A stretch of DNA of 64,000 bases from Patescibacteria group bacterium UBA3531. GTDB taxonomy: Bacteria > Patescibacteriota > Minisyncoccia > Phycocordibacterales > UBA3531. The notes under the pieces were generated by a model that did not search any database, was not told the origin of the DNA, and saw only the letters and a program-made list of their open reading frames with translations. Position 1 is the first letter of the stretch. Every line of letters starts with the position of its first letter. The stretch lies in contig DFOW01000001.1 in assembly GCA_002376885.1 (NCBI GenBank), positions 143,741-207,740 of the forward strand. The letters are read 5' to 3'. The translations under genes were made by a program, and so were the position numbers. Positions 1 to 64,000 of the stretch are shown here, piece after piece.

Positions 1-1
1 A

Positions 2-541
2 AAACTTGTTTTTCAAAAGCACCGAAAAAGAATTTTCCCAGAATTATCTGGGAAAATTCTTGAGGTTGGTGTAGGAACAGGAAATAGTCTCGAATACTAT
101 ACAGACAAAGCAGATGTTACGGGGATCGATTTTTCTCCTAAAATGCTCGCACAGGCGCAAAAAAAACTCAACAAGCTCGGCAAACAAAATATTAAACTTA
201 TGGAAGGAGATATTGAAAATCTCCCCTTTCAAGACAATACATTTGATATTGTGGTAACTGCTTGTGTATTTTGTTCAGTACCCAACCCCATAAGAGGGTT
301 TAAAGAAGTTGCGCGAGTCCTAAAACCAAACGGTAAGGCAGTTTTTTTAGAGCATGTAAAAAGTAATAACTGGCTAATTGCCTTTATGCAAAATTTAATG
401 AATCCATTATCTGTACGAATTTTTGGTTTTAATATGAATAGAGATACAAGAAATAATATTGAAAAGGGCTCTCTTGCCGTTCAAAAAGACAAACACCTCG
501 CACTAGGAGATATTGTGAGATTATTTGTGTGCAGTAAATAA
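2..541 (+). CDS. class I SAM-dependent methyltransferase (UbiE/Methyltransf_11-like); 5' end outside window
   Basis: Frame open from window edge: ...ILEVGVGTGNSLEYY...GIDFSPKMLAQAQ...LKPNGKAVFLEHV; glycine-rich SAM motif I and UbiE-like downstream motifs. Confidence 0.7.
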   Translation, partial: KLVFQKHRKRIFPELSGKILEVGVGTGNSLEYYTDKADVTGIDFSPKMLAQAQKKLNKLGKQNIKLMEGDIENLPFQDNTFDIVVTACVFCSVPNPIRGFKEVARVLKPNGKAVFLEHVKSNNWLIAFMQNLMNPLSVRIFGFNMNRDTRNNIEKGSLAVQKDKHLALGDIVRLFVCSK

Positions 542-1134
542 CTTATACTTTCTACTGTAGAACATTTGAATACCCTCGTAAAAGCGGTAATTGGTATCAA
601 GGAAAACATAAACCTATTATTACGAAAGAACTATTTGATGAAGTTCAAAAGCAACTAAAAGGAAATACTCTTACAAGACAAAAAGAAAAAGAATTTGCCT
701 TCACTAAACTAATGAGGTGTGGACTCTGTGGATCGGGAATTACTGCCGATGAGAAGTTTAAGAAATTAAAGAATGGAGGAATAAATAGGCATGTCTATTA
801 TGGATGTACCAAAGTAAGAGATAGAAATTGTAAGGCTGGATATATTAACGAAACTGACCTTGTTAAACAGTTTGAGGGCTTGATAGATAAACTCGACATA
901 CATGAACTTGGTATTAAGGAGAAGATAAAAGAAGAAGTAGCACGATTTAAGAAGTTTCAGATGGCTTTATTAGGCAGAAAAGACCAAATAAAGGTTGAGG
1001 ATATAGATATACGAAATTATGCAAAGTTCATACTACAAGAAGGCAAGGATACAGAAAAAAGAGAACTCCTTAGTTACCTAAAAGGAACTATCGTGCTGAA
1101 ATATAAAATAATCTCCCTACTTACAAGAAAGTAG
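538..1134 (+). pseudogene. C-terminal fragment of a large serine recombinase (recombinase domain + zinc beta-ribbon), N-terminal catalytic domain absent
   Basis: Frame open from 538 with no start codon: ...WYQGKHKPIITKELFDEVQKQLKGN...LMRCGLCGSGITADEKF...YYGC, typical of large serine recombinase C-terminus; begins 3 bp before the upstream gene's stop codon. Confidence 0.55.
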
Positions 1135-1169
1135 TAAGCTCTTAAATTAATTGGAGAAAGTACATCTAC

Positions 1170-2945
1170 CTAGAGAACCGAACGAACATTTGCAATTATA
1201 GTTGCATCTGCTCCCAAGGCTTGGAGGAGATTCACGATGGCATCAACTTGGGACTGTGATAGTCCACTTGATCCTGATGAAGAAGGTGCTGTCGTTTGAC
1301 TGCTTGTATTCCCTGAAGTACCTGTTGATGTATTTCCTCCATTCCCATAAACCTCGTTTAGCTTTGCAATAGTTTGAGGACCAACAAGACCGTAGCCAGT
1401 TGAATCTGAAGTTCCACCGCAGATAATATTGTATTTACATTGAAAGTTTTGTACCGCTGCCTCAGTCAACTTGCCGTAATAACCACTGGTAATTCCCTCT
1501 GGATAGAGTTCAGCATCTCTTGCGAGAAATTCCTGAAGTCTCCTAACATCGTCATTATTCATTCCACGCCACAAATTGCGTGTAAAGGCTGTTCCTGTTG
1601 CCGGAGTAGTTACTATTGGAGTGGGAGTTACTGGTGTTATCGTTCCATTTGTTGAAGACGTTACCGACAAAGAAATAGCATTACTGGTCACACTTTTTTC
1701 TTCTTCTCCGGCGACGAGTCTCTGACGATCAACTACACGAAGGGAGTATAGGCCCGGACCAAAACCCCACTGTGGAACTGTCCACGTGACAGAATTTGAG
1801 GTACTTCTTGCATCATACAAGTTATCCATTCCTACAACCTCTACGTACATGCCCCCTGGGGTAAAATTAGAGCCATAAATTGTTACTGTGTCACCCGGCC
1901 CCACCTGTGATGGACTAACAGAAGTAATATTTGGAATAACTCGTACGCCACCAACGTCTGAAGCAATCATCATATAAACTCTATTACTTTTTGTCTCGGA
2001 TGCTTTCTCACCTATTTGAATCCAGTACGTACCAGCCGTCAAATTAGTAGGAACAATAAAACTTAGGGAAGTAGAGGTCAAAGAAGACGCACCTATTGTT
2101 TGTTGTGCGGTCAATGATGAACTTCCTACAAGTCCAAGTACTTCTACATATGAACCTTGTCCGAAATTATTACCATATAAAGTCATTACTTCGCCTCCCT
2201 TCGCAGAAATAGGAGAAGTTGAGTTTATGTTTGGGACAGATGGTGTGGTAAGTATTGTGAAATTAATAGGAGTACTATCATAATTACTATTCCCTCTGTG
2301 TGTAACCTTAAGCCAATACGAGCCAGAGCTCAAGCTTGATGGCACTGTAAAAGTAAGAGTGGTGTCAGTAATGTTAGTTGGCAGTGCCACCGGGCCGCTC
2401 CCAGAAGCATCGTAGATACTAATAAAGGAATCATTGTTAAACCGAGCTCCGTTAACAACCACTGTTTGACCCACACGCGCCTGGGCAGGCTCAATGGAAT
2501 GTATAAATGGTCTTGATGTCACTGGCAAAGAACCAGCGGTATTCGCTGATACCACTGTAAAAAAGTCGTCAGATTCATCGGTCACAGAACCATATCCAGT
2601 ATCATATCCACGAACACGTATCTTAAACTGTGTATTGATAGTATTTCCAACGTTGACTGTCCAATCATAGTAACCCGTATTGTCTATACTAGACACGATA
2701 GTATTTAGCGAGCCAGGCCCTCTAGACCAATCAAGATTCACCTTATCAATATTTTCACTTGCATCCCAAGTAATCCTGTACGTATCACCGGCAATAAGAG
2801 TTTCCCCACCGTTAGGAGTTTTTATCTCTATGTTTCTTGCACCGCCCTGCGCAAATGCATCCCCAGCAGAAAAAGCAATTGCCAATAAGCCAAAAAGGAG
2901 AACAATAAACGATAATATTAAAAAATGTGGTCTATTTACGATCAT
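1170..2945 (-). CDS. secreted or cell-surface protein: signal/TM anchor, Kre9/KNH-like Ser-Thr-rich module, repeated IPT/TIG-like domains, C-terminal peptidoglycan-binding (PG_binding_1-like) domain
   Basis: N-term hydrophobic segment; repeats PNI(N/T)S(T/V)SP...G..V.I.G.NF; C-term LWRGMNNDDVRRLQEFLARD...GYYGKLTEAAVQNFQ resembles PG_binding_1. Confidence 0.55.
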   Translation of the reverse strand: MIVNRPHFLILSFIVLLFGLLAIAFSAGDAFAQGGARNIEIKTPNGGETLIAGDTYRITWDASENIDKVNLDWSRGPGSLNTIVSSIDNTGYYDWTVNVGNTINTQFKIRVRGYDTGYGSVTDESDDFFTVVSANTAGSLPVTSRPFIHSIEPAQARVGQTVVVNGARFNNDSFISIYDASGSGPVALPTNITDTTLTFTVPSSLSSGSYWLKVTHRGNSNYDSTPINFTILTTPSVPNINSTSPISAKGGEVMTLYGNNFGQGSYVEVLGLVGSSSLTAQQTIGASSLTSTSLSFIVPTNLTAGTYWIQIGEKASETKSNRVYMMIASDVGGVRVIPNITSVSPSQVGPGDTVTIYGSNFTPGGMYVEVVGMDNLYDARSTSNSVTWTVPQWGFGPGLYSLRVVDRQRLVAGEEEKSVTSNAISLSVTSSTNGTITPVTPTPIVTTPATGTAFTRNLWRGMNNDDVRRLQEFLARDAELYPEGITSGYYGKLTEAAVQNFQCKYNIICGGTSDSTGYGLVGPQTIAKLNEVYGNGGNTSTGTSGNTSSQTTAPSSSGSSGLSQSQVDAIVNLLQALGADATIIANVRSVL

Positions 2946-3160
2946 GTTCTATGGACTAAAAAGCTATTAAACAAAATGTCGTCACTTTGTTTATACCATA
3001 TTTTATTGCTAGTGGTAAATAGTTTAGAGTTTAAAACAAAAAACCACCACTTAGGGCAGTTTTTTGTTTTGGCTACGGCACTCAGCCGGTATGCAATTTT
3101 TCAGAATAGTACTCGGCGTTGTTTCGACCCTCCTAGGGCGCTGAAACACCGCGCTCGAGT

Positions 3161-3235
3161 TGGCTGCCGGACTAGGACTCGAACCTAGATACCCAGGACC
3201 AAAACCTGGTGTCCTACCATTAGACGATCCGGCAA
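3161..3235 (-). tRNA. tRNA-Gln (anticodon TTG)
   Basis: Cloverleaf read by eye on minus strand: acceptor TGCCGGA/TCCGGCA, anticodon stem CCAGG/CCTGG with loop TTTTGGT, T-arm CTAGGTTCGAGTCCTAG, ends GCCA. Confidence 0.8.
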
Positions 3236-3245
3236 AATTTTTGGT

Positions 3246-4283
3246 TTATTTATCTTGCCCTATTACATCAACCAAGGCAAGTTCAAGAGGGAGCGAAGAA
3301 ATGTGTGCATACTTAATTTCTTCATATGCTTCAATCAAACGTCTCAACATACGGGGGAGTTCTTTTGCGTGTGGGTGGCTTCCAAGCGCTTCTATTTCTT
3401 TTGCTTGGTCATCTCCTAGTTCTTCCTCTAAACCTTCTTTAATACTGGACGAAAAAGAAACAAGCATGGCGTTTCTCATATAATTCATAATAAGACGAGC
3501 AAACAATTTCATGTCGGTATTTTTATTATTTGCTTTTTTGAGTGCTTCTATTCCCCTCTCTACCTCTTTATCAAGAATACTTTCTATATAATCAATCACC
3601 AGTTTGTGTGATGGTGCCCCTGTTAAGGACTCTACTTCATCACGAGTTATCGACTTGTTTTTTGTGAGACTCAAAACCTGTTCTAAATATCCTTGTGTAT
3701 CTCTAAATGATCCGTCTCCCAAGAATGCAATGAGTGACACTGCATCATCATCTATAGAAGTCTTTTCTGCTTTGGCGATATTCTCGATAGTTTTTTTGAG
3801 GATTTTTTCAGTCGGTTTTTTAAATATAAAACTTTGACACCGAGAGACGATAGTATCGGGAACTTTATGGAGTTCTGTTGTTGCTAAAATAAACACTACA
3901 TACGACGGTGGTTCTTCGAGTGTTTTTAGAAGTGCATTAAATGCTTCTTTCGTAAGCATGTGCACTTCATCTATTACATATACCTTATAAGGACTCGCAA
4001 AAGGAAGTGTGGCAACACCTTCTTTTAAGGATCTGATTTCATCAATCCCACGATTACTTGCTCCATCGATTTCATAAAGATCTTCAGGAGAAGTTTTTAA
4101 TTCACGCGCAAGAATCCGTGCAATGCTTGTTTTGCCTGTACCCCGCGGACCCGAAAAAAGATACGCATGAGAGATAGATTTATTTTTAAGAGAGTGTTTT
4201 AACGCCTCAACAATATGGTCTTGCCCAAGAACGTCATTTAAAGATTGTGGTCTGTATTTTCGATAGAGTGCAACTTGTTCCAT
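3246..4283 (-). CDS. dnaX: DNA polymerase III subunit gamma/tau (short form)
   Basis: MEQVALYRKYRPQSLNDVLGQDHIV...LFSGPRGTGKTSIARILAREL: Walker A and DnaX N-terminal signature; start moved to internal ATG (M21 of track ORF). Confidence 0.85.
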   Translation of the reverse strand: MEQVALYRKYRPQSLNDVLGQDHIVEALKHSLKNKSISHAYLFSGPRGTGKTSIARILARELKTSPEDLYEIDGASNRGIDEIRSLKEGVATLPFASPYKVYVIDEVHMLTKEAFNALLKTLEEPPSYVVFILATTELHKVPDTIVSRCQSFIFKKPTEKILKKTIENIAKAEKTSIDDDAVSLIAFLGDGSFRDTQGYLEQVLSLTKNKSITRDEVESLTGAPSHKLVIDYIESILDKEVERGIEALKKANNKNTDMKLFARLIMNYMRNAMLVSFSSSIKEGLEEELGDDQAKEIEALGSHPHAKELPRMLRRLIEAYEEIKYAHISSLPLELALVDVIGQDK

Positions 4284-4343
4284 GCGCGGATTATAGCACA
4301 AGAAGAAAGGGCCGTCCGAGGTCAACGTATTGCACGGACTCAA

Positions 4344-4531
4344 GGGCGGGTGAAGTTAGTGTAGCGCACGGCGCTAACGCGAGTGAGTGCAAGATGGGAA
4401 ATTGTTTTCGAATCTAATACATGGCACTCAAGGAAGGACTGGTAATGTCTCGCGAAAGATTTCTGTTCTCTGCGACGCGGGGTTGGCTGCACGTCAAACA
4501 GACAGGTTTCTAACACCAGACTCCGCGAGAG
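4344..4531 (-). ncRNA. long structured 5' leader of dnaX / candidate small RNA (possible SRP RNA locus by synteny), unverified
   Basis: About 85-nt hairpin closed by CUCUCGCG...CGCGAGAG downstream of a TTGCCA-16-TAGTAT promoter; SRP domain IV consensus not convincingly matched. Confidence 0.2.
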
Positions 4532-4559
4532 ATACTAGCATCTTTATAATTTATGGCAA
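4532..4559 (-). promoter_or_regulatory. sigma70-like promoter TTGCCA-16-TAGTAT driving dnaX leader
   Basis: Minus-strand TTGCCA (4554-4559) and TAGTAT (4532-4537). Confidence 0.4.
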
Positions 4560-4561
4560 CC

Positions 4562-4598
4562 AAAAACGCCCCCTTAGTTATGGGAGCGTTTTTACTAT
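4562..4598. terminator. bidirectional intrinsic terminator hairpin
   Basis: AAAACGCCCCC..GGGAGCGTTTTT flanked by A/T runs, directly after stop of minus-strand ORF 4595..4966. Confidence 0.5.
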
Positions 4599-4966
4599 TT
4601 TTTCTTTTTTGTTGTCTTTTTTCTAGTGGTTTTCTTTTTAGGAGAAACACGCTTTGCAATTTTTTTGTAGTGACTCTTTAGCTCGCGAGCAAGCACTGCT
4701 AAATCTTTATTATCAACATGCGCAAGTTTTTTATACTTTGTCTCTACTTTGTCGATAATTTTTTGGTAATCTTTTTCATCAAGGTCCTTAGCCTTCTCTA
4801 CTGCTTCAAGTGCTTCTGCTTTTGCTTTTAGCATCCATGCTTTTGCTTTTTTACGATTACTTTTTGCATTGTCTGCGCCGTACAAATAGTAAGCCCCTAA
4901 CGCTGCCGCTCCTACTGCAAGTAATTTTGCTCCTGTATGATGTGATTTCTTTTTTCTTCGTGGCAT
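4595..4966 (-). CDS. hypothetical lysine-rich protein with one N-terminal hydrophobic helix
   Basis: 123-aa ORF, KKK-rich termini, AVGAAALGAYYLY hydrophobic segment; no family recognised. Confidence 0.45.
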   Translation of the reverse strand: MPRRKKKSHHTGAKLLAVGAAALGAYYLYGADNAKSNRKKAKAWMLKAKAEALEAVEKAKDLDEKDYQKIIDKVETKYKKLAHVDNKDLAVLARELKSHYKKIAKRVSPKKKTTRKKTTKKKK

Positions 4967-5058
4967 CCCAATTAAAATTCTTAACTAATAACTTTTGTGG
5001 TGTGTGTTCGTCCCGTGGAATTTTAACGGGACAAGAATTATTTCCAGCCCAAGGCTGG

Positions 5059-5319
5059 TCAGCCTCGGGCTGATTTATTTCCCACAACGGTTTTTACTGC
5101 TTTCTTTACGGTTCGACCTCCTTTTTTAATATTTCTTCGTACAAAACCAATATCTTGTGCCAGATTATCTACTTCCTCACTTGCGCGTCGCGAGATTCGT
5201 TTTACATCTCGAATAATTCTTATGAGATATACAAGAAGCACCACAATCAAAATGGCAATAACCACTACCACAAAGGTTGTCGTGGCAAAAAAGATATCTG
5301 ACTTTAGTAACTCTGTCAT
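5059..5319 (-). CDS. small membrane protein (N-terminal TM + charged coiled-coil tail; DUF948-like architecture)
   Basis: 86 aa, TM FVVVVIAILIVVLLVYLI followed by basic/acidic helix; family not verified. Confidence 0.4.
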   Translation of the reverse strand: MTELLKSDIFFATTTFVVVVIAILIVVLLVYLIRIIRDVKRISRRASEEVDNLAQDIGFVRRNIKKGGRTVKKAVKTVVGNKSARG

Positions 5320-5324
5320 TGAAA

Positions 5325-6308
5325 TTATTGTATCACAGGTGTTTTTGTTGAGGTAAGAAAGTTCTCAATCTTCTCCTCCACCTCTTTTGCACTGTCTGCC
5401 TCCATAAGTTCCATACGTAACTCTTTGGCCCCATCAAAACCATTTACATAGGCCTTAAAGTGTCGCTTCATAACAGCAAAACTCTTTAGGCCTCCCATAA
5501 GTTCATCATAGAGTTTTGTGTGCTCAACAAGGGCACGGAGTATTTCTTCGTGAGAAAGATCCTCTCGATCAATATCTTTACTAAATAACCATGGGTTTCC
5601 GTAAATAGCACGGCCAAGCATAACCCCATCACATCCTGTCTCTTTAACTTTTTGGTGTGCATCTTTGATTGAAAGAGCGTCGCCGTTACCTAAAATAAGC
5701 GTATCCTTGCACGTCCCGTCACGGATTGCGACAATCTCTTTCATCTTCTCCCAATGTGCAGGAACTTTTGACATTTCTTTACGGGTTCGCAAATGCACGG
5801 TAAGAGCTGGGATATTCATTTCTAACAATTTTGGAATCCATGTTTGTATTTCATCGGTATTGTATCCAATGCGGGTTTTAACTGACACCGGCAAATCTCC
5901 TGCCCCCTCCATAGTTTTCTTAATGATCTCTTGTGCGAGTTCTGGATTTTTTATGAGTCCTGCTCCTGCTAATTGTTTTTCAACACTTCTATCAGGGCAT
6001 CCCATGTTGAGATCAATTCCATCAAAACCAAGCTCCTGTGCAAGTTGTGCTGTTTTTTTAAAATTCTCTGGTTTACCACCAAAAATCTGAAGCACTATTG
6101 GTCGCTCTTCTTCGGCGTAAACGATATCTTTTAAAATTCTTTTTTTGCCAACGCTCTGGAGTCCGTCGCACGAGACAAATTCGGTAAACATAACATCGGG
6201 TTTACCGCGCCGCGCAATAATAGCCCGATATGGCGGGTCAGTAACGTCTGCCATAGGTGCAAGCACCATAAGAGGCTTATTTAATTTCTCCCAAAATCCT
6301 TTCTTCAT
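5325..6308 (-). CDS. dus: tRNA-dihydrouridine synthase
   Basis: MVLAPMADVTDPPYRAIIARRG...FTEFVS.DGL and TIM-barrel Dus motifs; start at internal ATG (MKKGFWEKL) leaving a 4-bp gap to upstream gene. Confidence 0.8.
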   Translation of the reverse strand: MKKGFWEKLNKPLMVLAPMADVTDPPYRAIIARRGKPDVMFTEFVSCDGLQSVGKKRILKDIVYAEEERPIVLQIFGGKPENFKKTAQLAQELGFDGIDLNMGCPDRSVEKQLAGAGLIKNPELAQEIIKKTMEGAGDLPVSVKTRIGYNTDEIQTWIPKLLEMNIPALTVHLRTRKEMSKVPAHWEKMKEIVAIRDGTCKDTLILGNGDALSIKDAHQKVKETGCDGVMLGRAIYGNPWLFSKDIDREDLSHEEILRALVEHTKLYDELMGGLKSFAVMKRHFKAYVNGFDGAKELRMELMEADSAKEVEEKIENFLTSTKTPVIQ

Positions 6309-6312
6309 TTGT

Positions 6313-7389
6313 TTAGAATACAATTTCTTTATCCCAAAGAAGAGCTTCGATCTGAAATGTGCCATTCAAAAAGCTTGTACCTGGGGTATATGAGTGTATA
6401 CCAGAAGGGCCAATTTCAACAAGTAGGGTGCGTCCCATCATGGTTTCTGGGGAAAAATACTGGTCAAAAATAAAATTACCCAGACTGTAAGCAATAAGGC
6501 CATCGTTATATTCTTCTATCTCTTGTGTCACATGTGGATGGTGCCCAATAATAAGATCTGCACCGAGATCAATTGAGTTTCTTGCAAGTGTTTGTTGTCG
6601 TTTATTTGATTCAGGCTCGTACTCTTCGCCAAAATGATACGAGACGACAAGAATATCAACTTCTTTTTTAGCTAGTGGGATATACGTCTCAAGATTGCTT
6701 TGTGTTGCTAAATACACTCCCGCTTCATCTTTTTTTGAAGGAAGCCATGCTGGGCCAACGTCACTAAAAGCCAGGTATCCAATACGTATGCCTTCTTTTT
6801 CAATAATCGTTAGAGCGTCATTTAAATCTTCCTTCCCCCACCCAACAGAAGAAAGGCCCACGTCTTTTATATTGTTTACTGACTCATTAGCGGCGGCTGG
6901 CCCCCAATCCCCAATATGATTATTAGCTAAAGACAAAACATTAAACCCGGCCTCTTTGAGAACAGAAAGAGTCATAGGGTGCATACGGAAAGAATACAGA
7001 TTTCCAATCTCTTCTCCACCATAGGCAACAGGACCCTCTAGATTTCCAAACAAGATATCAGTTTTAGGAAATTTAATTTTTTGGAAAAGATATGAGTAAT
7101 CCCCGCCACGTTTGTCGACTGACGAGCGAACTCCTCTATCAAGCATAATGTCTCCCACAAAACCAAGTGTTATGGTTTCTTTTTTGGGCTCCTCTTTTAT
7201 TTCGGGGCGAACCAAAAGCGCTGTCTGACCCTCTTTATACGAAGGATTGTTTATTTGTGGTAATGCTTCTACTAAAGGAGCGAGTCGTGCCCCTGTCGCA
7301 CCATTTGCCTGGTAACTAACCTCAAGAAAAGAAAAAAGACCAAATAATGATATTGATACAACAATAAGTGCTACTTTCCCGGCATTCAT
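6313..7389 (-). CDS. CapA/PGA_cap family metallophosphatase-like protein, membrane-anchored
   Basis: N-term signal/TM; GFVGDIMLDRGV...LSLANNHIGDWG...GHHPHV motifs typical of CapA. Confidence 0.65.
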   Translation of the reverse strand: MNAGKVALIVVSISLFGLFSFLEVSYQANGATGARLAPLVEALPQINNPSYKEGQTALLVRPEIKEEPKKETITLGFVGDIMLDRGVRSSVDKRGGDYSYLFQKIKFPKTDILFGNLEGPVAYGGEEIGNLYSFRMHPMTLSVLKEAGFNVLSLANNHIGDWGPAAANESVNNIKDVGLSSVGWGKEDLNDALTIIEKEGIRIGYLAFSDVGPAWLPSKKDEAGVYLATQSNLETYIPLAKKEVDILVVSYHFGEEYEPESNKRQQTLARNSIDLGADLIIGHHPHVTQEIEEYNDGLIAYSLGNFIFDQYFSPETMMGRTLLVEIGPSGIHSYTPGTSFLNGTFQIEALLWDKEIVF

Positions 7390-8213
7390 TATTCTTTTTC
7401 TTTATAAAAAATCTTTTTACCAAATCGAGCGTCAATGTAATCAATCCCCTCCATCCATTGTGCTACTGTTCCTGTTCCGTTTTGTTTTACAACGTCTGAA
7501 CGAAAAAGGGTAAATAGATTGTCTGCAACAACATTTAAATCGTCGCCTCCATTAAATAACACTTCTGTTCCAACTTCCGTTATAAGCGCATAATCATTAT
7601 CGCTGCGTATATGTCCTTCTTTAAAAGCAATATCTTTTTTCAGCGAGTCTCTGATGGTAAAGAGAGGCAAGAGAGTTTCTGGCATGGCTACCTTCTCTCC
7701 TAAGGGTTTACTAACGGCACCATCTTTTTTAACAATAAAATATTCGTTTGTGCTCGTACCTACACTTCCAAAAATTGTTCCGTCTTCATCAAGCCGGTTG
7801 CACCCTGTATTGGTACACCATACAAGATTAGAGTTTCTTTCGATAAGAGAAACTTCTAAACTGGTTGGAGTTCTTAAGGGTGCGCTGATAGAAATTGATT
7901 CAATATAAGGCTCTTGCTCGATAAGTAGCGCAAGGAGATTTTGTTTTGGATAAATAAAATAATTCTTTTTGGGGAAAATTCCAATATATGAGGAAGAGAG
8001 TTCTTCTTCTATTGTTTCTTCAATGGATTGTGGGTTAATTTTTTCTGCCCCGCTTACTGAAACAGTTTGGATTGAAAGTGACGGCAAATGGGTAACCCAT
8101 ACGATCCCTCCAAATACAAGAACGACTAAAAGCCCCCCTAAAATCTTGAAAATTTTTTTTCTTTGTGAAGCTTTGGGGTCGTTCCGTCTAAATGACCGAT
8201 GAATCCCTGCCAT
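7389..8213 (-). CDS. FtsQ/DivIB-like cell-division protein (cytoplasmic tail, one TM, POTRA-like domain)
   Basis: Basic N-tail, TM LGGLLVVLVFGGIVWV, then IQTVSVSGAEKINPQSIEE POTRA-like segment. Confidence 0.45.
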   Translation of the reverse strand: MAGIHRSFRRNDPKASQRKKIFKILGGLLVVLVFGGIVWVTHLPSLSIQTVSVSGAEKINPQSIEETIEEELSSSYIGIFPKKNYFIYPKQNLLALLIEQEPYIESISISAPLRTPTSLEVSLIERNSNLVWCTNTGCNRLDEDGTIFGSVGTSTNEYFIVKKDGAVSKPLGEKVAMPETLLPLFTIRDSLKKDIAFKEGHIRSDNDYALITEVGTEVLFNGGDDLNVVADNLFTLFRSDVVKQNGTGTVAQWMEGIDYIDARFGKKIFYKEKE

Positions 8214-8215
8214 GG

Positions 8216-9472
8216 TTATTTAATTACGTCCTTTCCTAAATATTTTTGAAGCACCTCGGGCACACGAATGCTTCCATCTTCTTGTTGATTGTTCTCAAGG
8301 AGCGAAACAAGGATCCGTGGAGTTGGGATTGCTGTACTATTTAATGAGTGAGCGTATTGTTTTCCACCTTCGTCGTTATAACGAATATTAAAGCGTCGGG
8401 ATTGGAAGTCATGAAAATAAGACGCAGAGCTAATCTCTCGATATTTTTCTTCGCTTGGGACCCATAGTTCAATGTCATATTTTTTAACCTGACCAAGTCC
8501 CAAGTCTCCACCACAATTAGTGACCACCCTATAAGGAAGCCCAAGTGAGGTAATAAATTCTTCGGTGTTTGCATTCAGCCATTCGTGCCATTTAACTGAC
8601 TCTTCGTGACTGGCCTCACATAACACTACTTGTTCGAGTTTAAAAAATTCATGAACCCGAACAAGTCCTTTTGTATCTTTCCCGTAACTCCCTGCCTCAC
8701 GACGATAACACGGAGAGAATGCCAAGTACTTAAGAGGCAATTGTTTTTTGTCTAACGTTTCCCCTGCATGATATGCCATCATAGGAACCTCTGCTGTTCC
8801 TGAAAGATAATCATCGTCTTGTGTCACGTATAAATCTTCTGCTTCATTAGGAAGATGTCCCGTGCCATAAAAATATTCTTTTTTGACAATCGAAGGTGCG
8901 ATAAAAGGAGTAAACTCTTTTTTTAAGAAAAACTCTTGTGCATAGTTCCAGATCGCCCATGACAAAAGTGCGCCATCGTTCTTTAGGTAATATCCTCGAA
9001 ACCCATGAGCTTTACTCCCCCGTTCAAAATCAGCAAGAGAAAGCTGTGTTGCAAGTTCAATATGATTCTTAGGAGTGAATGAGAATTTAGGAATCTCTCC
9101 TACTTTTTTTAATTCTTTATTTTCTTCATCGGTTTTACCTTCAGGAACCGAGACATCAGGAATGTTAGGAACCTGAAGCATAAGGTCACGCCATTTTCCC
9201 ATAACATTTTTTAGTTTTTCTTCATCTTTTTGAAAGTCGTCTTTAAACGCCTTCATTTCTTTTATTTTCTTTTCTCGTTCCTCACCAGAGAGTTTTGCAA
9301 TCTCTTCAGTAACCTTATTTTGTTCAGCGCGTTTTTCTTCTACTTTTTTTAAAAGTTCTACTCTTTCGTCGTCCACCTTCAAGAGTTCTTTAACATCAAA
9401 TGACAGGTGCTTTTTTTGAGCCCCTGCCTGGACAAGATCTTTATTTTCTCGGATAAACTTAATATCCAACAT
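8216..9472 (-). CDS. serS: seryl-tRNA synthetase
   Basis: MLDIKFIREN... N-terminal coiled-coil arm plus class II core (FSPCYRREAGS, GLG...R...YNDEGGK). Confidence 0.9.
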   Translation of the reverse strand: MLDIKFIRENKDLVQAGAQKKHLSFDVKELLKVDDERVELLKKVEEKRAEQNKVTEEIAKLSGEEREKKIKEMKAFKDDFQKDEEKLKNVMGKWRDLMLQVPNIPDVSVPEGKTDEENKELKKVGEIPKFSFTPKNHIELATQLSLADFERGSKAHGFRGYYLKNDGALLSWAIWNYAQEFFLKKEFTPFIAPSIVKKEYFYGTGHLPNEAEDLYVTQDDDYLSGTAEVPMMAYHAGETLDKKQLPLKYLAFSPCYRREAGSYGKDTKGLVRVHEFFKLEQVVLCEASHEESVKWHEWLNANTEEFITSLGLPYRVVTNCGGDLGLGQVKKYDIELWVPSEEKYREISSASYFHDFQSRRFNIRYNDEGGKQYAHSLNSTAIPTPRILVSLLENNQQEDGSIRVPEVLQKYLGKDVIK

Positions 9473-9507
9473 TTTTTCATTCTAGCAGAAATGCTAGGAT
9501 AGTCACA

Positions 9508-10368
9508 ATGAACCCATTTGGCGATGTTCCGCTTCGCACACTAAAAGGAGACGACATTCCGGAAACTCTACGGGAGATCCCTGACCCTCCTAAAAAACTG
9601 TATGTACAAGGAGACTTACCAAAAGACTCTATTTATTTAACCGTTGTTGGTGCCCGAAAATATTCTGCATACGGAAAAGGCGCTTGTGAAGACATTATCG
9701 AAGGACTTAAAAATTATCCTTTTACTATCGTCTCAGGGCTTGCACTTGGTATTGATGGAATAGCCCATAAAAAAGCACTCGAAGTTGGTTTGCCGACCAT
9801 TGCTGTTCCAGGATCAGGACTTGATCCCTCAGTGATCGCGCCACGCACCAATTATTTTTTGGCACAAGACATTGTAAAAAGTGGTGGAGCGCTGTTGTCT
9901 GAATTTGAGCCAACCATGCCGGCCGCTCCCCGCACTTTTCCAAAACGAAACCGGATCATGGCTGGACTCTCTCAAGGTATTCTTATAATAGAAGCAACAA
10001 AAAAGTCAGGCACGTTAATTACCGCACGTCTTGGGCTCGACTACAATAAAAATATTTTTGCTGTCCCTGGGGCTATAACATCCCCCACAAGCGAAGGACC
10101 AAATTGGTTAATAAAAGAAGGAGCCACACCAGTTACCGACGCTCGTGATATTTTAGAAGTCTTTGGATTTGACACTCAAGATGAACCCAAAAACAAAGAA
10201 CCACTTCAAGGAAAAGAAAAAGAGCTCTTTGAACACATACAAAAATTCCCTAACAAAACAGATCTTTTAGAAAAAACAGGATGGTCAATAACCGACATTA
10301 ATATTGTAGGAACATCGCTTGAATTAAAAGGCTTAGTAAAAGACAACGGAGAAACATTTTCTTTTTAA
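9508..10368 (+). CDS. dprA: DNA-processing protein DprA (Smf)
   Basis: LTVVGARKYSAYG...IVSGLALGIDGIAHK...FPKRNRIMAGLS.GILIIEA Rossmann-like DprA signature. Confidence 0.85.
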   Translation: MNPFGDVPLRTLKGDDIPETLREIPDPPKKLYVQGDLPKDSIYLTVVGARKYSAYGKGACEDIIEGLKNYPFTIVSGLALGIDGIAHKKALEVGLPTIAVPGSGLDPSVIAPRTNYFLAQDIVKSGGALLSEFEPTMPAAPRTFPKRNRIMAGLSQGILIIEATKKSGTLITARLGLDYNKNIFAVPGAITSPTSEGPNWLIKEGATPVTDARDILEVFGFDTQDEPKNKEPLQGKEKELFEHIQKFPNKTDLLEKTGWSITDINIVGTSLELKGLVKDNGETFSF

Positions 10369-10422
10369 AAAAGAACAAAAATTTGCAAAAAAAATTAGAT
10401 TATAGTACTAGTTATAAGCATT

Positions 10423-12585
10423 ATGAAATTGCTGATTGTTGAGTCACCCGCAAAAGCAAAAACAATTACCAAGTATTTAGATAATAAATACAAAGTTCTT
10501 GCTTCGGTGGGCCATATTAGAGACTTGCCAAAAAGTAATAAAAAAGCCATCGACATCGAGGGCGGTTTTGTGCCGCATTATGAGGTGGCAAAAGGTAAAG
10601 AAGCTGTCGTAAAAGACCTAAAGAGCGCCATCAAAAAAGCAGATGAGGTGGTACTTGCTACCGACCCCGACCGTGAGGGAGAAGCTATTGCATGGCATAT
10701 TGAAGAGCTTTCTGGCAAAAAAGACTTAAAACGAATTGCTTTTAACGAAATCACCAAAGAAGCAGTGCAAGAAGCACTCAAACACCCTCGTTCTATAGAT
10801 ACCAATTTAAGGCGTGCGCAAGAGGCACGGCGCGTACTCGACAGACTTGTAGGATACGATCTTTCTGGTCTTATTTGGAAGAAACTGCGTTACGGTCTTT
10901 CTGCAGGGCGCGTGCAATCACCTGCTCTCCGTATTTTAATGGAGCGCGAAAAAGAGATCAGAGCTTTCAAACCGGAAGCATTTTGGGTGATCACTGCAGA
11001 CACACAAACAAAGAAAAAAGAACCTCTTCCTCTTGCTTGCAGCATTGAGCCAAAAACAGAAGAAGAAACTGACTCTATTATAGAAGCCGGCAAAAAAGGA
11101 CCCTGGGTAGTAGATGCAATTGAAGAGCGTGAAGTATCACAATCACCACGAGCGCCGTTTATTACCTCAACACTCCAACAAGCTGCAAACTCTCGTCTTG
11201 GGTTCTCTCCAAGTAAAACTATGGGCGTTGCACAAAAACTCTACGAGGCAGGCCATATTACCTATATGCGAACCGATAGTCCAACACTTTCAGGGGCCGC
11301 CCTTAAAGATGTCACTAGTGTCATTAAAAAAGGATACGGAGACGACAAGGTAGAAGTTCGCGCATTTAAAACACGCAAAAAGAGTGCACAAGAGGCACAC
11401 GAAGCAATCCGTCCAACGAGCGCAAGCAAAAAAGTTTGTGGAACAACTGCCGAACAAAAAAAATTATATTCTCTTATTTGGTCGCGTACGATTGCATCGC
11501 AAATGGTTGCAGCCCGTGTTATGCGAACAAAAGTTATTGTCCAAGTAGGTAACGGGACGACTCCACCATTTCATGTAAATGGATCACGAATCAAATCTCC
11601 GGGATGGCTCCTTGCTGATCCCTATGCACAAAGAGAAGACGTAATCCTTCCCGAGGTTTCTAAGGGGGGCAAGCTGACTCTTGTTTCAATCGAAAAAGAA
11701 GGTAAAGAAACCCAACCACCAAACCGCTACTCTGAAGCCGGTCTTATTAAAGAGCTTGAGAAGCGAGAAATTGGACGCCCTAGCACGTATGCAAGCATCA
11801 TTAAAGTTCTTGTTGATCGTGAGTATGTAGAAAAGCAAGGACGAACCCTTATTCCTACTGATACCGGCGAAGTCGTTAATGACTTTTTGGAGAATCACTT
11901 TACCGAATACATTAGCGATGACTTTACCAGTGAAATGGAAAAAGAACTTGATGAAATTGCTGAAGGTAAAAGAGAGTACGCTTCTACCCTTTCTGATTTC
12001 TATACCCCTTTTCAAAAGCGAGTTGAATCAAAAGAACATCTTGAGAAGATTTCAAACCTAGGTGAAGCAGACAAAAAACATGTATGCCCTGTATGCGGAG
12101 ACAGCATGGTTATTAAACTTGGAAAAACAGGAAAGTTTTTGAGTTGTAAAAAATTCCCCGACTGTACTGGTGCTCGTAAAATCGATGGAACCGAACTTGC
12201 CCAACCAAAAGAAATCGGCGAAGACTGTCCTGATTGTAAGGATGGAAAACTTGTACAAAAAGAAGGGCGTTTTGGAATGTTTATTGCTTGTAGCAATTAC
12301 CCAAAGTGTAAGCATGTAAAACAAGATCCATCATCACTAAAAGGAACCGGTGTTACCTGTCCTGAATGCAAAAAGGGCGAGATGGTTGAACGTCGCGGGC
12401 GATTTGGAATTTTTTATAGTTGTAGTGGTTATCCAAAGTGTAAATACGCCATTAAAGCAAAACCAACCGGAAACACGTGCCCCATGTGTGGCAAACTTAT
12501 GATGGAAGGGACCAAAACCATTCCAGAACGTTGTAGCGACAAAGCTTGCCCAAACCATAACCCTCATAAATTGGACAAAAAATAG
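10423..12585 (+). CDS. topA: DNA topoisomerase I with C-terminal zinc ribbons
   Basis: MKLLIVESPAKAKTI TOPRIM start, active-site ITYMRTDS, multiple C4 zinc ribbons at C-terminus. Confidence 0.9.
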   Translation: MKLLIVESPAKAKTITKYLDNKYKVLASVGHIRDLPKSNKKAIDIEGGFVPHYEVAKGKEAVVKDLKSAIKKADEVVLATDPDREGEAIAWHIEELSGKKDLKRIAFNEITKEAVQEALKHPRSIDTNLRRAQEARRVLDRLVGYDLSGLIWKKLRYGLSAGRVQSPALRILMEREKEIRAFKPEAFWVITADTQTKKKEPLPLACSIEPKTEEETDSIIEAGKKGPWVVDAIEEREVSQSPRAPFITSTLQQAANSRLGFSPSKTMGVAQKLYEAGHITYMRTDSPTLSGAALKDVTSVIKKGYGDDKVEVRAFKTRKKSAQEAHEAIRPTSASKKVCGTTAEQKKLYSLIWSRTIASQMVAARVMRTKVIVQVGNGTTPPFHVNGSRIKSPGWLLADPYAQREDVILPEVSKGGKLTLVSIEKEGKETQPPNRYSEAGLIKELEKREIGRPSTYASIIKVLVDREYVEKQGRTLIPTDTGEVVNDFLENHFTEYISDDFTSEMEKELDEIAEGKREYASTLSDFYTPFQKRVESKEHLEKISNLGEADKKHVCPVCGDSMVIKLGKTGKFLSCKKFPDCTGARKIDGTELAQPKEIGEDCPDCKDGKLVQKEGRFGMFIACSNYPKCKHVKQDPSSLKGTGVTCPECKKGEMVERRGRFGIFYSCSGYPKCKYAIKAKPTGNTCPMCGKLMMEGTKTIPERCSDKACPNHNPHKLDKK

Positions 12586-12587
12586 TA

Positions 12588-12609
12588 GAGGCCCACTTTC
12601 GTGGGCCTC
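12588..12609. terminator. GC hairpin after topA (gaggcccac-tttc-gtgggcctc)
   Basis: Perfect 9-bp stem immediately after topA stop; no strong T-run. Confidence 0.4.
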
Positions 12610-12636
12610 TGAGTTCGTTGTTCTGGAGTTCTGCCT

Positions 12637-12903
12637 CTAGGCCGACTCCGGAATCCCTCCGACCTCCTTGAGACGCCTGTTGGCGCGCTCGAGGAGCTCG
12701 TCCCGATCGTAGCCGGGCCAGACGATCGTACGCGTCCCGGCCAGAAGCGATCGGATGTAACCACCAACACACCTGATACGCCAGGCACCCTGGTTCGCCC
12801 CCCGATCGGTGTGATCACCGAGCTTGTCGATGAAGGCGAGCTCCTGCTGTTGCGTCCACCCGGTGGTCAAAGGCCCCGAAACGGGAACCGATCGACGTGT
12901 CAT
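12637..12903 (-). CDS. G+C-rich ORFan (cassette A), 88 aa
   Basis: GC3-rich frame; AGGAG 6 nt upstream of ATG; own TTGACA-17-TATTTT promoter; no family recognised. Confidence 0.4.
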   Translation of the reverse strand: MTRRSVPVSGPLTTGWTQQQELAFIDKLGDHTDRGANQGAWRIRCVGGYIRSLLAGTRTIVWPGYDRDELLERANRRLKEVGGIPESA

Positions 12904-12942
12904 GTCCTACTCCTTGTTGAAGGGAAAGAATTACTGCCTATG

Positions 12943-12971
12943 AAAATACAAAATAATTTCTTTTTTGTCAA
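12943..12971 (-). promoter_or_regulatory. promoter aTTGACAaaaaag-17-TATTTT for cassette A
   Basis: -35 TTGACA at 12966-12971 (minus), -10 TATTTT at 12943-12948. Confidence 0.45.
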
Positions 12972-13013
12972 TAATACCCTTCCTTTTTCCTTCCGGCTCC
13001 CTATAATCAAGGT

Positions 13014-14450
13014 ATGGCGGATTTACAAGAATTATTTGAGAAAAAGCCCGATCTTAAAAAGAAAGAGAGGGATTTTATAGAAAAAGCATATCGTTTTGCA
13101 CAAGATGCTCACGGCGACCAAAAAAGATACTCGGGTGAGCTGTATTTTAATCATGTGGTTAGGTCAACTATTAATCTTCTTGATTTTAAAGTTGATAAAG
13201 AAACAATTGCGGCCGGACTTCTTCATGATGTCGTAGAAGATTGCGATGTTGAGCTTTCAGTTATTGAAAAAGAATTTGGCAAAGATGTTGCCTCGCTTGT
13301 ATCGGGAGTAAGTAAGCTAGGTACCGTAAAATACCAGGGACGTGAGCGCTATGTCGAGAATATGCGTCACTTATTTTTATCGATTGCAGATGATGTCCGT
13401 ATCCTTTTAATTAAACTTGCTGATCGACTTGATAATGTTCGGACCCTTGAGTTCGTACCAAAACACAAACAAGGGCGAATTGCTCTTGAAACACTTGAGG
13501 TATATGTCCCCCTCGCCAATCGACTTGGTATGGGTAAATTACGTTCTGAACTTGAAGAACCAGCCTTTAAATTTGCCTTTCCAGAAGACTACGCCCAGGT
13601 AAAAACACTTATCACCGAAAAAGGACGGGAGCGAGAAAAATATATTAAAAAAGTATTCAAATCGCTTTCAAAGCAATTAGTAAAAGCTGGTGTTAAAGAT
13701 GCTCACGTAGGATACCGAATTAAAGATACCTACAGTATTTACAAAAAACTCCTCAAAAAAGACATGGATGTTGCAAAAATTTATGACCTATATGCCCTCC
13801 GTGTCATTGTTCCTAAGGTTGAAGACTGCTACCAAGTGCTTGGAATTATTCATAAATTATGGAAGCCTCTCCCTGGCCGAATCAAAGATTACATTGCCAA
13901 CCCTAAAATTAACGGATATCAAAGCCTCCACACAACCGTGTTTACCGGAGATGGCGGTATTGCTGAAATCCAAGTACGGACTGAACAAATGCATACCGAT
14001 GCCGAGTACGGAGTTGCCGCTCATCTTCTTTACAAGGGGTCCCTTGGTAACAAAAAAGAGGAGCGCCTTAAGTGGCTCTCACACATCAGAGAAATTAATG
14101 AAGAAAATACTGGAAGTGAGGACTTTTTGAAAAACCTAAAACTGGATTTGTTTGAAAAACATGTCTTTTTATTTACTCCCCTTGGAGATGTTATTGAGCT
14201 TCCTGAAGGTTCGACAGCGCTTGATTTTGCCTATGCAATCCACTCAGACATCGGAAATCATGCCTCTGGCGTTAGGGTAAACGGAAAATTTGTGTCGCTT
14301 GATACAGAATTAAATAGCGGCGACATTGTTGAGGTCCAAACAAAACAAAATAACAAACCAACAAGAAAGTGGCTTGATTATGCAAAAACAAGTTTTGCAC
14401 AACGCTACATTAGAAACTTTTTAAAACAAGAGAATAAAAAGGAACCCTAG
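13014..14450 (+). CDS. rel: bifunctional (p)ppGpp synthetase/hydrolase, RelA/SpoT family (short)
   Basis: HD domain HGDQKRYSGELYFNHV..HDVVED, RelA_SpoT synthetase core YSIYKKL...LRVIV, TGS-like C-terminus. Confidence 0.85.
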   Translation: MADLQELFEKKPDLKKKERDFIEKAYRFAQDAHGDQKRYSGELYFNHVVRSTINLLDFKVDKETIAAGLLHDVVEDCDVELSVIEKEFGKDVASLVSGVSKLGTVKYQGRERYVENMRHLFLSIADDVRILLIKLADRLDNVRTLEFVPKHKQGRIALETLEVYVPLANRLGMGKLRSELEEPAFKFAFPEDYAQVKTLITEKGREREKYIKKVFKSLSKQLVKAGVKDAHVGYRIKDTYSIYKKLLKKDMDVAKIYDLYALRVIVPKVEDCYQVLGIIHKLWKPLPGRIKDYIANPKINGYQSLHTTVFTGDGGIAEIQVRTEQMHTDAEYGVAAHLLYKGSLGNKKEERLKWLSHIREINEENTGSEDFLKNLKLDLFEKHVFLFTPLGDVIELPEGSTALDFAYAIHSDIGNHASGVRVNGKFVSLDTELNSGDIVEVQTKQNNKPTRKWLDYAKTSFAQRYIRNFLKQENKKEP

Positions 14451-15379
14451 ACTGAGAAGTTACTGATTGAGTACAGGTCTTCCTCTTCTTTTTCCTTAGG
14501 AGGTTCGGGGCTTTCTCTCTCCTCTTTTATTTGATTTTGCTCTTCTTTTTCTTTCTCAATAACTTGCAAAATATTGTCGAGATCGCTCGGAGAGAAGAAT
14601 TCAATCATAATCTTCCCTCCATTTTCTTTTTTCTCAATCCTTACACGTGTACCCAGGCGTTCAGCAAGCTTGTCCTCAAGCTCACTTGTTTCTCTATCAA
14701 AAATTTTGGTTGGCTTTCGAACCTTGTCTTGAGCAATTTTTCGAGCAATTGCCTCTGCGTCACGCACCGTGAGTCGCCTATCAATAATATCTCTAAAAAG
14801 TGTTTGTTGAGCTTCGTCTCGCCCAGAAAGCATAAGAATAGGACGCGTATGACCCTCATTGATTTTTCCTTCCCGTACTGCTTGAAGCATTTCCCCAGGA
14901 AGCATTAAAAGGCGGATACTGTTTGAAACATATTCCCTACTCTTCCCCATCTTTTTTGCAATTTCGTTGTGAGTCAAACTAAATTCATCAGAAAGTTTGG
15001 CAAAGGCTTCTGCACGATCGATAGGATTAAGATCTTCTCGTTGAAGGTTCTCAATAATAGCAAGCTCTAGTTTTACTTTATCGTTATCTTCTTTTGCACG
15101 AATTACTGCTGGAACCTGCGCCAAACCTGCAAGACGTGATGCACGCAACCTGCGTTCTCCTGCAACCAATTCATACTCGACTGCAATTCCACCGTCATCT
15201 TTTGTGATTTCTTTTCTAGTAACAACAAGTGGTTGGAGAACTCCATATTGTCTGATTGAATCAGAAAGACTTTGGAGAGCCTCCTCGTTAAATTCTTTTC
15301 TGGGCTGATGTGGGTTTGGACTAATCTTGTCCGTATCGATAAAAAAAACTGCTTGGCTGTATGGCAATGACTCTGTCAT
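14447..15379 (-). CDS. parB: ParB/Spo0J-like partition protein
   Basis: ISPNPHQPRKEFNEEALQSLSDSIRQYGVLQPLVV ParB box; HTH LTHNEIAKKMGKSREYVSNSIRLL. Confidence 0.8.
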   Translation of the reverse strand: MTESLPYSQAVFFIDTDKISPNPHQPRKEFNEEALQSLSDSIRQYGVLQPLVVTRKEITKDDGGIAVEYELVAGERRLRASRLAGLAQVPAVIRAKEDNDKVKLELAIIENLQREDLNPIDRAEAFAKLSDEFSLTHNEIAKKMGKSREYVSNSIRLLMLPGEMLQAVREGKINEGHTRPILMLSGRDEAQQTLFRDIIDRRLTVRDAEAIARKIAQDKVRKPTKIFDRETSELEDKLAERLGTRVRIEKKENGGKIMIEFFSPSDLDNILQVIEKEKEEQNQIKEERESPEPPKEKEEEDLYSISNFSV

Positions 15380-15439
15380 GATTACTTATACTAAAGCAAA
15401 TTGATTTGCCGAGCAAATTTGAGTACACTGCTTTGGTAC

Positions 15440-15521
15440 GCTGGAGTGGCGGAATTGGTAGACGCGCACGACTCAAAATCGTGTCTCTTCGGAGGTGGGA
15501 GTTCGATTCTCCCCTCCAGCA
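15440..15521 (+). tRNA. tRNA-Leu (anticodon CAA), class II long variable arm
   Basis: GCTGGAG acceptor, D-loop GGAATTGGTAG, anticodon loop CTCAAAA, variable arm TCTCTTCGGAGGTG, T-arm GGGAGTTCGATTCTCCC. Confidence 0.85.
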
Positions 15522-15530
15522 CAATTTAAT

Positions 15531-15653
15531 CCAGGGAAGGAATTGGTAGGTGAAATGTCTGGGAGACATTTCACGACGACTATCTAAATCTTCTCTTCGG
15601 AGGTGGGAGTTCCCTGCCTTGTCGGCAGACAGGGATTCTCCCCCCGGGCACCA
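15531..15653 (+). pseudogene. degenerate tRNA-Leu-derived copy with hairpin insertions (tRNA-like element)
   Basis: Shares D-loop GGAATTGGTAG, variable arm and T-stem with the adjacent tRNA-Leu. Carries a perfect 11-bp hairpin with GGG loop (GTGAAATGTCT-GGG-AGACATTTCAC) and a 21-nt insertion in the T-loop. Anticodon arm destroyed, acceptor ends do not pair, ends GCACCA. Confidence 0.5.
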
Positions 15654-15679
15654 CAGCTCATTGACCAAAGGAACTTCTT

Positions 15680-16090
15680 TTGGTTAAATCAGTAATGGGT
15701 GGCAATGGGTGCCACAAAGCTCATGTACCACTTGTCTTTGGGGAGACAAACGTGAAACAAGGAAGGACGTCCTGTGAAGATCCGTTCGTCAACTTCAACG
15801 ATCACCTCTACAAGCGCCGGGGCATCGGCTCGCTCGAAGAGGGGAAGCTCGAACGGACGGAGGATCGACCCGCCTGGGTGCCGGAGGAAGCGACCGTCGC
15901 TGTACGGACGCGGCGCCTCCACGAACGGAGGGTTCTCGAGGTAACCACGTTCCGCCCGAACGGGAGCGGGTTCATCGAACAGAAGAACATCTTGGGAGGC
16001 GGCCGCGGTAGCATGCCGTCCCCCCAGATCGTGGAGATGCTCCTGAAGGAGGAGTACCCCTCGATCGACGTCCACCTCATCCAGGGCTAG
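15680..16090 (+). CDS. G+C-rich ORFan (cassette B); alternative GTG start at 15752
   Basis: Strong G/C bias at third codon positions in this frame; AGGAAGG just before internal GTG; overlapping minus-strand ORF 15689..16075 treated as GC shadow. Confidence 0.4.
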   Translation: MVKSVMGGNGCHKAHVPLVFGETNVKQGRTSCEDPFVNFNDHLYKRRGIGSLEEGKLERTEDRPAWVPEEATVAVRTRRLHERRVLEVTTFRPNGSGFIEQKNILGGGRGSMPSPQIVEMLLKEEYPSIDVHLIQG

Positions 16091-16111
16091 CGCTTCAGGC
16101 GCACAGCCTTC

Positions 16112-16156
16112 GCGGGGCGTGCGGCACGAAAGTGTCCACGCCCCGCCTTCTTTTTT
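16112..16156 (+). terminator. strong intrinsic terminator (10-bp GC stem + T-run) ending at the miaA ATG
   Basis: GCGGGGCGTG...CACGCCCCGC followed by cttctttttt then ATG of miaA at 16157. Confidence 0.6.
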
Positions 16157-17044
16157 ATGAACAAATCAAAGCTAATCATCATCGGGGGGCCAACAGCAAG
16201 TGGCAAAAGCGACTTAGCAGTTAGTGTGGCAAAAAAATATGGTGGAGAAGTTATTTCAGCAGATTCAAGGCAAGTATATAAGGGTCTTGATATTGGAACA
16301 GGAAAAATAACAAAAAAAGAAATGGGGGGCATTCCTCACCATCTTCTTGATGTAGCAAGCCCTAAAGAGCAATTTACTGCCCAGGACTTTCAAACAAAAG
16401 GAGGCCAAGCTATTAAAAAAATTTTTAAAAAAAATAAACTCCCCATTATTTGCGGCGGCACTGGATTTTATATAGATGCTCTCATATATAAAACTCAATT
16501 TCCAAGCATCCCCCCTAATAAAACCTTGCGCACAAAACTTGAAAAAAAGACACCTGAGGAGCTTTTTAAAATACTTAAGAACAAAGATCCCGAAAGAGCC
16601 ATGGTAATTGATCAGCACAATAAACGAAGATTAATCCGAGCCTTAGAGATTGTAGAAACTTTAGGAAAAGTTCCACAATTACACAAAACATTGCCCTATA
16701 AAATTTTATATATAGCGCTTGATCCAGTTGATCTTGATATAAAAATTCATGCGCGCCTAAAAGCAAGAATCAAACAAGGACTTATAAAAGAGGGGGAAAC
16801 ACTCCATAAAAAAGGTCTTTCGTATAAACGGATGAGAGAGCTGGGGCTTGAGTATAAATATTTAGCAGATTTGCTTCAAGAAAAAATCACTAAAGAAGAA
16901 TTTACTGAACAACTTGAAAAAGAGATCAGGCGTTATGCAAAACGGCAAATGACCTGGTTTAAAAAACAAAAAAATGTTCTTTGGTTTAAACCAAATGAAA
17001 CTAAAAAAATCTCCACAAAAGTAGAGAAATTTTTAGCTCTTTAG
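16157..17044 (+). CDS. miaA: tRNA dimethylallyltransferase
   Basis: N-terminal P-loop IIGGPTASGKS, ADSRQVYKGLDIGTGK, MiaA fold. Confidence 0.85.
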   Translation: MNKSKLIIIGGPTASGKSDLAVSVAKKYGGEVISADSRQVYKGLDIGTGKITKKEMGGIPHHLLDVASPKEQFTAQDFQTKGGQAIKKIFKKNKLPIICGGTGFYIDALIYKTQFPSIPPNKTLRTKLEKKTPEELFKILKNKDPERAMVIDQHNKRRLIRALEIVETLGKVPQLHKTLPYKILYIALDPVDLDIKIHARLKARIKQGLIKEGETLHKKGLSYKRMRELGLEYKYLADLLQEKITKEEFTEQLEKEIRRYAKRQMTWFKKQKNVLWFKPNETKKISTKVEKFLAL

Positions 17045-17045
17045 G

Positions 17046-17117
17046 CGGGTCCACCAGGACTTGAACCTGGAACGGTGGTTTTGGAGACCACTGTTTTACC
17101 AATTAAACTATAGACCC
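17046..17117 (-). tRNA. tRNA-Trp (anticodon CCA)
   Basis: Acceptor GGGTCTA/TGGACCC, anticodon stem GTGGT/ACCAC loop CTCCAAA, T-arm CCAGGTTCAAGTCCTGG. Confidence 0.8.
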
Positions 17118-17183
17118 CTCTCCTGTATGTACAGTGAGGCCATTATAACAGAGAGAGTAGGAAAAGAAATTATTTCTTTACCT

Positions 17184-17210
17184 CGTTATGAATAGTGTGC
17201 TTCCTGCACC
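17184..17210. repeat. 27-bp direct repeat copy of the rpmG 3' end (cgttatgaatagtgtgcttcctgcacc)
   Basis: Matches 17326-17352 (cgttatgCatagtgtgcttcctgcacc) with one mismatch; separated by a GC-rich 105-bp spacer. Confidence 0.7.
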
Positions 17211-17311
17211 TATTACCACTCGGAAACCCACGGTTTTCCGACGGCTTCGCCTGCCTTTCTCCACGGGAAAACTAGAGTTTTCCCGACCCCTTTCCTGCAA
17301 ATGGTACAGGA

Positions 17312-17470
17312 TTACTTTTTTATTTCGTTATGCATAGTGTGCTTCCTGCACCATTTACAGTGCTTTTTGAGTTCAATTTTACGCTCAACAAGCTTCCGAT
17401 TCTTTCGGCTCCAGTAATTAGTGCGCTTACAATCTTTGCACGCAAGTTTTATAAGTTGATCTTGTGACAT
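17312..17470 (-). CDS. rpmG: 50S ribosomal protein L33
   Basis: 52-aa ORF below track cutoff: MSQDQLIKLACKDCKRTNYWSRKNRKLVERKIELKKHCKWCRKHTMHNEIKK, with CxxC...CxxC zinc ribbon and HxxE ending typical of L33. Confidence 0.75.
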   Translation of the reverse strand: MSQDQLIKLACKDCKRTNYWSRKNRKLVERKIELKKHCKWCRKHTMHNEIKK

Positions 17471-17532
17471 ATATTCAAAATTTGAGCTTCATAAAGATAC
17501 CCCATAGACCCTGAAAAATCAAGAGAAAAGGC

Positions 17533-17928
17533 TCACCATGCGGCGAGCCTTCCTTCCCCCGTGCCCTCGGGCTTGGGAGGAATGGCGCTTCTCTGCGGCC
17601 TTCGGAAGAACTGAGATTCCCCCATGGCACGCAACATCTTGACGAAGTCGTCCTCGACACAGAAACCGAGCCTCATGATGCACTCGGGACCATCGCAAAG
17701 GACAACGACAGCGTGACTTCCTTGGGCGCCGTCCTTGGGCTGGAAGACCGAGACCCTTCCTTGGAAGCGCCAAGCAACCAAGCAATCGATGAATCCGATC
17801 TTCGTCCCACAACGAGGACAGACGCGCTTGGGGCACCACACCCCAAACCCAGCACCGGCACTGATACTGTCAGCAACCGAAGACCCCCAGGAAGTGACCC
17901 AATAATCTTCGGGAACAATCTGCGTCAC
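17533..17928 (-). CDS. G+C-rich ORFan with 4-Cys zinc-ribbon-like motif (cassette C), GTG start
   Basis: CPKRVCPRCG...CDGPEC; GC3-rich; AAAGGGGGGG upstream of GTG; no family recognised. Confidence 0.4.
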   Translation of the reverse strand: MTQIVPEDYWVTSWGSSVADSISAGAGFGVWCPKRVCPRCGTKIGFIDCLVAWRFQGRVSVFQPKDGAQGSHAVVVLCDGPECIMRLGFCVEDDFVKMLRAMGESQFFRRPQRSAIPPKPEGTGEGRLAAW

Positions 17929-17961
17929 AGCCCCCCCTTTCTGAAAAACACTTTACCTTTT

Positions 17962-17990
17962 TTGACATAAAAAAGAAAGCATAGTATGGT
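17962..17990 (+). promoter_or_regulatory. promoter TTGACAtaaaaaag-17-TATGGT for cassette C plus-strand gene
   Basis: TTGACA 17962-17967, TATGGT 17985-17990. Confidence 0.45.
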
Positions 17991-18303
17991 TTACGTCTGT
18001 TCTTATTGGGGAAGGAGCCCTATAGACATGCACCATGTTGAAGTGCTAGACATCGATGGATTCCAGAACTTCCGCCTACATGAGGGAGACGAGATCATCC
18101 TCCCTGGCGTTCATCTCGAAGCCTCTCCCGCCCCGGGAGACAAGGTGAAGCTCGCCTTCCGTGACGTGGACTGCGTGACGAAGACGAGAGAAGCACTCAT
18201 CACCGGATCCATCGACCCCGGCGAGCCGAGCAACCCGAGGGAGCCCGTGGCTCCCAAGGACATCCGAGTTCGGTGGAACGATCCCATCGTGCGCTGGTCC
18301 TAA
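17986..18303 (+). CDS. G+C-rich ORFan (cassette C), 105 aa (alternative start 18028)
   Basis: GC3-rich frame, followed by strong terminator; no family recognised. Confidence 0.4.
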   Translation: MVYVCSYWGRSPIDMHHVEVLDIDGFQNFRLHEGDEIILPGVHLEASPAPGDKVKLAFRDVDCVTKTREALITGSIDPGEPSNPREPVAPKDIRVRWNDPIVRWS

Positions 18304-18316
18304 CGGACCAGACAAA

Positions 18317-18352
18317 GACCCCCGCGCATGCGCGGGGGTCTCGTCATTTTTA
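18317..18352 (+). terminator. intrinsic terminator GACCCCCGCGCATGCGCGGGGGTC + T-run
   Basis: 12-bp perfect GC stem followed by tcgtcatttttat. Confidence 0.7.
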
Positions 18353-18485
18353 TACAGTGTGCGCCGGGCAGGATTCGGTCACGAGTTACAAATTCGCTTT
18401 GCTCATAAGTACTCTCGACCCCAGCTCAAAAATAATCTCCCAGATTATTTTTTCCGCTCTTCGAATCCTAATTCCAGTCCAGAAA

Positions 18486-18516
18486 TAAAAAACCCGGCAC
18501 AAGGCCGGGATTTTTG
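18486..18516 (-). terminator. intrinsic terminator after tRNA-Tyr (CCCGGC-loop-GCCGGG flanked by A5/T5)
   Basis: aaaaacccggcacaaggccgggattttt; minus-strand RNA has U-run after stem. Confidence 0.6.
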
Positions 18517-18526
18517 ATCTCTGTGT

Positions 18527-18609
18527 GCGCCGGGCAGGATTCGAACCTGCGTAGGTCTAAGACCGGCGGATTTACAGTCCGCTGCAATTGACCACTCTGC
18601 CACCGACGC
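18527..18609 (-). tRNA. tRNA-Tyr (anticodon GTA), long variable arm
   Basis: Acceptor GCGTCGG/CCGGCGC, anticodon stem GCGGA/TCCGC loop CTGTAAA, T-arm GCAGGTTCGAATCCTGC. Confidence 0.85.
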
Positions 18610-18653
18610 AAAAGCACGAGTAAGTATACACAAAAACTCGTGTCTTTTACAAC

Positions 18654-21335
18654 TTATTTTGAAGCAGTAACTTTTTCTTTTTTAGTTCGCGTGGACGTTC
18701 GTCGTTTCTTTGGAGCTTCAACTTCCATAGAAAGCTCTTTGCCTTTTACATCAAACGTAACTCTTTCTCCATCTTTTACTTTCCCTGTTAAAACAAGCTC
18801 TGCAATAGGATTCAGAATTTTATTTTGAATAACTCGTTTCAATGGACGTGCTCCGTAATGTGGGTCGTACCCCTGCTTTGCCAAGAGCTTCATAGCAAGA
18901 GGACTCACAGAAAGTGTTAAGTTCTTATCTCTCAATCGTTCGCGGACTAAATCGAGTTGGATAGTAACAATGTTGTTAATAACATCTTCAGAAAGCGTTT
19001 CAAAAATGATTATCTCATCAAGACGGTTCAAGAATTCTGGCCTAAAGTGATGCTTGAGACTTTCAAGAATCTTTCCTTTTGCTTTTTTGTATCCTTCTTT
19101 TTCTTTATCGTTTCCAAACCCGATTGCTTCCATTCGGTTTACAAATTCTGATCCAATGTTTGAAGTCAAAATAATTACGGTATTTTTGAAGTTAACGACT
19201 CGCCCCTTTGAGTCAGTAAGTCGTCCACTATCAAGAACCTGAAGGAGTGTGTTAAACACTTCAGGATGCGCTTTTTCTACCTCATCAAAGAGGAGCACCG
19301 AGTACGGACGATGCCTTACAATTTCAGTAAGGTTTCCTCCTTCTTCAAACCCAACATACCCAGGAGGAGGACCAATGAGTTTTGAGACCGCATGTTTTTC
19401 CATGTACTCACTCATATCAATTCGGATAAGTGCTTTGTCATCATTAAACATAAACTGCGCAAGTGTCTTTGCAAGCTCTGTTTTACCAACGCCTGTTGGT
19501 CCCAAAAACATAAATGATCCAATTGGCCGTTCTGGGTCCGCAAGTCCCGCTCGTGATCTTTTAATAGCGTCGCTAATTTTTTTAATAGCATCGTCTTGAC
19601 CAAGCACTCGCTTGTTAAGATCGCGTTCCATTCGTTGCAATTTCTCTCGCTCTTCTTCAAGCATTTTATGTACAGGAATTCCTGTCCACCTAGCCACAAC
19701 GTTTGCTACATCTTCTTCGGTGATTTCTTCTTTCAGCATTCGCCGTGTACTTTGAAGTTTCTTTAAACGATTTTCTTTTCCGGAAAGCGCTTTCTCAAGT
19801 TCTGGGATTTTTCCGTATCTAATTTCTGCTGCTCGTGTTAGATTTGGCTCAAGTTCTGCTTGTTCTGCTTCTACCTTCAAACCTTCTAGTTCTTCTTTAA
19901 TATTTCGGATATCACGAATACTTTCTTTTTCATTTTTCCAACGCAGTTCAAGCTCGTGTGTCTTTTCTTTCAAATTGGCAATCTCTTTATCAATTTTTTT
20001 TGTACGAGCCTTTGCGTCTTTGTCGGTATTAATTTCTTGCTTGAGTGCTTCTTTTTCAACTTCAAGACTCATGATTTGCCTGTGGGTTTCATCCAAAAGA
20101 TCTGGCTTGTTTTCAAGTTGCATACGAAGAGCACTTGCCGCCTCATCAACAAGATCAATTGCCTTGTCCGGTAAAAATCTATCCGTAATGTAGCGAGCAG
20201 AAAGATTTACTGCAGAAACTATTCCGCCATCAGTAATCCGCACACCATGATGTACTTCATATTTCTCTTTTAGGCCTCGCAAAATAGTAATAGCGTCTTC
20301 TGGAGTTGGTTCTTCTACATACACCGGTTGAAAGCGGCGGGTTAATGCCTGATCCTTTTCAATATATTTTTGGTATTCCTTGGTAGTGGTTGCACCAACA
20401 ACACGGAGCTCCCCTCGAGCAAGAGCTGGTTTTAAAATATTTGCTGCATCTACTGCACCTTCTGCAGCGCCCGCTCCAACAAGGGTATGAATCTCATCCA
20501 CAAAAAGAATTACTTCGCCGTCCGCGCGCTCGACTTCTTTCATAATATTCTTCAGGCGTTCCTCAAATTCACCTCGATACTTTGTTCCTGCAATAAGGAA
20601 CCCCATATCAAGTGCATAAATATCTTTACCCTTAAGAGATTCTGGGACATCCCCCTTTGAAACTCGAATAGCGAGTCCTTCTGCAATTGCTGTTTTACCA
20701 ACTCCTGCCTCTCCAATAAGTACTGGATTGTTTTTTGTACGACGAGAAAGAATTTGCATTACTCGTTTAATTTCATCATCGCGCCCAATAACCGGGTCAA
20801 GCTTATCTTGCTTGGCAAGTTGTGTAAGGTTCTTTGTATACTTTTCTAAATTTCTAAATTTCTTTGGAGAGTCGCCCTCTACTACCTGATTGTTTCTTTG
20901 TTCTTCAATAACTCGAAGAACATCGCTTTTATTGATTCGGAATCGCGCAAGGATTTCTTTTGCCTGACTTTGGACTTCAAGAAGCGCCGCAAACAGATGT
21001 TCTGTCGAAATAAAGTCATCTTTCAAGAAGGATGCAACTTTCCCAGCAGCATCAAAAACCTGAACCAAGTCTTGGCTTAGGTAAATTTGATATTGAGGAG
21101 AAACAACAGTATCACCTTGTGCACCTTCGATATTATCAAGAAGATAATCTGTAAGGAGCATGCTATCAATTTCAAGCTTGTCTAAAATCGTCAAAACCAC
21201 TGACTCCTCTTGAAGAAGGAGAGCTGTTAACAAGTGGGTTGGTGTTACCTGATTTTGACCGCGATCAATGGCAAGCTCATGGCTTTTCCTGAGTGCTTCT
21301 TTTGCTTTTGATGTAAAGTTTTGAAATGGTGTCAT
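18654..21335 (-). CDS. clpB: ATP-dependent chaperone ClpB
   Basis: Clp N domain, two AAA+ modules ([16 protein letters not shown]) separated by long coiled-coil M-domain. Confidence 0.9.
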
Positions 21336-21400
21336 GACGTTATATGAGATTACGGGCCCCTCCTCGTTAACGAGTAGGGTGATAGTACACTAGGGTACTC

Positions 21401-22219
21401 TTAGGCGTCAATTTGTGAAGAACTGTCCGCATTTGCTTCCTCTGGGGCGGTGGTTGCGGTAATAAACCGTGCAATGGTTTCTGCTGTTACAAGCTCTCCC
21501 CCTGCCTGTAAAATTCCAATGACATTCTCTTCTACATTTATAACAGGAGCTCCTACGAGATTGTCACTTTCATCAAGGTAGAGCCTGTAATAAGGGTCTC
21601 TTTCTTCATCTTTTACAAGACCTGAAACAAAACTTACTGCTACCGTCCCTGAATTAAGAACAATTGCTGTTTGCCCTACCTGAACATCACTTTTTGCAAG
21701 CGCAAGACTTGGCAAGGTAAGTTTTGGAGTATTGCCGTCTTCATCCTTTTCGAGAGCAAACAATGAGAGCCCGAGTCCTTCGCTTGTTCCTAAATGCTCT
21801 AAGAAGTATTCTCCTCCATCAGAAATAACAAAAAGGTCTTCTTCTGGCGCCCCCATAAAGGATACAAAGAGTCCTTGGTCGTTTATGAAGAATCCTGTAC
21901 TTCTTTCTTTTGGTATGATCTCCCCTTCAACAATTTCTGAAACACTATATGTTCTTACGAGTGCAGGAGACGCTTTCTCTACCGCCGCAACAATCAAGTC
22001 TCCCCCTTTGTCTACTACTACTCGCTCCCTAACAATCGTCTCTTGAGTCGTTGGAATAACCGTCTCAACAGTCCTCTCTACCACCCTATTAATGGTGTTT
22101 GTGACTGAGGGCGGAGCCTGGTCAATCAAGGTCACCGTAAAGATTCCCGTGGCAATTGAGGTCACAAAACTGACCAGAAGAGTAAGCAAAACAAGTTGAT
22201 GATTGTTCAAATTGTTCAT
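21401..22219 (-). CDS. membrane-anchored hypothetical protein with degenerate trypsin/HtrA-like C-terminal region
   Basis: N-terminal TM; GAPVINVEENVIGIL resembles HtrA GxPLxNxxGxVIGI but GNSGG catalytic motif not seen. Confidence 0.35.
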   Translation of the reverse strand: MNNLNNHQLVLLTLLVSFVTSIATGIFTVTLIDQAPPSVTNTINRVVERTVETVIPTTQETIVRERVVVDKGGDLIVAAVEKASPALVRTYSVSEIVEGEIIPKERSTGFFINDQGLFVSFMGAPEEDLFVISDGGEYFLEHLGTSEGLGLSLFALEKDEDGNTPKLTLPSLALAKSDVQVGQTAIVLNSGTVAVSFVSGLVKDEERDPYYRLYLDESDNLVGAPVINVEENVIGILQAGGELVTAETIARFITATTAPEEANADSSSQIDA

Positions 22220-22244
22220 TAGCGCTATCGTAGCATAAATAAGG

Positions 22245-23414
22245 CTATTTTTCTAGTGTGGAAAGCACTTTTACTACGTAATCGATATCGGCTTTTTTGG
22301 TCTCTCTCCCGAGACTAAAACGGACGGAACTCATCGCCTCTTTTGGATTCCTTCCAAGAGACGCAATAACGTGAGATGGATCACCACCGCCGTTACTACA
22401 AGCACTTGAGGTGGTTGTATAGACACCATGTCCTTCAAGGAATATCACAATGCGCTCGCCATCGTGGCCATAAAATAAAACATTTACAATCCCTGGAACA
22501 GAATTCTCTGGGTCTCCGTTAATTTCAATATCAAATATTTGTTTTTGTAACGAATCAATAAAATAGTGTTTTAATTTTTCCAGGTGCTCATTGTCTTTTG
22601 TACGCTGTGTATGAGAGATGGTGAGTGCCTCTGCCATTCCAACAATGCCGGGGACGTTTTCTGTCCCTGGCCGCAAAACATTTTCTTGTCCTCCACCCCA
22701 CATAAGAGGCAGGAGTGGAACATCCTCTTTTTTGTACAAAACTCCCACACTTTTAGGACCATATATTTTTGCTCCATCGAGTGTCATTAAATCAATACCA
22801 AGTGCTGCAACGACTGTTGAAAGGTATCGCGGTGCTTGAGAGGCGTCGGTGTGAAAGTACGGATACACTGATGCATTTTTTGTTCTGTGTTCTTTAATGA
22901 TATTTCCAATTTCTCTAACTGGTTGGGTGGTTCCTATCTCATTATTTACCATCATTACTGACACAAGTACCGTATTTTTGGTAAGTGCTTTTTTAAGGGC
23001 ATCAATATTCACTACCCCAGCTTCGGTAACAGGAATACTTGTAACCAAACACCCTTCTCGTTCAAGTTCTTTAGGAAGCTCCCGAACCGACGAATGCTCG
23101 AATTCCGTTGTAATAACATGAGGGTTTTTAACCTTTCCCTCTTTTTTAATGGCACGAACCACTCCCAAAAGAGCCATATTGTTTGCCTCGGTTCCGCCAC
23201 TTGTAAAAATGATTCCTTTTGACCTGATACCAAGCACGCCCGCAATTTCTTTCCTGGCCTCCTCAACAGACTCTTTTGCCTCTTTACCCATTGCGTGTAT
23301 TGAGTGCGGATTTCCAAAAGTATCACTAAAAAAAGGCCGCATTCTCTTCATAACGCGGGGGTCTACAGGGGTTGCTGCAGCGTAATCTAGGTAGACGTTC
23401 CTTCTTTTTTTCAT
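22245..23414 (-). CDS. cysteine desulfurase (NifS/IscS family, class V aminotransferase)
   Basis: YLDYAAATP...IIFTSGGTEANN...SACSNG motifs. Confidence 0.85.
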   Translation of the reverse strand: MKKRRNVYLDYAAATPVDPRVMKRMRPFFSDTFGNPHSIHAMGKEAKESVEEARKEIAGVLGIRSKGIIFTSGGTEANNMALLGVVRAIKKEGKVKNPHVITTEFEHSSVRELPKELEREGCLVTSIPVTEAGVVNIDALKKALTKNTVLVSVMMVNNEIGTTQPVREIGNIIKEHRTKNASVYPYFHTDASQAPRYLSTVVAALGIDLMTLDGAKIYGPKSVGVLYKKEDVPLLPLMWGGGQENVLRPGTENVPGIVGMAEALTISHTQRTKDNEHLEKLKHYFIDSLQKQIFDIEINGDPENSVPGIVNVLFYGHDGERIVIFLEGHGVYTTTSSACSNGGGDPSHVIASLGRNPKEAMSSVRFSLGRETKKADIDYVVKVLSTLEK

Positions 23415-23480
23415 ACCGAGCTATTCTATACAAACACTCTCATTTTGCAAAAGGATTACTTTTGCCTATAATTTAAAACC

Positions 23481-23936
23481 ATGACGATTGATCTACTCGC
23501 TCTCTCATACAGTATAACCTTCTTGGTGATTGTTTTGCTCATTTGGGTAGCAGTTCTTGAGATGCGTCTTAAAAAATTCTTGCGTGGAAATGATGGAAAA
23601 AGTTTAGAAGGACTCATTACACGAGTAAAAAACCGAGAAGAGGAACTCACCCACGGACTCACAGAACTCACCAAAGCCCTTAAACGGCTCGAGAAGACCA
23701 ATCAGAAGGACTTAAATAAAGTGGGAGTCGTTAAATTTAATGCATTTACTGAAACCGGAGGAGAACAAAGCTTTGCTGTTGCCATCCTAGACAGAGAGGG
23801 TACCGGTGTGTTACTTTCAAACCTCTACACACGAGAGCGCACCAGCGTCTATGCAAAAGAGATTACCCGCTGGAGCACTACGGTTAAGCTTCTCCCTGAG
23901 GAGCGACAAGCAATTGAGCTTGCAAAACAACAATAA
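23481..23936 (+). CDS. hypothetical membrane-anchored protein
   Basis: 151 aa, N-terminal TM LVIVLLIWVAVL then coiled-coil; family not recognised. Confidence 0.4.
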   Translation: MTIDLLALSYSITFLVIVLLIWVAVLEMRLKKFLRGNDGKSLEGLITRVKNREEELTHGLTELTKALKRLEKTNQKDLNKVGVVKFNAFTETGGEQSFAVAILDREGTGVLLSNLYTRERTSVYAKEITRWSTTVKLLPEERQAIELAKQQ

Positions 23937-23970
23937 TGAACCTGAATTTATTTAATTACAAACAATTACC

Positions 23971-25479
23971 ATGGCAGAAAAACGCGAACAAAAAGAAAGA
24001 CCGCCTATTGTTGCCATCATGGGACACATTGACCATGGTAAATCTACCCTGCTTGATTACATCAGAGAATCAAACGTAGTAGAGGGAGAGGCTGGAGGAA
24101 TCACTCAGCACGTAAACGCCTACGAAATCACTCATAAAAATAAAGAAGGAGAGCGTCGAATTACCTTTATCGACACTCCCGGACACGAGGCATTTACTGG
24201 TTCTCGAAAAACAGGAGCCCGCATTGCTGACATTGCTCTTTTAATTGTTTCTGCAGAAGAGGGAGTAAAGGAGCAAACAAAGGAATCTCTTAAAATGATT
24301 ACCGAGGCAAAAGCTCCCTACATTGTAGTCATTAATAAAATTGATAAACCAAACGCAAATCCCGACAAAGCAAAGCAAGACTTAGCAGAAATCGATGTAT
24401 TTGTTGAGGGCTATGGAGGACATATTCCTTGTGCGCTTGTGTCGTCAAAAACAGGAGAAGGAATTGATGACCTTCTTGATGTCATTCTTTTGTCTGCAGA
24501 CTTGGAGGAGCTGAAAGGAACACCTGATGTGCCCGCAACGGGATTTGTTCTTGAGTCACACGTTGATAAAAAAGTGGGTGTGACTGGAACACTCATTATT
24601 AAAGATGGAACCCTTAAAACAGGAATGTTTTTATGTATCGATGGGATTGTTTCAAAAATAAAACGACTCGAAGACTTTACCGGAAAACAAATTAAAGAAG
24701 CATCATTTTCAAGTCCTATTCGAATTGCCGGCCTTTCAGAGGTTCCTCCTGCTGACACTCCATTTGAATCATTTGAAAATAAAAAAGACGCAGAAGAACA
24801 TGCAAAAGTCTTTGCACAAGAAAAACACAGAGCCCCCGACAAAGAAGTAAACGGCGACGAAGACGCTCGCCTTATGATCCCTCTTGTTATAAAAGCAGAT
24901 GTATTGGGAACACTTGAAGCCATTGAGAAAGAAGTGAATAAATTAGACATTCCAGAAGACCGAGCGTATATAAAAATTCTTGCAAAAGGAATCGGAGATG
25001 TGAGCGAAAACGATCTTAAAGTAGCAGCGAGTGCACAAGATCCCATTGTGATTGGGTTTAACGTTAAGGTAGACAAAGCGGCTAAAGATTTTGCAGATAA
25101 TGCAGGGATCACTCCCCAACTCTTCTCTATTATTTATAAGATTAATGAATATCTTCAGCCCGAAATCACTAATCGCATCCCTAAAATAAAAGTTGAGGAA
25201 GTTGCTGGTTCTGCAAAAATCATCAAGCTCTTTAGCCAGGTAAAAAATAAACAGCTCGTGGGGATGAAAGTAAACGACGGTACTATCGCGCTCGCTAAAC
25301 CAATTCGAGTGATACGAAACGACGCTGAAGTTGGACGAGCACGCGCTCACGAAATGCAAATTCAAAACATAAAAATCACCGAGGGAAATAAAGGAGATCA
25401 AATTGGTGCCCAAGTAGAATCAAAACTGACGCTTGCTCTTGGAGATGTTTTGGAATTCGTAGATGAAGTTGAAAAATAA
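23971..25479 (+). CDS. infB: translation initiation factor IF-2 (short N-terminus)
   Basis: G-domain IVAIMGHIDHGKSTLLD...DTPGHEAF...NKID, IF-2 C-terminal beta-barrels. Confidence 0.9.
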   Translation: MAEKREQKERPPIVAIMGHIDHGKSTLLDYIRESNVVEGEAGGITQHVNAYEITHKNKEGERRITFIDTPGHEAFTGSRKTGARIADIALLIVSAEEGVKEQTKESLKMITEAKAPYIVVINKIDKPNANPDKAKQDLAEIDVFVEGYGGHIPCALVSSKTGEGIDDLLDVILLSADLEELKGTPDVPATGFVLESHVDKKVGVTGTLIIKDGTLKTGMFLCIDGIVSKIKRLEDFTGKQIKEASFSSPIRIAGLSEVPPADTPFESFENKKDAEEHAKVFAQEKHRAPDKEVNGDEDARLMIPLVIKADVLGTLEAIEKEVNKLDIPEDRAYIKILAKGIGDVSENDLKVAASAQDPIVIGFNVKVDKAAKDFADNAGITPQLFSIIYKINEYLQPEITNRIPKIKVEEVAGSAKIIKLFSQVKNKQLVGMKVNDGTIALAKPIRVIRNDAEVGRARAHEMQIQNIKITEGNKGDQIGAQVESKLTLALGDVLEFVDEVEK

Positions 25480-25480
25480 T

Positions 25481-25816
25481 ATGGAATTTACTCGCAAAGA
25501 CAGAGTGCTTTCTACGCTAAAAAAAGTAGTGGCCGACTTTTTAAAAGAAGAAGCTGGTCCATCGCTTTTAATTACGGTTACTAATATTTCTATCTCGAAA
25601 GACTACAAATACTGTACGGTGTATGTCTCAGTCTTTCCAGAAAAAGAAGAAAGGGGTGTTTTAGAAAACCTTGAAAAAAGGAAGAAAGACCTGCGGAATT
25701 TTGTTAAAATACATACGCGTCTTAAGCGTCTTCCCTTCTTTGACGTTAAGGTAGACAAAGGAGAGAAGAGTCGTCAAAAAATTGACGCAATCGCACAAAA
25801 CGATAAGCTAGAATAA
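25481..25816 (+). CDS. rbfA: ribosome-binding factor A
   Basis: Immediately after infB (classic infB-rbfA order); MEFTRKDRVLSTLKK...KH fold-like; start at internal ATG. Confidence 0.75.
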   Translation: MEFTRKDRVLSTLKKVVADFLKEEAGPSLLITVTNISISKDYKYCTVYVSVFPEKEERGVLENLEKRKKDLRNFVKIHTRLKRLPFFDVKVDKGEKSRQKIDAIAQNDKLE

Positions 25817-25883
25817 CTCTTGGACCAGCAAACTAATAATTTCACAATACTACAAGGGAACTCAAACCCTTGTAATTATTTTT

Positions 25884-26630
25884 ATGCAGTATATAATATT
25901 ATCACCTTGTATGGGTATAAAATATTTAATAGACGAGCAATACTTTGAGAGCTGGTCCCCTGAAATGGCATACATTCTTGGATTTTTATATGCAGACGGA
26001 AGTTTGGAAAACGCTCCTAAACTGCGAGGAAAATATGTCAGAGCAACAAGCACCGATCTTGAAGTAATAAAACATATAAAAAAATCTTTACGTTCTGAAC
26101 ACAGAATAATCATAATACCCTCTTTTAGAAAGAGAAAAGAGAGATACTTGTTCAGAGCTGGAAGCCATGTTCTTTTTGATTCATTGACACAACATGGCCT
26201 TTTTCCAAATAAGTCTTTATCAATGAAGTTCCCCAAAAACATCCCTTCAAACTACCTAAGTCATTTTATAAGGGGATATTTTGATGGTGATGGATGTGTT
26301 CACTTGTCACAGGCCCGCAACCGAGAAGGTGCTCTACTGGTTAAAAGATTGGGCGTTGTCTTTACAAGCGGAAGTGAGTTATTTTTAAAAGAATTAGAAC
26401 GAGAAATCAGAAATGTCTTAAATATCAAAAAAAGAAATATCTATAAGAGTCGTCGTTCATTCCAGTTACGATATAGCACGACTGACAGTATAGAACTATT
26501 TACATTGATATATGCAAATACAAAAAATTTATTTTATTTAGGTAGAAAAAAAGAGATTTTCCTTCGATATTTTAAGTTGCGACCTCAGAGAATTAATACT
26601 AATATTGGTAAAATGTTAAAAAATATGTAA
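25884..26630 (+). CDS. free-standing LAGLIDADG homing endonuclease (two LAGLIDADG motifs)
   Basis: LGFLYADGS and IRGYFDGDGCV motifs about 100 aa apart; basic C-terminus. Confidence 0.75.
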   Translation: MQYIILSPCMGIKYLIDEQYFESWSPEMAYILGFLYADGSLENAPKLRGKYVRATSTDLEVIKHIKKSLRSEHRIIIIPSFRKRKERYLFRAGSHVLFDSLTQHGLFPNKSLSMKFPKNIPSNYLSHFIRGYFDGDGCVHLSQARNREGALLVKRLGVVFTSGSELFLKELEREIRNVLNIKKRNIYKSRRSFQLRYSTTDSIELFTLIYANTKNLFYLGRKKEIFLRYFKLRPQRINTNIGKMLKNM

Positions 26631-26635
26631 CCATG

Positions 26636-26709
26636 GCCCAGTGGCGAAGTTGGTTAACGCGACGGTCTGCAAAACCGTTATGCACCGGTTCGAATCCGGT
26701 CTGGGCCTT
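26636..26709 (+). tRNA. tRNA-Cys (anticodon GCA)
   Basis: Acceptor GGCCCAG/CTGGGCC, anticodon loop CTGCAAA, T-arm ACCGGTTCGAATCCGGT. Confidence 0.8.
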
Positions 26710-26726
26710 ACGCAGCTATAGTCATG

Positions 26727-26808
26727 GGCTAGTGGCGGAACCGGTATACGCGCAACACTTAAAATGTTGTCCCGATTCGGGATGTGGGTTCGAGTCCCAC
26801 CTAGCCCA
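26727..26808 (+). tRNA. tRNA-Leu (anticodon TAA)
   Basis: Acceptor GGGCTAG/CTAGCCC, anticodon stem CAACA/TGTTG loop CTTAAAA, long variable arm, T-arm GTGGGTTCGAGTCCCAC. Confidence 0.85.
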
Positions 26809-26835
26809 CAAGAAGAAATTTCAAATAATATTAAA

Positions 26836-26848
26836 TAACCGCCCATAG
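26836..26848. repeat. 13-bp duplicate of the tRNA-Lys 5' end (taaccgcccatag)
   Basis: Exact copy of 26916-26928, about 80 bp upstream of the tRNA. Confidence 0.6.
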
Positions 26849-26918
26849 TTGATAGAGATTGAAAGCGTGGGACGCTTTAAATGCGATAAACGGTAAGGTA
26901 ATATAGGAAAAAATTTAA

Positions 26919-26991
26919 CCGCCCATAGCTCAGCTGGTAGAGCAGACGGCTCTTAACCGTAAGGTCCTAGGTTCGAATCCTAGTGGGCGGA
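26919..26991 (+). tRNA. tRNA-Lys (anticodon CTT)
   Basis: Acceptor CCGCCCA/TGGGCGG, D-arm GCTCAGCTGGTAGAGC, anticodon loop CTCTTAA, T-arm CTAGGTTCGAATCCTAG. Confidence 0.75.
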
Positions 26992-27010
26992 CAAGCAATA
27001 AAATTGCTTT

Positions 27011-27093
27011 GGGCGAGTGGCGGAATTGGTAGACGCGCTGGTCTTAGGAACCAGTCTGCTTTGCAGGTGGAGGTTCGAGTCCTCTCTCGCCCA
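27011..27093 (+). tRNA. tRNA-Leu (anticodon TAG)
   Basis: Acceptor GGGCGAG/CTCGCCC, anticodon stem CTGGT/ACCAG loop CTTAGGA, long variable arm. Confidence 0.85.
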
Positions 27094-27101
27094 CAAGAAA
27101 A

Positions 27102-27136
27102 ACACCACACGGCTTACGGCTTTGCGGTGTTTTTGT
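27102..27136 (+). terminator. imperfect hairpin + TTTTTG after tRNA cluster
   Basis: caccacacggcttacggctttgcggtgtttttg. Confidence 0.45.
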
Positions 27137-27149
27137 TATCATTTTTTGT

Positions 27150-28133
27150 ATGGTTATAGAAGCACTCTTTTGGAGCGTTGTTTTTATTGTGGCACTTTAC
27201 GTCCTCGTAAAAGGATCTGATTATTTTATTCACCAAGCAGAGATTATTGGTGTCTCGTTTAAGCTTTCGCCTTTTGTTATTGGAATTTTGATTATTGGAA
27301 TCGGAACTTCTCTGCCAGAACTCACTACTGCAATCGTTGCTGTCATAAAAGGCACTACCGAGATTGTGACCGCAAATGCCGTCGGTTCAAATATTGCCAA
27401 TACTTTATTTATTTTAGGACTCGCAGCTATCATTACGCGCAACTTAACGGTTCAAAAAAACTTAATTTATTTAGATCTCCCACTTCTTACTGCCGTAACT
27501 CTTTTATTCCTTGGTGTTGCTGTTGATGGAAATATTATTCTTGATAACTCTATTCCCAGTATCGTCACACGGCCTGAAGCAATCTTTTTGATACTTACCT
27601 ATTTTGTCTATCTGGGTTATTCGCTTTTTTATAAAGACGATTATACAAAAAAAATTGATGATCTTTTAAATGGCCGAGAAGATCATTCCGACTGGAGGAA
27701 TTGGCTTCTTATGTTGTTTGGGCTTGCAGGTGTCATTATTGGCGCAAAGTATGTTGTTGATGCAACACTCGAGCTCTCTGTTATTTTTGGAATTGGAGTA
27801 AGTGTCATCTCTTTGTTTGCTATTGCGCTTGGAACGTCCTTGCCCGAGCTTTTTGTTTCTGTTCGCGCTATTCGAATTGGAAAACCAGAGATTGCTATCG
27901 GGAATATTTTTGGTTCCAATATGTTTAACTTGCTCCTCTTAATTGGAATCCCTGGACTCTTTACAAACCTTGTAATTGACCCTGTGACGCTCACCATTGG
28001 ATTGCCATTTTTGGCAGTAGCAACAGTCCTCTTTGTGGTCTCTGGAATCAGCAATAAGGTCCACTTTTGGGATGGGGCCATGTTTGTGCTCATGTATGCC
28101 CTTTTTGTGGCTAAACTGCTGGGTTTTTTCTAG
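27150..28133 (+). CDS. Ca2+/Na+ antiporter (CaCA family, YrbG-like)
   Basis: Two Na_Ca_ex repeats: GTSLPELTTAIVAV and GTSLPELFVSVRAIRIG...GNIFGSN. Confidence 0.8.
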   Translation: MVIEALFWSVVFIVALYVLVKGSDYFIHQAEIIGVSFKLSPFVIGILIIGIGTSLPELTTAIVAVIKGTTEIVTANAVGSNIANTLFILGLAAIITRNLTVQKNLIYLDLPLLTAVTLLFLGVAVDGNIILDNSIPSIVTRPEAIFLILTYFVYLGYSLFYKDDYTKKIDDLLNGREDHSDWRNWLLMLFGLAGVIIGAKYVVDATLELSVIFGIGVSVISLFAIALGTSLPELFVSVRAIRIGKPEIAIGNIFGSNMFNLLLLIGIPGLFTNLVIDPVTLTIGLPFLAVATVLFVVSGISNKVHFWDGAMFVLMYALFVAKLLGFF

Positions 28134-28163
28134 ATCCCCCTCCCTTGCGCGTCCCATTTTTAT

Positions 28164-28192
28164 ACTTGACAAAAGCACGATTTTATGCTAAT
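28164..28192 (+). promoter_or_regulatory. promoter cTTGACAaaag-17-TAATTT for cassette D
   Basis: TTGACA 28164-28169; AT-rich -10; AAAGAGG RBS before ATG at 28297. Confidence 0.4.
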
Positions 28193-28296
28193 TTTGATGC
28201 AGGTTAGATAGCACCGCGGTGGTGCACCAGACTGTACGTCGCAGTGCGACAGTTCATCGTCAACTCACTTTCTAGCGAAGAAAAGAGGTAATATTC

Positions 28297-29475
28297 ATGT
28301 CAATCATAACCCTGACGTTGATCGTCTTCGTCACGCTCCTTGTTCTGAGTGTGCCGTTGTTCGTCCTCGTTGCGTGGCTCCTGGCCTACCTGGATATCTT
28401 TTTTGGATTCCTCCAGGAGAATACGGGCTTCGCCAAGATCGTTGGAGACAACCAACTTCAAAGCATGCAAATCGCTTCGAAGAGTCAGCACCTCAAAAGG
28501 AAGGTGGTCCAACACCCTGAGGCGGGCGCAATCGAGACGTGGGTTCTGGAACAAGGAGCAGATCCCAACCCTGCCTTCGGCCTTATTGGTTGGATGGAGC
28601 GCAAGCTTGGTGTCTACTGGATTGGTGTTTGGCCGTTCCAAAGGCGCTACCGGTACGAGATGTTCCGAACCGTCTTCGATCGGAGTGCTGACGCAGACGA
28701 GAACACGATCCTCCGGAAGAATGACCAGAGCAAGTTCTTCTACGTTCAGCCGGTGGAGTACGCCTTCTCTCTCCTCGGAGCAGAGACAGGCAGTGCCTTC
28801 GCTGGCGACACAGAAGATACGGACACTTCGTCTCGGGGTGGCAACATCCCGGTGAACGTGAAGTTCTCCGTGTTCCTCTTGATCACAAGACCCGAGATTG
28901 CCCTCTTCAAGAACCCTGTATGGTTCGAGCGAGCAAGCTCGATCCTTCTGTCCGCAGCGAAGAACTACGTCGGCACTCGTGCGTATGAGGCGCTCCGTGG
29001 CGAAAGCCGATCGGACACCGCAGACGTCGAGACCGATGATGCCTTCGCGGGCTACATGCGGGATCTGAACGAAGCGATTCCGGGAACCGGTCACGGCTTC
29101 GAATCCGAGATCGGTGCCAAGATCGTCGGAGCGGCCATCAGAGCCGTCGACATCACGGCGGAGGGCGAAGAGGCCCGAAGCGCAACGCTGCTCCTCTACG
29201 GAGAAGAGCAGCGCGCCAAGGGAATCCGAGCCGTCGCTGATGCGCGTCGCTACGAGCTCGAACAGGAGCTCGATGCAGTCGATGGATCCCCCAACGGGGG
29301 GCACGTCCGTCGGATGCGCGCGATCGAGCGTGCAGGTGAGCGTGGTAACACAATCATCTTCACGAGCGGCGGCGACGAAAAGGAGGATCGTGTCGCAGCG
29401 AACCTTCTGGCTGGCCGCAAGGGTGAAGACCCCTCAAGCGAAGGCACCGATGACTCCACCGAGAAGGAGGAGTAG
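28297..29475 (+). CDS. G+C-rich SPFH/band-7-like membrane protein (cassette D)
   Basis: N-terminal TM, beta-rich core with ...ASSILLSAAKNYVGTRAYEAL..., EIGAKIVGAAIRAVDI, then A/E/R-rich coiled-coil AEGEEARSA...RAKGIRAVADARRYE as in HflK/C-flotillin. Confidence 0.5.
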   Translation: MSIITLTLIVFVTLLVLSVPLFVLVAWLLAYLDIFFGFLQENTGFAKIVGDNQLQSMQIASKSQHLKRKVVQHPEAGAIETWVLEQGADPNPAFGLIGWMERKLGVYWIGVWPFQRRYRYEMFRTVFDRSADADENTILRKNDQSKFFYVQPVEYAFSLLGAETGSAFAGDTEDTDTSSRGGNIPVNVKFSVFLLITRPEIALFKNPVWFERASSILLSAAKNYVGTRAYEALRGESRSDTADVETDDAFAGYMRDLNEAIPGTGHGFESEIGAKIVGAAIRAVDITAEGEEARSATLLLYGEEQRAKGIRAVADARRYELEQELDAVDGSPNGGHVRRMRAIERAGERGNTIIFTSGGDEKEDRVAANLLAGRKGEDPSSEGTDDSTEKEE

Positions 29476-30252
29476 ATGAAGATGCCTGACTCGATAAGGG
29501 GGCTTGGGTGGAAGCGGTTCTCCGCAACTGCCCTTACCTCGTTCATCCTCGTCATTGTCTCGTTCATGATCGTGAACGCAGGCGAGGGCGAGGCAGAGAA
29601 GGTCTTCAAGACTCTCTCTGTGATTGCGACCGGGATTGGAGCACTCCTCGTTCTCCTGCTTCTTCTCGTGATCGTGTCGTCTCTTGCTCGTAGGCGTCGG
29701 TCTCTCAAAAAAGAGACTCCCGTCGTCGACAAGCCGACCAAACCAGGAAGATGGCAGAAGTTCAGGGCCACTCCCTTCTTCTGGACACTCTTCAAGGTCT
29801 CCGCCTTCGTAGTGGCAGTAGTCATTGCAATAAGCGGATTCCCTCTGTTGCGTGACGCCATGAACATCCCCGACGTGGGGCCCAGGAATGGAGATCTCAA
29901 GTTCTCCAAGTGGACGCTCTCCAGTACACCACTGTCGTACAACCTGAATCGAACGACACGTGGTACGGTCAAGATCTGGAAGAAAGAGCGTCGCTTTGAG
30001 CTTCCGTTCTTCTTGAACATGAAGCTCATGGGCGAGGATGGAGTTCTCGTGGGGCAAATCACCTCGAGTGACTTTGCCATGGGCGAGACCTTCCCCGTCA
30101 CCTGGGAGATGACCTGGCGAGACCATATGACCGGAGACGGAGCCCTCGAGTGTCACTACAACAAACACCACAGCGTGATTGCTTGTAACGGCACCATCTG
30201 CGGCGAAGATTCCGAAGGTCGGAGGTGTCGTCGAGTGAACTTTAGCGGCTAG
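29476..30252 (+). CDS. G+C-rich membrane protein (3 TM + Cys-containing soluble C-domain), start abuts upstream stop; possible NfeD-like partner
   Basis: TAG-ATG junction at 29473-29478; three hydrophobic helices; no family recognised. Confidence 0.4.
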   Translation: MKMPDSIRGLGWKRFSATALTSFILVIVSFMIVNAGEGEAEKVFKTLSVIATGIGALLVLLLLLVIVSSLARRRRSLKKETPVVDKPTKPGRWQKFRATPFFWTLFKVSAFVVAVVIAISGFPLLRDAMNIPDVGPRNGDLKFSKWTLSSTPLSYNLNRTTRGTVKIWKKERRFELPFFLNMKLMGEDGVLVGQITSSDFAMGETFPVTWEMTWRDHMTGDGALECHYNKHHSVIACNGTICGEDSEGRRCRRVNFSG

Positions 30253-30267
30253 AAAGGAGAAGACATC

Positions 30268-30339
30268 CTCACATCTAAATATATAGATGTGAGAAAATGG
30301 GCCCTGTCCGCCATATGCGGATAGGGCCTGTTTCTTTGT
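30268..30339. terminator. tandem hairpins between convergent cassette D and pilin array
   Basis: CTCACATCTA-aatatat-AGATGTGAG and GGGCCCTGTCCGC-cata-TGCGGATAGGGCC + tgtttcttt. Confidence 0.55.
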
Positions 30340-30360
30340 CTGCCACCTTCGTAAAATTCT

Positions 30361-30825
30361 CTATGGCAATATATTACAAAAAGGAGAATCTGCTGGAATA
30401 CAAAGTTCACGACCCTGATTACCAGAATTTCCTGTTGGCTGATTTGGAACCAAATTTCCAGGGTCGCTAATAGGTTGTGGTGGCTCGGTAAAAAATGGGC
30501 TTTCTCCCGGAACACCACCAAAAAAGATTGTTAAAATAATGGTCACAATCCCCCACAACGAAACAAGAACAAAAATTCCTACAACACCAATCACCAAAAT
30601 CCTTCGGGCTCCTTCTTTTTTTGTTGGGTCCTCACTCGAAGACAAATATTTAATAACACCCCAAATAAATACAACTACTGCCACCCCAACCAAAAGTGGA
30701 ACAACGTCACGAAGTGGAATAATTAAATTGTATACATAGACATCAAACGAGGTTTGCGCCGAGACAATAAATGGCACAAACAATAAAGAAAGGGTTGTAC
30801 TGATTCCAAAAAATTTCTTTAACAT
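30361..30825 (-). CDS. pilin-like paralog P1 (Sec signal + 2 TM, VirB2/TrbC-like T4SS-pilin architecture) with Pro-rich C-tail
   Basis: MLKKFFGISTTLSLLFVPFIVSAQ signal; LVGVAVVVFIWGVIKYLSSSEDPTKK...ILVIGVVGIFVLVSLWGI; start at internal ATG. Confidence 0.5.
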   Translation of the reverse strand: MLKKFFGISTTLSLLFVPFIVSAQTSFDVYVYNLIIPLRDVVPLLVGVAVVVFIWGVIKYLSSSEDPTKKEGARRILVIGVVGIFVLVSLWGIVTIILTIFFGGVPGESPFFTEPPQPISDPGNLVPNQPTGNSGNQGRELCIPADSPFCNILP

Positions 30826-31139
30826 GCTCCTATAAATACACAAAGTGTGTTTAATATTGCCCACACCCCTGCCATAATTACAAATCCAATAATCCCATAA
30901 ATTGCATTACGTTTTCCTCTCGCTACCTTGTCTTCGCTGTCTGCTCCGTAAATCCATTCAATAACTCCCCACGCAAATACAATCATGGCAACAACAAACA
31001 TAAGGCCAATCAAAGGACGCAAAATAAACAGTTGGATATTAAAAAGAATTTCTTCAAGTCTGCTTGTTTGGGCAAGCGCCACAAGTGGAATAAATAAAAA
31101 AGAAGTGACAATACCCAAAGCCTGTATGTGTCGTTTCAT
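30819..31139 (-). CDS. pilin-like paralog P2
   Basis: MKRHIQALGIVTSFLFIPLVALAQ signal; MFVVAMIVFAWGVIEWIYGADSEDK...IYGIIGFVIMAGVWAIL; start at internal ATG 31139. Confidence 0.5.
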   Translation of the reverse strand: MKRHIQALGIVTSFLFIPLVALAQTSRLEEILFNIQLFILRPLIGLMFVVAMIVFAWGVIEWIYGADSEDKVARGKRNAIYGIIGFVIMAGVWAILNTLCVFIGAC

Positions 31140-31219
31140 AATTACAGTATACCCACAAAACCTAAAAGGAGCACCATAGGTGCTCCTTTTAGTGTATATA
31201 AGTTTACCGAAGTAATTTC

Positions 31220-31582
31220 TTACGGAATTGGTGGAGTTTGTGCTGATCCTGTTCCTGCTCCAGTCAAGTTTTGCAAGATCGCAACAAGTCCCCAGATAGA
31301 CACGATTACAAAGATCGCAATAATGCCGTAAATCATAAGGTTTCGTCCTGCTGCTCGTTTTTCTTCGCTTTCTCCGGCAGTAACGTATCGGATAACTCCC
31401 CAAATGAATACCACAACAGCAACCGCTACAAGAAATGGAATCAAGTTTCCAATAATTCCTCGAGCTTGAGACAAAAGACTGCTGATGTATCCTGTGTTAG
31501 GAGATTGAGCAAGCGCCATCAAAGGAAGGAGTACTGCACTCGCTCCTGTTGCTGCACCTGCTAATTTTGCCGTATATTTCAT
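31220..31582 (-). CDS. pilin-like paralog P3
   Basis: Signal ...LLPLMALAQ; LVAVAVVVFIWGVIRYVTAGESEEK...IYGIIAIFVIVSIWGLV. Confidence 0.5.
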   Translation of the reverse strand: MKYTAKLAGAATGASAVLLPLMALAQSPNTGYISSLLSQARGIIGNLIPFLVAVAVVVFIWGVIRYVTAGESEEKRAAGRNLMIYGIIAIFVIVSIWGLVAILQNLTGAGTGSAQTPPIP

Positions 31583-31647
31583 ACTAGTATGATAAATCGT
31601 ACTTATAATTTTACTAATCGACCTTTGTTAAATGCTTAACAACTATT

Positions 31648-31935
31648 TTATAACGTCTCAATCGTCTCAGCAATAACGGTCACTATCACCCACGCTCCAA
31701 GCAAGACCGATGCACCGATAATGGTGTATAGAAACGTTTTTTTGGCACTTTTAATCTTGTCTTCACTCCCTCGTGCTGTTACAAATAAAAATCCAGAGTA
31801 AATGATAAAAAAAACTGCAATCACTACTCCGTACTGAATTAAAACATCCACCAGACGCTGCAACAGTCCTAAAAGATTGTCTGCAGCTATTGGATTTTGT
31901 AGCTGTGCGTGAGCTGTTTTTACAAGCTTAATCAT
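31648..31935 (-). CDS. pilin-like paralog P4, apparently lacking a signal peptide (possibly decaying copy)
   Basis: IAVFFIIYSGFLFVTARGSEDK...LYTIIGASVLLGAWVIV; in-frame TAA 4 codons upstream of ATG prevents N-extension. Confidence 0.4.
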   Translation of the reverse strand: MIKLVKTAHAQLQNPIAADNLLGLLQRLVDVLIQYGVVIAVFFIIYSGFLFVTARGSEDKIKSAKKTFLYTIIGASVLLGAWVIVTVIAETIETL

Positions 31936-32010
31936 AGTGCCTCTTGTTTAGTATAACGAATACGTTTACTTATGGTCTCCTCTTGAATAATTCTTGTGGA
32001 AATCCATTAT

Positions 32011-32415
32011 TTATACTCCCGGACAATTAGGAAATTGGTTCCAGTTCGTAAACGAACCATTCGCAAGCACTGAAATAATGGTATTGATAATAAGCCAAGC
32101 AGCAAAGGCAATAATAATACCGTACACACCATTTTTAATAGTACTTTGCGCTTTTCCGGTACTCCCCACATTCCCTGCAGCAAGCATGTATTGAATCCCA
32201 CCCCAGGCAATAACAAGTGCCGCAACCGGAATAATGATAATCAAAAGAAAATCAATAATAGTATCAGCAAGAATATATAAATGACACACGCGACAAGGTT
32301 CAAGATCACCTTGCCCACACACAATCAGACTCGGGAGTTGTGCATTAGCAACAAGCGGAAGCGCCGCGATCACAACAAGAAATAAGAATGATGAAATGTG
32401 TGCAATTTTTTTCAT
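32011..32415 (-). CDS. pilin-like paralog P5 (Cys-containing N- and C-extensions)
   Basis: Signal MKKIAHISSFLFLVVIAALPLVANAQ; VAALVIAWGGIQYMLAAGN...VYGIIIAFAAWLII. Confidence 0.5.
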   Translation of the reverse strand: MKKIAHISSFLFLVVIAALPLVANAQLPSLIVCGQGDLEPCRVCHLYILADTIIDFLLIIIIPVAALVIAWGGIQYMLAAGNVGSTGKAQSTIKNGVYGIIIAFAAWLIINTIISVLANGSFTNWNQFPNCPGV

Positions 32416-32416
32416 A

Positions 32417-33736
32417 CTATTGAGCTTGGTTTACAAGAGAACGAAGGGCATTTTTTGCAGTCACAATTGCTTGTCCCGCGTCAGTTACATTAATAGAAAC
32501 ATCTCGGACCATTTTTCTAAACACGTTTTCTGTGGCACCAGGATTAGGGTCAAGCCACGTGCGCGTTATGATCGCCCCATCGTAAAATACCGACATAACC
32601 GGATCTGTTGAACCACCCGACAAAAGATCTCTTCGCGCGCTTGGCAAAAAGAAGATATCTTCTAAAAGTCTTTGGTTTTCTTGTGAGGCAAATGAAAGGA
32701 AGAAAGCTGCAGGGAACGCCTGGTTAAAGTTTGGAGAGTTCTTAACAATTCCAACGGCATAAATAGTTCCATAGTTTGCGTCGGTTCCAACTTCCAATTG
32801 TGGTACTGGTGCAACGTCATAATTTAAAAGAGGATTCCTTGATTTTATATTTTCGTATTCACTTGCAGGTGCCAAATAAAGAGCCAAATCACCAAGAGAA
32901 AATGCATTAGCAGATGGTTGAAGCGAAGTGTTCCACGAGTAATGCCTTTTTACTGGGTCAGAAAACCCAGAGTAAAACGAGAGTGCAGACTCTGCAGGTG
33001 GTTGCCCACTTGCTTGCCCAGGAATATTGTTACCCAAAACCACTTGTGGTGTTCCATTTGCATCACGCGCTACTACATCATCCCCTGCTTGAAGTAATAA
33101 AAGAGAGAGGATATTTTTAAAATAATTTATGTTGTCTGCCTCACCAAGAGCAATAGCACTTTCAAGAATCTTTCCTCGAGAATCTCGCTTGGTAACTTGA
33201 TTAGAAAAATCAATAACGTTTGTCCATGTATCAGGGACTTGTGTGATTCGTTCATTGTTAAAGGTATCACGGTTCCAATACATAACCATCGGATCAACAA
33301 GGAGCGGGAGTGCAGAAATCGCTGTCCCTTCAACAAAAATCTCTGCGCCTTCTATATAGGTGTTTCTAAAGTCTCGGGTATCAAACCCTTCGCTTTCTTC
33401 TATGGGAAAAAGGCTGTCTTTAAGCGTTACTAGTTGTTCGTGTGGGAAAATAACAAGATCGGGCTGACTGTTGCTTGCAATTGCGCGGAGCAAATCAATT
33501 TCCAAATCACTTTCTTGTTTTTGTGTGTACCTGAGCGTTACCTTGTCTCCTACTTCAAATGCATCTAACTGAGAAGTAATTTTATTTGATGGAAGCGTAC
33601 CCCACACTTGAAGCGTTACCGGATTTGCTCGAGAACTCCCACCACCAGGAGAGGGAATATACCCCGCAAACATAAGCGTTCCAATAACGCCCAGCGCGAT
33701 AAAAATTCCGATAAGTGTGATTTGAAACGCTTTCAT
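32417..33736 (-). CDS. secreted extracellular solute-binding-protein-like (ABC SBP family 1-like) protein, no permease genes nearby
   Basis: Signal/TM then VTLQVWGTLP..., PDLVIFPHEQLV, LPLLVDPMVMYWNRDTF, PDTWTNVIDF motifs reminiscent of MalE-type SBPs. Confidence 0.45.
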   Translation of the reverse strand: MKAFQITLIGIFIALGVIGTLMFAGYIPSPGGGSSRANPVTLQVWGTLPSNKITSQLDAFEVGDKVTLRYTQKQESDLEIDLLRAIASNSQPDLVIFPHEQLVTLKDSLFPIEESEGFDTRDFRNTYIEGAEIFVEGTAISALPLLVDPMVMYWNRDTFNNERITQVPDTWTNVIDFSNQVTKRDSRGKILESAIALGEADNINYFKNILSLLLLQAGDDVVARDANGTPQVVLGNNIPGQASGQPPAESALSFYSGFSDPVKRHYSWNTSLQPSANAFSLGDLALYLAPASEYENIKSRNPLLNYDVAPVPQLEVGTDANYGTIYAVGIVKNSPNFNQAFPAAFFLSFASQENQRLLEDIFFLPSARRDLLSGGSTDPVMSVFYDGAIITRTWLDPNPGATENVFRKMVRDVSINVTDAGQAIVTAKNALRSLVNQAQ

Positions 33737-33741
33737 TATTC

Positions 33742-34272
33742 TTATTCCTTTTCAAATATTATCGCATAATGGTGTTCGCCTGTCTCAAAACTCTCAAGCT
33801 CTCGAAACCCATGACGAGAAAATAAATCGTGTGTCATGTCTTTTGTCATAACCATTTCGGGTGTCGGCCCCAAATGTCCATGCGAATCTGTCCAATCAAC
33901 TACAAGTACGCGACCACCATGCTTTAAGACTCTATTTGCCTCTCCTACTAAAACATCTTTATGTTCTACTTGGAAAACAAGATTTGAAATAATCACTGCA
34001 TCGCATAAACCATCTTTTAAACCAGCGCCCCCTTCTTCTTCAATATCGCCCCAGAGCGTTTCTATATTGTGTGCACCGGCCTCTTGTGCCCTATTTTTAA
34101 GAGTCGGAAAAAGATCTTTTTGAATATCGATTGCATATACCTTTCCACTCGTACCAACACGAGGACTTGCGGCCAAGGCATATTCACCTGTCCCGGTACC
34201 AAAATCAGCGAGGATCATTCCCTCGCGCAGGCCAAGCCGTGCCACAACATCTCGTGGATTTAAAAAAGCCAT
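33742..34272 (-). CDS. class I SAM-dependent methyltransferase
   Basis: ILADFGTGTGEYAL motif I, ...VLKHGGRVLVVDW. Confidence 0.75.
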   Translation of the reverse strand: MAFLNPRDVVARLGLREGMILADFGTGTGEYALAASPRVGTSGKVYAIDIQKDLFPTLKNRAQEAGAHNIETLWGDIEEEGGAGLKDGLCDAVIISNLVFQVEHKDVLVGEANRVLKHGGRVLVVDWTDSHGHLGPTPEMVMTKDMTHDLFSRHGFRELESFETGEHHYAIIFEKE

Positions 34273-34332
34273 ATATACATTATTGTATCGGTTTTAAAAT
34301 CACCGAGCAAAAGAGTTATCCAAATTAAATGT

Positions 34333-36801
34333 TTAGAGACACGTGAGTGATGCAAGTGAGTCTGATGCTTTAAGCTTCATCAATCTCACTCCTTGAGTTT
34401 GCCGTCCGAGCGTTGGAACATCTTCAAGTCCCATTCGAATAATTTGACCATGTTTTGAGATCGCCAAAATTTCTTTATCATCTTCGGTTACAATCTTTGC
34501 TCCAATTATGTCTCCTGTTTTTGACGTCACCTTTGCAGTTTTCACACCTCCCCCACCTCGTTTTTGTACTTTGTATTCTTTAAGAGATGTTTTTTTACCA
34601 AATCCCTTCTCTCCCACCACAAGAAGTGTGTTAGTATTGTCTCCTTTTTTGGTAGCTGATGCGGAAACTACTTTGTCTCCACTCTTAAGCGTGATTCCAC
34701 GAACACCGGCTGCTGCTCGTCCCATTTCTCGAACGTCGCTTTCGGTAAATCTAATTGATTGTCCTTTTTTAGTAATGAGTGATACTGTATCTCCCTTTTC
34801 TACAAAACCAGAGAAGAGTAGGCTGTCTCCCTTTCCAAGTTTAATGGCAATGATTCCGCTTCGTCTTACATCGTGGAAGCTTTCTGCTTTTACCTTTTTA
34901 ACCATTCCACCCTCGGTAACCATGACAAGCGAAAGCTCTTTGCCTTTTACTTCCTTTGGCATGGCAAGAACAGAGGTAATCACTTCTCCTTCTTCAATCT
35001 GTAAGTAATTCATTACTGACTTACCTTTTGTTGCACGCTTTCCTTCTGGAAGGTCATACATTTTAATTTGATACGCCTTTCCTTTGTCAGTAAAGAAGAG
35101 AAGATCGCTGTGAGTGCTTGCCGTTAAGAACGTCGTTACAAAATCTTCATCTTTAGTATTTAAATCAATAACACCCGAGCCACCTCGTTTTTGTTTTCGA
35201 TATTCCCCTGGGTCGGTTCGTTTAATGTAGCCACCATGAGTAAGTGCTACTACTTGTTCAACTTCTGGCACCAAGTCCTCGACACTAATATTTTTTACAC
35301 CACCTGCAACAACTTTGGTCCGCCTATCATCTCCATACTTTTCTTTAATCTCTTTAAATTCATCGATAACAATTTTAAGAACCTTCTTTTTGTCGGCAAG
35401 AATTGCTTTGAGCTCTTTAATAAGAACCTTTAAGTCTTTAAGTTCGTCTTCAATCTTTTTGCGCTCAAGCCCTGCAAGTTTTTGCAAACGCATATCAAGG
35501 ATTGCTGTTGCTTGAACATCCGTCAACTTAAACTTCTTCATTAAGTTTGCGTGTGCCGTTGGAGTATCTTTTGAAGACTTGATAGTTTTAATGACGGCAT
35601 CGATGTTATCGAGCGCTTTTTTGAGCCCTTCTAAAATATGCGCACGTTCTTCTGCCTTACGTAAGTCATATGCTGTTCGCCTGGTAACAATTTCGTTCCT
35701 ATGAATAATAAATGCATCCAAAATATCTTTAAGACTCAAAAGTTCTGGAACACCTTCGCGGAGCGCAAGCATATTGTAGTGATAGGTTGTTTCAAGATCG
35801 GTGTGTTTGTAGAGAGCATTTACTACCTTTTGTGGGTGCCCACCACCCTTCAGGTCAATAACAATCCGCGTGTCATCGGTTGATTCGTCACGAATATCTT
35901 TTACTCCTTCAATTTTTTTATCGCGCACAAGATCTGCGATTTTAATAATGAGCTCTGCTCGGTTTACTTGATACGGAATAGAACTTACGACAATTTGAAA
36001 CTGCCCACTTTTTGTTTCGGTAATATCGGTCTCGCCACGCACCACAACTCCACCCTTACCATTTGCATAAGCGTGATGAATATCTTTTTTATTAAATACA
36101 ATTCCCCCTGTTGGGAAGTCAGGACCCTTAATGAATTGCATAAGGTCTTCGGTTGTTGCCTTTTCATTCTCTGCAACATGCATGAGTGCATCCATAACCT
36201 CTCCTAAGTTGTGTGGTGGCATTTTTGTCGCCATACCAACCGCAATACCAAGGGTTCCGTTTAAAAGAAGATTTGGTGTTCGTGCCGGAAGCACTACGGG
36301 TTCTTTTGCTGTGTTATCAAAGTTTGGTCGAAACTCTACCGTTTCTTTTTCAATATCGCGAAGCATTTCAGCTGCAATTTTAGACATTTTTGCCTCGGTG
36401 TATCGGTATGCAGCAGGAGGGTCGCCATCGATAGAACCAAAGTTACCTTGTGGCATAACCATGGGGTACCGAGTTGAGAAGTCTTGCGCTAGTTTTACCA
36501 TGGCATCGTACACTGACGAATCACCATGTGGGTGGTATTTTGCAAGTACCGTCCCTACCACGTTTGCTGACTTTCTAAATTTACTTGAGGATGTGAGTCC
36601 CATTTCATGCATCGTAAACAAAATACGTCGGTGTACTGGTTTTAAACCATCACGAACATCGGGAAGCGCACGAGACACAATCACACTCATGGCATAGTCC
36701 AAATATGACTCCTTCATTTCTGGAACAATATCCATAGGAATCACGTTTGATGACGCTTTTGTATTTTCTTCTTTAGGTTGTTCGTCTTTCTTTTTTGGCA
36801 T
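34333..36801 (-). CDS. gyrA: DNA gyrase subunit A
   Basis: [40 protein letters not shown], active-site Tyr region, GyrA-box QKRGGGG in C-terminal beta-pinwheel. Confidence 0.9.
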
Positions 36802-36802
36802 A

Positions 36803-37039
36803 TTAGTTAACTCCTACGAGCGATAGCAGGCTATTTTTGATTTCACTAAATCCTACACGTACTGTTTCAAAAAATGAAGGATTTGCGGGCGATGCAGTGT
36901 TTTCTGCAACTGCGCCCTCTTCTATTGGTGGGATATCAAACGTAACTGCCCATGCAACAACGATAAGAAGCGTTAGACCAATACTCATTATTAAAACTTT
37001 CCTTCGCTTTTCTTCTATTGTTCCTGATGCTTCGTTCAT
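36803..37039 (-). CDS. small hypothetical membrane protein
   Basis: 78 aa, one TM; stop-start adjacency with gyrA. Confidence 0.35.
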
Positions 37040-37040
37040 A

Positions 37041-37682
37041 TTATTGTGGGAGCAATACCATCACTTCTCCTTCCTTTCCGTCAACGTCCTTCTTTTTAAG
37101 AACAGCTTTTACTTCTCCTTTCACACTCTCTTCTCCCAATTCTTTTAGAAATGTTTTGAGTTCTTTATCTTTGTCTCCTTCGTGGTTGACAGGAATCACA
37201 ATACTTGGCTCAAGTGCTGTTGCCAGTTTATGGGCATCTTTTGCAGACACAGCGTCTTTACCACTGATAGGAACAAATAAAATATCTACTTCTCCAAGAG
37301 CCTCTTTTACTTTTGGATCAAGCTCTCCTTTTTGGATAGCCCCTAAGTGACATACATGCATTCCTTCTATTAATACATTGTAGGCGGTATTAATGTGGTC
37401 TTTATCTTTAATTGATTCTCCTTCTGGTTCGGTCAACACTCCTTTTATATAGACACCAGCGATATCATATTCGCCAGGGCCAAGTGCCACAAATGGCACC
37501 TTGTTGCCATAGGTCATATTATCGGTTGCGCCATAATCAGCGGTTTGGTTCCCCGCAAGGACAATATCCGCGCCAAACTTAGGGCCCTTCTTCGTGCCGT
37601 CTTTTTCGTAGGGATTTACGGCGACCACGAGGTCGCCAACTTGGATCTTTATAAGTGATTTTCCGAGGTATGTAATTACCAT
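37041..37682 (-). CDS. metal-dependent hydrolase, beta-lactamase fold (UPF0173-like)
   Basis: MVITYLG.S...GDLVVAVNPY...VLAGNQTADYG...HVCHLG MBL-fold signature positions. Confidence 0.55.
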   Translation of the reverse strand: MVITYLGKSLIKIQVGDLVVAVNPYEKDGTKKGPKFGADIVLAGNQTADYGATDNMTYGNKVPFVALGPGEYDIAGVYIKGVLTEPEGESIKDKDHINTAYNVLIEGMHVCHLGAIQKGELDPKVKEALGEVDILFVPISGKDAVSAKDAHKLATALEPSIVIPVNHEGDKDKELKTFLKELGEESVKGEVKAVLKKKDVDGKEGEVMVLLPQ

Positions 37683-37801
37683 TTCGCGTCTTTATTAACC
37701 CTTCTGAACCCCCCTAGTATAGCAGAAATCCGCCTAAAAACAAAGCTTTTTCTGGTTTTTAGCCTAAAAATAATTTCAAGCTATTGAATCATTAAACGTA
37801 C

Positions 37802-37830
37802 TTGACAAATATATATAAATATGATATTAT
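37802..37830 (+). promoter_or_regulatory. promoter cTTGACAaat-17-TATTAT for cassette E
   Basis: TTGACA 37802-37807, TATTAT 37825-37830. Confidence 0.5.
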
Positions 37831-37889
37831 AAGAATAGAAACATAGGGAAAGGCATTGTGCCCCTACTGCTCACCACAAGGAGAATACC

Positions 37890-38249
37890 GTGTATACCGC
37901 AGCATCTCTTTTTCTGATCATCTTCTGCGTGGCATGCTCCCCTGTGGAGGAGGCAAGCCCCAGAGAGAAAGTGAATGAAATCCGGCAGGGTTTCGTGAAT
38001 GACATCGGAGATGAGGGCCTAGAGAAGGCTCTTGAGAACCTCTCGCAGGAATGCGAGAAGCTCGAAGGCTACGGCTTCAGTGTCAAGACCCTCAACAGGA
38101 CTCGAGGCGTCTACAAGATCAAGATCACTGGGCCCAACGTGGCAACCCAGGTGATCTTTCAGACCTCTGAGTCAGTCGACGAGCAATCCTCTGCAGAGCG
38201 CCTGGACGCTCCTACACTCAAGGGGTTTGAGGCTCCCATTCTCCAGTAG
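37890..38249 (+). CDS. G+C-rich putative lipoprotein ORFan (cassette E)
   Basis: Signal LFLIIFCVACSP with lipobox-like Cys; GC3-rich; GAGAATACC-GTG/ATG context; terminator follows. Confidence 0.4.
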   Translation: MYTAASLFLIIFCVACSPVEEASPREKVNEIRQGFVNDIGDEGLEKALENLSQECEKLEGYGFSVKTLNRTRGVYKIKITGPNVATQVIFQTSESVDEQSSAERLDAPTLKGFEAPILQ

Positions 38250-38288
38250 TACCAAGGCTTCGCCTGACAGCCTAAAAGGACTCGGGCA

Positions 38289-38322
38289 ACACACCATCTT
38301 GGAAGCAAGGTGGTGTTTTTGT
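38289..38322 (+). terminator. intrinsic terminator ACACCATCTTGG-aagc-AAGGTGGTGT + TTTTTG
   Basis: 11-bp stem (1 mismatch) plus T-run. Confidence 0.6.
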
Positions 38323-38505
38323 ATTTGTACAATTAATTGTACAAATAATTCTGTATTGTTACGCAGCATGTTACGTAACACCTTACGTAAATAAAAACTT
38401 CCCAAGAAACCACATTTGGAAATGGTACCCTCCTGTCGGGCACGTTTGGAACTTTGGATTGGAGTAGAATAAGGTGAGATTTGATGGAGTTCGGATTTGT
38501 ATAGC

Positions 38506-38778
38506 CTAGAGTGTATTAAAAAGATATACGATTATAGCAAAGCCAACCACAACGATTAGGGCGTAAAATGATTTTTTATTTAAGAACGTGTCGCCATCAT
38601 CTATAAATTTGCCGACAAAGTAAAAGAGGAGAAGGGTTATTATAGGGAAAATTTGTTGTTCAGCTTGTAGAATAAAAATATTATCTGTTGGTGGATAATC
38701 AGTAAGGATGCGTGTGTACAGCAAATAAAGCACATACAGAATTCCCCAAATAATTATTCCTAGATATTGCTTTTTCAT
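38506..38778 (-). CDS. small hypothetical membrane protein (2-3 TM)
   Basis: 90 aa, hydrophobic; no family recognised. Confidence 0.35.
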   Translation of the reverse strand: MKKQYLGIIIWGILYVLYLLYTRILTDYPPTDNIFILQAEQQIFPIITLLLFYFVGKFIDDGDTFLNKKSFYALIVVVGFAIIVYLFNTL

Positions 38779-38849
38779 AATAAAAGTATATCAAAAGTTC
38801 TATATCCTTTTGTTGGGATATCGAAATTTAATGTGAATAAATAAGGCTC

Positions 38850-39075
38850 AAAAATTTGCCCCCAGAAACACGGTTTGAAATTCTACCATGGGAATATTTC
38901 TTATCCTAGCACGACTTTTGAAAGGACTCTCGGAAATAAAGTTCCCCAGGGAAGTATGTTTGAGAGCGTCCGCAGGCGATACTGCTTGGTTTTGCCGTAG
39001 GCAAAAGTATCGCCGAGGATAGAGCGAGTCTCCGCTGGAGAGACGAGCGTCTGCCCAAATGTGGTTTCTTAAAGC
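38850..39075. ncRNA. candidate structured RNA upstream of rpsA promoter (identity and strand unresolved)
   Basis: Moderate-GC segment with nested long-range pairings (GGGAATATTTC/GAAATAAAGTTCCC; GGCGATACT/AGTATCGCC with inner TTTTGCC-GTAG-GGCAAAA); RNase P and tmRNA motifs not found. Confidence 0.2.
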
Positions 39076-39080
39076 TCCAC

Positions 39081-39109
39081 TTGCCAAAAAACGAGTTAAA
39101 CACTATACT
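39081..39109 (+). promoter_or_regulatory. promoter TTGCCA-17-TATACT for rpsA (about 125-nt leader with perfect 10-bp hairpin ACACAAGAAC/GTTCTTGTGT)
   Basis: TTGCCA 39081-39086, TATACT 39104-39109. Confidence 0.55.
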
Positions 39110-39234
39110 ACACCAGTCCCGTTTTTTCATTTCTAAGCGATGAAAGAACGTCTTTTTTTATTAGCGACGTAGTGTGAGAGACACAAGAACAAGTTCTTGT
39201 GTACGAACCGAGGAGCTAATATACCAAAACGTAT

Positions 39235-40362
39235 ATGTTAATGACCGAAGAAAAACCAGAAACAATCAAAGATACTGAAAAAGTTGATTCCCTTCCCGGA
39301 GAAAAGGGTGTTATGGACACTGTAGTTGCAAAAACTCCCTTCCCTCCAAGCACTGGAGACATTGTTGAGGGTGTCGTAATTGCAAAAGAAGGAACAGCGG
39401 CCTACATTGATCTTGGTATTTTTGGTGTTGGAATCATTTACGGACGAGAATACTTGAATGCCCGAGACATTATTAAAAAGACTCAAATTGGAGACTCGAT
39501 TGCCGCAAAAGTAGTTGATGCAGAAAATGAAGGTGGTTACGTAGAGCTTTCACTCCGCGAGGCAAAGCAAGCAGCATTCTGGAACGAAGCAGAGGCAGCT
39601 ATCAAAACCAAAACTCCTTACGAACTTGTTGTCCGCGACGCAAACAAAGGAGGACTCATGCTTGAATGGAAGGGTCTTACTGGTTTCTTGCCAGCAAGTC
39701 AGCTTAAGCCAGAACACTACCCACGAGTAGAAGACGGAGACAAAGATAAAATTGCTCTTGAACTTAAAAAACTTATTGGAGAAAAACTTGAAGTGTCGGT
39801 TATTGCTGCAGACGCAGAAGAAAACAAACTTATCTTTTCAGAAAAGCCAGCATCGAGTCCTGAACGAGAAAAGATCGTTTCAAAATACGAAGTTGGTGAT
39901 GTAGTAGAAGGAGAAGTTACAGGCGGCGTAGACTTTGGAATCTTTGTAAAAATTGAAGAGGGGCTCGAAGGACTTATTCATATTTCAGAAATTGACTGGG
40001 CACTTGTAGAGAATCCAAAAGAACTTTACCCACAAGGAACAAAAGTACAAGCAAAGATTATTGAAATTAAAGACGACAAAATTTCTCTTTCAATCAAGGC
40101 ACTTAAAGAAAACCCCTGGAAGAAAGTTGAAGAGAAATATAAAAAGGGCGACACCGTACAAGGAGTGGTTATCAAATTTAACCGATACGGAGCACTCATT
40201 AGTATCGAAGAAGGTGTTGCAGGACTCATTCATGTAAGCGAGTTCGAAAATTCAAGCGACAAGCTCCAAGAAGCGCTTGAATTAGGAAAAACCTACGATT
40301 TTGAAATCACCCTCTTTGAACCAAACGAACAAAAAATGACTTTGGTTCTTGCGAAGAAATAA
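39235..40362 (+). CDS. rpsA: 30S ribosomal protein S1 (four S1 domains)
   Basis: Repeated S1 OB-fold modules (GDIVEGVV...; GEKLEVSVI...; GDVVEGEV...; GDTVQGVV...). Confidence 0.85.
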   Translation: MLMTEEKPETIKDTEKVDSLPGEKGVMDTVVAKTPFPPSTGDIVEGVVIAKEGTAAYIDLGIFGVGIIYGREYLNARDIIKKTQIGDSIAAKVVDAENEGGYVELSLREAKQAAFWNEAEAAIKTKTPYELVVRDANKGGLMLEWKGLTGFLPASQLKPEHYPRVEDGDKDKIALELKKLIGEKLEVSVIAADAEENKLIFSEKPASSPEREKIVSKYEVGDVVEGEVTGGVDFGIFVKIEEGLEGLIHISEIDWALVENPKELYPQGTKVQAKIIEIKDDKISLSIKALKENPWKKVEEKYKKGDTVQGVVIKFNRYGALISIEEGVAGLIHVSEFENSSDKLQEALELGKTYDFEITLFEPNEQKMTLVLAKK

Positions 40363-40370
40363 AAACAAAG

Positions 40371-40400
40371 AAAAACCCCGGTACACACCGGGATTTTTCT
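40371..40400. terminator. bidirectional intrinsic terminator AAAAACCCCGG-tacaca-CCGGGATTTTT
   Basis: Between convergent rpsA and 40414..40965. Confidence 0.65.
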
Positions 40401-40413
40401 TTAACATCCAAAA

Positions 40414-40965
40414 TTAAACCTTTACTGTTAATTTGGACCACTTTGCTTTCCATTTCTTAGTCCTCACTCTTTCTTTCACTATTTCTACCGCATTAGGATT
40501 AGGAAACTTAGGGCTTATCCTTACAACTAAATCCACTAAATCTTCTATTCCGTGAGGTGCTATTAATTTTAAGTCTCCATTTTCTAACCTCACTCCTATG
40601 CCTGTCGCAGTTTCTGGCCACTGAGAAATTGCATCTTCCACTGATGAATAAGGGGGTATTTTGTTCCATACATGCGCATACACCTCATTTACGACTTCCC
40701 ATTGGATATTTGTTTCCCTTATCAACTTTTGTGACAATTCCTCATCAGCTTTTTCATCATTTCCGTCAGGATCGTAATAGACTAAATCAATGTCAGGAGT
40801 GTTGACTTCTTTTTTATTATATCCATGTAAATAATCCCAAACCTTGTTTCTTACAAAACCTGCTCCAATGACCCAGTTGGGTAAATTCAATTTTTCAGCA
40901 ATATGTAAAACATCCATCATCCATTTGTCTTCACGAATTAGATTAAGGATATCTTTTTCTGTCAT
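40414..40965 (-). CDS. nucleotidyltransferase-family protein (NTP_transf_6-like)
   Basis: VIGAGFVRNKVWDYLHG...DIDLVYYD motif. Confidence 0.5.
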   Translation of the reverse strand: MTEKDILNLIREDKWMMDVLHIAEKLNLPNWVIGAGFVRNKVWDYLHGYNKKEVNTPDIDLVYYDPDGNDEKADEELSQKLIRETNIQWEVVNEVYAHVWNKIPPYSSVEDAISQWPETATGIGVRLENGDLKLIAPHGIEDLVDLVVRISPKFPNPNAVEIVKERVRTKKWKAKWSKLTVKV

Positions 40966-41547
40966 CTACTTCTTCGGAGGCTTAGTCTTTCCCGTCACAA
41001 TATCTTCAATTCGTTCAAAAACTTCTGGGAAAATTTCTTTTTCTAAAAGTTCTTTATCTTTTTTTGAGAATGTTTTTAGAACGTGATCTTTTACTTTGCC
41101 GTGGTCATTAATCTTCCGAATCTTTCCACTTGCTGTTTTTGGGGAGATTCCCACACGCACTCGCCAAAAGTTTTTTGTTTTTAAATTTTTTATAAGTGAT
41201 TCAACTCCTTTGTGTCCTCCAGAACCCCGTCCGTACGAAACTTTAAAACTCCCCATCGGTAAATCTAGGTCATCGTGAACCACAATCGCACGTTTAGGGA
41301 CACCCGCTTTAATTGCAGGACCACCAGAGCGCCCAGAAGTATTCATAAACTCTTCAAGTTTAATAAGGTTTACAGAAACATCTGCAATCTCCCCTTTTGC
41401 TGTTTCTGTTTTTTTATTTTTGTACGCTTTCCAATCAGAAAATTCGTATTCACGAGCAATTACATCAACAATCATACGCCCCACACTGTGACGCGTTTCT
41501 TCGTACTCTTCCCCTGGATTTCCGAGCGCTAAAATATAAAATGGCAT
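40966..41547 (-). CDS. pth: peptidyl-tRNA hydrolase
   Basis: MPFYILALGNPGEEYEETRHSVG...HNG..S Pth signature. Confidence 0.85.
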   Translation of the reverse strand: MPFYILALGNPGEEYEETRHSVGRMIVDVIAREYEFSDWKAYKNKKTETAKGEIADVSVNLIKLEEFMNTSGRSGGPAIKAGVPKRAIVVHDDLDLPMGSFKVSYGRGSGGHKGVESLIKNLKTKNFWRVRVGISPKTASGKIRKINDHGKVKDHVLKTFSKKDKELLEKEIFPEVFERIEDIVTGKTKPPKK

Positions 41548-41637
41548 GTTGTACTAACTCTAATCGTAAAGTTGCATAGGGTCAATTTTTATACTACTAT
41601 ACCCCCAACGTGCCCCGTTAGAAGTCCTACAAAACCT

Positions 41638-42294
41638 ATGCATGATTCATTCAAAAAAAAGAAATCATTACACTACATGAACGAACAAAAAACAGACGAC
41701 GTAAGACTTTCTAATGGGGTGAATGACGTTCCGGTGGAAATCGATCCACAAAAAAGCGTAGAAAAACAAGATGATGCCGGAGGATTTTTAAAAGTCTTTC
41801 TTATCACGGTCTCCATTGCGCTTGTTATACGAATTTTTATTGCTCAACCGTTTGTAGTAAACGGCGAGTCCATGGTTCCCACCTTTGAGAACGGTGATTA
41901 TTTAATTGTTGACGAACTCTCATACCATTTACGAGAGCCCGTGCGTGGTGAAGTAGTCGTGTTCCGATTCCCTCAAAACCCTTCAAAGTTTTTTATTAAA
42001 CGAATTGTAGGATTGCCTGGAGAAACACTCGAAATTAAAAATAACTCTGTGTTTATAACCCGCAATGACGTACGCGTAGAACTTAACGAAAACTTTTTAG
42101 AACCTTACTCAACACGCGACAGAATTATTACGTTAGATGAAGGAGAATATTTTGTGATGGGCGACAACCGAGAGCAAAGTAGCGATTCCAGAACCTGGGG
42201 CCCTGTGACCAAAGACCTTTTAATTGGCCGAGCATTTTTTAGATTTTTACCAATAACCCAAATAGATGTCCTCCCCGGAGAATTTCTTTATTAG
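41638..42294 (+). CDS. lepB: signal peptidase I
   Basis: TM then GESMVPTF..GD (Ser box), KRIVGLPGE (Lys box), GDNREQSSDSRTWG; start set to internal ATG to leave room for divergent promoters. Confidence 0.8.
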   Translation: MHDSFKKKKSLHYMNEQKTDDVRLSNGVNDVPVEIDPQKSVEKQDDAGGFLKVFLITVSIALVIRIFIAQPFVVNGESMVPTFENGDYLIVDELSYHLREPVRGEVVVFRFPQNPSKFFIKRIVGLPGETLEIKNNSVFITRNDVRVELNENFLEPYSTRDRIITLDEGEYFVMGDNREQSSDSRTWGPVTKDLLIGRAFFRFLPITQIDVLPGEFLY

Positions 42295-42315
42295 TCACAG
42301 GATTAATACACAACC

Positions 42316-43644
42316 ATGCCAGCAAAAAAACCAGACAATAGTATAAAGACACCAAAAGGAATGCGAGACTTGCTAGGAGAAGAATATTTTACCTATCAAG
42401 GATTTTTTGAAAAAGCAGCAGAGATTGCTCTTTATTACGGATTCAAACCAATTGAGACTCCTATTATGGAGCGCGAAGAACTGTTCCACAGTGTTGGCGA
42501 GCACACAGACGTGGTTACCAAAGAAATGTATGCACTCAAAGCAAAAGGTTCAAACAAGTTTGCTTTGCGTCCAGAAGGAACCGCCCCTGTAATGCGTGCC
42601 TATATAGAACACGGCATGCAAACCTGGCCACAACCAGTCATGCTGTATTACGGTGGACGATTTTTCCGTCACGACAATCCTCAACGAGGACGCTTTAGAG
42701 AATTCCGACAATTTGGACTCGAAGTTATTGGTACCGACAAAAGCATTGCCGATGCCATGACCATTAAAGTAATGGCAACAGTACTAGAAGAAGTCGGGAT
42801 TGAAAACATTGTAGTAGACATTAACAGCTTAGGAGACAAAGAATGTCGAACCGCCTACAAGCGAGCCCTTGTTAATTACTTTAAAAAGCACTCTGGCAAA
42901 TTAAATGCACACGAAAAAGATTTACTAAAGAACAATCCACTTCGTCTTTTGGATTCAAAAAATCCAGAACTTGAGAAACTTAAGGAAGACGCACCAACAT
43001 CAATGGAATTTTTGACAGGTGAATCTAAAAAGCACTTTAAAGAAGTCCTTGAATATTTGGATGCACTCGATATTACGTATCAAATTAACAATACCTTGGT
43101 ACGAGGTCTTGATTATTACTCTCGAACCGTCTTTGAATTTATTGAACAACCAAAAGAGGCTCCAGAAGGAGAAGGTGGCGATAAAAAAGAAGAAGCAAGC
43201 GCTCCCCTCTCTCTCGGAGGCGGTGGACGATACAATTACCTTGGTAAGGCACTCGGAGCAAAACAAGATGTTCCGGGAGTGGGTGCCGCACTTGGCGTTG
43301 ATAGAATCCTTATGGATGAAAGCGTTAAAAACCTTACCCCACGAATTGTTAAAAAACCAAAAGTATACTTTATTCAACTTGGTTTTGAAGCAAAGCTAAA
43401 AAGCTTGGGTGTTATTGAGATCTTGCGTAAAGCACGACTCCCTATACGGCAATCGCTTTCAAAAGACGGACTCTCTGCACAGCTAGGCACCGCAGAGAAG
43501 TTGAGGATCCCATGGGTGGTGATCATGGGCCAAAAAGAGGTGCTTGAGAACTGCGTTATTGTACGCAACATGGAGGACCGATCTCAAACCAATGTCCCTA
43601 TTGAAGAACTCGCTGACTATATTAAAAAAGTCATTGCCAAATAA
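42316..43644 (+). CDS. hisS: histidyl-tRNA synthetase
   Basis: Class II motifs (FRHDNPQRGRFREF.Q, GGGRY), anticodon-binding C-domain. Confidence 0.9.
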   Translation: MPAKKPDNSIKTPKGMRDLLGEEYFTYQGFFEKAAEIALYYGFKPIETPIMEREELFHSVGEHTDVVTKEMYALKAKGSNKFALRPEGTAPVMRAYIEHGMQTWPQPVMLYYGGRFFRHDNPQRGRFREFRQFGLEVIGTDKSIADAMTIKVMATVLEEVGIENIVVDINSLGDKECRTAYKRALVNYFKKHSGKLNAHEKDLLKNNPLRLLDSKNPELEKLKEDAPTSMEFLTGESKKHFKEVLEYLDALDITYQINNTLVRGLDYYSRTVFEFIEQPKEAPEGEGGDKKEEASAPLSLGGGGRYNYLGKALGAKQDVPGVGAALGVDRILMDESVKNLTPRIVKKPKVYFIQLGFEAKLKSLGVIEILRKARLPIRQSLSKDGLSAQLGTAEKLRIPWVVIMGQKEVLENCVIVRNMEDRSQTNVPIEELADYIKKVIAK

Positions 43645-43665
43645 GGCTCCCTGTGGTATTCTCCT

Positions 43666-43917
43666 ATGGCTATGATTCAAATAGAAGTTACGAAAAATAA
43701 AACTGAATCGACTTCAAGCCTCGTAAGACGCTTTACGAAGAAGAGTAAAAACTCAGGCCTGGTTAAAAAGGCCAAGTCTCTTCGATTTAACGAACGAGCA
43801 AAATCAACCTTTGTAAAAAAGAAGGAGGCACTCAAAAAGCTAAAGAAGCAAAAAGAGATGGAACGTCTCTACAAGCTCGGAAAAGTGAGCAATGTTTACG
43901 GTAGAAAAACTCGTTAA
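43666..43917 (+). CDS. rpsU: 30S ribosomal protein S21
   Basis: IEVTKNKTESTSSLVRRFTKKSKNSGLV...basic tail, pattern of S21. Confidence 0.65.
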   Translation: MAMIQIEVTKNKTESTSSLVRRFTKKSKNSGLVKKAKSLRFNERAKSTFVKKKEALKKLKKQKEMERLYKLGKVSNVYGRKTR

Positions 43918-44272
43918 GAGTACTCGTCCTCGCGTACCGTTTGAGAAGATTAAGAATAGCGTTTTAGGAAGACGCTATTCTTTGAGTTTGGTTTTATGCG
44001 GCAATACCCTTACTCATAAATTCAATAAACAATACCGAAAAAAAGACAAGCCAACCAATGTCCTCTCGTTTCCTCTTGAGGAAAACGAAGGAGAAATTTT
44101 TCTCAACCTTCCCTTAATTAAAAAAGAAGCACAAGAACTTGATCAAACCGTAAGTGCTCGCACTGGATATTTGTTTATCCACGGATTACTTCATTTGAAA
44201 GGATACCAGCACGGTAGTACAATGGAGAAAGAAGAAGAAGCGCTTCTTCGTCGTTTTGGACTACGTCTTTAA
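43892..44272 (+). CDS. ybeY: rRNA maturation RNase YbeY
   Basis: H..HGLLHLKGYQH zinc-binding motif at C-terminus. Confidence 0.8.
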   Translation: MFTVEKLVKSTRPRVPFEKIKNSVLGRRYSLSLVLCGNTLTHKFNKQYRKKDKPTNVLSFPLEENEGEIFLNLPLIKKEAQELDQTVSARTGYLFIHGLLHLKGYQHGSTMEKEEEALLRRFGLRL

Positions 44273-44400
44273 TAACTTTACTCCTCGTTATATTTAGAGA
44301 CCTGTCCCGTGAGAAATTTACGAAACAGGCTTGAATGTTCTGTCCTTGAGACACCAAAACGAGTCCTAAAAACCTCTTTACTAAAATAATTTCTATTGGG

Positions 44401-45603
44401 ATGGCACGTAATATCGTTACCGGTATTGATTTGGGCGACTATGCAATTAAGATTGTGGTTGCCGAGCACGACAAAAGAGAGCCCTTGCCTCGTATTTTGG
44501 CGGTCGTAAAACGAGAGTCGGAAGGGTTTAGACGTGGCATTGTAACCGATAAAGAAGAAGCTACTCGGAGCGTTAGGCGCGCACTTATGGCTGCAGAAAA
44601 GGCTGTGGGGCAACGTATTAAAAAAGTATATCTCTCTGTTGGAGGAGCAGGGCTTTCGTCTCATATAACTGACGGGTCCGTTATGATTGCTGGTGGAGAC
44701 CAAGAAGTCTCTGATTTAGATATTAGACAAGCACTCGAGAACGCAGAGCAAAGAATCCCAAGCCGCTCAAACCTAACGATTCATTCAGTTTACCCTCTTG
44801 TTCATAAGTTAGATGGTGCGCGTATTCAAGGAACCCCCAAAGGAATGAAAGGTACCAAGCTTGAAGTGCAAGCGCTTTTTATAACAAGCATTTCCCAAAG
44901 CTTTGAAGAAATGATTTCTGCTGTTGAGAACGCTGGAGTTACAGTGCTTCAGGTTCATCCAGCACCTTTGGCAGCAAGTTTGGTTACCCTTTCAAAAACA
45001 CAACGAGTTGCAGGATGTGTTTTGGCAGATATTGGGGGCGAAACCACTACTATTGGGGTCTTTGAAGAAGGAAAGCCCTACTTAATAGAAAACATTGAAC
45101 TTGGGAGTCAAGATGTTACCAACGACCTAGCGCTTGGTCTTAAAATTGACCTTGAAGACGCCGAAAAGGTAAAGCGCGGTGCAGATTCGCACATGTTTGC
45201 GCAAAAAAAATTGATGGACATTATCGGTGCACGAATGTCTGACATCTTTGAATTGATTGAAAATGAACTTAAGACGATTGGACGGAATGAATTGTTACCT
45301 GCAGGAATTGTAATTGTCGGTGGCGGAGCGTACGTGCCACAAGTAGAAACACTCGCGACAGGGTCCCTCAACTTACCAGCACGAATCGCCTCCCCCCTGT
45401 ACCCTCACCATATAAAAATAGATGAACTCTCTGATAAAGAAGCTGCGTCTATTATTATAAAAGATCCATCATATGCTGTTGCCTATGGCTTAACCATTTT
45501 TGGAATGGACCCCGGAAAAGATGATAGAGCATGGGGCGGAGATTCGCTCGGTCGCGACACCTTCGGGAAAGCCGGCCAATGGTTCAAAAACTTCCTCCCG
45601 TAA
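44401..45603 (+). CDS. ftsA: cell division protein FtsA
   Basis: Actin-fold motifs IVTGIDLGDYAIKIVV..., DIGGETTTIGVF, VGGGA. Confidence 0.85.
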   Translation: MARNIVTGIDLGDYAIKIVVAEHDKREPLPRILAVVKRESEGFRRGIVTDKEEATRSVRRALMAAEKAVGQRIKKVYLSVGGAGLSSHITDGSVMIAGGDQEVSDLDIRQALENAEQRIPSRSNLTIHSVYPLVHKLDGARIQGTPKGMKGTKLEVQALFITSISQSFEEMISAVENAGVTVLQVHPAPLAASLVTLSKTQRVAGCVLADIGGETTTIGVFEEGKPYLIENIELGSQDVTNDLALGLKIDLEDAEKVKRGADSHMFAQKKLMDIIGARMSDIFELIENELKTIGRNELLPAGIVIVGGGAYVPQVETLATGSLNLPARIASPLYPHHIKIDELSDKEAASIIIKDPSYAVAYGLTIFGMDPGKDDRAWGGDSLGRDTFGKAGQWFKNFLP

Positions 45604-45645
45604 ATGTCTTATGTATCTTTTCTCTAAGTTGGTTATACTTCTGAT

Positions 45646-45852
45646 ATGAAAATTTTTGACATTAAGCCAAGTAACTTGTTAGTGCTTTGGATTGCTTTGT
45701 TCATTATTAACATAGTTTTAGTTTTTCAATCAGGAATACTTTCGGCAAAAATAGAATGGTATGTCTATTTGATAGCACCCCTCTATGTACTACTAATCTT
45801 ATACAGCGTGATATATATCATTTATCATATTTTACGAAACAGAAAGAAATAA
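45646..45852 (+). CDS. small membrane protein between ftsA and ftsZ
   Basis: 68 aa, two hydrophobic helices. Confidence 0.3.
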   Translation: MKIFDIKPSNLLVLWIALFIINIVLVFQSGILSAKIEWYVYLIAPLYVLLILYSVIYIIYHILRNRKK

Positions 45853-46002
45853 CATCATTCAACACCTTTCAACGGAAGACCCTCCTTAAAAAGACAAAAA
45901 TCCCTAAAAAGTCATTTACTTGCCAGATATATTCTATCTGGTAATCTATAGGTCACATTGTCCTGTCTGCCGACAGGCAGGAAGGTAAATACGAGCAATG
46001 AT

Positions 46003-47262
46003 ATGCCAAAAATAGACCCAGAAATCGAGACATTTGCTAGAATCCGCGTCGTTGGTGTGGGTGGATCTGGTAACAATGCGGTGGCCCACATGGTCAACCA
46101 GAAGGTTAAGGGGGTTGAATTTATTGCTGTAAATACCGACGCTCAAGCGCTCCACCATGGAAGCGCCTCAAAAAAGATCCATATTGGAAAGACCCTTACT
46201 CGAGGACTCGGCACGGGAATGAATCCAGAGATTGGAAAGCGTGCTGCTGAAGAAACTATTGAAGAAATCCAACAAGCCGTAAAAGGTGCAGACATGATTT
46301 TTGTTACCTGCGGACTGGGAGGAGGAACCGGAACAGGGGCTGCTCCTGTTGTTGCGCGCGTTGCAAAAGAACAAGGAATTTTGACGGTTGGAGTCGTTAC
46401 CAAGCCGTTCTTCTTTGAAGGAAACCAACGAATGCGACTTGCAGAAGAAGGACTTGAAGAATTAAAAAAAGACGTTGACGCACTTATCGTGATTCCAAAC
46501 GACAGACTCTTGGGAGTTGTCGACAAGGACACTTCGTTTGCAAATGCCTTTGCAATGTGTGACGAAATATTAAAACAAGCGGTTCAAGGAATCTCTGACC
46601 TTATTACCACTCCTGGAATTATTAACCTGGACTTCGCAGACATCCGAAGCGTTATGGAAAACGCAGGAAGCGCACTTATGGGAATCGGTTTGGCAACAGG
46701 AGAAAAGCGAGCAGAAGAAGCTGCAACTCTTGCCATTAACTCTCCCCTCCTTGATATCTCAATCGAAGGCGCACAAGGAGTACTCTTTGCAATTGCTGGA
46801 GGAGACGACCTTACCATGCTTGAAATCCAAGACGCAGCTAAAGTTATTACCGAATCTATCGACAAAGATGCAAAAGTTATCTTTGGTGCCATTAATGACG
46901 AAAAACTTAAAAAGAACCAGGTTAAAGTTACGGTTATTGCAACCGGCTTCCCTGACGGAGCTTTTAAAAAATCACTCTTTGGAGATGATTCCGGAAAACC
47001 TCCACAAACAAGCTCATTTAGCTTCTTAGGCAAAGGAGACGAGGAGAAAAAGCCAGAACCTAAAAAAGAAGAAGAGAAGCCCAAGAAAGTAGAGAAAAAG
47101 GAAATTAAAAAAGAGACACCAAAGGGAGCAATCTACAATGAGCTTAGCGAGTCAAACGTTAAAAAAGTAGACCTCACGAAAACGGGAGATGATAAGAAGG
47201 ACGACAAAAAAGAGGAAGACGACTGGTCTTCAATCCCCGCCTTCTTAAGAAGGAAGAAGTAA
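46003..47262 (+). CDS. ftsZ: cell division protein FtsZ
   Basis: [10 protein letters not shown], tubulin signature [13 protein letters not shown], Lys/Glu-rich C-tail; start at internal ATG. Confidence 0.9.
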
Positions 47263-47269
47263 GCATAAG

Positions 47270-47312
47270 AAAACCACCCAAGAGGACTGGAACCTTTTTT
47301 GGGTGGCCTTAA
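47270..47312. terminator. bidirectional terminator CCACCCAA...TTGGGTGG with T-runs on both strands
   Basis: After ftsZ stop and after minus-strand cassette F gene. Confidence 0.6.
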
Positions 47313-47902
47313 GTGTGTCGAGTGATGTAGATCACGCGACGACACCCAATTACGAACTCTTTTTGGAGGAGGTCTAGGAGTTCTGGATAGTTTCTCCTTT
47401 CTCTAAGCCATGCGTACGAGAAGGCGTCACACACTCTTTCACATTCCCTGTATTCCTCACCGAACATTCCCGACAGAACATCCTGCAGATCTTCGCTCAC
47501 GCCCCTTACGAGTGAAAAGACGTGGGCTAGTTCGTGGCCGACACCAACAATCCATTCCTCGAGCGTCTCGTGCGCAGCGAGCACAATGTGAAGAGGAGGA
47601 GTGCCCAGAGCAATACTTGCCCCAGGTCTCCACGAAACTTCCCAGGGTGTTTCTCCTGGAATGTCATCAAATCGTGTCACCGTAATTGACTCTATATGAA
47701 ATGCCTCGAGTTGTTCTGTCACAGTTCCCGGAGGAATCATGGCAAGCATCTCTTCAACGAATCGATTATGATTCCCCACAATTCCTCCTTTCGAAGAACA
47801 ATTTATCCTAGTATACACTATGCGGAACATCATACGAAAAAGTTGGAACCGCCTTGAGGAGTATGTATTTGAGTCTTTTGAACTTCTCCAAAACAAAAAC
47901 AA
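47309..47902 (-). CDS. G+C-rich HExxH-motif protein, putative ImmA/IrrE-like zinc metallopeptidase (cassette F); alternative start 47749
   Basis: IVGVGHELAHVFSLV motif; GC3-rich; N-terminal 51 residues may be non-coding. Confidence 0.4.
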   Translation of the reverse strand: MFLFWRSSKDSNTYSSRRFQLFRMMFRIVYTRINCSSKGGIVGNHNRFVEEMLAMIPPGTVTEQLEAFHIESITVTRFDDIPGETPWEVSWRPGASIALGTPPLHIVLAAHETLEEWIVGVGHELAHVFSLVRGVSEDLQDVLSGMFGEEYRECERVCDAFSYAWLRERRNYPELLDLLQKEFVIGCRRVIYITRHT

Positions 47903-48037
47903 CCCTGATTTCTCAAGGAAATTGAGTGGGTAGTGGTCACATGGTGTTAGTAGAACATATACACAAAAGAGAACACCCCGCCGAGAGCCTGCGAGGGTTC
48001 TCGGCGGGGTGATGAAGTATCGCTTTTGGGTCAGTAG

Positions 48038-48373
48038 CTAGCTAGACCAGGTCTCCATCCCGACCAGCACAGAAATGATGGTCAGGACAATGAAGATGGG
48101 AATTCCGACTGCTCGCCCAAACCTTGCGTAAAGGTAGAGCGTGATGGAGTTGCGAATGACACCCTCGGGGTCGTGCTTGCGAAAGCAGAAGTTGGCGAAC
48201 ACCGACAGGGGGCACCACAGAAAGATGACTTGACCAATTACGGTCAACAGGATTGCCAACCTTGTGATGTGATTCGGCAACCACAGCTCTCCGAAGATGA
48301 GAACTGCAACAATGAAGACTGCGTGGAATGCCTCAGTTGCGATACCGAGGCAGAGCCATCCTTTTTTGGACAT
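48038..48373 (-). CDS. G+C-rich small membrane protein (cassette F)
   Basis: Track ORF 48038..48541 trimmed because its 5' end runs through tRNA-Ser; start at MSKKGW; 3 TM. Confidence 0.4.
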   Translation of the reverse strand: MSKKGWLCLGIATEAFHAVFIVAVLIFGELWLPNHITRLAILLTVIGQVIFLWCPLSVFANFCFRKHDPEGVIRNSITLYLYARFGRAVGIPIFIVLTIISVLVGMETWSS

Positions 48374-48468
48374 TACTTTACCTCGGTTGGGGGAACTACA
48401 AGACGAAGGATTTCGTCCTGTCTTAACCACAAATAGCCTACCACAAGATAGGCTATTTGTCAATACTA

Positions 48469-48555
48469 TGGAGAGGGTGGGATTTGAACCCACGTGAGGA
48501 TTGCTCCTCCGATCGATTTCGAGTCGACGCCGTTTAACCACTCCGGCACCTCTCC
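48469..48555 (-). tRNA. tRNA-Ser (anticodon CGA), long variable arm
   Basis: Acceptor GGAGAGG/CCTCTCC, D-loop GTGGTTAAAC, anticodon loop CTCGAAA, variable hairpin, T-arm GTGGGTTCAAATCCCAC. Confidence 0.8.
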
Positions 48556-48647
48556 AGTAGCTTTGTAATGCTAGCAGAATTTACTTTGGCAAACAAAGGT
48601 GGTATAGTATTTCCGAAATCAGCGAATGCTGATTTTTTTAAACCAAT

Positions 48648-48722
48648 GGCCCTATCGTCTAGCCTGGTCCAGGACGCTAGGTTTTCATCCTAGAAACCCG
48701 GGTTCAAATCCCGGTAGGGTCA
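48648..48722 (+). tRNA. tRNA-Glu (anticodon TTC)
   Basis: Acceptor GGCCCTA/TAGGGTC, anticodon stem CTAGG/CCTAG loop TTTTCAT, T-arm CCGGGTTCAAATCCCGG. Confidence 0.85.
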
Positions 48723-48731
48723 CCCAGAGAC

Positions 48732-48786
48732 GGGGCGATTAGCTCAGCTGGCTAGCAGATAAAACGATACCCCGTATCATTTTATC
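48732..48786 (+). pseudogene. tRNA 5'-half-like fragment (GGGGCGATTAGCTCAGCTGGCTAGCAG) followed by 12-bp-stem hairpin
   Basis: Resembles acceptor + D-arm of the downstream tRNA-Val but has no 3' half; then GATAAAACGATA-ccccg-TATCATTTTATC. Confidence 0.4.
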
Positions 48787-48827
48787 GTTGACATCTTTTA
48801 TTGCTGTGCGCTACCGTTACATTACAA

Positions 48828-48901
48828 GCGCGCGTAGCTCAGCTGGTTAGAGCGTTGCATTGACATTGCAGAGGTCCCTGGTTCGAATCCAGGCGTGCGC
48901 A
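48828..48901 (+). tRNA. tRNA-Val (anticodon GAC)
   Basis: Acceptor GCGCGCG/CGTGCGC, D-arm GCTCAGCTGGTTAGAGC, anticodon loop TTGACAT, T-arm CCTGGTTCGAATCCAGG. Confidence 0.85.
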
Positions 48902-48926
48902 CACAATAAACCGGTCACAAGACACA

Positions 48927-50090
48927 ATGAAGATTTTAGCCATCGAAACAAGCTGTGATGAAACAGCAGTAAGTATTATAGAGGCCCATGAGAATCAGAG
49001 AGAGAAAAACTCCCCTACTTTTAGTGTGCTTGCCGACAGTATATATTCCCAAATTGATATTCATAAAGAATTTGGTGGGGTTGTTCCCAATTTGGCAAAA
49101 CGAGCACATGCACAAAACCTCCTCCCTCTTTTGGTCAGGTCTCTTAAGAATGCAGGCCTCTTAGAAAAAGGGTCAAACAATATTAAAAACTCTGACAAAA
49201 TTTTAAAACTCCTAGAGCGAGAAGAAAGTTTAGGACAAGAGCTTATTGATTTTGTAAAAGGTCATGCAATTCCCGACATTGACATGATTGCAGTAACGTA
49301 TGGCCCCGGACTTGAACCAGCATTGTGGGTTGGTATTAATTTTGTAAAAGCATTAGGAGAGCTATGGAATAAACCCATCGTCCCCGTAAACCATATGGAA
49401 GGTCACATTTTGTCTGTTTTGTTGCAAGAGCAAGATGAAGCCTACACCACACGCCACATAAACTATCCAACACTTTCTCTTTTGATTAGTGGTGGCCATA
49501 CCGAGCTTGTACTTTCAGAAAAACCACTCGAATATAACATTATAGGTTCGACACGAGATGACGCCGTGGGCGAGGCGTTCGATAAGGTTGCTCGTATTCT
49601 AGATCTTCCGTATCCAGGAGGACCAGAGATTTCAAAACTTGCAGAAACTGCCACTGGTAAAAATACCTTTGGTCTTCCTCACCCCATGATTGATTCAGGG
49701 GATTTTGATTTTTCTTTTTCTGGATTAAAAACAGCAGTACTCTACAAAACAAAAGAGTTGGGTGAATTATCGCAAGAACAAAAAGCTGATTTAGCACATG
49801 AGTTTGAAGAAGTAGTTACGCATGTCCTTACTAAAAAAACTTTGGGAGCAATTAAGGAGCACAACGTAGAATCACTCATTATTGGTGGCGGAGTTTCGGC
49901 AAACAAAAGAATCCGGCAAGCATTTACCGAACTCGCGGAAAAAGAAGGATTTACTCTTTACCTTCCCACTCCAAAACTCTCAACCGACAATGCCATTATG
50001 ATTGCCATTGCAGGCTATATGAGACACACACAAAACCCAGAATCTACCCCTCAAGATTTTGTTGCAACCGGCAATTTAGCTTTAAAATAG
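48927..50090 (+). CDS. tsaD: tRNA N6-adenosine threonylcarbamoyltransferase
   Basis: MKILAIETSCDETAVSII..., Kae1/TsaD fold motifs; contains an insertion. Confidence 0.85.
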   Translation: MKILAIETSCDETAVSIIEAHENQREKNSPTFSVLADSIYSQIDIHKEFGGVVPNLAKRAHAQNLLPLLVRSLKNAGLLEKGSNNIKNSDKILKLLEREESLGQELIDFVKGHAIPDIDMIAVTYGPGLEPALWVGINFVKALGELWNKPIVPVNHMEGHILSVLLQEQDEAYTTRHINYPTLSLLISGGHTELVLSEKPLEYNIIGSTRDDAVGEAFDKVARILDLPYPGGPEISKLAETATGKNTFGLPHPMIDSGDFDFSFSGLKTAVLYKTKELGELSQEQKADLAHEFEEVVTHVLTKKTLGAIKEHNVESLIIGGGVSANKRIRQAFTELAEKEGFTLYLPTPKLSTDNAIMIAIAGYMRHTQNPESTPQDFVATGNLALK

Positions 50091-50116
50091 GGGCTTTTTT
50101 TGCTAGTATAGCTCTA

Positions 50117-52273
50117 ATGAGTGACAAGCTAGAAAAGCCATATAATCCACAAGAAACCGAGGATCGAATCTATGCCGCCTGGGAAGAGGGTGGCCATTTT
50201 AAACCCGAAAACGGTCCCAATACGACCGGCGAAACCTTCTCTATGGTTCTCCCCCCTCCTAACGTAACAGGAGTGCTTCATACCGGGCACGCTGCCATGC
50301 TTGCGATTCAAGACATTTTGACTCGTTATCATAGAATGAAGGGCGATAAAACCCTGTGGCTTCCCGGAACCGACCATGCAGCCATTGCAACCCAAGCACG
50401 TGTTGAAAAAGATTTATATAAAGTGGAGAAAAAAACTCGACACGATTTAGGACGAGAGGAATTTTTGCGTCGTGTAGAAGCCTTTGCACAAGAATCTCAT
50501 GACACCATAACCGGACAAATTAGGAAAATGGGTTCGAGTGTTGATTGGTCTCGCGAAGCATATACCCTGGACGAAAAAAGAGAGCAAGCGGTACGAGAAG
50601 CCTTCAAGCGAATGTACGACGCTGAACTTATTTACAAAGGTTCACGTATTGTTAACTGGGACCCGCGACTCCAAACAACCGTTTCAGATGATGAGGTTGA
50701 ACGAAAAGAAGAGAAAGGAACGTTTTATTATTTAAAATATGGACCCTTTACGATTGGTACCGCACGACCAGAAACAAAATTTGGTGATAAGTATGTGGTA
50801 ATGCACCCACAAGACGATCGCTACAAAGAATATAAACACAAACAAGAAATAGAACTTGAATGGATCAATGGTCCCATTACCGCAACCATTATTAAAGACG
50901 AAGCTGTTGATATGGATTTTGGAACCGGTGTTATGACCATCACTCCATGGCACGACGCAACCGACTTTGAGATTGCAGAACGACACGGACTCGATAAAGA
51001 ACAAGTTATTGATTTTAACGGAAAACTTTTATCTATCGCAGGAGAAGAGTTTGAAGGCCTCCATATTAAAAAGGCTCGCCCTTTGATTGTTGAAAAGCTG
51101 AAAGAAAAGGGACTCGTTGAAAAAGTTGACGAAAACTATACTCACAACATTGCTGTAAACTCTCGAGGTGGTGAGCTGATTGAGCCACAAATAAAAGAGC
51201 AGTGGTTTGTAAATGTAAACAAGCCGTTTGTCCCTCCCAACAGTGATACCGAAGTTACCCTAAAGCAATGGATGCGAAATGTAGTAGAAAATGGCCTTAT
51301 TCAAATTATTCCGGACCGCTACGAGAAAGTATATTTTCACTGGATTGATAACCTTCGCGATTGGTGTATTTCTCGCCAAATTTGGTACGGACACCAAATT
51401 CCTGTTTGGTACAAAGATGGCGAGATTTATTGTGGCGTAGAGGCCCCAGAAGGAGGTGGTTGGGAGCAAGATCCAGACACCCTAGACACTTGGTTTTCAA
51501 GCGGTCTTTGGACTTTCTCAACGCTTGGATGGCCAGAGGAAACAGAAGACCTAAACCTCTATCATCCAACCAATGTACTTGAGACAGGATACGACATTCT
51601 TTTCTTTTGGATTGCTCGTATGATTTTAATGACAGGATTTTTGCTTGGGGACATCCCTTTCAGAACCGTCTACCTTCACGGAATGGTGCGGGACGAAAAA
51701 GGACGAAAAATGAGTAAATCACTTGGTAATGCAACTGATCCACTTGACCTTATAGAAAAGTACGGAGCCGATGCGCTACGTTTTGAACTTATTGTTGGCT
51801 CTCCTCCTGGTAACGATCTTAACCTGACGGAATCACGCATTAAAGGGTACAAACATTTTGCAAACAAGGTCTGGAATGCAAGCAGGTTCGTACACATGAA
51901 TACAAAATACACTGATCTTAAAACAGAACCAAAGCTTCTCCCGCAAGACAAAACCTACTTAAAAGAATTAGATGAACTCACAAAAGATGTTACAAGTGAA
52001 ATTGAAAAGTTTAATTTATATTTAGCAAGCGAAAAACTCTATCATTATTTTTGGCATACCTTTGCGGATAACATAATAGAAGAAACAAAAGAAAGACTCT
52101 ATAATGGAACTGATGAAGAAAAGTTAAGTGCACAATGGACACTTAACAAAATCCTAACAACAAATCTTATACTTCTTCATCCATTTATGCCGTTTGTTAC
52201 CGAGGAGGTGTGGGGATTGCTCCCCAACACAGATGGAATGCTTATCCATACTCCTTGGCCAGACGCTCGCTAA
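50117..52273 (+). CDS. valS: valyl-tRNA synthetase (lacks C-terminal coiled-coil)
   Basis: PPPNVTGVLHTGHA (HIGH), TDHAAIATQ, KMSKSLGN. Confidence 0.85.
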   Translation: MSDKLEKPYNPQETEDRIYAAWEEGGHFKPENGPNTTGETFSMVLPPPNVTGVLHTGHAAMLAIQDILTRYHRMKGDKTLWLPGTDHAAIATQARVEKDLYKVEKKTRHDLGREEFLRRVEAFAQESHDTITGQIRKMGSSVDWSREAYTLDEKREQAVREAFKRMYDAELIYKGSRIVNWDPRLQTTVSDDEVERKEEKGTFYYLKYGPFTIGTARPETKFGDKYVVMHPQDDRYKEYKHKQEIELEWINGPITATIIKDEAVDMDFGTGVMTITPWHDATDFEIAERHGLDKEQVIDFNGKLLSIAGEEFEGLHIKKARPLIVEKLKEKGLVEKVDENYTHNIAVNSRGGELIEPQIKEQWFVNVNKPFVPPNSDTEVTLKQWMRNVVENGLIQIIPDRYEKVYFHWIDNLRDWCISRQIWYGHQIPVWYKDGEIYCGVEAPEGGGWEQDPDTLDTWFSSGLWTFSTLGWPEETEDLNLYHPTNVLETGYDILFFWIARMILMTGFLLGDIPFRTVYLHGMVRDEKGRKMSKSLGNATDPLDLIEKYGADALRFELIVGSPPGNDLNLTESRIKGYKHFANKVWNASRFVHMNTKYTDLKTEPKLLPQDKTYLKELDELTKDVTSEIEKFNLYLASEKLYHYFWHTFADNIIEETKERLYNGTDEEKLSAQWTLNKILTTNLILLHPFMPFVTEEVWGLLPNTDGMLIHTPWPDAR

Positions 52274-52275
52274 GC

Positions 52276-53022
52276 ATGGACATAAACCAATTCTTAACAC
52301 TCTTTTTTGCCCTCTTGGGAGGAGGTATCCCCCCTCTTATATGGTTATGGTTTTGGATAAAAGAAGATAAAAATCACCCCGAACCAAAACCACTCATTAT
52401 TGCAACATTTGTAGGAGGAATGATTGCTGTGCCCATTGCTTTTGTTCTTGAAAAAAAGGCAGCGTCTCTTGGACTTGATGGATTTTTATTAGGGACACCA
52501 GGGAAGCTATTTGCAGCTCTTGTTGTCCTTGTTTTGATTGAAGAGATAGTAAAGTACCTTGCCGCACAAGGCATCGCCTTCCCTAACAAACACTTTGATG
52601 AACCCGTAGATGCAATAATTTACATGATTAGTGCTGCGCTCGGTTTTGCAGCCCTTGAAAACACTCTCTTTTTGATTGACGGATTGTCTAGTGCCGGGCT
52701 CATCTCTCAAGGGTTCTTTGCAACGGTGGGGTTAAATGAAGTTTTGATTAATAATAATCTGCGGTTTATAGGGGCTAATGTTCTGCATGTTGTGGCCTCT
52801 GGCCTTATAGGTGTCTTTATTGGATTTTCGTTCTACAAACATTGGTTTGCAAAAATTCTCTACTTTTTAGTGGGCCTTGGGTTGGCAACATTCTTGCACG
52901 CCATCTTCAATTTTTCTATAATTACTTATAGTGATAAGCCGCTTGTGGTGTTCTCGCACCTCTGGCTCATGGCTATACTACTTATCTTTTTATTCGAGCG
53001 TGTTAAACGAGTACGACCATAA
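52276..53022 (+). CDS. prsW: PrsW-family intramembrane metalloprotease
   Basis: Multi-TM with EEIVKYL (EExxK), GFAALEN, HVVASG motifs; start at ATG after valS stop. Confidence 0.65.
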   Translation: MDINQFLTLFFALLGGGIPPLIWLWFWIKEDKNHPEPKPLIIATFVGGMIAVPIAFVLEKKAASLGLDGFLLGTPGKLFAALVVLVLIEEIVKYLAAQGIAFPNKHFDEPVDAIIYMISAALGFAALENTLFLIDGLSSAGLISQGFFATVGLNEVLINNNLRFIGANVLHVVASGLIGVFIGFSFYKHWFAKILYFLVGLGLATFLHAIFNFSIITYSDKPLVVFSHLWLMAILLIFLFERVKRVRP

Positions 53023-53024
53023 CT

Positions 53025-53501
53025 ATGTTACGAAAACAATCATTTTTGGATAAATTAACCGGCGGAATTCCTCTTGATGAAGAAGAACCTCTTATGCGAG
53101 ACGACCATAAAGAGCCCATTATTTCAGAAGAAGAAACAAATGACGATGAGTGGATTGAAGAGGATGCAGAAGAAGGACAATTGACCGTTGATGTTTTTCA
53201 AAATCCAAATGAGATTGTTATTAAAACAATGGTAGCTGGTGTTAAGCCAGAAGACATTGATGTTTCTATAAATCGAGAGATGGTTACCATTAAGGGGCGG
53301 AGGCACCAAGAAGACGTCATTGAAGACAAGGACTTTTATTTTAAAGAATTATATTGGGGAGGATTTTCTCGAACTATTTTACTTCCAGAAGAAGTTGACC
53401 CCGACGGCGCCCAAGCAACAGAAACAAATGGCCTTTTAACAATCAGACTTCCAAAACACGACAAAGCCCATACAAAAAATATTAAGGTGAAGAGTCGGTA
53501 G
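53025..53501 (+). CDS. Hsp20/alpha-crystallin small heat-shock protein
   Basis: ACD core ...VDVFQNPNEIVIKTMVAGVKPEDIDVSI...G.F.R...LP. Confidence 0.8.
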   Translation: MLRKQSFLDKLTGGIPLDEEEPLMRDDHKEPIISEEETNDDEWIEEDAEEGQLTVDVFQNPNEIVIKTMVAGVKPEDIDVSINREMVTIKGRRHQEDVIEDKDFYFKELYWGGFSRTILLPEEVDPDGAQATETNGLLTIRLPKHDKAHTKNIKVKSR

Positions 53502-53510
53502 GCTTTTTAT

Positions 53511-53622
53511 TTAGGGTCGGGCTCGAACCGACGGTCTCCCTCGCTTCGTTCGGATGAAAAGTAATCCCATTACTTTTCATCCCTTCGCCATCCGGCGAAG
53601 GATCATTTAAACTAACCCTGCC
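53511..53622 (-). pseudogene. degenerate tRNA-Phe-derived copy with hairpin insertions (tRNA-like element)
   Basis: T-arm GTCGGTTCGAGCCCGAC identical to adjacent tRNA-Phe; anticodon arm replaced by TTCGCC-GGAT-GGCGAA tetraloop hairpin; inserted perfect 14-bp hairpin GGATGAAAAGTAAT-GGG-ATTACTTTTCATCC; acceptor does not pair. Confidence 0.45.
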
Positions 53623-53658
53623 AAAAATAAAATCCCACACGCGGTGGAATTTTATTTT

Positions 53659-53735
53659 TGGTGCCCAGGGTCGGGCTCGAACCGACGACCCTTCGCTCTT
53701 CAGGCGAATGCTCTAGCCAACTGAGCTACCTGGGC
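53659..53735 (-). tRNA. tRNA-Phe (anticodon GAA), CCA encoded
   Basis: Acceptor GCCCAGG/CCTGGGC, anticodon stem TTCGC/GCGAA loop CTGAAGA, ends CACCA. Confidence 0.85.
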
Positions 53736-53751
53736 ATATACGCAGAGGTAA

Positions 53752-54012
53752 TTATTGTCCAACGTTTTGAATTGCCTCTCGCGCCGCTTGATACGTATCC
53801 AGCAACTGGTTCACATATGGTTCAAGGAAGAAGAGAAGTCCTGAAACCGCCCCAATAATGAGTATCCAATAGAGAGCCGTAAATACGCGTCTCCATTTTA
53901 TGTATGAATACACCTTCTTCAAAAGCTCATTGTTTTTCTGAATGAGCTCATTATTCTCTTTAACGAGTTTTTCTAATTGATCTCCTTCCATAACCAGTCG
54001 CCATTCTAGCAA
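53752..54012 (-). CDS. small membrane protein (coiled-coil N-term + TM)
   Basis: 86 aa between tRNA-Phe and tRNA-Arg. Confidence 0.3.
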   Translation of the reverse strand: MLEWRLVMEGDQLEKLVKENNELIQKNNELLKKVYSYIKWRRVFTALYWILIIGAVSGLLFFLEPYVNQLLDTYQAAREAIQNVGQ

Positions 54013-54040
54013 GGATACCCCTAAAAATCAACGTATTTTG

Positions 54041-54112
54041 TGCCCCTGGTAGGAGTCGAACCCACATCTACCCCTTAGGACGGGGTTGTTCTATCCATTG
54101 AACTACAAGGGC
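54041..54112 (-). tRNA. tRNA-Arg (anticodon CCT)
   Basis: Acceptor GCCCTTG/CAGGGGC, D-arm GTTCAATGGATAGAAC, anticodon stem ACCCC/GGGGT loop GTCCTAA, T-arm GTGGGTTCGACTCCTAC. Confidence 0.7.
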
Positions 54113-54124
54113 AATTAATATCAA

Positions 54125-54640
54125 CTAAACAATAGTACTAATAAACTGCCCAATTGAGAAGGCTATTGCCGCTGCCACTCCCCCAATCACCACCATCTTG
54201 ATTCCACCCACAAAAAAGGGCTTGTCGGTAACCATATTACGAAGTGATCCCACAACAAAAAGAGCAAGGAGAGTTGCAATGATTGTATACACAAACACCT
54301 CTCCACTTCCTCCTAAAACAATATAGGGAATAAGCGGGACAGATCCCGCAACAATAAACGAACTAAACGTTGCAAATGCACTCGATGCAGGGCTTGTATT
54401 AACAAAAAAAGGATCTTCTGTATCCCCTGCATCTTGCAGCAAATGATCTTTTGACTCAGTCGCCAAATAGTTTGATGACGCCATAGAAAATGCATCAGCA
54501 AAAAGTGATGCCAACCCAATAATGATAACCGTTTGGGGGGCCAGGCTTGCTCCAACCACACCAGCAACAATCGCAAAGGTAGTAATAATGCCGTCATTGG
54601 CACCATACACCATATCAGGAACAAAGTATTTTAATTTCAT
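54125..54640 (-). CDS. VIT1/CCC1-family iron/manganese transporter
   Basis: YGANDGIITTFAIVAGV motif plus multiple TM. Confidence 0.65.
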   Translation of the reverse strand: MKLKYFVPDMVYGANDGIITTFAIVAGVVGASLAPQTVIIIGLASLFADAFSMASSNYLATESKDHLLQDAGDTEDPFFVNTSPASSAFATFSSFIVAGSVPLIPYIVLGGSGEVFVYTIIATLLALFVVGSLRNMVTDKPFFVGGIKMVVIGGVAAAIAFSIGQFISTIV

Positions 54641-54647
54641 ACAGAGC

Positions 54648-54941
54648 TTATTGTATCACACCAAGTACTGCCTCGAAGTCGTCTCCTTTTTGCATTTTAT
54701 TTCGTTTTGTATGACCACAAATAAGGCATTTATGTGTCACGCTGTATTCCCCATGTTCCTGATCCAAAAAGATTGGTTCCATAAGCCCTTCACAATCTGA
54801 TGCCCTGTCTCCCGGATGGTTATCGACATGCTTACTGTATAAACATTTTGGACAATGATTGGTATAGCCATCTCCTTTTACCTGACGCCCACAATGTTCA
54901 CACTCAAAATCTTCTGTTACTTTTTTAAAATTTTCTGCCAT
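54648..54941 (-). CDS. RNHCP-domain zinc-ribbon protein
   Basis: CEHCG...TNHCPKCL...CLICGH. Confidence 0.55.
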   Translation of the reverse strand: MAENFKKVTEDFECEHCGRQVKGDGYTNHCPKCLYSKHVDNHPGDRASDCEGLMEPIFLDQEHGEYSVTHKCLICGHTKRNKMQKGDDFEAVLGVIQ

Positions 54942-55316
54942 TTAGAATCCAAAAAATGCTTTTATACTTCCCCAAAAACCTTTTGTGTCTCCCTCTCCTG
55001 TATCTGAATCTTTAGCGTCAACAATAACAACTGTCTTTTCTCCTGGTTTTGCAATATGAAATTTTGTTCGAAGTTCCTCTTCAACACCACGCGCATTTCC
55101 CAAACGATCAAGCTCTTCTTGTAATTCTTTTTCCCGCTCAAGCAGAGCTGTTAGCTCAAGGTTTGCCTCGGTATATACTTCATCAACTAAACGATTTTTT
55201 TTATATTGACCCCATACTCCCTCTCCAGCCCAAAAAATGAGTGCCAAAAGTACCACCACCCAAAAAAGTTGTTTTAAATTCTTCCTTCGTCTTACTCCCT
55301 GAAAACCATGGAACAT
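54942..55316 (-). CDS. FtsB/DivIC-like septum-formation initiator (TM + coiled coil)
   Basis: TM LFWVVVLLALIFWAG followed by heptad-rich ELTALLEREKELQEELDRL. Confidence 0.45.
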   Translation of the reverse strand: MFHGFQGVRRRKNLKQLFWVVVLLALIFWAGEGVWGQYKKNRLVDEVYTEANLELTALLEREKELQEELDRLGNARGVEEELRTKFHIAKPGEKTVVIVDAKDSDTGEGDTKGFWGSIKAFFGF

Positions 55317-55486
55317 AACGACAAGACACCCTTTTTAGCTTATAATGGCAACACTATTAGTATAACCGGATACCCTATGCTCTTCCAAAAAAAGCATAAA
55401 AAGAAGATTCGTATTATATGGAGCATCCTTGCTGTGCTTATCACCCTTAGCATGCTCCTCTTCTATAGCCCCCTCCATTTGGCCTT

Positions 55487-57274
55487 TTAGCCACGCATTA
55501 CCTTCAAAAATACATCTTGTGGAATAGAAACTTTTCCTCCTTCTTTCATCTTTTTCTTTCCCTTTTTTTGCTTTTCTCTGAGTTTCATCTTCCGAGTAAT
55601 GTCCCCACCGTAAAGCTTTGCTGTAACATCTTTACGGAGCGCCTTTAGGGTTTTTGAGGCAATAATGCGCCCTTTTGCTTGTGCTTGAATTTTAATAACA
55701 AATTGCTGGCGCGGAAGAACATCATGGAGTTTTTCTACCACATCTCGCGCTTCTTCTTCTGCTCGACGTTCAGCAATAATCCGAGAAAATGCAGGAACTA
55801 TTTCCTCTGCAATCAAAACATCAAGTCGTGTTACCTGCGCTTCTCGCATATCACCCATCTCATATGAAAGAGAGGCATACCCACTGGTTGCGCTTTTTAT
55901 TTCATCAAAAAAGTTTCGCATAAGCTCGCGCAAAGGCATTTCAAGATCAAGTGCCATGCGATTGTCTCCGAATGAATTAGTGTTACCAACAATGGCTTCG
56001 TGTTCATAAAGGAGCGTCATAACATTTCCCAAATAATCACCAGGGACAATAAGAGTAACCTTAATCCATGGTTCTAAAACTTTTTCGTAACTTCCATGAT
56101 CAGGAAACTTTACGGGAGAATAAATAATTTCTTCCTTCCCACCCTTAGAAAATACTTTATAGGTAATAGTAGGGCTTGTAATAATAAGATTCAAATTAAA
56201 CTCTCGTTTTAATCGTTCGGTAATAATTTCAAGATGAAGCATTCCCAAAAAACCACAGCGGAATCCTCGCCCAAGCGACACTGACGCCTCCTCTTCAAAC
56301 GAAAGAGATGAATCGGTTAAAAGAAGTTTGCCAAGCGCTTGACGCAATACATCAAAATCATCTTGGCTTTCAGGGTAGAGCGATGCCCACACTACTGGCT
56401 TTGGTTTTTCAAATCCTGTCACGGGAGCGCTTTGTGATTTAAAAAGTGTTACGGTGTCACCCACTTGTGTTACTCCCGGGCGTTTAATACCTGTTACAAT
56501 GTATCCAATTTCACCCTCTTTCAAAGAATCTTTTTTTGTTCGAAGAGGAGAAAACACTCCAACCTCTTGAGCAATAAACCGTTCTTTTGCCCCAACAAAC
56601 AATAGTTCGTCTCCTTTTTTAACCTCTCCTCCATAGACACGAGTGTAGACAATAACTCCTTGATGGTTTGAATATTCAAAATCAAAAATAAGTGACTGAA
56701 GAGAGTTTGCCTTAGTTTTTTTAGGAGAAGGAACCTTATCGACAATACGATCAAGAAGCGCCTCTACTCCTTCTCCTGTTTTTGCAGAAACACATAAAAT
56801 TTCATCGGGAGAACAACCCACCACATTTACTACTTGCTGTTTTACCTCTTCTGTTTGAGCTCCAGCAAGATCAATCTTATTGAGGACTGGAATAATGGGA
56901 AGATTAAGCTCTTTTGCCATATCAAGAACCGTAAGCGTCTGTGCCTGAACCCCTTGTGTGGCATCAACAAGTAAAATGGTTCCTTCGATAGATTTAAGGG
57001 CTCGAGATACTTCGTATGAAAAGTCTATGTGCCCGGGTGTATCGATAAGATTCAAAACATAGTCTGTTCCTTCTTTTTGATACCCCATTCGAACAGGCTG
57101 CATTTTAATGGTAATCCCACGTTCTCGTTCGAGCTCCATTTGATCGAGAAGCTGATCCTTCATTTCACGTTCTGAGATTGTTTTAGTCACCTCTAACATG
57201 CGGTCGGCAAGAGTCGACTTTCCATGATCAATATGCGCAATGATTGAAAAATTTCGTATGGTATTGGTATCCAT
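55487..57274 (-). CDS. lepA: elongation factor 4
   Basis: IRNFSIIAHIDHGKSTLADR G-domain, LepA C-terminal domain. Confidence 0.9.
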   Translation of the reverse strand: MDTNTIRNFSIIAHIDHGKSTLADRMLEVTKTISEREMKDQLLDQMELERERGITIKMQPVRMGYQKEGTDYVLNLIDTPGHIDFSYEVSRALKSIEGTILLVDATQGVQAQTLTVLDMAKELNLPIIPVLNKIDLAGAQTEEVKQQVVNVVGCSPDEILCVSAKTGEGVEALLDRIVDKVPSPKKTKANSLQSLIFDFEYSNHQGVIVYTRVYGGEVKKGDELLFVGAKERFIAQEVGVFSPLRTKKDSLKEGEIGYIVTGIKRPGVTQVGDTVTLFKSQSAPVTGFEKPKPVVWASLYPESQDDFDVLRQALGKLLLTDSSLSFEEEASVSLGRGFRCGFLGMLHLEIITERLKREFNLNLIITSPTITYKVFSKGGKEEIIYSPVKFPDHGSYEKVLEPWIKVTLIVPGDYLGNVMTLLYEHEAIVGNTNSFGDNRMALDLEMPLRELMRNFFDEIKSATSGYASLSYEMGDMREAQVTRLDVLIAEEIVPAFSRIIAERRAEEEARDVVEKLHDVLPRQQFVIKIQAQAKGRIIASKTLKALRKDVTAKLYGGDITRKMKLREKQKKGKKKMKEGGKVSIPQDVFLKVMRG

Positions 57275-57300
57275 AGCACTACTATACTAAAGTATTTCTC

Positions 57301-57347
57301 TTAAAAAGAAAGCCGCCTCGAGTCCACAATGGGTACCCGGGCGGCGG
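57301..57347 (-). terminator. GC hairpin + U-run ending the cassette G transcript just upstream of lepA start
   Basis: Minus RNA ...CUCCGCCGCCCGGGUACCCAUUGUGGACUCGAGGCGGCUUUCUUUUU. Confidence 0.45.
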
Positions 57348-57453
57348 AGTGGACGGCACCTGGGTGCGTCCATGGTTTTCTAGTGCGCAAGGCGCACCTT
57401 GGTGGAAGGTCCCAGCTCAAGGGGTGAGCCTCGAGTCTGGGCGGAAGGCGGAT

Positions 57454-57648
57454 CTAGCCGAAGAGGGGCGCACCGAGCGAGACGACCCCGCCGGGCAGGA
57501 TCACGTGACCCCGACCATCCGAACCGAGCGGCGGACCGCTGAGCTCGGAGAACGGGATCTCGCTCTCGCGACGGAGCCGGCGAACCGAGCCACGCGTCCG
57601 GGTGCTCTCCTTGGTGCGTACCGTGCCTTCGCCTTCCTGTTTCTTCAT
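57454..57648 (-). CDS. very G+C-rich small basic ORF (cassette G), 64 aa; coding status uncertain
   Basis: AGGAAGGGAAGGAAT-cccg-ATG context; track ORF begins at TTG inside the -35 box so trimmed to internal ATG. Confidence 0.3.
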   Translation of the reverse strand: MKKQEGEGTVRTKESTRTRGSVRRLRRESEIPFSELSGPPLGSDGRGHVILPGGVVSLGAPLFG

Positions 57649-57715
57649 CGGGATTCCTTCCCTTCCTGAAGTTCTCTTTCGAGCGCGGCCCCCAGCCACG
57701 CTACGTCCACTATCC

Positions 57716-57744
57716 AAACTACTATAATAAAAGTCTTTTGTCAA
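57716..57744 (-). promoter_or_regulatory. promoter cTTGACAaaag-17-TAGTTT for cassette G
   Basis: -35 TTGACA at 57739-57744 (minus); near-identical to cassette D promoter over 20 nt. Confidence 0.4.
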
Positions 57745-57750
57745 GCCCCC

Positions 57751-59430
57751 CTAAAGTTCTTCCTGGTCTGGCAATACAGGCCTTGTTTTACTCACCCGAG
57801 CAACAAGCGCCCGCCTAATATCCTTAATTTCTTGATTACCCAGCGTCTCAAGAAACAAAATACCAACAACAATACCGGCAATGCCAGACAAGAACCCCTG
57901 CAAAAAGATTCCCCAAAAGGTATTGATATCAAATACATCATCAAACACTTGAAGAAGATAATACGCCACAATTCCCATCAAAAGCGCTGCAGCAAGCGAT
58001 TGGAATACACTTTTTCGTATAGAAACATAATATTCTCTAAATTCTTTTTTAAATAAAAGCCAAATAAGAGAAAGATTAAGAAGCGCCCCAACCGAGAACG
58101 CGAGAGGCAACATAAGGACACTGGTACCAGGAATACCCTCAACACGGAAAAGGTTTTCAAAAAAGTCTCTGAATCCTGGGACGCTTGAGAAAATAGAAAG
58201 AAATACAAACCCCAAGACAACACTCACAAGACCCGAAACAAGGTTTACATAAAGCGGCTTTTTTGTATTTCCTGCTGCGTAGTAACCACGCACAAACAAA
58301 TTAATAAGCCCTTGCGCAACCACAGAGAATGAAAAGAGAGCAAGCGCTGCTGCGGTGAGTCTGGTGTCGGTCCACGTAAATTCCCCTGCCCCTAAAATGG
58401 TTCTAACGATTTGCGCACGAAGCACAACAAACAAAGACAGCACGGGCAACGACCAGAAAATAATGTGTTTCCCTGCCGCAACAATGTACTGAACAAAGTG
58501 CGACTTATCGCCATTTGAAAAGAGTCGCGAAAGCGTTGGGAATGCCGCAACCGAATAACTCATACCAATAATGGCAAGAGGGACCGACTGAAGATTATAC
58601 GAGAGATTAAAGATTGCAATTGACCCCTCCTCAATACGCGAAGCAAGCGCCACAAAGACAATAATAAGAATGTGATTCACACTCAAAGTAAGGGTTCGTG
58701 GCAAAGAAAGTGTTACTACTTTTTTAATAGAAGAAAAATCTGGAACAAATGTTATGCGAGGGAAGATTCCTGAACGTACAACTGTTGGGATTTGAATAAT
58801 AAAATGAAAGAGTGCACCAAGAATAACTCCGTACACCAGCCCCTTGATTCCAAATGGTTCGTATAAAAAAAGAAGCCCAAAAATGATTGCAAGGTTGTAA
58901 ACAATCGGGGTAAGAGCGTAGACAAAAAAGCGTCTCATGGTTTGAACCACGCTTCCAAATAAGTTAGAGAGCCCAAGTAAAAATGGGGAGAGCAACAACA
59001 ACCGAGACAACTCTATAAACGTTTCTTTATTTTCATCACTAAACCCTGGGACCACAATATCTGCAAGGGTTGGCATTAATACATACGCAACCAAAGAAAC
59101 AATAATCATTAAAAGAAGGAAGAAGGTAAGGATACTTGAAAGGAAGTTGTTGAGTTCTTGCCTTCTTTCTTCCCCCAACTTTTCAGTAATAAAAGGAATA
59201 AGGACCGTTGCTGCAACAAGCGAAGCAACCAAGACATAGATGATGTCGGGTACCCTAAATGAGGCGTAATAGACATCGAGTGTTGTCCCTGCCCCAAAAG
59301 TGCTCGCAAAAAGACGGTCACGAACAAGGGCAAGAATTTGAGACCCAAAAGCAGAGATTCCCAAGAGAAACGCGGCCTCGTGAAGGCCGCCAAAATCCTT
59401 ATTAAAAAGCCGTACAATACCGTTTACCAT
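57751..59430 (-). CDS. murJ: lipid II flippase MurJ (MviN)
   Basis: 14-TM MOP family, N-terminal ...LGISAFGSQILALVRDRL.A..FGAG...D. Confidence 0.85.
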   Translation of the reverse strand: MVNGIVRLFNKDFGGLHEAAFLLGISAFGSQILALVRDRLFASTFGAGTTLDVYYASFRVPDIIYVLVASLVAATVLIPFITEKLGEERRQELNNFLSSILTFFLLLMIIVSLVAYVLMPTLADIVVPGFSDENKETFIELSRLLLLSPFLLGLSNLFGSVVQTMRRFFVYALTPIVYNLAIIFGLLFLYEPFGIKGLVYGVILGALFHFIIQIPTVVRSGIFPRITFVPDFSSIKKVVTLSLPRTLTLSVNHILIIVFVALASRIEEGSIAIFNLSYNLQSVPLAIIGMSYSVAAFPTLSRLFSNGDKSHFVQYIVAAGKHIIFWSLPVLSLFVVLRAQIVRTILGAGEFTWTDTRLTAAALALFSFSVVAQGLINLFVRGYYAAGNTKKPLYVNLVSGLVSVVLGFVFLSIFSSVPGFRDFFENLFRVEGIPGTSVLMLPLAFSVGALLNLSLIWLLFKKEFREYYVSIRKSVFQSLAAALLMGIVAYYLLQVFDDVFDINTFWGIFLQGFLSGIAGIVVGILFLETLGNQEIKDIRRALVARVSKTRPVLPDQEEL

Positions 59431-59481
59431 GCTGATTTTTAGTAATTATAGGTAACAGGTATAATAAAGCAATAATAACCT

Positions 59482-59673
59482 ATGGAGAAAAAAGGAGTCA
59501 CGGTAAAAATAGCAGCAGAGGTTCTGGGAGTGTCAGTAAACACCCTGCGGAAGTGGGACAAAGAAGGAGTGCTTAAAGCCCAAAGGAAAGACAATGGCTA
59601 TCGCTATTACCATATTCGAGAGCTTGAGAAGTTTGCTAAAACCCACAAACTAAGACGAAAAAAGAGATTATAA
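59482..59673 (+). CDS. small MerR/excisionase-type HTH DNA-binding protein (HTH_17-like)
   Basis: VTVKIAAEVLGVSVNTLRKWDKEGVL...YRYY. Confidence 0.55.
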   Translation: MEKKGVTVKIAAEVLGVSVNTLRKWDKEGVLKAQRKDNGYRYYHIRELEKFAKTHKLRRKKRL

Positions 59674-59680
59674 CAATCAA

Positions 59681-59716
59681 AAATCCCGGGATTAACCGGG
59701 ATTTTTGATATAGATT
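59681..59716. terminator. bidirectional terminator AAAAATCCCGG-gattaa-CCGGGATTTTT shared by HTH gene and rnpB
   Basis: Perfect palindrome with A/T runs both sides. Confidence 0.7.
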
Positions 59717-60050
59717 GCCTTGTGCTTATAAGCCGGATTCTGTACTACGCAAAGCGTAGCGATAGCCATTTATCTGTCGTGTTTGTTACCAAACAGATCA
59801 AGCGGCACTCTCACACATGGTGAGCACGACCTTGCACCCAGGTAAGGATTTAGCCGTTTCACCTCTTATATTTCTATAAGAGCTTACCCCGAGGGGTATT
59901 GAGCCTATTTCTAAACTCAACGTCTCTGCTCGCACCTCTCGTATTGCTACGGACGGGCGTTACCCGCTACCCTGCTCCTTGTTTACACAAGGGAGTGTCC
60001 GGACTTTCCTCTCCTAAAAATAGGAGCGACTACCCAACACAAGGCGAGAT
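59712..60050 (-). ncRNA. rnpB: RNase P RNA (bacterial type A-like)
   Basis: Minus strand: P4 strands GAGAGGAAAGTCCGGACACTCCC and GTACAGAATCCGGCTTA; GGGTAACGCC P8/P9-like motif; P1 pairing between ATCTCGCCTTGTGTT (5') and AGCACAAGGCAATCT (3'). Confidence 0.8.
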
Positions 60051-60051
60051 T

Positions 60052-60080
60052 AGTATACGAAAGGCCGTATTATTTTGCAA
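60052..60080 (-). promoter_or_regulatory. promoter TTGCAA-17-TATACT for rnpB, -35 overlapping RNR stop
   Basis: Minus-strand TTGCAA 60075-60080, TATACT 60052-60057. Confidence 0.55.
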
Positions 60081-62442
60081 CCTTCTTTTTACTCTTTGAG
60101 GCTTTCTTGATTGTTTCAATTTTTGGAGTCGGAGCTGGAATATCTACTTCACAACTTCCTGCTGAACAGGCGAGCTCTTTTGCTCCTTGTGTTTGATCTT
60201 CCCCTTCGTACAGAACAAGCTTTGAGAAATCAATGTCAGGAAATGCTGCTGCTCGTTTTTCGTACTCACCCTTGGTAATAGATTCGTAAGGAGCTAGTTT
60301 GTAAACATGGTCGCTCCGTGGAAGGAATGAAAGTCCACCAACAATATCCCAGTTTTTGTACACCCACTGCCCTACCTCAAGCCACTCATCTTCTCCGATA
60401 GAAATTGTTGCAGAAGGATTATGCTCGGTATAACTTTCTTTCAACATTTTCCAATACTCAAGCATTTCAAACGCACCAACATCATCTTTAAATCGAGTAG
60501 ATGTTTCTGGAGCCTTCATAGGGAATTCCAAAACAAAAGTAGTTGCTGTTTCTTTGTCGTATCCTACCTCAGGATGATACGGCACGCCAATATCTTTCAA
60601 CATAGTAAAGATTGGGTTGTGTGACTCAATTCGTACTCGTCTAATATAATACTTTGAATGTCGAGGATGAAGACCACTTGCTGAGTCAAAAAGTTGTGAT
60701 CCGTTTCCTGATGGCTTCACACAGGTAATTGCAGTCGAAGGATTAATACCAAATCGTTGTGCATACTTTCGGTTAGTCTCAATTGCAACCTCTTTCATCT
60801 TTCGCAAAGTATTTGGATTTTGTACTGCCGGGCAATCCCATTGTCCGGTAATAGAAACTCCAAGTAATCGTTCTGCTTCACAATTTTCCTTCCATTCTTT
60901 TTTAATATACGGGAATTTGGTAAGAGTTGATTGATAGGTTCCCAAAATAGTTGCAACTCGTACTTTTTCGAGGAGATCTTCTTCAGTGTCTTCTGACCGG
61001 GCAACCACCTCTGAAAGGTTACAGAATTGCCGTGAGCGCAAAATAATCTCGCCACAAGGATTGAGTCCAGAATTACCCATAAATGGTGCAAACACCTTCC
61101 ACCTACGCACAGGAAGCTGTTTTTTAAGGGCTCCACGGTTAAAGATTCCTCGTTCTCCTGACCCTGCCTTTACGAGGTTTTGCCATTCATCAAGGAACTC
61201 TCGTACCGTTGGCTTCTCGTTGTAAACCGCACTATTGTTGGCCATGCTTCGTTGCGGATTATTAAGCCAAAACTGCCCATTTTTTGCCTCTCGCATTACA
61301 ATGTCATCCAAATCAGAGACAGAAATAAGGGCACTACGCCTTACCCCACCCGCAACAACAACGGATCCAATCTTACAAATAATGTCGTGCACATCGATGG
61401 TTGAAAGTCTCCTGTTTTGACGCGCAAACATCTTCTCTCGCGTAAAGTTTAAAAGAGATCGCAATGGTTCAGGACCACTTGCTCGTCCTCCCATGGTATT
61501 AAGCCTGGCACCTTCTGGTCTAATTTTTGAATAATCAAAATCAATGTCTTGTCCGTGCTCCCATGCGGTCATTCCAGCAACAAGTGCATCACACCATCCT
61601 TCTTTACTGTCATCAATAACAAATGTTTTTAATTTTTCTCCTGTTTGTCGTTGAATTAAAGGAAGTCGTTCAACATTTTGATGTTCTACCGAATACCCAA
61701 CACCAGAACCTGACATTGAAAGATACATAATATCTGCAAAATCTTTCCATTCGGTTGGTGCAACGAATGCACAGTTGTATGCGGTAATATTATTTTTTCG
61801 TGCAGCTTTTCCTGCTCCCCACAAAAGCCTCATTGAACCCATTGCACTCATTGAAAGCATGTACTCTCTAATTTCTGTATACTCTTCGTCTGTTAACTTG
61901 TCTCCAATGTTTTCTTTCATGAAGTCAACGTATCGATCGATTGCTTCAATCCATGATTCACGTCGTCCTTCTTCGTCTATCCAACGAGAATAAAACGTGT
62001 AGAACGCATACTCTGCCATTGCGCTTCTAAAATATTTTTTACTTTCAGTAACAAGATTGCGAACATTCTCTGGAACTGGTCGTCGTAATTTTCGAAGTTC
62101 TGATCGTTTATCTCGATACAAAATATATGCCTTTGCTGCTTGTGCGTACCGATGCAAAATAAGTTGCCGCTCTACCAAGTCTTGTACTTCTTCAACTGTT
62201 GGGATGTAAAAGTCGTTTGTTTTCTTGATTGAAGAGAGATCTTTCATAACAGCATCGGCAACAGCCTTTGGAGACTTTTCTCCATTCTCTCCCGATGCCT
62301 TCATAGCTTTTCCAACCGCAACTTCAATGCGTTTTGGATCAAATTCGACAATAGAACCGTCACGTTTTCTGATTTTGGTAACAAGTGCTGATGTTTTTTC
62401 CGTCTTCTTCTTCGCGACAGACGTTCGTTTTGTCTTTGGCAT
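60070..62442 (-). CDS. ribonucleotide reductase with N-terminal ATP-cone (probably class II, cobalamin-dependent NrdJ-like)
   Basis: ATP-cone VTKIRKRDGSIVEFDPKRIEVAV; 10-stranded barrel motifs; C-terminal Cys pair CSAGSC; no glycyl-radical motif. Confidence 0.8.
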   Translation of the reverse strand: MPKTKRTSVAKKKTEKTSALVTKIRKRDGSIVEFDPKRIEVAVGKAMKASGENGEKSPKAVADAVMKDLSSIKKTNDFYIPTVEEVQDLVERQLILHRYAQAAKAYILYRDKRSELRKLRRPVPENVRNLVTESKKYFRSAMAEYAFYTFYSRWIDEEGRRESWIEAIDRYVDFMKENIGDKLTDEEYTEIREYMLSMSAMGSMRLLWGAGKAARKNNITAYNCAFVAPTEWKDFADIMYLSMSGSGVGYSVEHQNVERLPLIQRQTGEKLKTFVIDDSKEGWCDALVAGMTAWEHGQDIDFDYSKIRPEGARLNTMGGRASGPEPLRSLLNFTREKMFARQNRRLSTIDVHDIICKIGSVVVAGGVRRSALISVSDLDDIVMREAKNGQFWLNNPQRSMANNSAVYNEKPTVREFLDEWQNLVKAGSGERGIFNRGALKKQLPVRRWKVFAPFMGNSGLNPCGEIILRSRQFCNLSEVVARSEDTEEDLLEKVRVATILGTYQSTLTKFPYIKKEWKENCEAERLLGVSITGQWDCPAVQNPNTLRKMKEVAIETNRKYAQRFGINPSTAITCVKPSGNGSQLFDSASGLHPRHSKYYIRRVRIESHNPIFTMLKDIGVPYHPEVGYDKETATTFVLEFPMKAPETSTRFKDDVGAFEMLEYWKMLKESYTEHNPSATISIGEDEWLEVGQWVYKNWDIVGGLSFLPRSDHVYKLAPYESITKGEYEKRAAAFPDIDFSKLVLYEGEDQTQGAKELACSAGSCEVDIPAPTPKIETIKKASKSKKKVAK

Positions 62443-62597
62443 AGGGCTTTTAAAATTAATAGGATTTCTTATAAGGTCACCCTATTGTACTAATCAGCCC
62501 CCTTAAAAAAAAGTGGATAAGTGGCCATTTTCACAAGAAGAAAATAAAAAGTCAGGGGTGTAAATATCAATTTTGGACGACACAAAAAATAGCCCGA

Positions 62598-62645
62598 GAT
62601 TACGGAAGGCACTCGGGACGATTTTTTTGGAAATTTTTATTTTTT
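62598..62645. terminator. terminator CCCGAG...CTCGGG with flanking A/T runs (after NUDIX gene)
   Basis: aaaaatagcccgagattacggaaggcactcgggacgattttttt. Confidence 0.5.
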
Positions 62646-62666
62646 GAGAAAAGAGAGACCTATTTA

Positions 62667-63161
62667 TTACGAAGACCTATTCCATTCGCTCTTGGTTCCC
62701 TTTCTTTGACTCTCTGCCATGACAAGCTCGTCATAGATGCCATCGATAAGGTCATAGTCTTTTGCTTCTTCAAGCGATACCCATTCAAACTTGTCGGTCT
62801 CGTCTTCTTTTAAAGTAATTTCGCCAGCCTCATAGTCTGCAAGGCATGAGATAACAAGAGACGGTGCTCCATCTGCATGCACTGTGGCCAAACTCGTTAC
62901 ATACTCAATGTTTTTAATATCAATTCCTACTTCTTCTTTAACTTCGCGCCTCAAAACCTTTTCAAGTACGTTATACCAATAATCCGTAGTATCTTTTGGT
63001 AAATCAATATAATCAGAAACCTCTAACTTCCCGCCCGGAACTGTCCACATTCCCGGGAATCGTCTTTTTTCTTTTGAGCGGCGTGTAATTAAATACTTAT
63101 CGTCTTTTACCACGATTGCTGTAATCGCCACCTCATGTAAGTAATCATTTTTATCTGCCAT
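62667..63161 (-). CDS. NUDIX hydrolase
   Basis: Nudix box GGKLEVSDY...E.LRREVKEEVGI. Confidence 0.8.
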   Translation of the reverse strand: MADKNDYLHEVAITAIVVKDDKYLITRRSKEKRRFPGMWTVPGGKLEVSDYIDLPKDTTDYWYNVLEKVLRREVKEEVGIDIKNIEYVTSLATVHADGAPSLVISCLADYEAGEITLKEDETDKFEWVSLEEAKDYDLIDGIYDELVMAESQRKGTKSEWNRSS

Positions 63162-63170
63162 AGCTTTATT

Positions 63171-64000
63171 TTACCAAATTTCTGCTCTTTGTTTTTTATT
63201 TCGATACAACTTGTTCTTTGGTGTAACGCCAAAGACTTCATAAAAAGATTCCATATTTGAAAACGGGATATTAATACGAAACTCAGGAGGAGAGTGGGGG
63301 TCTGTAATTAATCTTTGACGAATACTTTCTTTTTGGACATGCCCTCTTTCTATGACAGCAAGCCCAATAAAAAATAATTGTTCGTCGTCAAATCCTGAAA
63401 TAGTGTAATCTTTTATTTTGTTTCTTTTTTTAAAACGCTTATATGCATCATAAGCAATTACTGCCCCGCCTAAATCTGCAATATTCTCTCCCAATGTCAT
63501 TTTTCCATTTACATGCAAACCATCAAACAACTTCGCATTATTAAATTGACTGACAAGTGTACTTGTCCGTTTTTCAAATTTTTTTCTATCTTCTCTTGTC
63601 CACCAGTTTTTTAAGTTTCCATACGCATCAAACTTACTTCCTGAATCATCAAAACCATGAGTTAACTCATGACCAATCACTGAGCCGATAGCTCCGTAGT
63701 TAATTGCATCTGGAGCATTAACATCAAAAAAGGGAGGTTGCAAAATTCCAGCGGGGAATGTTATGTCGTTAAGGCCCGGGTCGTAACAAGCATTAACCGT
63801 TGCAGGAGAAAAGTGCCATTTCGTTCGATCTACTTTTTTGCCTGCTTTTTGTAGATTCCGCCTGTAATGAAACTCGCTCAAAGCGATAAGATTGTGGACA
63901 AAGGAATCTGAAGAAAGCCGGAGGCCCTTATACCCCTCCCATTTTTCTGGATATCCTATTTTTCTCCTTATAGTTCCAAGCTTTTTTAGAGCTTTCTTCT
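63171..64000 (-). CDS. M13-family zinc metallopeptidase (PepO/neprilysin-like), N-terminal part outside window
   Basis: VIGHELTHGFDD (HExxH), ENIADLGG, W.SPATVNACY; frame stays open upstream of the track start (TTG) to the window edge. Confidence 0.8.
   Translation of the reverse strand, partial: KKALKKLGTIRRKIGYPEKWEGYKGLRLSSDSFVHNLIALSEFHYRRNLQKAGKKVDRTKWHFSPATVNACYDPGLNDITFPAGILQPPFFDVNAPDAINYGAIGSVIGHELTHGFDDSGSKFDAYGNLKNWWTREDRKKFEKRTSTLVSQFNNAKLFDGLHVNGKMTLGENIADLGGAVIAYDAYKRFKKRNKIKDYTISGFDDEQLFFIGLAVIERGHVQKESIRQRLITDPHSPPEFRINIPFSNMESFYEVFGVTPKNKLYRNKKQRAEIW

Follow-up and report, generated by a model that had tools for sequence, protein, structure and literature searches.

Introduction

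In Pyrococcus horikoshii, the stomatin PH1511 has an NfeD-type protease, PH1510, as its partner. PH1511 (PDB 3bk6, 8gn9) and eukaryotic stomatin are close systems to the two-gene operon described here, which lies in a 64,000-nt stretch of Patescibacteria DNA (the window), and the Escherichia coli SPFH–NfeD pair QmcA–YbbJ (PDB 8z5g) is among the closest known. Unlike PH1511, the first product of the operon (gene A) is encoded beside neither a protease nor an NfeD partner and has no Pfam Band_7 match at E ≤ 1. The HflK/C–FtsH and prohibitin cages are hetero-oligomers of two SPFH paralogues around an AAA protease; the operon, by contrast, carries a single predicted SPFH gene, a non-enzymatic-looking partner (gene B) and no linked FtsH.

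The operon converges on a cluster of VirB2-like pilin genes. In Patescibacteria, 441 such arrays of 2–11 genes have been described, mostly in Microgenomatia and Saccharimonadia (PMC12102498), and the window's approximately five variable T4SS_pilin genes are of the same type. Pilins are essential in Southlakia epibionticum (PMC10633639). Term searches of PMC12102498 and PMC10633639 found no mention of an SPFH pair beside pilin arrays, and the annotation table of S. epibionticum lists a single SPFH protein, the canonical slipin SEML1_0609, which is encoded elsewhere in the genome. Our literature searches returned no account, in CPR, of an SPFH–pilin linkage or of the compositional behavior reported below.

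Results

Layout and composition of the operon

Two abutting forward-strand ORFs, genes A and B, make up the operon (Table 1). The TAG–ATG junction described in the original prediction is present at 29473–29478 and, with the AAGGAGG motif that precedes it, suggests translational coupling of the two genes. At orthologous loci (labeled L001 and so on, with W denoting the pair in the window), A and B overlap by 4–26 nt (L001, L007, L015, L017, L018, and L020) or are separated by 3–35 nt (L008, L019, and L022); in L012 and L016 a terminator lies between them, together with a second promoter of the type seen ahead of gene A.

Table 1. Features of the operon and its right flank in the window
Feature	Coordinates	Strand	Details	Basis
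Putative promoter, extended −10 type	28166..28194	+	−35 TTGACA 28166–28171; 17-nt spacer; TGC and −10 TAATTT 28189–28194	read from sequence
5′ leader	28195..28296	+	hairpin GCACC 28211–28215 / GGTGC 28221–28225; Shine–Dalgarno AGAGG 28284–28288	
Gene A, predicted divergent SPFH (stomatin/prohibitin/flotillin/HflK-C) protein	28297..29475	+	392 aa	
A–B junction	29464..29478	+	AAGGAGG 29464–29470; stop TAG 29473–29475; start ATG 29476; no spacer	read from sequence
Gene B, hypervariable membrane protein	29476..30252	+	258 aa	hydropathy, charge counts, AF2
Double-hairpin terminator	30266..30343	+	AT-rich stem 30266–30295; G+C-rich 15–17-bp stem 30297–30333; T-rich tail	
Array of about five VirB2/TrbC-like T4SS_pilin genes	30361..32415	−	convergent with the pair	Pfam PF18895
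SBP_bac_8-like protein	32417..33736	−	closes the conserved block; followed by methyltransferase and GyrA	

The operon was predicted to have its own promoter and a double-hairpin terminator, and both are borne out, the former as a candidate. The putative promoter TTGACA-N17-TAATTT is kept in L001/L002, and of the 12 orthologous loci, 11 have a TTGAC[AT]...TGCTATAAT-type site 60–175 nt 5′ of the SPFH gene; a strict sigma-70 scan returned no promoter upstream of the pair. Between the window and L001/L002 the leader hairpin has an identical stem and a different loop, and the leader overall folds no better than shuffles (z −0.4). The terminator, with its two adjacent stems and T-rich tail, has a folding energy of −51.5 kcal/mol (z = −8.7 versus shuffles) and is common to the operon and the convergent pilin array; its G+C-rich hairpin and the sequence TGTTT are kept in L001. 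Rfam 15 gave no gathering-score matches in the region, and the sole match at E ≤ 1 was a sub-threshold PyrR-site on the terminator (27 bits versus 54).

The pair had been singled out as the largest compositional island of the window, at about 2.1 kb, and the segment 28201–30400 is indeed the longest with GC ≥ 0.48, reaching 0.52–0.64 against approximately 0.40 in the flanks (400-nt windows). GC3 is 0.70 in gene A and 0.69 in gene B, compared with 0.27–0.45 in all other long window ORFs (small G+C-rich islets excluded). Synonymous codon usage is host-atypical, with preferences inverted relative to the other genes: TTC 0.87 versus 0.13, AAG 0.81 versus 0.21, and GAG 0.72 versus 0.30. The promoter is AT-rich (GC 0.28), and the G+C excess is thus limited to the transcribed part. 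Amino acid content was rejected as the source of the excess because GC1 and GC2 are raised to a modest degree, in contrast to a doubled GC3 and reversed synonymous preferences. Other small G+C-rich islets occur in the same genome, and comparison with L001 and L007 shows at least one of them (37.7–39.2 kb) to be an insertion.

Gene A and the SPFH superfamily

The predicted product of gene A opens with an N-terminal transmembrane (TM) helix, followed by an SPFH region that is enlarged and rich in beta structure, a coiled-coil helix, a GNTIIFTS segment, and an acidic tail. In a confident structure model, helices span residues 2–31, 288–330 (the long coiled-coil), and 334–348, with GNTIIFTS after the last, and hydropathy places a hydrophobic segment inside residues 1–41. 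This is the layout of SPFH proteins—N-terminal anchor, SPFH domain, coiled-coil helices, and short C-terminal segment—and the modeled domain has the SPFH alpha/beta fold.

Homology was assessed with profiles built from the four closest sequences (A1), the 24 nearest (A6), and 115 sequences (A3). Profile A3 matches the P. horikoshii stomatin at 1.2e-14, as well as human stomatin, HflC, HflK, QmcA, and prohibitins in the PDB, and A6 matches solved SPFH proteins at 2.3e-07. Against the PDB, A1 and a phmmer search with gene A itself returned only noise; since A1 falls short of the solved SPFH proteins, the link to them is transitive. Gene A alone matches no Pfam family at E ≤ 1, Band_7 (PF01145) included, but 52 of the 115 family members sampled match Band_7 at E ≤ 0.01 (best 1.3e-12), the remaining 63 being missed. 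The SPFH/band-7-like assignment of the original prediction, upheld by the profiles and the structure model and not by a Band_7 match of gene A itself, is right in substance: gene A belongs to a highly divergent SPFH subfamily that the Pfam model misses.

An exhaustive HMM search recovered 753 clusters of the gene A family, compared with only four to five by word-indexed homologue search, profiles included; profile A1 found one, zero, and two loci in genome, viral, and metagenome collections, respectively. The two named family members in the results are both annotated as "hypothetical protein". Neither gene had a meaningful match in Pfam, NCBIfam, PHROGs, or PADLOC, gene B giving only weak TM-type noise, and neither protein matched the defense models of PADLOC-DB 2.0 at E ≤ 1.

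Gene B, a variable membrane partner

The three-TM membrane partner originally described is supported by hydrophobic segments at residues 14–38, 42–74, and 98–129 of gene B, modeled as three long helices. A strongly basic loop at residues 71–98, with 11 K/R, is predicted to be cytoplasmic, and a C-terminal all-beta domain (approximately residues 160–257) with four Cys is predicted to face outward; the AF2 model, from a two-sequence alignment (pLDDT 52, pTM 0.27), places seven strands in residues 160–257. Positional orthologues are 11–24% identical to gene B in alignment, and a profile search found only two clusters.

The suggestion that the partner might be NfeD-like found no support. Gene B does not match NfeD (PF01957) at E ≤ 1, NfeD is absent among the best 25 of 73 families for gene B together with six positional orthologues, and a profile of these seven sequences retrieved no NfeD chain from the PDB. 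What is left is a loosely NfeD-like architecture, in which a multi-TM N-terminal part and a C-terminal beta domain are encoded beside an SPFH gene.

A conserved neighborhood

The pair lies, as first described, between a Ca/Na antiporter and a convergent pilin array: the protein upstream matches Na_Ca_ex (E 7.5e-61), and four PF18895 matches lie downstream (30361–30864, 31220–31582, 31648–31935, and 32011–32415). A fifth likely pilin is encoded by an ORF ending at 30819, with a pilin-like signal peptide and TM pattern. A tRNA cluster is located about 1 kb upstream of the pair, the nearest tRNA lying behind a gene of native composition.

The pair is present in all the relatives found, and A and B are adjacent in all 12 orthologous loci besides the window. 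Its placement, facing a VirB2-like pilin array in convergent orientation, is the same in at least six divergent CPR lineages. The locus position is shared by L001/L003, L007, and L020/L021, and the right flank by L002, L004, L005, L006, L012, and L017; adjacency of pair and array was recorded in L001–L006, L007, L012, L017, and L020/L021. The SBP_bac_8-like gene also follows the array in L001, L007, and L012, and L020 encodes a 433-aa SBP homologue that has no Pfam match on record and is 31–39% identical to the others. In L008 and L015, which are of the Saccharibacteria type, an M16 peptidase gene stands downstream in place of the pilins. The left boundary is a rearrangement point, with an rve transposase abutting the promoter in L002/L004/L006 and identity to L001 beginning at L001 position 9881, just 5′ of the promoter.

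Vertical descent and host-independent composition

A foreign cassette, the reading implied by the original prediction, is not supported by these relatives: the pair sits at the same locus, has a phylogeny congruent with that of its flanks, and bears no signatures of mobility. Among the five taxa compared, a coarse sample, pairwise identities of the SPFH protein rank as those of SBP, MTase, and GyrA do. Between W and L001, where IF2 and GyrA are 72–82% identical, four-fold sites are near saturation and GC3 is still high in both. This near-saturation led us to reject an ancient transfer that has stayed unameliorated. We conclude that the operon is vertically inherited, specific to CPR/Patescibacteria, and not a recent import.

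Most of the relatives share a non-native composition of the pair. Across host genomes of 36–64% GC, the pair has about 43–62% GC and a GC3 of 0.4–0.75; it is GC-richer than its flanks in all seven AT-rich contexts but has less GC than they do in the only sampled genome of 64% GC (L020 = L021, one lineage). In L023 (P0035), on a short contig without flanking protein genes, the pair is again GC-rich and the region upstream of it AT-rich.

An excess of predicted mRNA folding

Secondary structure extending over a whole ORF can influence how efficiently an mRNA is translated or how long it lasts. Minimum-free-energy predictions for the pair were compared with synonymous-codon shuffles that preserve codon usage exactly, and both ORFs are more stable than their shuffles, with z from −3 to −8 against about −0.5 for controls (p = 4e-6). 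The shuffles, despite identical codon usage, are 10–14% less stable than the native ORFs, so that codon order matters beyond codon choice. The folding excess is greater on the sense strand and scales with compositional deviation. One window control (z −3.4) and two flank controls (−2.4 and −3.0) are outliers, and no excess was found for L017 or for the SPFH gene of L008. In L020 the pair is less stable in absolute terms than its neighbors and shows an excess relative to its own shuffles only. The close relatives are too alike for covariation analysis: L001–L006 and L010 are at least 99.8% identical, and L012/L013/L014 and L020/L021 are identical.

As in the general concept of ORF-wide mRNA structure, the signal is spread over entire ORFs and affects both ORFs of the operon; it differs in being tied to a large, phylogenetically persistent departure from genomic base composition, which can go either way. 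The reading that fits these predictions best is that the atypical composition probably results from gene-specific selection for mRNA structure across the ORFs. We also considered GC-biased gene conversion at a recombination hot spot and rejected it, since it would explain neither the GC-poor deviation in L020 nor a folding signal that depends on codon order and favors the sense strand.

Discussion

Alternative explanations

One alternative, which we hold to be unlikely, is that a hypervariable, exchangeable surface-related cassette has been replaced in situ, repeatedly, by homologous recombination among CPR lineages of differing G+C content, as at O-antigen or pilin loci, so that it never matches its current host. 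Such exchange would accord with a composition that deviates both ways, with the extreme variability of the partner next to the conservation of IF2 and GyrA between W and L001, with the rearrangement point at the left boundary, and with the natural competence of Saccharibacteria (PMC10633639). It sits poorly with SPFH identities that rank like species markers at the resolution available, and no closer donor lineage is known. Exchange alone would also leave unexplained both the dependence of the sense-biased folding excess on codon arrangement and its correlation with compositional deviation, and the sign of that deviation is not random, being positive in every AT-rich context.

Selection for host-rare codons per se, which would slow elongation for co-translational insertion or assembly and produce RNA structure as a by-product, is a less probable account still. 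The pair does use G/C-ending codons in AT-rich genomes and more A/T-ending codons in the 64%-GC genome, and both products are membrane proteins for which assembly at fixed stoichiometry is expected. Against this, shuffles that keep codon usage still lose stability, and the folding signal is biased toward the sense strand.

Recent arrival of a horizontal cassette from a G+C-rich donor, still unameliorated, is what strongly atypical GC, inverted codon usage, a self-contained unit with its own promoter and terminator, the other G+C-rich islets, and a nearby tRNA cluster would ordinarily suggest, but this explanation is largely refuted and we give it very little credence. The pair recurs at the same position in each of the related lineages recovered, with SPFH identities that follow species markers, the turnover of synonymous sites since W and L001 diverged has left GC3 high on both sides, and the deviation is opposite in the GC-rich genome. 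At the window locus we found no flanking direct repeats of note, no integrase, and no insertion in a tRNA gene, the nearest being 1 kb off; among 5.8e9 and 1.8e9 proteins, no donor-like relative is closer than the syntenic orthologues.

An artefact of assembly or binning (a chimeric contig), or non-coding DNA with spurious ORFs, has a negligible probability. G+C-rich DNA does yield long spurious ORFs, and two long ORFs (334 and 283 aa) do lie antisense to the pair. However, proteins identical to those of the pair were recovered from four independent contigs, which reach 245 kb, and relatives show the same junctions with native flanks. The sense ORFs are further backed by homologous proteins and a confidently modeled fold, and the antisense frames are closed in relatives, for which reason overlapping antisense genes were also rejected.

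A proposed envelope operon shaped by mRNA folding

The explanation we favor, and consider on balance probable as a whole, is a vertically inherited SPFH operon with a partner gene, a role in the cell envelope, and a composition set by selection on mRNA folding. Transcription would start at the operon's own extended −10 promoter and stop at the double hairpin. By analogy with solved SPFH assemblies, the N-terminal helix of gene A may anchor the protein in the membrane, and oligomerization through the coiled-coil and C-terminal segment may form a ring or dome around a membrane patch, with gene B as a co-translated client or partner that would interact with gene A. The pair is locked beside the pilin array in most lineages, and so its most likely role, judged from this conserved neighborhood, is to organize or quality-control an envelope microdomain tied to pilin or cell-surface biology. 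The conserved gene order may also simply reflect how little reduced genomes rearrange.

Because the composition is host-independent, synonymous sites have turned over, and the folding excess is sense-biased, we propose that selection for ORF-wide mRNA folding acts on the pair. An ongoing gene-specific force of this kind could hold the composition despite synonymous turnover, and the folding would set the lifetime and/or the translation rate of the mRNA for a stoichiometric, co-assembling membrane complex. Such selection would pull the composition off the genomic mutational equilibrium and so mimic a horizontally acquired island. More tentatively, the operon could be a "pseudo-island", keeping a composition of its own across hosts of 36–64% GC because selection on mRNA structure overrides mutational pressure. 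A more extreme and more speculative version would make the heavily folded transcript itself a cargo that is functional or long-lived, perhaps kept in dispersal-stage cells or handled by the adjacent pilus/T4SS-like apparatus.

Implications

The operon is a counter-example to the equation of atypical GC and codon usage with horizontal transfer, as the island is ancestral and deviates both ways. If the "pseudo-island" interpretation is true, standard compositional detectors of horizontal transfer would misclassify such vertically inherited loci; if the explanation by mRNA structure is true, gene-specific selection on RNA folding can shift GC3 by 0.2–0.4. For the gene A family, of about 750 clusters, the analysis assigns a predicted fold and a probable mode of action as an SPFH membrane cage, and it reveals a deeply conserved adjacency between the SPFH pair and VirB2-like pilin arrays in CPR. 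Since pilin arrays are essential in the one genetically tractable Saccharibacterium, the pair is a concrete candidate for an envelope- or pilin-associated scaffold in CPR bacteria, whose host-attachment biology is largely unexplored.

Operon architecture and neighbours

The longest G+C-rich segment of the window (28201-30400; GC 0.52-0.64 in 400-nt windows, window GC ~42%), originally predicted as its largest compositional island, carries gene A, an SPFH gene, and gene B, encoding a partner with three hydrophobic segments. The TAG stop of gene A abuts the ATG of gene B without a spacer, and AAGGAGG lies just 5' of this junction. The terminator comprises two adjoining hairpins. A strict sigma-70 scan detected no promoter for the SPFH unit, though the site read from the sequence recurs in the nearest relatives, and 11 of 12 orthologous loci have a TTGAC[AT]...TGCTATAAT-type site 5' of SPFH. 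Because the promoter is AT-rich, only the transcribed part shows the G+C excess. The strength of the promoter and of the Shine-Dalgarno sites points to substantial expression. Between the window and the relatives L001/L002 (52% protein identity), a leader hairpin, GCACC-N5-GGTGC (28211-28225), differs in its loop but keeps an identical stem and may be a cis-regulatory element; over its full length, the 5' leader shows no unusual stability. Upstream lies a Na/Ca exchanger gene; on the other side, about five VirB2/TrbC-like T4SS_pilin genes form a convergent array downstream, followed by genes for an SBP_bac_8-like protein (SBP), a methyltransferase and GyrA. The junction, promoter, terminator, three-segment membrane protein and neighbours of the original prediction were thus borne out, and a search for flanking direct repeats around the pair found none.

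Features of the window
Feature	Position	Strand	Remarks
G+C-rich islet	12401-13050		peak GC of the five islets 0.55-0.67
G+C-rich islet	15351-16350		adjoins tRNA-Leu 15440
G+C-rich islet	17401-18650		adjoins tRNA-Tyr 18525
Free-standing LAGLIDADG homing-endonuclease ORF	25884-26630		PF14528, E 5.8e-12; 33% GC
Promoter TTGACA-N17-(TGC)TAATTT	28166-28194	+	read from sequence; kept in nearest relatives
Gene A	28297-29475	+	392-aa ORF
Gene B	29476-30252	+	258-aa ORF
Double-hairpin terminator	30266-30295, 30297-30333	+	T-rich tail; z = -8.7 against shuffles
G+C-rich islet	37851-38350		
G+C-rich islet	57151-57900		
Bacterial RNase P RNA class A	59713-60045	-	122 bits

Protein families of the pair

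Gene A (MAZ40813.1, labelled 'hypothetical protein' at NCBI) alone had no match in NCBIfam, PADLOC or Pfam (Band_7 was missing even at E <= 1); its PHROGs matches were insignificant, and those among PDB sequences were noise. A word-indexed search of 5.8e9 proteins returned only four clusters; an exhaustive HMM search from these reached 753 clusters at E <= 1e-3, of which 344 passed E <= 1e-10; most were 350-430 aa in length. Band_7 matched 52 of 115 aligned members (best 1.3e-12), and the 115-sequence profile had P. horikoshii stomatin as its top PDB match (1.2e-14), with human stomatin, HflC, HflK, QmcA and prohibitins next. Stomatin was also reached by a profile of the 24 nearest members (2.3e-07), but not by that of the four closest sequences alone. 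A confident AlphaFold2 model from the 115-sequence alignment (pLDDT 89, pTM 0.78) comprises a transmembrane helix (2-31), a beta-rich region (36-196), a helical/strand SPFH core, helices of 43 residues (288-330) and at 334-348, and a low-confidence acidic tail, with ~130 additional residues N-terminal to the canonical core. By these profile matches and this model, gene A is a divergent SPFH protein; the SPFH call of the original prediction is upheld by deeper profiles and fold, whereas the Pfam model misses gene A itself.

In gene B the N-terminus is positive and the first loop acidic, while the second loop is very basic (11 K/R in 28 residues); a C-terminal part of ~135 residues with four Cys is predicted to be all-beta and, by the positive-inside rule, probably outward-facing. 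Positional orthologues share this plan at 11-24% identity in alignment. The suggestion that the partner could be NfeD-like was not supported: neither gene B nor, among the best 25 of 73 matches, its six positional orthologues matched NfeD, and no NfeD chain in the PDB was recovered for the group, so the resemblance is at most an architectural analogy. The structure model (pLDDT 52) is too poor for judging an OB fold. The nearest known systems are SPFH-NfeD pairs (E. coli QmcA-YbbJ; P. horikoshii PH1511, paired with the NfeD-type PH1510) and the HflK/C and prohibitin cages; membership of gene B in the NfeD family is not supported.

Distribution and descent

Orthologous pairs were found at loci L001-L009, L012, L015, L017 and L020/L021 and on several short contigs; the window itself comes from a Tara Oceans mesopelagic MAG. 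The order exchanger, SPFH, partner, convergent pilins, SBP, methyltransferase, GyrA is common to the window, L001/L003 and L007. L020 keeps the whole block from SPFH to GyrA despite an SPFH identity of ~25%, and L012 and L017 retain SPFH, partner and pilins; only in the Saccharibacteria-type L008 and L015 does an M16 peptidase replace the pilins 3' of the pair. Across the five taxa compared, the ranking by species markers is exactly that by SPFH identity. No viral relatives were recovered, and no mobility genes occur at the window locus. We conclude that the pair was present ancestrally and has been passed down vertically in this part of the Patescibacteria (CPR). It evolves faster than its neighbours: between the window and L001, identity is 52% for SPFH and ~25% for the partner, against 72% for IF2, 68% for SBP, 75% for the methyltransferase and 82% for GyrA.

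Some strains of the L001 species carry one or two rve-family transposase genes in place of the exchanger, abutting the SPFH promoter (L002 8800-9747, L004 66-1013, L006 42-1700). Together with the start of nucleotide identity at L001 position 9881, just 5' of the -35 box, this marks the left boundary as a rearrangement point; the pilin-side link, unlike this boundary, is constant. In L012 (1504-1677) and L016 (1344-1489), an AT-rich spacer parts SPFH from partner; it contains a hairpin resembling an intrinsic terminator and another TTGAC..TG.TATAAT promoter, so the operon is split into two transcription units, with adjacency and odd composition preserved.

Orthologous pairs: SPFH identity to gene A, third-position G+C (GC3) and block-shuffle z (SPFH/partner); where several loci are listed, GC3 and z are those of the first
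Locus	Identity	GC3	Flank GC3	z
L001-L006	52%	0.54/0.55	0.25-0.35	-4.2/-2.8
L007	47%	0.46/0.42	0.27-0.29	-2.9/-1.6
L015	~30%	0.47/0.55	0.33-0.38	-2.1/-1.5
L008/L009 (Ca. Saccharibacteria MAG)	29%	0.49/0.49	0.40-0.51 (M16 peptidase 0.40)	+1.0/-7.9
L020/L021 (Ca. Paceibacterota)	26%	0.68/0.76	see text	-4.3/-7.6
L012	23%	0.55/0.57	0.32-0.44	-3.2/-4.5
L017	pair present	0.40/0.40	0.34-0.36	-0.7/-0.5

Composition and predicted RNA folding

GC3 is 0.70 in gene A and 0.69 in gene B, against 0.27-0.45 in the other long ORFs of the window, except a few in small G+C-rich islets. The pair also reverses the synonymous preferences of its neighbours (TTC 0.87 vs 0.13, AAG 0.81 vs 0.21, GAG 0.72 vs 0.30, CTC 0.48 vs 0.13), so amino-acid content does not account for the shift. 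In most relatives, too, the pair departs from its flanks in composition (table above). In L012, the AT-rich spacer (0.32) between two G+C-rich ORFs ties the property to the ORFs, not to a contiguous block. In one GC-rich lineage (L020/L021), the only one recovered when a second was sought, the sign is reversed: around the L020 pair, in a 64%-GC genome, GC3 is 0.86-0.93 for pilins, SBP-like gene and methyltransferase, 0.73 and 0.84 for two small ORFs, and 0.62 for a GyrA fragment that is probably read out of frame. At conserved residues, SPFH four-fold degenerate sites of the window and L001 are close to saturation (0.32 identical, 0.26 expected from composition), and the flanks are alike (excess +0.07 to +0.15). 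This turnover rules out an unameliorated ancient transfer; something therefore maintains the pair's composition.

Folding energies were compared with those of shuffled sequences (negative z, more stable) and are thermodynamic predictions only. With dinucleotide shuffles in 150-nt windows, mean z was -1.87 for both genes and -0.11 to +0.23 for IF2, exchanger, SBP and GyrA. Gene-wide synonymous shuffles, preserving protein and codon counts, gave (gene A/B) -5.4/-4.2 in the window, -6.7/-5.0 in L001 and -4.2/-4.0 in L020, with four controls near 0 and IF2 at -2.1. When local composition was preserved as well, by shuffling within 150-nt blocks, gene A stood at -3.70 and gene B at -4.67 (10.7% and 13.8% more stable than shuffles), and 23 window controls averaged -0.59 (sd 1.13, minimum -3.43). 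The null distribution has a tail, since one control of ordinary composition (42316-43644) reached -3.4, close to the SPFH operon; a few controls reach about -3. Four single SPFH genes gave -1.3 to -2.7 and 16 flank controls averaged -0.43; the excess is absent in L017 and in the L008 SPFH gene. Pair genes (n = 20) differed from controls (n = 39; Mann-Whitney p = 4e-6), and absolute GC3 deviation tracked the excess (Spearman rho -0.78, p = 0.02, n = 8). The sense strand exceeded its reverse complement in 10 of 10 tests, as expected under selection on the transcript, in which G-U pairs contribute, but not for hairpins in DNA. Together, the pair carries predicted excess RNA structure that is sense-biased, dependent on codon order and scaling with compositional deviation. 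No Rfam family matched within the pair region, and relatives show no conservation of the window's long antisense ORFs.

Other features of the window

The islet ORFs (84-136 aa, GC3 0.60-0.75) had no significant Pfam match (one weak bPH_11 match, E 0.057). Segments at 12550-12800 (+; z down to -7.5), near 18200-18500 (-; -5.3) and at 57150-57900 (-; -4 to -5) fold far more stably than their shuffles; even a relaxed threshold gave no Rfam family in the islets, which may be unannotated structured RNAs or genes with the same property as the operon. The Lactamase_B_3 to S1 gap (37683-39234) spans ~1.55 kb, against 120-160 bp in L001 and L007, so its G+C-rich lipoprotein-like ORF (37890-38249) and two small ORFs are a lineage-specific insertion, whereas the SPFH operon is ancestral. 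The LAGLIDADG ORF, between rbfA and a four-tRNA cluster (26635-27094), is missing at the corresponding place in L001, where other small ORFs lie. Searches for RNA genes gave thirteen tRNA genes dispersed across the window and no rRNA, tmRNA or SRP RNA.

Interpretation

We propose that selection on ORF-wide mRNA folding shapes the pair's composition: G:C pairs would be favoured where the genome is AT-rich, and a more balanced alphabet where it is extremely G+C-rich. The folding might either lengthen mRNA lifetime or throttle translation. The main competing account is that CPR lineages have repeatedly replaced, in situ, a hypervariable surface-related locus. This would explain the two-way compositional deviation and the partner's extreme variability, but leaves the folding signal and the congruent identities unexplained; we consider it unlikely. 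Less likely again, set beside the dependence on codon order, is selection for rare codons without structure, and recent horizontal transfer of the pair, set beside its vertical descent, is very improbable. An artefact is scarcely credible.

The SPFH protein may form a ring or dome around a membrane patch containing the partner, and the complex may serve envelope or pilin-related biology. Patescibacteria have been described as carrying such pilin arrays (PMC12102498), which are essential in Southlakia epibionticum (PMC10633639); term searches of the two papers gave no reference to an adjoining SPFH pair. The operon represents a divergent SPFH subfamily with a non-NfeD partner in a conserved pilin-array context, whose compositional autonomy is unusual and apparently RNA-driven.

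Follow-up and report, generated by a model that had tools for sequence, protein, structure and literature searches.

A Paceibacteria-type Patescibacterium has a conserved chromosomal operon for a predicted membrane-anchored oligosaccharide-binding-type receptor and an ordered array of VirB2/TrbC-like pilins

Introduction

Tandem arrays of two to 11 divergent VirB2-like pilins have already been published for the Patescibacteria (McLean 2018/2020; Wang 2023; Quinonero-Coronel 2025). An array has been defined as at least two pilin genes in tandem, or one non-pilin gene apart, in a Patescibacteria genome, and the published arrays have a mean paralog identity of about 25%; they are abundant mainly in Microgenomatia and Saccharimonadia (PMC12102498). 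The same survey found virB4 to be widespread in Patescibacteria, with the pilins inside the virB4 cluster in ∼58% of assemblies and remote from it in ∼40%, and virB4 of Paceibacteria to be usually near dnaA (PMC12102498). In Ca. [quoted passage not shown] An 'array of small signal-peptide proteins' has also been described in TM7x (bioRxiv 10.1101/258137).

The TrbC/VirB2 conjugative and T-pilus pilins of Gram-negative T4SSs (PF04956) have a signal peptide and a two-helix hairpin with a short basic loop. Solute-binding proteins (SBPs) are known to feed signals into T4SS systems: ChvE–VirA of Agrobacterium and PrgZ of pCF10 act via a sensor kinase or an Opp permease that regulates expression, and in both a periplasmic or surface SBP is functionally tied to a T4SS or conjugation system.

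Here, we describe an operon in which an SBP gene is followed by five pilin genes. It lies in a contiguous stretch of 64 kb that is referred to below as the window. The original prediction, made from the sequence of the window, had proposed a tandem array of pilin-like genes that could work with an SBP-like protein rather than as a classical conjugation pilus.

Operon organization

The operon occupies 33736..30361 on the minus strand and consists of the gene for an SBP_bac_8 protein and five small genes, P1–P5, all read from that strand. The SBP gene (33736..32417; 439 aa) is the first of the SBP–pilin unit, and its stop codon is 1 nt from the ATG of P1 (32415..32011; 134 aa). P2 (31935..31648; 95 aa), P3 (31582..31220; 120 aa), P4 (31139..30819; 106 aa) and P5 (30825..30361; 154 aa) follow, the start of P5 overlapping the stop of P4 by 7 nt. 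A small SAM-dependent methyltransferase gene (33742..34272, minus strand; 176 aa; Methyltransf_31/11/25 match) lies 5 nt upstream of the SBP gene and is possibly co-transcribed with the operon. It is found at position −1 in 68 of 83 loci; in locus L085 it is absent and gyrA abuts the SBP gene.

Two hairpins stand out. The first (31162..31192, minus strand), a strong 14 bp stem followed by GUUUUG, forms a terminator-like site between P3 and P4; the 73 nt downstream of the P3 stop, in which it lies, have a folding energy of −30 kcal/mol. A similar internal hairpin is found after gene 3 in locus L002 and at the −3/−2 positions in ∼30% of relatives. The stem-loop between P3 and P4 may act as a partial terminator or attenuator, on which the ratio of P1–P3 to P4–P5 would then depend. 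The second (30295..30333; 17-bp stem) is a bidirectional GC-rich terminator that closes the operon and is convergent with a plus-strand ORF at 29476..30252; it lies within the 73 nt downstream of the P5 stop, which fold with −24.6 kcal/mol. A strong hairpin ends 85% of the related arrays.

The pilin array

A profile-HMM search placed all five small proteins in the T4SS_pilin family PF18895 (E values of 6e-11 to 9e-8), with scores of 35.4 (P1), 39.4 (P2), 42.8 (P3, the highest of the five), 35.7 (P4) and 32.5 bits (P5) against a Pfam gathering cutoff of 26.6 bits. P2 alone among them also exceeds the cutoff for TrbC (PF04956; 31.0 versus 27.9 bits). Array ORFs from 22 other loci behave in the same way, with 121/125 matching PF18895 and 27/125 also TrbC. 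The predicted family of five paralogous pilin-like genes is thereby borne out, the comparison with the PF18895 and TrbC/VirB2 models being positive for every gene. Pairwise identity to P1 is 21–26%, which matches the high paralog divergence of the published arrays, and as five consecutive genes with homologues in Paceibacteria-type CPR bacteria the array fits the published definition (PMC12102498). The homologues are named Taylor-, Terry-, Zambryski- and Yonath-bacteria and Paceibacterota, in agreement with the CPR origin that had been proposed. On these grounds P1–P5 are classified, by sequence, as VirB2-like type IV secretion pilin paralogs of an ultra-small Patescibacteria/CPR bacterium, and the array as such is a member of an already published kind.

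Hydropathy analysis gave two hydrophobic helices around a short charged loop (GSEDK, ESEEK, DSEDK or SEDPTKK) in each protein. A25–Q26 of the AxAQ motif does not vary among the five proteins, and a hydrophobic signal segment is present at the N-terminus of P1, P3, P4 and P5. P1 has a signal peptide ending ..VANAQ, a Cys motif (CGQGDLEPCRVCHL) ahead of TM1, then TM2 and the C-terminus ..FPNCPGV. The signal peptides of P3, P4 and P5 end in ..MALAQ, ..VALAQ and ..IVSAQ, respectively; each is followed by two TM helices and then by a short Gly/Thr/Pro tail in P3, by the C-terminus ..FIGAC in P4 and by a 50-aa Pro/Asn/Gly-rich tail with two Cys residues in P5. Pro/Cys tails had been foreseen for the two outer genes of the array and are present. 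As judged from the best-match table, P4 most resembles the gene with which related arrays usually end.

P2 is the most TrbC/VirB2-like of the five, with an NPI motif and a TM1 ending YSGFLFVTARG. In place of a full signal peptide it has a leader of only 11 aa, MIKLVKTAHAQ; as the preceding stop is only 75 nt away, there is no space for a full signal peptide, and the short leader is kept in the closest homologues (P0106–P0109). The original prediction had noted a missing signal peptide in its 'P4', which is this gene (31648..31935) if the numbering runs in ascending coordinates. The AlphaFold2 (AF2) model of P2 is a confident helical hairpin (H21–53 and H58–94; pLDDT 86.9). Together with the hydropathy segments and the AxAQ motif, it fits the topology expected of the array, a signal peptide and two TM helices, with P2 as the one member that lacks the full signal peptide.

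No T4SS pilin was found by sequence when the pilin profile was searched against solved structures, and fold searches returned generic helical hairpins only, with no significant match to solved pilins. The signal peptide and the two hydrophobic helices with a short loop are common to the array and the Gram-negative TrbC/VirB2 pilins. P1–P5 differ from these in their monoderm host, in forming five differentiated paralogs rather than one major pilin, in the absence of adjacent VirB3–B11 and in showing no sign of cyclisation or of a TraF-type peptidase. The Mbov_0395-family pilin-like proteins of Mycoplasma ICEs (NF045849), likewise small two-TM proteins of wall-less/monoderm bacteria, show a weak profile similarity to P1–P5 (15.6–29.4 bits, all below the 40-bit cutoff), but the present array is in the core chromosome.

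The solute-binding protein

The upstream 439-aa protein, originally described as SBP-like, has a genuine SBP_bac_8/MalE-type fold: it matches PF13416 (51 bits) and consists of an N-terminal TM helix (residues 3–24), a linker and a two-lobe MalE-like oligosaccharide-SBP fold (AF2 model, pLDDT 94). A Foldseek search of the PDB with this model gave oligosaccharide SBPs as the top matches (4qsd, 2zyo, 7bvt and 4r9g; E ≃ 1e-21, TM-score 0.63–0.73), and a profile search of the PDB found 4r9f at 4.8e-22. The MalE-type SBPs of ABC importers (SBP_bac_1/8) share the fold with our protein, and the N-lobe motifs (GPD.. and VDP..YWN) are conserved, at 13–18% identity. The family has 13 invariant residues, mostly aromatic or polar (including W45, Y70, D93, D148, N155, N202, Q216, W268, N301 and Q313); of the MalE ligand residues only E111 aligns with one of them, D148. 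At least 594 loci related to the SBP are found in species genomes.

Unlike the SBPs of ABC importers, this protein is anchored by a TM helix and not by a lipobox, and its genetic partner is the pilin array, with natural fusions to a pilin in some relatives, rather than nearby permease and ATPase genes. No ABC permease or ATPase (BPD_transp, ABC_tran) was matched by Pfam in the 64-kb window, nor did the neighbour clusters conserved across 83 loci include one; a single ABC_tran match was seen among 25 non-conserved large ORFs.

Coupling of the SBP to the array

Sequence of more than 2.5 kb downstream of the SBP gene is available for 65 relatives (SBP identity ∼33–50%); in every one of them three to eight same-strand pilin genes directly follow it, and two further relatives with SBP identities of 28% and 31% have the same arrangement. 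The junction between the SBP gene and P1 is 1 nt or overlapping in most related loci. The order of the array is fixed: one class-A gene (Cys motif), one class-B gene (TrbC-like) and then two to five class-D genes. P1 is the class-A and P2 the class-B pilin here, and P3 (by clustering), P4 and P5 are class D. Class A is always the first array gene in the relatives and has a conserved PC..C[DT]F motif. Even between genomes with SBP identities as low as 28–68%, the class-D genes are orthologous position by position; within the arrays of relatives the median class-D to class-D identity is 36%, with some pairs reaching 90%. The array pilins are old, position-specific paralogs, and the single-copy, position-fixed classes A and B together with the orthology of the class-D positions point to subunits that are differentiated and non-redundant and not to variants that can replace one another.

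The block of Lactamase_B_3, gyrA, methyltransferase, SBP and pilins is syntenic in most relatives, and since the whole neighbourhood is conserved, adjacency alone is weaker evidence for coupling than it appears. Five natural fusions of the SBP to a class-A pilin exist, in two subgroups that are ∼46% identical (among them P0174, P0175, P0242 and P0246). Their topology is consistent, with the SBP outside and the pilin N-terminus outside, and they support a physical association of the SBP with the class-A subunit. That the SBP is an orphan-ABC protein of unrelated function, merely sitting in a conserved gyrA-proximal block beside the array, would suit this synteny but is already disfavoured and very improbable given the tight junctions, an adjacency that persists at 28% SBP identity and even where the methyltransferase is lost, and fusions in five independent database entries.

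Search for secretion machinery

Outside the operon, the window has 39 large ORFs, which are housekeeping genes or have no Pfam match; VirB4, VirB6, VirD4 and relaxase had no match among them, in agreement with the original statement that VirB4, VirD4 and relaxase are missing there. There was likewise no match in ∼10 kb beyond the right end of the window, and none among the matches listed for large ORFs within 10 kb at 80 related loci. VirB3/PrgI had no match in the same three sets either. As no T4SS gene was matched in the neighbourhoods searched, the link between the operon and a T4SS is drawn from homology and the literature.

Discussion

The operon shares with the known Patescibacteria arrays its family (PF18895, sometimes also PF04956), its tandem of small Sec-signal two-TM proteins (four to six in those arrays) at ∼25% paralog identity, its chromosomal location and the lack of a relaxase (PMC12102498; PMC10633639; bioRxiv 10.1101/258137). 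It differs from the Se ML1 array in lying outside any T4SS locus (in 64 kb, and among the matches listed within 10 kb at 80 relatives) and in being always preceded by a MalE-type SBP, sometimes fused, which the Se ML1 pilin locus lacks. The fixed A-B-D(n) order sets it apart from the published arrays, and the SBP-linked type is Paceibacteria-wide, in contrast to the published distribution (PMC12102498). The 65/65 (plus two) adjacency, the class order, the five fusions and the absence of a nearby VirB4, VirD4 or relaxase match go beyond the literature that we searched, in which a lineage-wide coupling of SBP and array, fused in some cases and far from any secretion ATPase, seems to be undescribed. 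The adjacency, the fusions and the lack of a T4SS ATPase or relaxase match nearby strengthen the idea of an array that acts together with the SBP and not as a classical conjugation pilus. Compared with ChvE–VirA and PrgZ, there is no kinase or permease here, and the SBP is linked to the pilin subunits themselves.

We read the operon, from its sequence, as a conserved chromosomal unit of a Paceibacteria-type Patescibacterium in which the gene for a membrane-anchored receptor of the oligosaccharide-SBP type precedes those for VirB2/TrbC-like hairpin pilins in a fixed order. Our explanation, towards which the evidence leans slightly, is that a hetero-oligomeric VirB2-type structure, either a pilus or a membrane assembly, is built by a T4SS encoded elsewhere, carries a glycan-binding-type receptor in physical association and serves host contact or uptake. 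The pilins would be exported by Sec and cleaved after AxA|Q, P2 presumably being inserted with its short leader only, and would span the membrane as hairpins, N-out/C-out, whose charged loop faces inwards. A VirB4/VirB6-type machine from elsewhere on the chromosome would then assemble them into a pilus-like or envelope-spanning structure. The SBP, associated with the class-A subunit as the fusions suggest, would place a glycan-binding-type module at its base or tip, where it may recognize or attach to the host or capture a host-derived saccharide. Weighing against this explanation are the lack of T4SS matches in the neighbourhoods searched, the pilin profile and fold searches that gave no solved T4SS pilin, the synteny of the whole neighbourhood, and an alignment in which E111 is the one MalE ligand residue paired with an invariant residue of the SBP family.

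A T4SS-independent complex, in which P1–P5, each with two TM helices, make up a hetero-oligomeric platform or channel in the membrane that docks the SBP, is a possible but doubtful alternative; it would be a new SBP-dependent sensing or uptake device with no filament. Docking on membrane partners is the usual mode of SBPs, the gene order and near-fixed composition resemble a complex of defined stoichiometry, and the lack of nearby T4SS matches would be expected of it. The window also holds no ABC permease or ATPase. The three-TM SBP::pilin fusions, awkward for a subunit that has to leave the membrane to enter a filament and to that extent counting against the pilus reading, are more in keeping with a complex that stays in the membrane than with a subunit that polymerises. 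Nevertheless, the PF18895/TrbC homology is clear, the T4SS locus of Saccharibacteria contains homologous arrays and is essential along with them (PMC10633639), an energy-coupling component is missing, and a class-D copy number of two to five is unusual for a fixed complex.

We consider it improbable that the operon is a nutrient-capture device in which a VirB2-type pilus or conduit has the glycan-binding protein tethered or fused to its first subunit and receives host oligosaccharide from it for import with no ABC permease; if true, a T4SS-type pilus would for the first time be linked mechanistically to the uptake of substrates in episymbiotic CPR bacteria. Similarly small is the chance that the genes are alternative major pilins for antigenic or host-range variation, with the SBP a mere neighbour, as proposed for arrays of Bartonella, Anaplasma and, tentatively, Patescibacteria (PMC12102498). 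The low paralog identity, the varying class-D gene number and the 90% identical pairs within some arrays would fit this, but arrays that are ordered sets of ancient paralogs argue against simple antigenic variation: there is one gene each of classes A and B, always in first and second place, the class-D positions are orthologous too, and the fusions tie the SBP to class A.

Pilin arrays are essential to the epibiotic growth of the sole genetically tractable Patescibacterium, and reviews have speculated that they form a conduit drawing molecules from the host. The SBP coupling offers a concrete handle on that idea, with a soluble ectodomain, a predicted contact between the SBP and class A, and differentiated A, B and D subunit classes. 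If the link to the SBP were only one of synteny, the array would be one more member of a published family; if the pilus reading is true, the SBP and the array would together serve contact with, or uptake from, the host.

Operon organization and pilin family

ORF calling and translation give six co-oriented genes on the minus strand of the window, from 33736 to 30361. The first encodes the 439-residue solute-binding-type protein (SBP; 33736..32417), and the five small pilin genes follow in transcription order: P1 (134 residues; 32415..32011), P2 (95 residues; 31935..31648), P3 (120 residues; 31582..31220), P4 (106 residues; 31139..30819) and P5 (154 residues; 30825..30361). A single nucleotide separates the SBP stop codon from the ATG of P1, and there is a 7-nt overlap of P4 with P5. 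Immediately upstream, between gyrA and the SBP gene and 5 nt 5' of the latter, lies a small SAM-dependent methyltransferase gene (33742-34272, minus strand); a methyltransferase occupies this position (-1) in 68 of 83 loci.

In alignment, P1-P5 share an N-terminal hydrophobic segment with an invariant A-Q at its end, a first hydrophobic helix closing in ..F(I/A)WG(V/G)I.Y, a short acidic/basic loop and a second hydrophobic helix. Hydropathy analysis of P1, P3, P4 and P5 shows a signal-like segment and two segments of transmembrane (TM) length. The leader of P2 is only MIKLVKTAHAQ, and there is no space for a fuller signal peptide because the spacer upstream is only 75 nt. The original prediction had its 'P4' losing the signal peptide; with numbering by ascending coordinate this gene is P2, and the claim is then borne out, as is that of Pro/Cys tails on the two outer pilin genes.

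The pilin-like identity proposed for the array is upheld by Pfam: all five genes score above the gathering threshold of PF18895 (T4SS_pilin; 32.5-42.8 versus 26.6 bits, E = 6e-11 to 9e-8), and P2 is also above that of PF04956 (TrbC/VirB2; 31.0 versus 27.9 bits). Membership of the Mycoplasma ICE 'pilin-like conjugal transfer protein' family was not adopted (15.6-29.4 bits against the 40-bit NCBIfam cutoff), and weak Pfam matches to DctQ, DUF5671, DUF4153, tetraspanin and others, all below cutoff, are ascribed to hydrophobic bias. From 61 homologues, AlphaFold2 confidently predicts a two-helix hairpin for P2 (pLDDT 86.9; helices 21-53 and 58-94). Foldseek returned no significant match to this model, and a pilin profile matched no solved pilin among the sequences of solved structures. 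A two-helix hairpin is too simple a fold for structure searches to discriminate, and the family assignment is therefore based on curated HMMs and architecture rather than on structure.

The solute-binding protein

The 439-residue protein has a Pfam match to SBP_bac_8 and is identical in sequence to the NCBI hypothetical protein CL654_01675. In its AlphaFold2 model (pLDDT 94), a TM helix at the N-terminus (3-24) leads through a linker into a two-lobe binding-protein fold. Among solved structures it comes closest to oligosaccharide-binding proteins whose ligands are sucrose/maltotriose, cyclodextrin and mannotriose (E ~1e-21, TM-score 0.63-0.73, 13-18% identity), and a profile search agrees with these matches. 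There is no lipobox Cys in the protein, which is thus TM-anchored. Thirteen residues, for the most part aromatic or polar, are invariant in the family; when the ligand residues of MalE were mapped, the sole informative pair was Glu111 of MalE with the invariant Asp148. Homologues carry the names of Taylor-, Terry-, Zambryski-, Yonath-, Nomura- and Wolfe-bacteria and of Paceibacterota, which makes the organism a CPR bacterium of Paceibacteria type. The data demonstrate that P1-P5 belong to the VirB2/TrbC family and are coupled in an operon-like manner to a surface protein of MalE type.

Conservation of the SBP-pilin arrangement

A scan with the SBP alignment, at one genome per species, found at least 594 loci, the best 80 of which were taken with 10-kb flanks; an HMM built from the five window pilins then identified 395 pilin ORFs in 84 sources. 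Each of the 65 loci in which the DNA downstream of the SBP gene exceeds 2.5 kb has three to eight same-strand pilin genes directly 3' of that gene (five in 27 loci, six in 16, four in 11, seven in eight, three in two and eight in one). The first pilin mostly starts -3 to +25 nt from the SBP stop, and pilin matches outside the arrays are rare in the fetched loci. As an independent check, 121 of 125 array ORFs from 22 loci matched PF18895, and 27 also matched TrbC. The arrangement is kept at SBP identities of 46%, 36%, 31% and 28%. The last of these is the most distant locus (L085), which has only three pilins and no methyltransferase; a PMT-family protein O-mannosyltransferase-like membrane glycosyltransferase is encoded 3' of its array on the same strand (L085:8548-9900). 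Neighbour clustering shows that a wider block is syntenic (Lactamase_B_3, a small ORF, gyrA, methyltransferase, SBP, pilins), so adjacency alone is not proof of function.

In two loci the SBP ORF continues into a pilin of class A (defined below; L070:9986-11668 and L073:3510-5216), giving proteins of 560 and 568 residues that are 65% identical. With the database proteins P0242 (597 residues), P0246 (594 residues) and the fragment P0177, the fusion set comprises P0174, P0175, P0177, P0242 and P0246, in two subgroups that are ~46% identical. Every fusion has an SBP domain, a linker, a Cys motif and two TM helices, the SBP replacing the signal peptide of the pilin. This topology fits an SBP on the outside and a pilin whose N-terminus faces out, and the fusions are Rosetta-stone evidence for a joint physical action of the SBP and the class A subunit.

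Subunit classes and internal hairpins

Clustering of 383 array pilins resolved three major, old classes in the fixed order A-B-D(n), together with a minor cluster of seven between B and D. Class A (P1 in the window) comes first and has a signal peptide followed by a conserved PC..C[DT]F..L Cys motif. Class B (P2), the TrbC-like class, is second, with an NPL/NPI motif and a first TM helix ending in YSGFLFVTARG. Class D (P3, P4 and P5) follows in two to five copies, with a signal peptide and two TM helices. The usual patterns are ABDDD (20 loci), ABDDDD (14) and ABDDDDD (8); class A is missing from some arrays (BDDD, 8). Orthology by position reaches into class D: last-versus-last comparisons between genomes give 0.337, higher than the 0.24 of cross-position pairs. 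P4 is most like the gene that is usually last in related arrays.

The short class B leader is kept in the closest homologues, P0106-P0109 (60-86% identity), which rules out an assembly error and makes it a trait of the lineage. In this sub-lineage a leader of 10-12 residues (M-I/L-x-x-I/V-x-K-x-x-A-Q; 31903-31935 for the N-terminus of P2) replaces the full Sec signal peptide.

Between P3 and P4, a perfect-looking 14-bp hairpin followed by GUUUUG lies at 31162-31192 (minus strand); a 73-nt segment starting at the P3 stop and including this hairpin folds at -30 kcal/mol. The hairpin is a candidate attenuator that may raise the abundance of SBP and P1-P3 over that of P4 and P5, and one is present at the matching place in L002. 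A bidirectional terminator lies 3' of P5; among related arrays, 85% have a strong terminal hairpin and ~30% an internal hairpin near the array end.

Genomic context

Outside the operon, 39 large ORFs of the window were scanned against Pfam and gave only housekeeping functions (including ClpB, IF2, IscS, TopA, DprA, RelA, ParB, FtsA/Z, LeuRS, HisRS, SerRS, LepA, MurJ, RNR and GyrA) or no match. There was no VirB4, VirB6, VirD4, relaxase, integrase, ABC permease or ABC ATPase among these ORFs, in agreement with the original reading that VirB4, VirD4 and relaxase are missing from the window, and none in the ~10 kb past its right end. Neighbour clustering over 83 loci found no VirB4-like cluster within 10 kb of any of them, and in a Pfam census of 25 non-conserved large ORFs the best 25 of 63 matched families were all housekeeping, with no T4SS component. 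A mobile element or ICE remnant is rejected, the context being core housekeeping that is syntenic across the class. The analysis shows that the SBP coupling and the A-B-D(n) order are deeply conserved, that SBP::A fusions occur naturally and that no T4SS ATPase match lies nearby.

Just downstream of the array and convergent with it is a GC-rich block (28000-30300; 0.55-0.64 versus ~0.41 for the window) with plus-strand ORFs of 392 residues (28297..29475) and 258 residues (29476..30252). A simple foreign insertion is not supported, as the 392-residue ORF, which has no Pfam match, is conserved as a convergent neighbour across 23 loci. A Band_7/SPFH gene holds its position in L002 and L086, and GC at this position is raised in many relatives (mean +4.4 points; +16 in the window). 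The 258-residue ORF was found in the window alone. Amino-acid bias or xenologous replacement may account for the block.

Three further genes were noted. A free-standing LAGLIDADG homing-endonuclease-like ORF of 248 residues (25884-26630, plus strand) is flanked by the IF2 region and a tRNA cluster (Cys, Leu, Lys, Leu; 26635-27094), with homologues at the same site in only four of 83 loci. A 591-residue protein (1170-2945, minus strand), possibly a surface protein or adhesin, combines Ig-like (Kre9_KNH, DUF4469) and peptidoglycan-binding domains. An orphan SBP_bac_5 protein of 586 residues adjoins secG ~7-9 kb past the right window end (L084:1427-3452); the same pair occurs in Ca. Southlakia epibionticum (SEML1_0634, 0635), where the SBP is essential by Tn-seq (Wang et al., 2023; PMC10633639).

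Relation to known pilin arrays and proposed function

The array is a true finding, its overall reading in the original prediction was essentially right, and the array itself is of a published kind. VirB2-like pilins have been reported in 1,948 assemblies, near virB4 in only 1,135, with 441 arrays of 2-11 genes at a mean identity of 25%; in Paceibacteria, virB4 is usually near dnaA (Quinonero-Coronel et al., 2025; PMC12102498). The locus-tag prefix CL654 has no match in the supplement of that survey. In Ca. Southlakia epibionticum, six PF18895 genes (SEML1_0014-0019) lie inside a T4SS locus and are essential (Wang et al., 2023; PMC10633639); no SBP_bac_8 gene stands beside them, in contrast to the SBP-led array described here. 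An SBP partner of Patescibacteria VirB2-like pilins is not mentioned in the cited studies or in the other literature that we found on the topic, and we did not find described a variant with an obligate, sometimes fused SBP partner, fixed subunit classes and a location away from any T4SS cluster.

We suggest that the pilins would be exported by Sec, cleaved at AxA|Q and inserted as N-out/C-out hairpins, that a distant T4SS may assemble them, and that the SBP could serve as a glycan-recognition module on the resulting structure or at its base. The main rival, a T4SS-independent membrane complex, is favoured by the absence of T4SS genes nearby and by the three TMs of the fusions; against it stand the pilin homology and the Saccharibacteria arrays, essential and embedded in a T4SS locus. 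Antigenic or host-range variation has been proposed for pilin arrays (PMC12102498); for antigenic variation the case is weakened here, the paralogs being old and fixed in position. Pure synteny of SBP and array is weakened by the existence of SBP::pilin fusions.

In a 2025 review, the possibility of a Gram-positive pilus is described as 'intriguing', with speculation about uptake from the host (PMC12857230). The finding would gain greatly in importance if the SBP proved to load or guide a pilus-type conduit.

Follow-up and report, generated by a model that had tools for sequence, protein, structure and literature searches.

The Hsp20/tRNA-Phe locus

The stretch of DNA analyzed here, 64 kb in length and referred to as the window, has a GC content of 41% and carries 13 tRNAs together with a class A bacterial RNase P RNA. 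Contigs identical to it were recovered from a JGI marine metagenome, from the NCBI MAG GCA_002708165.1 and from a Tara Oceans run (Logan). The nearest relatives of its ValRS, at 58-71% identity, all belong to Paceibacteria/Parcubacteria (Patescibacteria, CPR) MAGs. Genes at the locus are arranged in the order ValRS, PrsW, Hsp20, tRNA-Phe, orf86 and tRNA-Arg, and the element under study, termed E2, lies between Hsp20 and tRNA-Phe. These two flanking genes are convergent, with Hsp20 on the plus strand (stop codon at 53501) and tRNA-Phe on the minus strand (53659-53735). The tRNA-Phe (GAA), called by ARAGORN and scored at 69.7 bits by the Rfam tRNA model, is functional and represents the parent of E2. 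A homologue search with the 86-aa product of orf86 returned the query alone. The transformation protein DprA is encoded among the window ORFs that were scanned.

An AT-rich, bidirectional terminator-like hairpin with an 18-pair stem (53620-53662) separates tRNA-Phe from E2. Its outer arms reach into the 3' end of tRNA-Phe on one side and into the sequence GGCAGGG, an inverted copy of the acceptor 3' strand, on the other. Since the same sequence of E2 is present in three independent assemblies (JGI, NCBI MAG and Logan), an assembly artefact is excluded.

Structure of E2

An earlier note had placed a tRNA-like element at 53511-53622. The element is indeed located there, on the minus strand, but its extent is slightly longer (~53505-53627) and comprises a closing stem together with three hairpins. 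In the RNA sense, E2 reads GGCAGGGTTAGTTTAAATGATC, followed by hairpin A (CTTCGCC GGAT GGCGAAG), hairpin B (GGATGAAAAGTAAT GGG ATTACTTTTCATCC), the linker GAACGAAGCGAGGGAGAC, the block CGTCGGTTCGAGCCCGACCCT and a terminal AAAT. Its 5' start is the GGCAGGG mentioned above, which is an imperfect inverted copy of the tRNA-Phe acceptor 3' strand, and its D region is degenerate (TTAGTTTAAATGATC).

The derivation from tRNA-Phe that the note had proposed is borne out by a nearly full-length alignment of the two sequences, interrupted by one large hairpin-bearing insertion of 41-46 nt. The former anticodon arm has become hairpin A (53583-53600, minus strand), a 7-bp stem closed by the GGAT loop that the note had described, and the 7-nt anticodon loop of tRNA-Phe is lost. 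Hairpin B (53552-53582, minus strand) has no counterpart in tRNA-Phe. As the note had stated, its stem comprises 14 base pairs and its loop is GGG; the stem is perfect, and by our own arithmetic such a hairpin is expected by chance ~2e-4 times per 64 kb. The linker separates hairpin B from a 21-nt block (53513-53533, minus strand) that is identical to tRNA-Phe (blastn, 21/21), confirming the reported identity of the T-arm. This block spans the variable loop, the T-arm and the first 3 nt of the acceptor 3' strand (CCT), and its chance expectation, again calculated by ourselves, is ~3e-8 matches per 64 kb. The last 8 nt of tRNA-Phe are absent from E2.

In the RNAalifold consensus, the linker sequence CGAAGCGAGG pairs with CCGUCGGUUCG, that is, with the T-stem 5' strand and the T-loop, to form hairpin C (53524-53548, minus strand). 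Hairpin C constitutes an alternative to the T-arm and is conserved between the window and a syntenic relative, described below. As an RNA, E2 is predicted to adopt a four-way junction with a folding energy of -55.8 kcal/mol (z = -6.1 relative to 200 shuffles); the plus strand folds at -48.4 kcal/mol (z = -5.7).

Comparison of E2 with known RNA, coding and integrated elements

E2 was missed as a tRNA by both ARAGORN at default settings and the Rfam tRNA model. With a lowered threshold, ARAGORN forced it into an implausible 'tRNA-Arg with 40-nt intron'. Carrying GGAT in place of an anticodon loop and missing the acceptor 3' strand, E2 cannot decode as a tRNA. A cmscan of 53400-53800 with E-values up to 10 returned the real tRNA and hairpin noise alone. 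No Rfam model for tmRNA, YrlA or mascRNA matched E2, and ARAGORN -m reported nothing. A group I intron within a tRNA was rejected as well, with no RF00028 match in the window at the gathering threshold or locally at E up to 10. Taken over the window (gathering threshold), the E1 and E2 regions (E up to 10) and five related loci (E up to 5), Rfam searches yielded true tRNAs and RNase P only. A scan of 53350-53850 returned no Rho-independent terminator; hairpin B itself is AT-rich and followed by GAACGAAG, rather than being the GC-rich stem with U-tract of a terminator. No conserved promoter of E2 was found.

As at att sites, an identical direct repeat of 21 nt lies 126 nt downstream of the intact tRNA-Phe. 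The interval between gene and repeat consists of the terminator hairpin and ~120 nt only, with neither integrase nor cargo. Tyrosine or serine recombinases were not found among the 20 window ORFs scanned, and the other 38 predicted ORFs are mostly housekeeping genes. Comparison of E2 and of E4, a further element of the window, with 50,697 phage records by blastn gave no match. A metagenome-wide pattern scan with the anchors ATGGCGAAGG and CGANCGAAGCGAGG spaced by N20-40 returned 11 unrelated, GC-rich chance matches, missed the source contig itself and yielded no additional orthologue of E2.

The JGI annotation calls a 52-aa ORF over E2 (53482-53640), and the frame is open both in the window and in the syntenic relative L084. 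No Shine-Dalgarno sequence with proper spacing precedes this ORF. Between the two species, 1 synonymous difference stands against at least 5 non-synonymous ones, two of which are the paired changes of a hairpin. Given this ratio and the missing ribosome-binding site, coding does not account for the conservation of E2, and a coding function was rejected.

Conservation of E2

A relative from sample SRR10895356 (loci L084 and L101) is syntenic with the window, encodes an Hsp20 that is 79-82% identical and contains an E2 orthologue. Over ~100 nt, E2 and its counterpart at L084 2033-2152 are ~92% identical, a comparison that covers two species. The same two genomes share 40% identity at 610 4-fold degenerate sites, which corresponds to saturation, and their tRNA-Phe genes are 100% identical. 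The hairpin between tRNA-Phe and E2 (53620-53662) is replaced in L084 by a wholly different sequence that forms a hairpin nonetheless.

Within hairpin B, one U-A pair of the window is changed to C-G in L084, a compensatory double change that leaves the GGG loop in place, and the remaining substitutions are located in loops. The loop of hairpin A reads GAAT in L084 on an unchanged stem. A closing stem exists in both species with different sequence: the window forms it from GGC/GCC and AGGG/CCCT, L084 from GGTGAT/ATCACC and AGG/CCT. Only 15 nt of the 21-nt block remain in L084 and the 3' strand of the T-arm is lost. Hence the T-arm identity with tRNA-Phe, though real, is not the conserved part of E2, which instead comprises the hairpins and the linker.

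The site is not occupied throughout. In L089, a relative at a similar distance, tRNA-Phe is followed by a terminator, ~45 nt and Hsp20, representing an empty site. The more distant L085 and L055 have a pseudo-tRNA-Phe upstream of the intact gene, which contains a duplicate of the 5' 25-40 nt and, behind the anticodon/variable region, an inserted hairpin or module. To judge from these alignments, E2 is constrained wherever it is present, yet has been gained and lost among lineages. The identity of ~92% in the face of saturated silent sites and a diverged terminator, together with the compensatory pair, argues against random decay. We propose that E2 is now maintained by purifying selection as a three-hairpin structure, acting either as tRNA-sense RNA or as single-stranded DNA.

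Related elements in the window

Five tRNA-adjacent elements (E1, E2, E3, E6 and E7) are present in the window, and a sixth module (E4) sits at the 3' end of rpmG. E1 (15530-15653, plus strand) is a pseudo-tRNA derived from tRNA-Leu(CAA). A gap of 7 nt that contains no terminator separates it from the preceding real tRNA-Leu. A GGG hairpin (GTGAAATGTCT GGG AGACATTTCAC, 15550-15574) follows its D-loop and a second hairpin (15613-15633) is inserted within the T-loop between TTC and GATT. The 3' end of E1, CCCGGGCACCA, is Phe-like with an encoded CCA. E1 is thus a chimera in which a Leu body carries a T-loop hairpin of the Arg type and an acceptor end of the Phe type. It is not conserved in L101. 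A GC-rich island beside E1, considered as a large ncRNA, turned out to be a conserved ORF.

E3 (18357-18470, minus strand) is a structured module that follows tRNA-Tyr and its terminator. It is composed of an inverted T-arm copy, a GGG hairpin (AAAAATAATCT GGG AGATTATTTTT, 18428-18452), a long GGUCG/UGACC helix and an exact direct copy of the last 21 nt of tRNA-Tyr, in this order. A strong terminator (18316-18341) comes after it. E4 (17199-17350, minus strand) is a conserved module in the 3' end of rpmG (L33), flanked on both sides by the 17-nt direct repeat TGCAGGAAGCACACTAT. Behind it lies a diverged duplicate of the final L33 codons (CRKHTMHNEIKK versus CRKHTIHNEVKK). A copy of the E4 module that is ~90% identical, with one compensatory pair, is found behind tRNA-Arg in L047, a Wolfebacteria MAG. 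Two of the elements involve tRNA 5' parts. E6 (26838-26918, plus strand), directly upstream of tRNA-Lys, joins a copy of the tRNA-Lys 5' end (CCGCCCATAG...) to the hairpin ATTGAAAGCGT GGG ACGCTTTAAAT. E7 (48730-48786, plus strand), between tRNA-Glu and the promoter of tRNA-Val, consists of a tRNA 5' half (GGGGCGATTAGCTCAGCTGGCTAG) and a 13-bp hairpin whose loop is CCC in the tRNA sense.

When one mismatch is allowed, the window holds 7 GGG-triloop hairpins compared to 0.73 in shuffled sequence, an excess of about 10-fold. Their 5' arms across the 64 kb have TGAAA(A/T)G in common, whereas the rest is divergent with pairing maintained. Of the 7, 5 are located within 150 nt of a tRNA. The note had ascribed a common architecture to E2 and the tRNA-Leu element 38 kb away. 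The two do share the hairpin type within tRNA-derived repeats, but no one fixed fold, as the GGG hairpin is located in the D-loop of E1, in the variable/anticodon region of E2 and in a variable hairpin of the structured module of E3. An ORF for a LAGLIDADG protein also occurs in the window. It stops 5 nt ahead of tRNA-Cys, and a search upstream of it revealed no displaced copy of tRNA-Cys.

Recurrence in related Patescibacteria

A set of 87 related Patescibacteria loci, amounting to 1.0 Mb and 217 tRNAs, was used for comparison. We counted copies of a tRNA's own 3' end of at least 14 nt with at most one mismatch within 520 nt, leaving out one hit pair as a cross-match of adjacent tRNAs. Such a copy lies downstream of 20 of the 217 tRNAs and upstream of none. 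Typically it begins in the T-loop at (T)CGA and stops exactly at the gene end. The interval from the tRNA to its copy contains a terminator, often a hairpin-split inverted copy of the tRNA 3' end, and a conserved core. A frequent arrangement is a long palindrome made up of tRNA end, spacer, terminator, reverse-complement spacer and inverted tRNA-end copy. The repeats carry the genomic CAC after the discriminator and not CCA, and an origin from reverse-transcribed mature tRNA was rejected on these grounds.

Perfect GGG/CCC-triloop hairpins of at least 8 bp show the same preference. Across the 1.0 Mb, 8 of 10 fall within 300 nt downstream of a tRNA, a zone that makes up 6.1% of the sequence, and in 7 of these 8 the loop is GGG in the tRNA sense. 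Insertion sites recur as well. A hairpin with the base CCYGCC...GGCRGG occupies the T-loop position TTC^RATT in L013, L023 and L046, and E1 bears a close variant (CCTGCC...GACAGG) at this position. Remnants of tRNA-Phe in L046 and L060 have a hairpin between the 5' strand of the anticodon stem and the loop. In L084, a pseudo-tRNA whose closing stem measures 20 bp harbors a functional tRNA-Arg within its D-loop, and in L060 a GIY-YIG ORF is situated between an intact tRNA-Phe and the displaced 3' two-thirds of that gene. Tandem arrays were observed in L024, L016, L066 and L076. The view of the note that a recurrent design speaks against random decay is therefore upheld, by the ~92% versus 40% identity, by the compensatory pair, by the further elements of the window and by their common occurrence in relatives.

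A covarying module downstream of tRNAs

Several of these cores share a structured module, for which we built the covariance model R1 from a seed of nine cores aligned by hand and with MAFFT. The module is defined by a GAAAGCCG..CGAGGC helix and a long GGUCG...UGACC hairpin with a conserved G.U pair. In the RNAalifold structure of the nine cores, 14 of 20 pairs display compensatory changes. Searching the 1.0 Mb with R1 yielded 27 hits at E-values up to 1. On the same strand as a tRNA and 0-252 nt downstream of it lie 21 of these hits; a further one is found behind a tRNA-Trp truncated by the contig end. In an alignment of the 27 sequences that was itself fitted to the R1 model, which has to be borne in mind for the covariation statistics, 94.4% of cells are paired as opposed to 67.4% in shuffles, 18 of 20 pairs undergo double changes, and the covariation score reaches 0.645, while shuffles score 0.19 and slid partners no more than 0.108. 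Of the 27 sequences, 19 retain the G.U pair of the GGUCG/UGACC helix, which fixes folding to the tRNA-sense strand. No Rfam family corresponds to the R1 sites.

E3 is the only R1 member within the window (83.1 bits, E = 3e-19). E2, in comparison, scored 1.5 bits (E = 3.6) with filters off and was rejected as a member of this family. The module follows tRNA-Tyr in the window and in L102, and tRNA-Trp in the close relative L101; the window has no R1 module at tRNA-Trp. In L102, an R1 hit also follows topA, and behind it the final ~20 codons of topA recur as a diverged duplicate. Besides R1, module types include the rpmG/tRNA-Arg type represented by E4 and a GGGUACUGA type.

Origin of E2 and alternative explanations

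We consider E2 to be a retained product of small cassettes that insert into and rebuild tRNA genes, leaving in this case a non-decoding, remodelled copy of tRNA-Phe, and assign a probability of roughly one half to this origin. An intact gene beside a partial copy, a junction located in a loop, and a terminator or promoter in the intervening DNA together form the signature of a target-rebuilding insertion. For the recombination mechanism and the mobiliser of the cassette we infer the following course. A cassette of ~150-400 nt would recombine within a target gene, which is a tRNA or, in a few cases, the 3' end of a protein gene, and would supply a working replacement of the gene part beyond the junction along with its own terminator or promoter. 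The resident part of the gene would thereby be displaced and persist as a flanking partial copy. Long perfect hairpins, in the present case with GGG as the triloop, would be borne by cassette and junctions, often together with a conserved structured module enclosed by inverted and direct copies of the tRNA 3' end. The driving force of recombination might be a homing endonuclease, or else a crossover of the site-specific or Campbell type. E2 would then represent a displaced or duplicated tRNA-Phe copy with a hairpin module inserted at the anticodon/variable region, later retained by purifying selection on its three-hairpin structure.

Mobility is favored by equal modules at non-matching targets, by the end duplicates of rpmG and topA, by the tandem arrays and by the chimeric nature of E1, and the homing-endonuclease genes next to tRNAs in L060 and in the window are in line with it. 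Against a cassette origin of E2 stand the lack of a recombinase or endonuclease gene adjoining it and the missing last 8 nt of the tRNA copy, which differs in this from a typical displaced 3' fragment. An excised form, a circle junction or a strict pair of empty and occupied alleles within one species was not observed. The connection of E2 to the module-bearing elements is one by analogy, resting on position, tRNA-derived repeats and hairpin type and involving no homology of the core. The strong conservation of E2 is more in keeping with a functional site, as RNA or DNA, than with a scar alone, and its origin is therefore better supported than its present function.

On a wider scale, the elements apparently form a widespread class, small, structured, clustered at Patescibacteria tRNA genes and, as it appears, both undescribed and mobile. 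Their tiny ORF-less size, the covarying module, the combination of inverted and direct target copies and the recurrent triloop hairpins are unusual features. We tentatively suggest that Patescibacteria harbor undescribed ORF-less structured mobile elements of ~150-250 nt which home to the T-loop/3' end of tRNAs and to the 3' ends of rpmG and topA, and that E2 might be a domesticated copy kept as a three-hairpin RNA; this fuller scenario is speculative.

Among the alternatives, E2 could be a stand-alone functional tRNA-like small RNA that is transcribed with or after tRNA-Phe and trimmed at its ends by tRNA-processing enzymes, which we regard as a rather doubtful though serious possibility. It is similarly doubtful whether the extra hairpins, with the GGG triloop as a D-loop-like or protein-binding knob, would carry the function and the elements constitute an RNA gene family. 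Sequence conservation with a compensatory pair despite saturated silent sites is in line with a small RNA, as is the very stable four-way-junction fold. Insertions into pseudo-tRNAs are always found in cloverleaf loops and leave the rest of the fold intact, R1 exhibits RNA-like covariation with a strand-specific conserved G.U, and E1 directly follows tRNA-Leu with an encoded CCA end and no intervening terminator. On the other hand, E2 is located behind a terminator-like hairpin with no conserved promoter found, is absent from the equally close L089, lacks conservation of its acceptor-like stem sequence, has a broken T-arm in L084 and matches no Rfam family. A small-RNA function would also leave unexplained why copy ends match their own neighboring tRNA and why rpmG and topA ends are duplicated.

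Selection might instead act on the plus strand, with E2 serving as a structured 3' UTR that stabilizes or regulates the convergent Hsp20 mRNA and with its tRNA origin being incidental. From the stop codon at 53501, E2 fills the gap up to the sole terminator-like hairpin (53620-53662), the arrangement in L084 is equal and the plus-strand fold is strong (-48.4 kcal/mol, z = -5.7). A stabilizing hairpin, however, needs structure and not 92% identity, and L089 manages without E2. Moreover, E1, E3, E6 and E7 lie outside 3' UTRs of convergent genes and the orientation of the GGG loop tracks the tRNA strand in 7 of 8 cases, rendering this explanation unlikely.

Equally improbable, in our view, is a role of the elements as recombination sites made of folded single-strand DNA, comparable to integron attC or CTX-phage attP, with E2 as a degenerate example. 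Inverted and direct tRNA-end copies would in that case pair to mimic a double-stranded target, and the hairpins would be the variable terminal structure, a notion with the same low probability. The order of inverted copy, variable structured core and direct target-end copy would agree with such sites, and so would the palindrome centered on the terminator, the strand-specific folding with its G.T/U wobble and the tandem arrays at a regenerated target. In contrast, no cognate recombinase was found in the 20 window ORFs scanned, the primary sequence of the modules is conserved, unlike in attC, and the inverted copy in E2 (GGCAGGG) is weak.

A plain tRNA pseudogene, arisen by tandem duplication and decaying neutrally with hairpins formed by chance or by quasi-palindrome template switching, is highly improbable, since despite the tandem copy adjoining its parent, the degenerate D-arm, the lost acceptor 3' strand and an anticodon stem 'perfected' and extended as template switching could achieve, it is contradicted by the ~92% identity versus 40% at silent sites next to a diverged terminator, by the compensatory change in hairpin B, by the ~10-fold excess of GGG-triloop hairpins over shuffles with their concentration at tRNAs, and by the recurrence of hairpin types and positions in unrelated genomes.

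Relation to known systems and implications

Elements integrated into tRNA genes are flanked by displaced tRNA 3' fragments in the form of attL/attR direct repeats, and rpmG 3' ends are known integration sites. Sublocations of integrases within tRNA genes were reportedly described by Williams in 2002. The elements studied here resemble such att-flanked elements in that a direct copy of the 3' part, starting in the T- or anticodon loop and ending at the gene end, lies behind an intact tRNA, and in forming tandem arrays. They differ in that the repeats enclose only 50-380 nt of DNA, which lack an integrase and carry a conserved structured module as well as the target end in inverted copy. E2 is further set apart by retaining 5' parts of the tRNA and by not containing its last 8 nt.

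Free-standing homing-endonuclease cassettes in fungal mitochondrial genes supply the target with a new 3' end, while the resident one persists downstream as a pseudo-copy. The rebuilt gene end with a displaced, sometimes diverged resident end at rpmG, topA and tRNAs is alike, as are the GIY-YIG gene between the two copies in L060 and the LAGLIDADG gene abutting tRNA-Cys in the window. Unlike these cassettes, however, most copies including E2 are without an ORF, the hosts are bacteria rather than organelles, and any role of an endonuclease here is putative.

Short palindromic mobile repeats comprise REP/BIME, Rickettsia palindromic elements, mitochondrial double-hairpin elements and GC clusters. 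In common with them, hairpins of 25-31 nt recur here in a reduced genome at sites that structured RNAs tolerate, with a fixed GGG loop. In contrast to them, the stems are very different between copies, each genome has few copies, and these are bound to tRNA-derived sequence instead of being scattered. With the tRNA-like domain of tmRNA, YrlA, mascRNA and the t-elements of plant mitochondria, E2 shares a tRNA-derived, non-decoding fold on which tRNA-processing enzymes might possibly act. It differs from these in giving no Rfam match and in an acceptor and T-arm that are not conserved in its orthologue.

Our literature searches returned no description of these tRNA-flanking elements, the nearest report being PMC13011429. 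It describes group I introns within the tRNA genes of Patescibacteria, ribozymes of ~200-400 nt that reside at position 35/36 of one functional gene and can be detected with RF00028, and makes no mention of duplicated or pseudo-tRNA flanks. Both cases concern the same phylum and tRNA genes interrupted by an inserted RNA structure that standard annotation overlooks. The elements described here, however, give no group I hit, have inserts of 20-130 nt and are accompanied by an intact copy of the tRNA.

Patescibacteria genomes are among the smallest of bacteria, yet about one in ten tRNA genes in the sampled loci bears extra elements, and within the window this applies to 5 of 13 tRNAs. Should the elements be mobile target-rebuilding cassettes, they would represent a new minimal kind of selfish DNA or RNA aimed at genes, through which tRNA genes would be turned over and chimeric tRNAs would arise in a major bacterial lineage. 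Should they act as RNAs, R1 would be a strongly covarying, abundant and unannotated class of structured RNA that numbers 27 hits per Mb and belongs to no Rfam family. The elements also account for unusual ORF predictions, among them the 52-aa 'gene' over E2, and for pseudo-tRNA signals in MAG annotation.

A structured module behind tRNA genes

Behind the tRNA-Tyr gene, we found a structured module (window 18357-18470, minus strand; E3) of a type that trails tRNA genes and is also present at 27 sites in the related Patescibacteria loci. Covariation within the module is strong, a G.U pair is conserved, and the module terminates in a duplicate of the 3' end of the tRNA located upstream of it. The E3 type has no Rfam family. 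It is apparently a hitherto undescribed RNA (or ssDNA) motif, common among Paceibacteria.

The 3' end of rpmG, encoding L33, carries a second conserved module as an insertion, distinct from the E3 type (window 17199-17350, minus strand; E4). With it come a 17-nt direct repeat and a duplicated, diverged version of the final L33 codons. In the related locus L047, the E4 module was found after tRNA-Arg.

Pseudo-tRNA pieces with hairpins

Two further 5' fragments of pseudo-tRNAs each carry a long triloop hairpin. The first, with a GGG loop, is located upstream of tRNA-Lys (window 26838-26918, plus strand; E6), and the second, whose loop reads CCC in the tRNA sense, between tRNA-Glu and the tRNA-Val promoter (window 48730-48786, plus strand; E7). 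Downstream of tRNA-Gln (window 3060-3160, minus strand), the sequence ..CCTAGGAGGGTCGAAAC.. ends in CCGTAGCCA, which is similar to the tRNA-Gln 3' end; this region is possibly one more element.

In the related locus L084 (2640-2900, minus strand), a functional tRNA-Arg is housed in the D-loop of a pseudo-tRNA. The acceptor stem of this pseudo-tRNA is lengthened to a perfect 20-bp helix, and an 11-bp CCC-loop hairpin stands in place of its anticodon arm.

Homing-endonuclease-like ORFs and a recombinase at tRNA genes

A free-standing LAGLIDADG homing-endonuclease-like ORF (window 25884-26630, plus strand; Pfam 5.8e-12) ends 5 nt short of tRNA-Cys, and the sequence upstream of the ORF yielded no displaced fragment of that tRNA. 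In L060 (~9480-9847, minus strand), an 88-aa GIY-YIG ORF separates an intact tRNA-Phe from a displaced partial copy that covers the 3' two-thirds of the gene and has a hairpin where the anticodon loop begins. An insertion between miaA and tRNA-Trp in L102 (5110-7669) comprises a large serine recombinase and a 403-aa ORF; the same position in the relative L101 holds a small element of the R1 family, to which E3 belongs.

GC-rich islands

Positions 15680-16090 of the window (plus strand) contain a 136-aa ORF of 60-65% GC, compared to 41% for the genome. The ORF has no Pfam family and is conserved in L101 at 3560-3950; the JGI annotation at this locus is on the opposite strand. Other islands reach 55-70% GC. 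Two short ORFs without Pfam matches are located in 17500-18340, adjoining E3, and neither of the two ORFs in 28297-30252 (392 and 258 aa) has a significant Pfam match. The third island (57300-57700), with no Rfam match and no convincing ORFs, spans 400 nt between lepA and a murJ-like gene.
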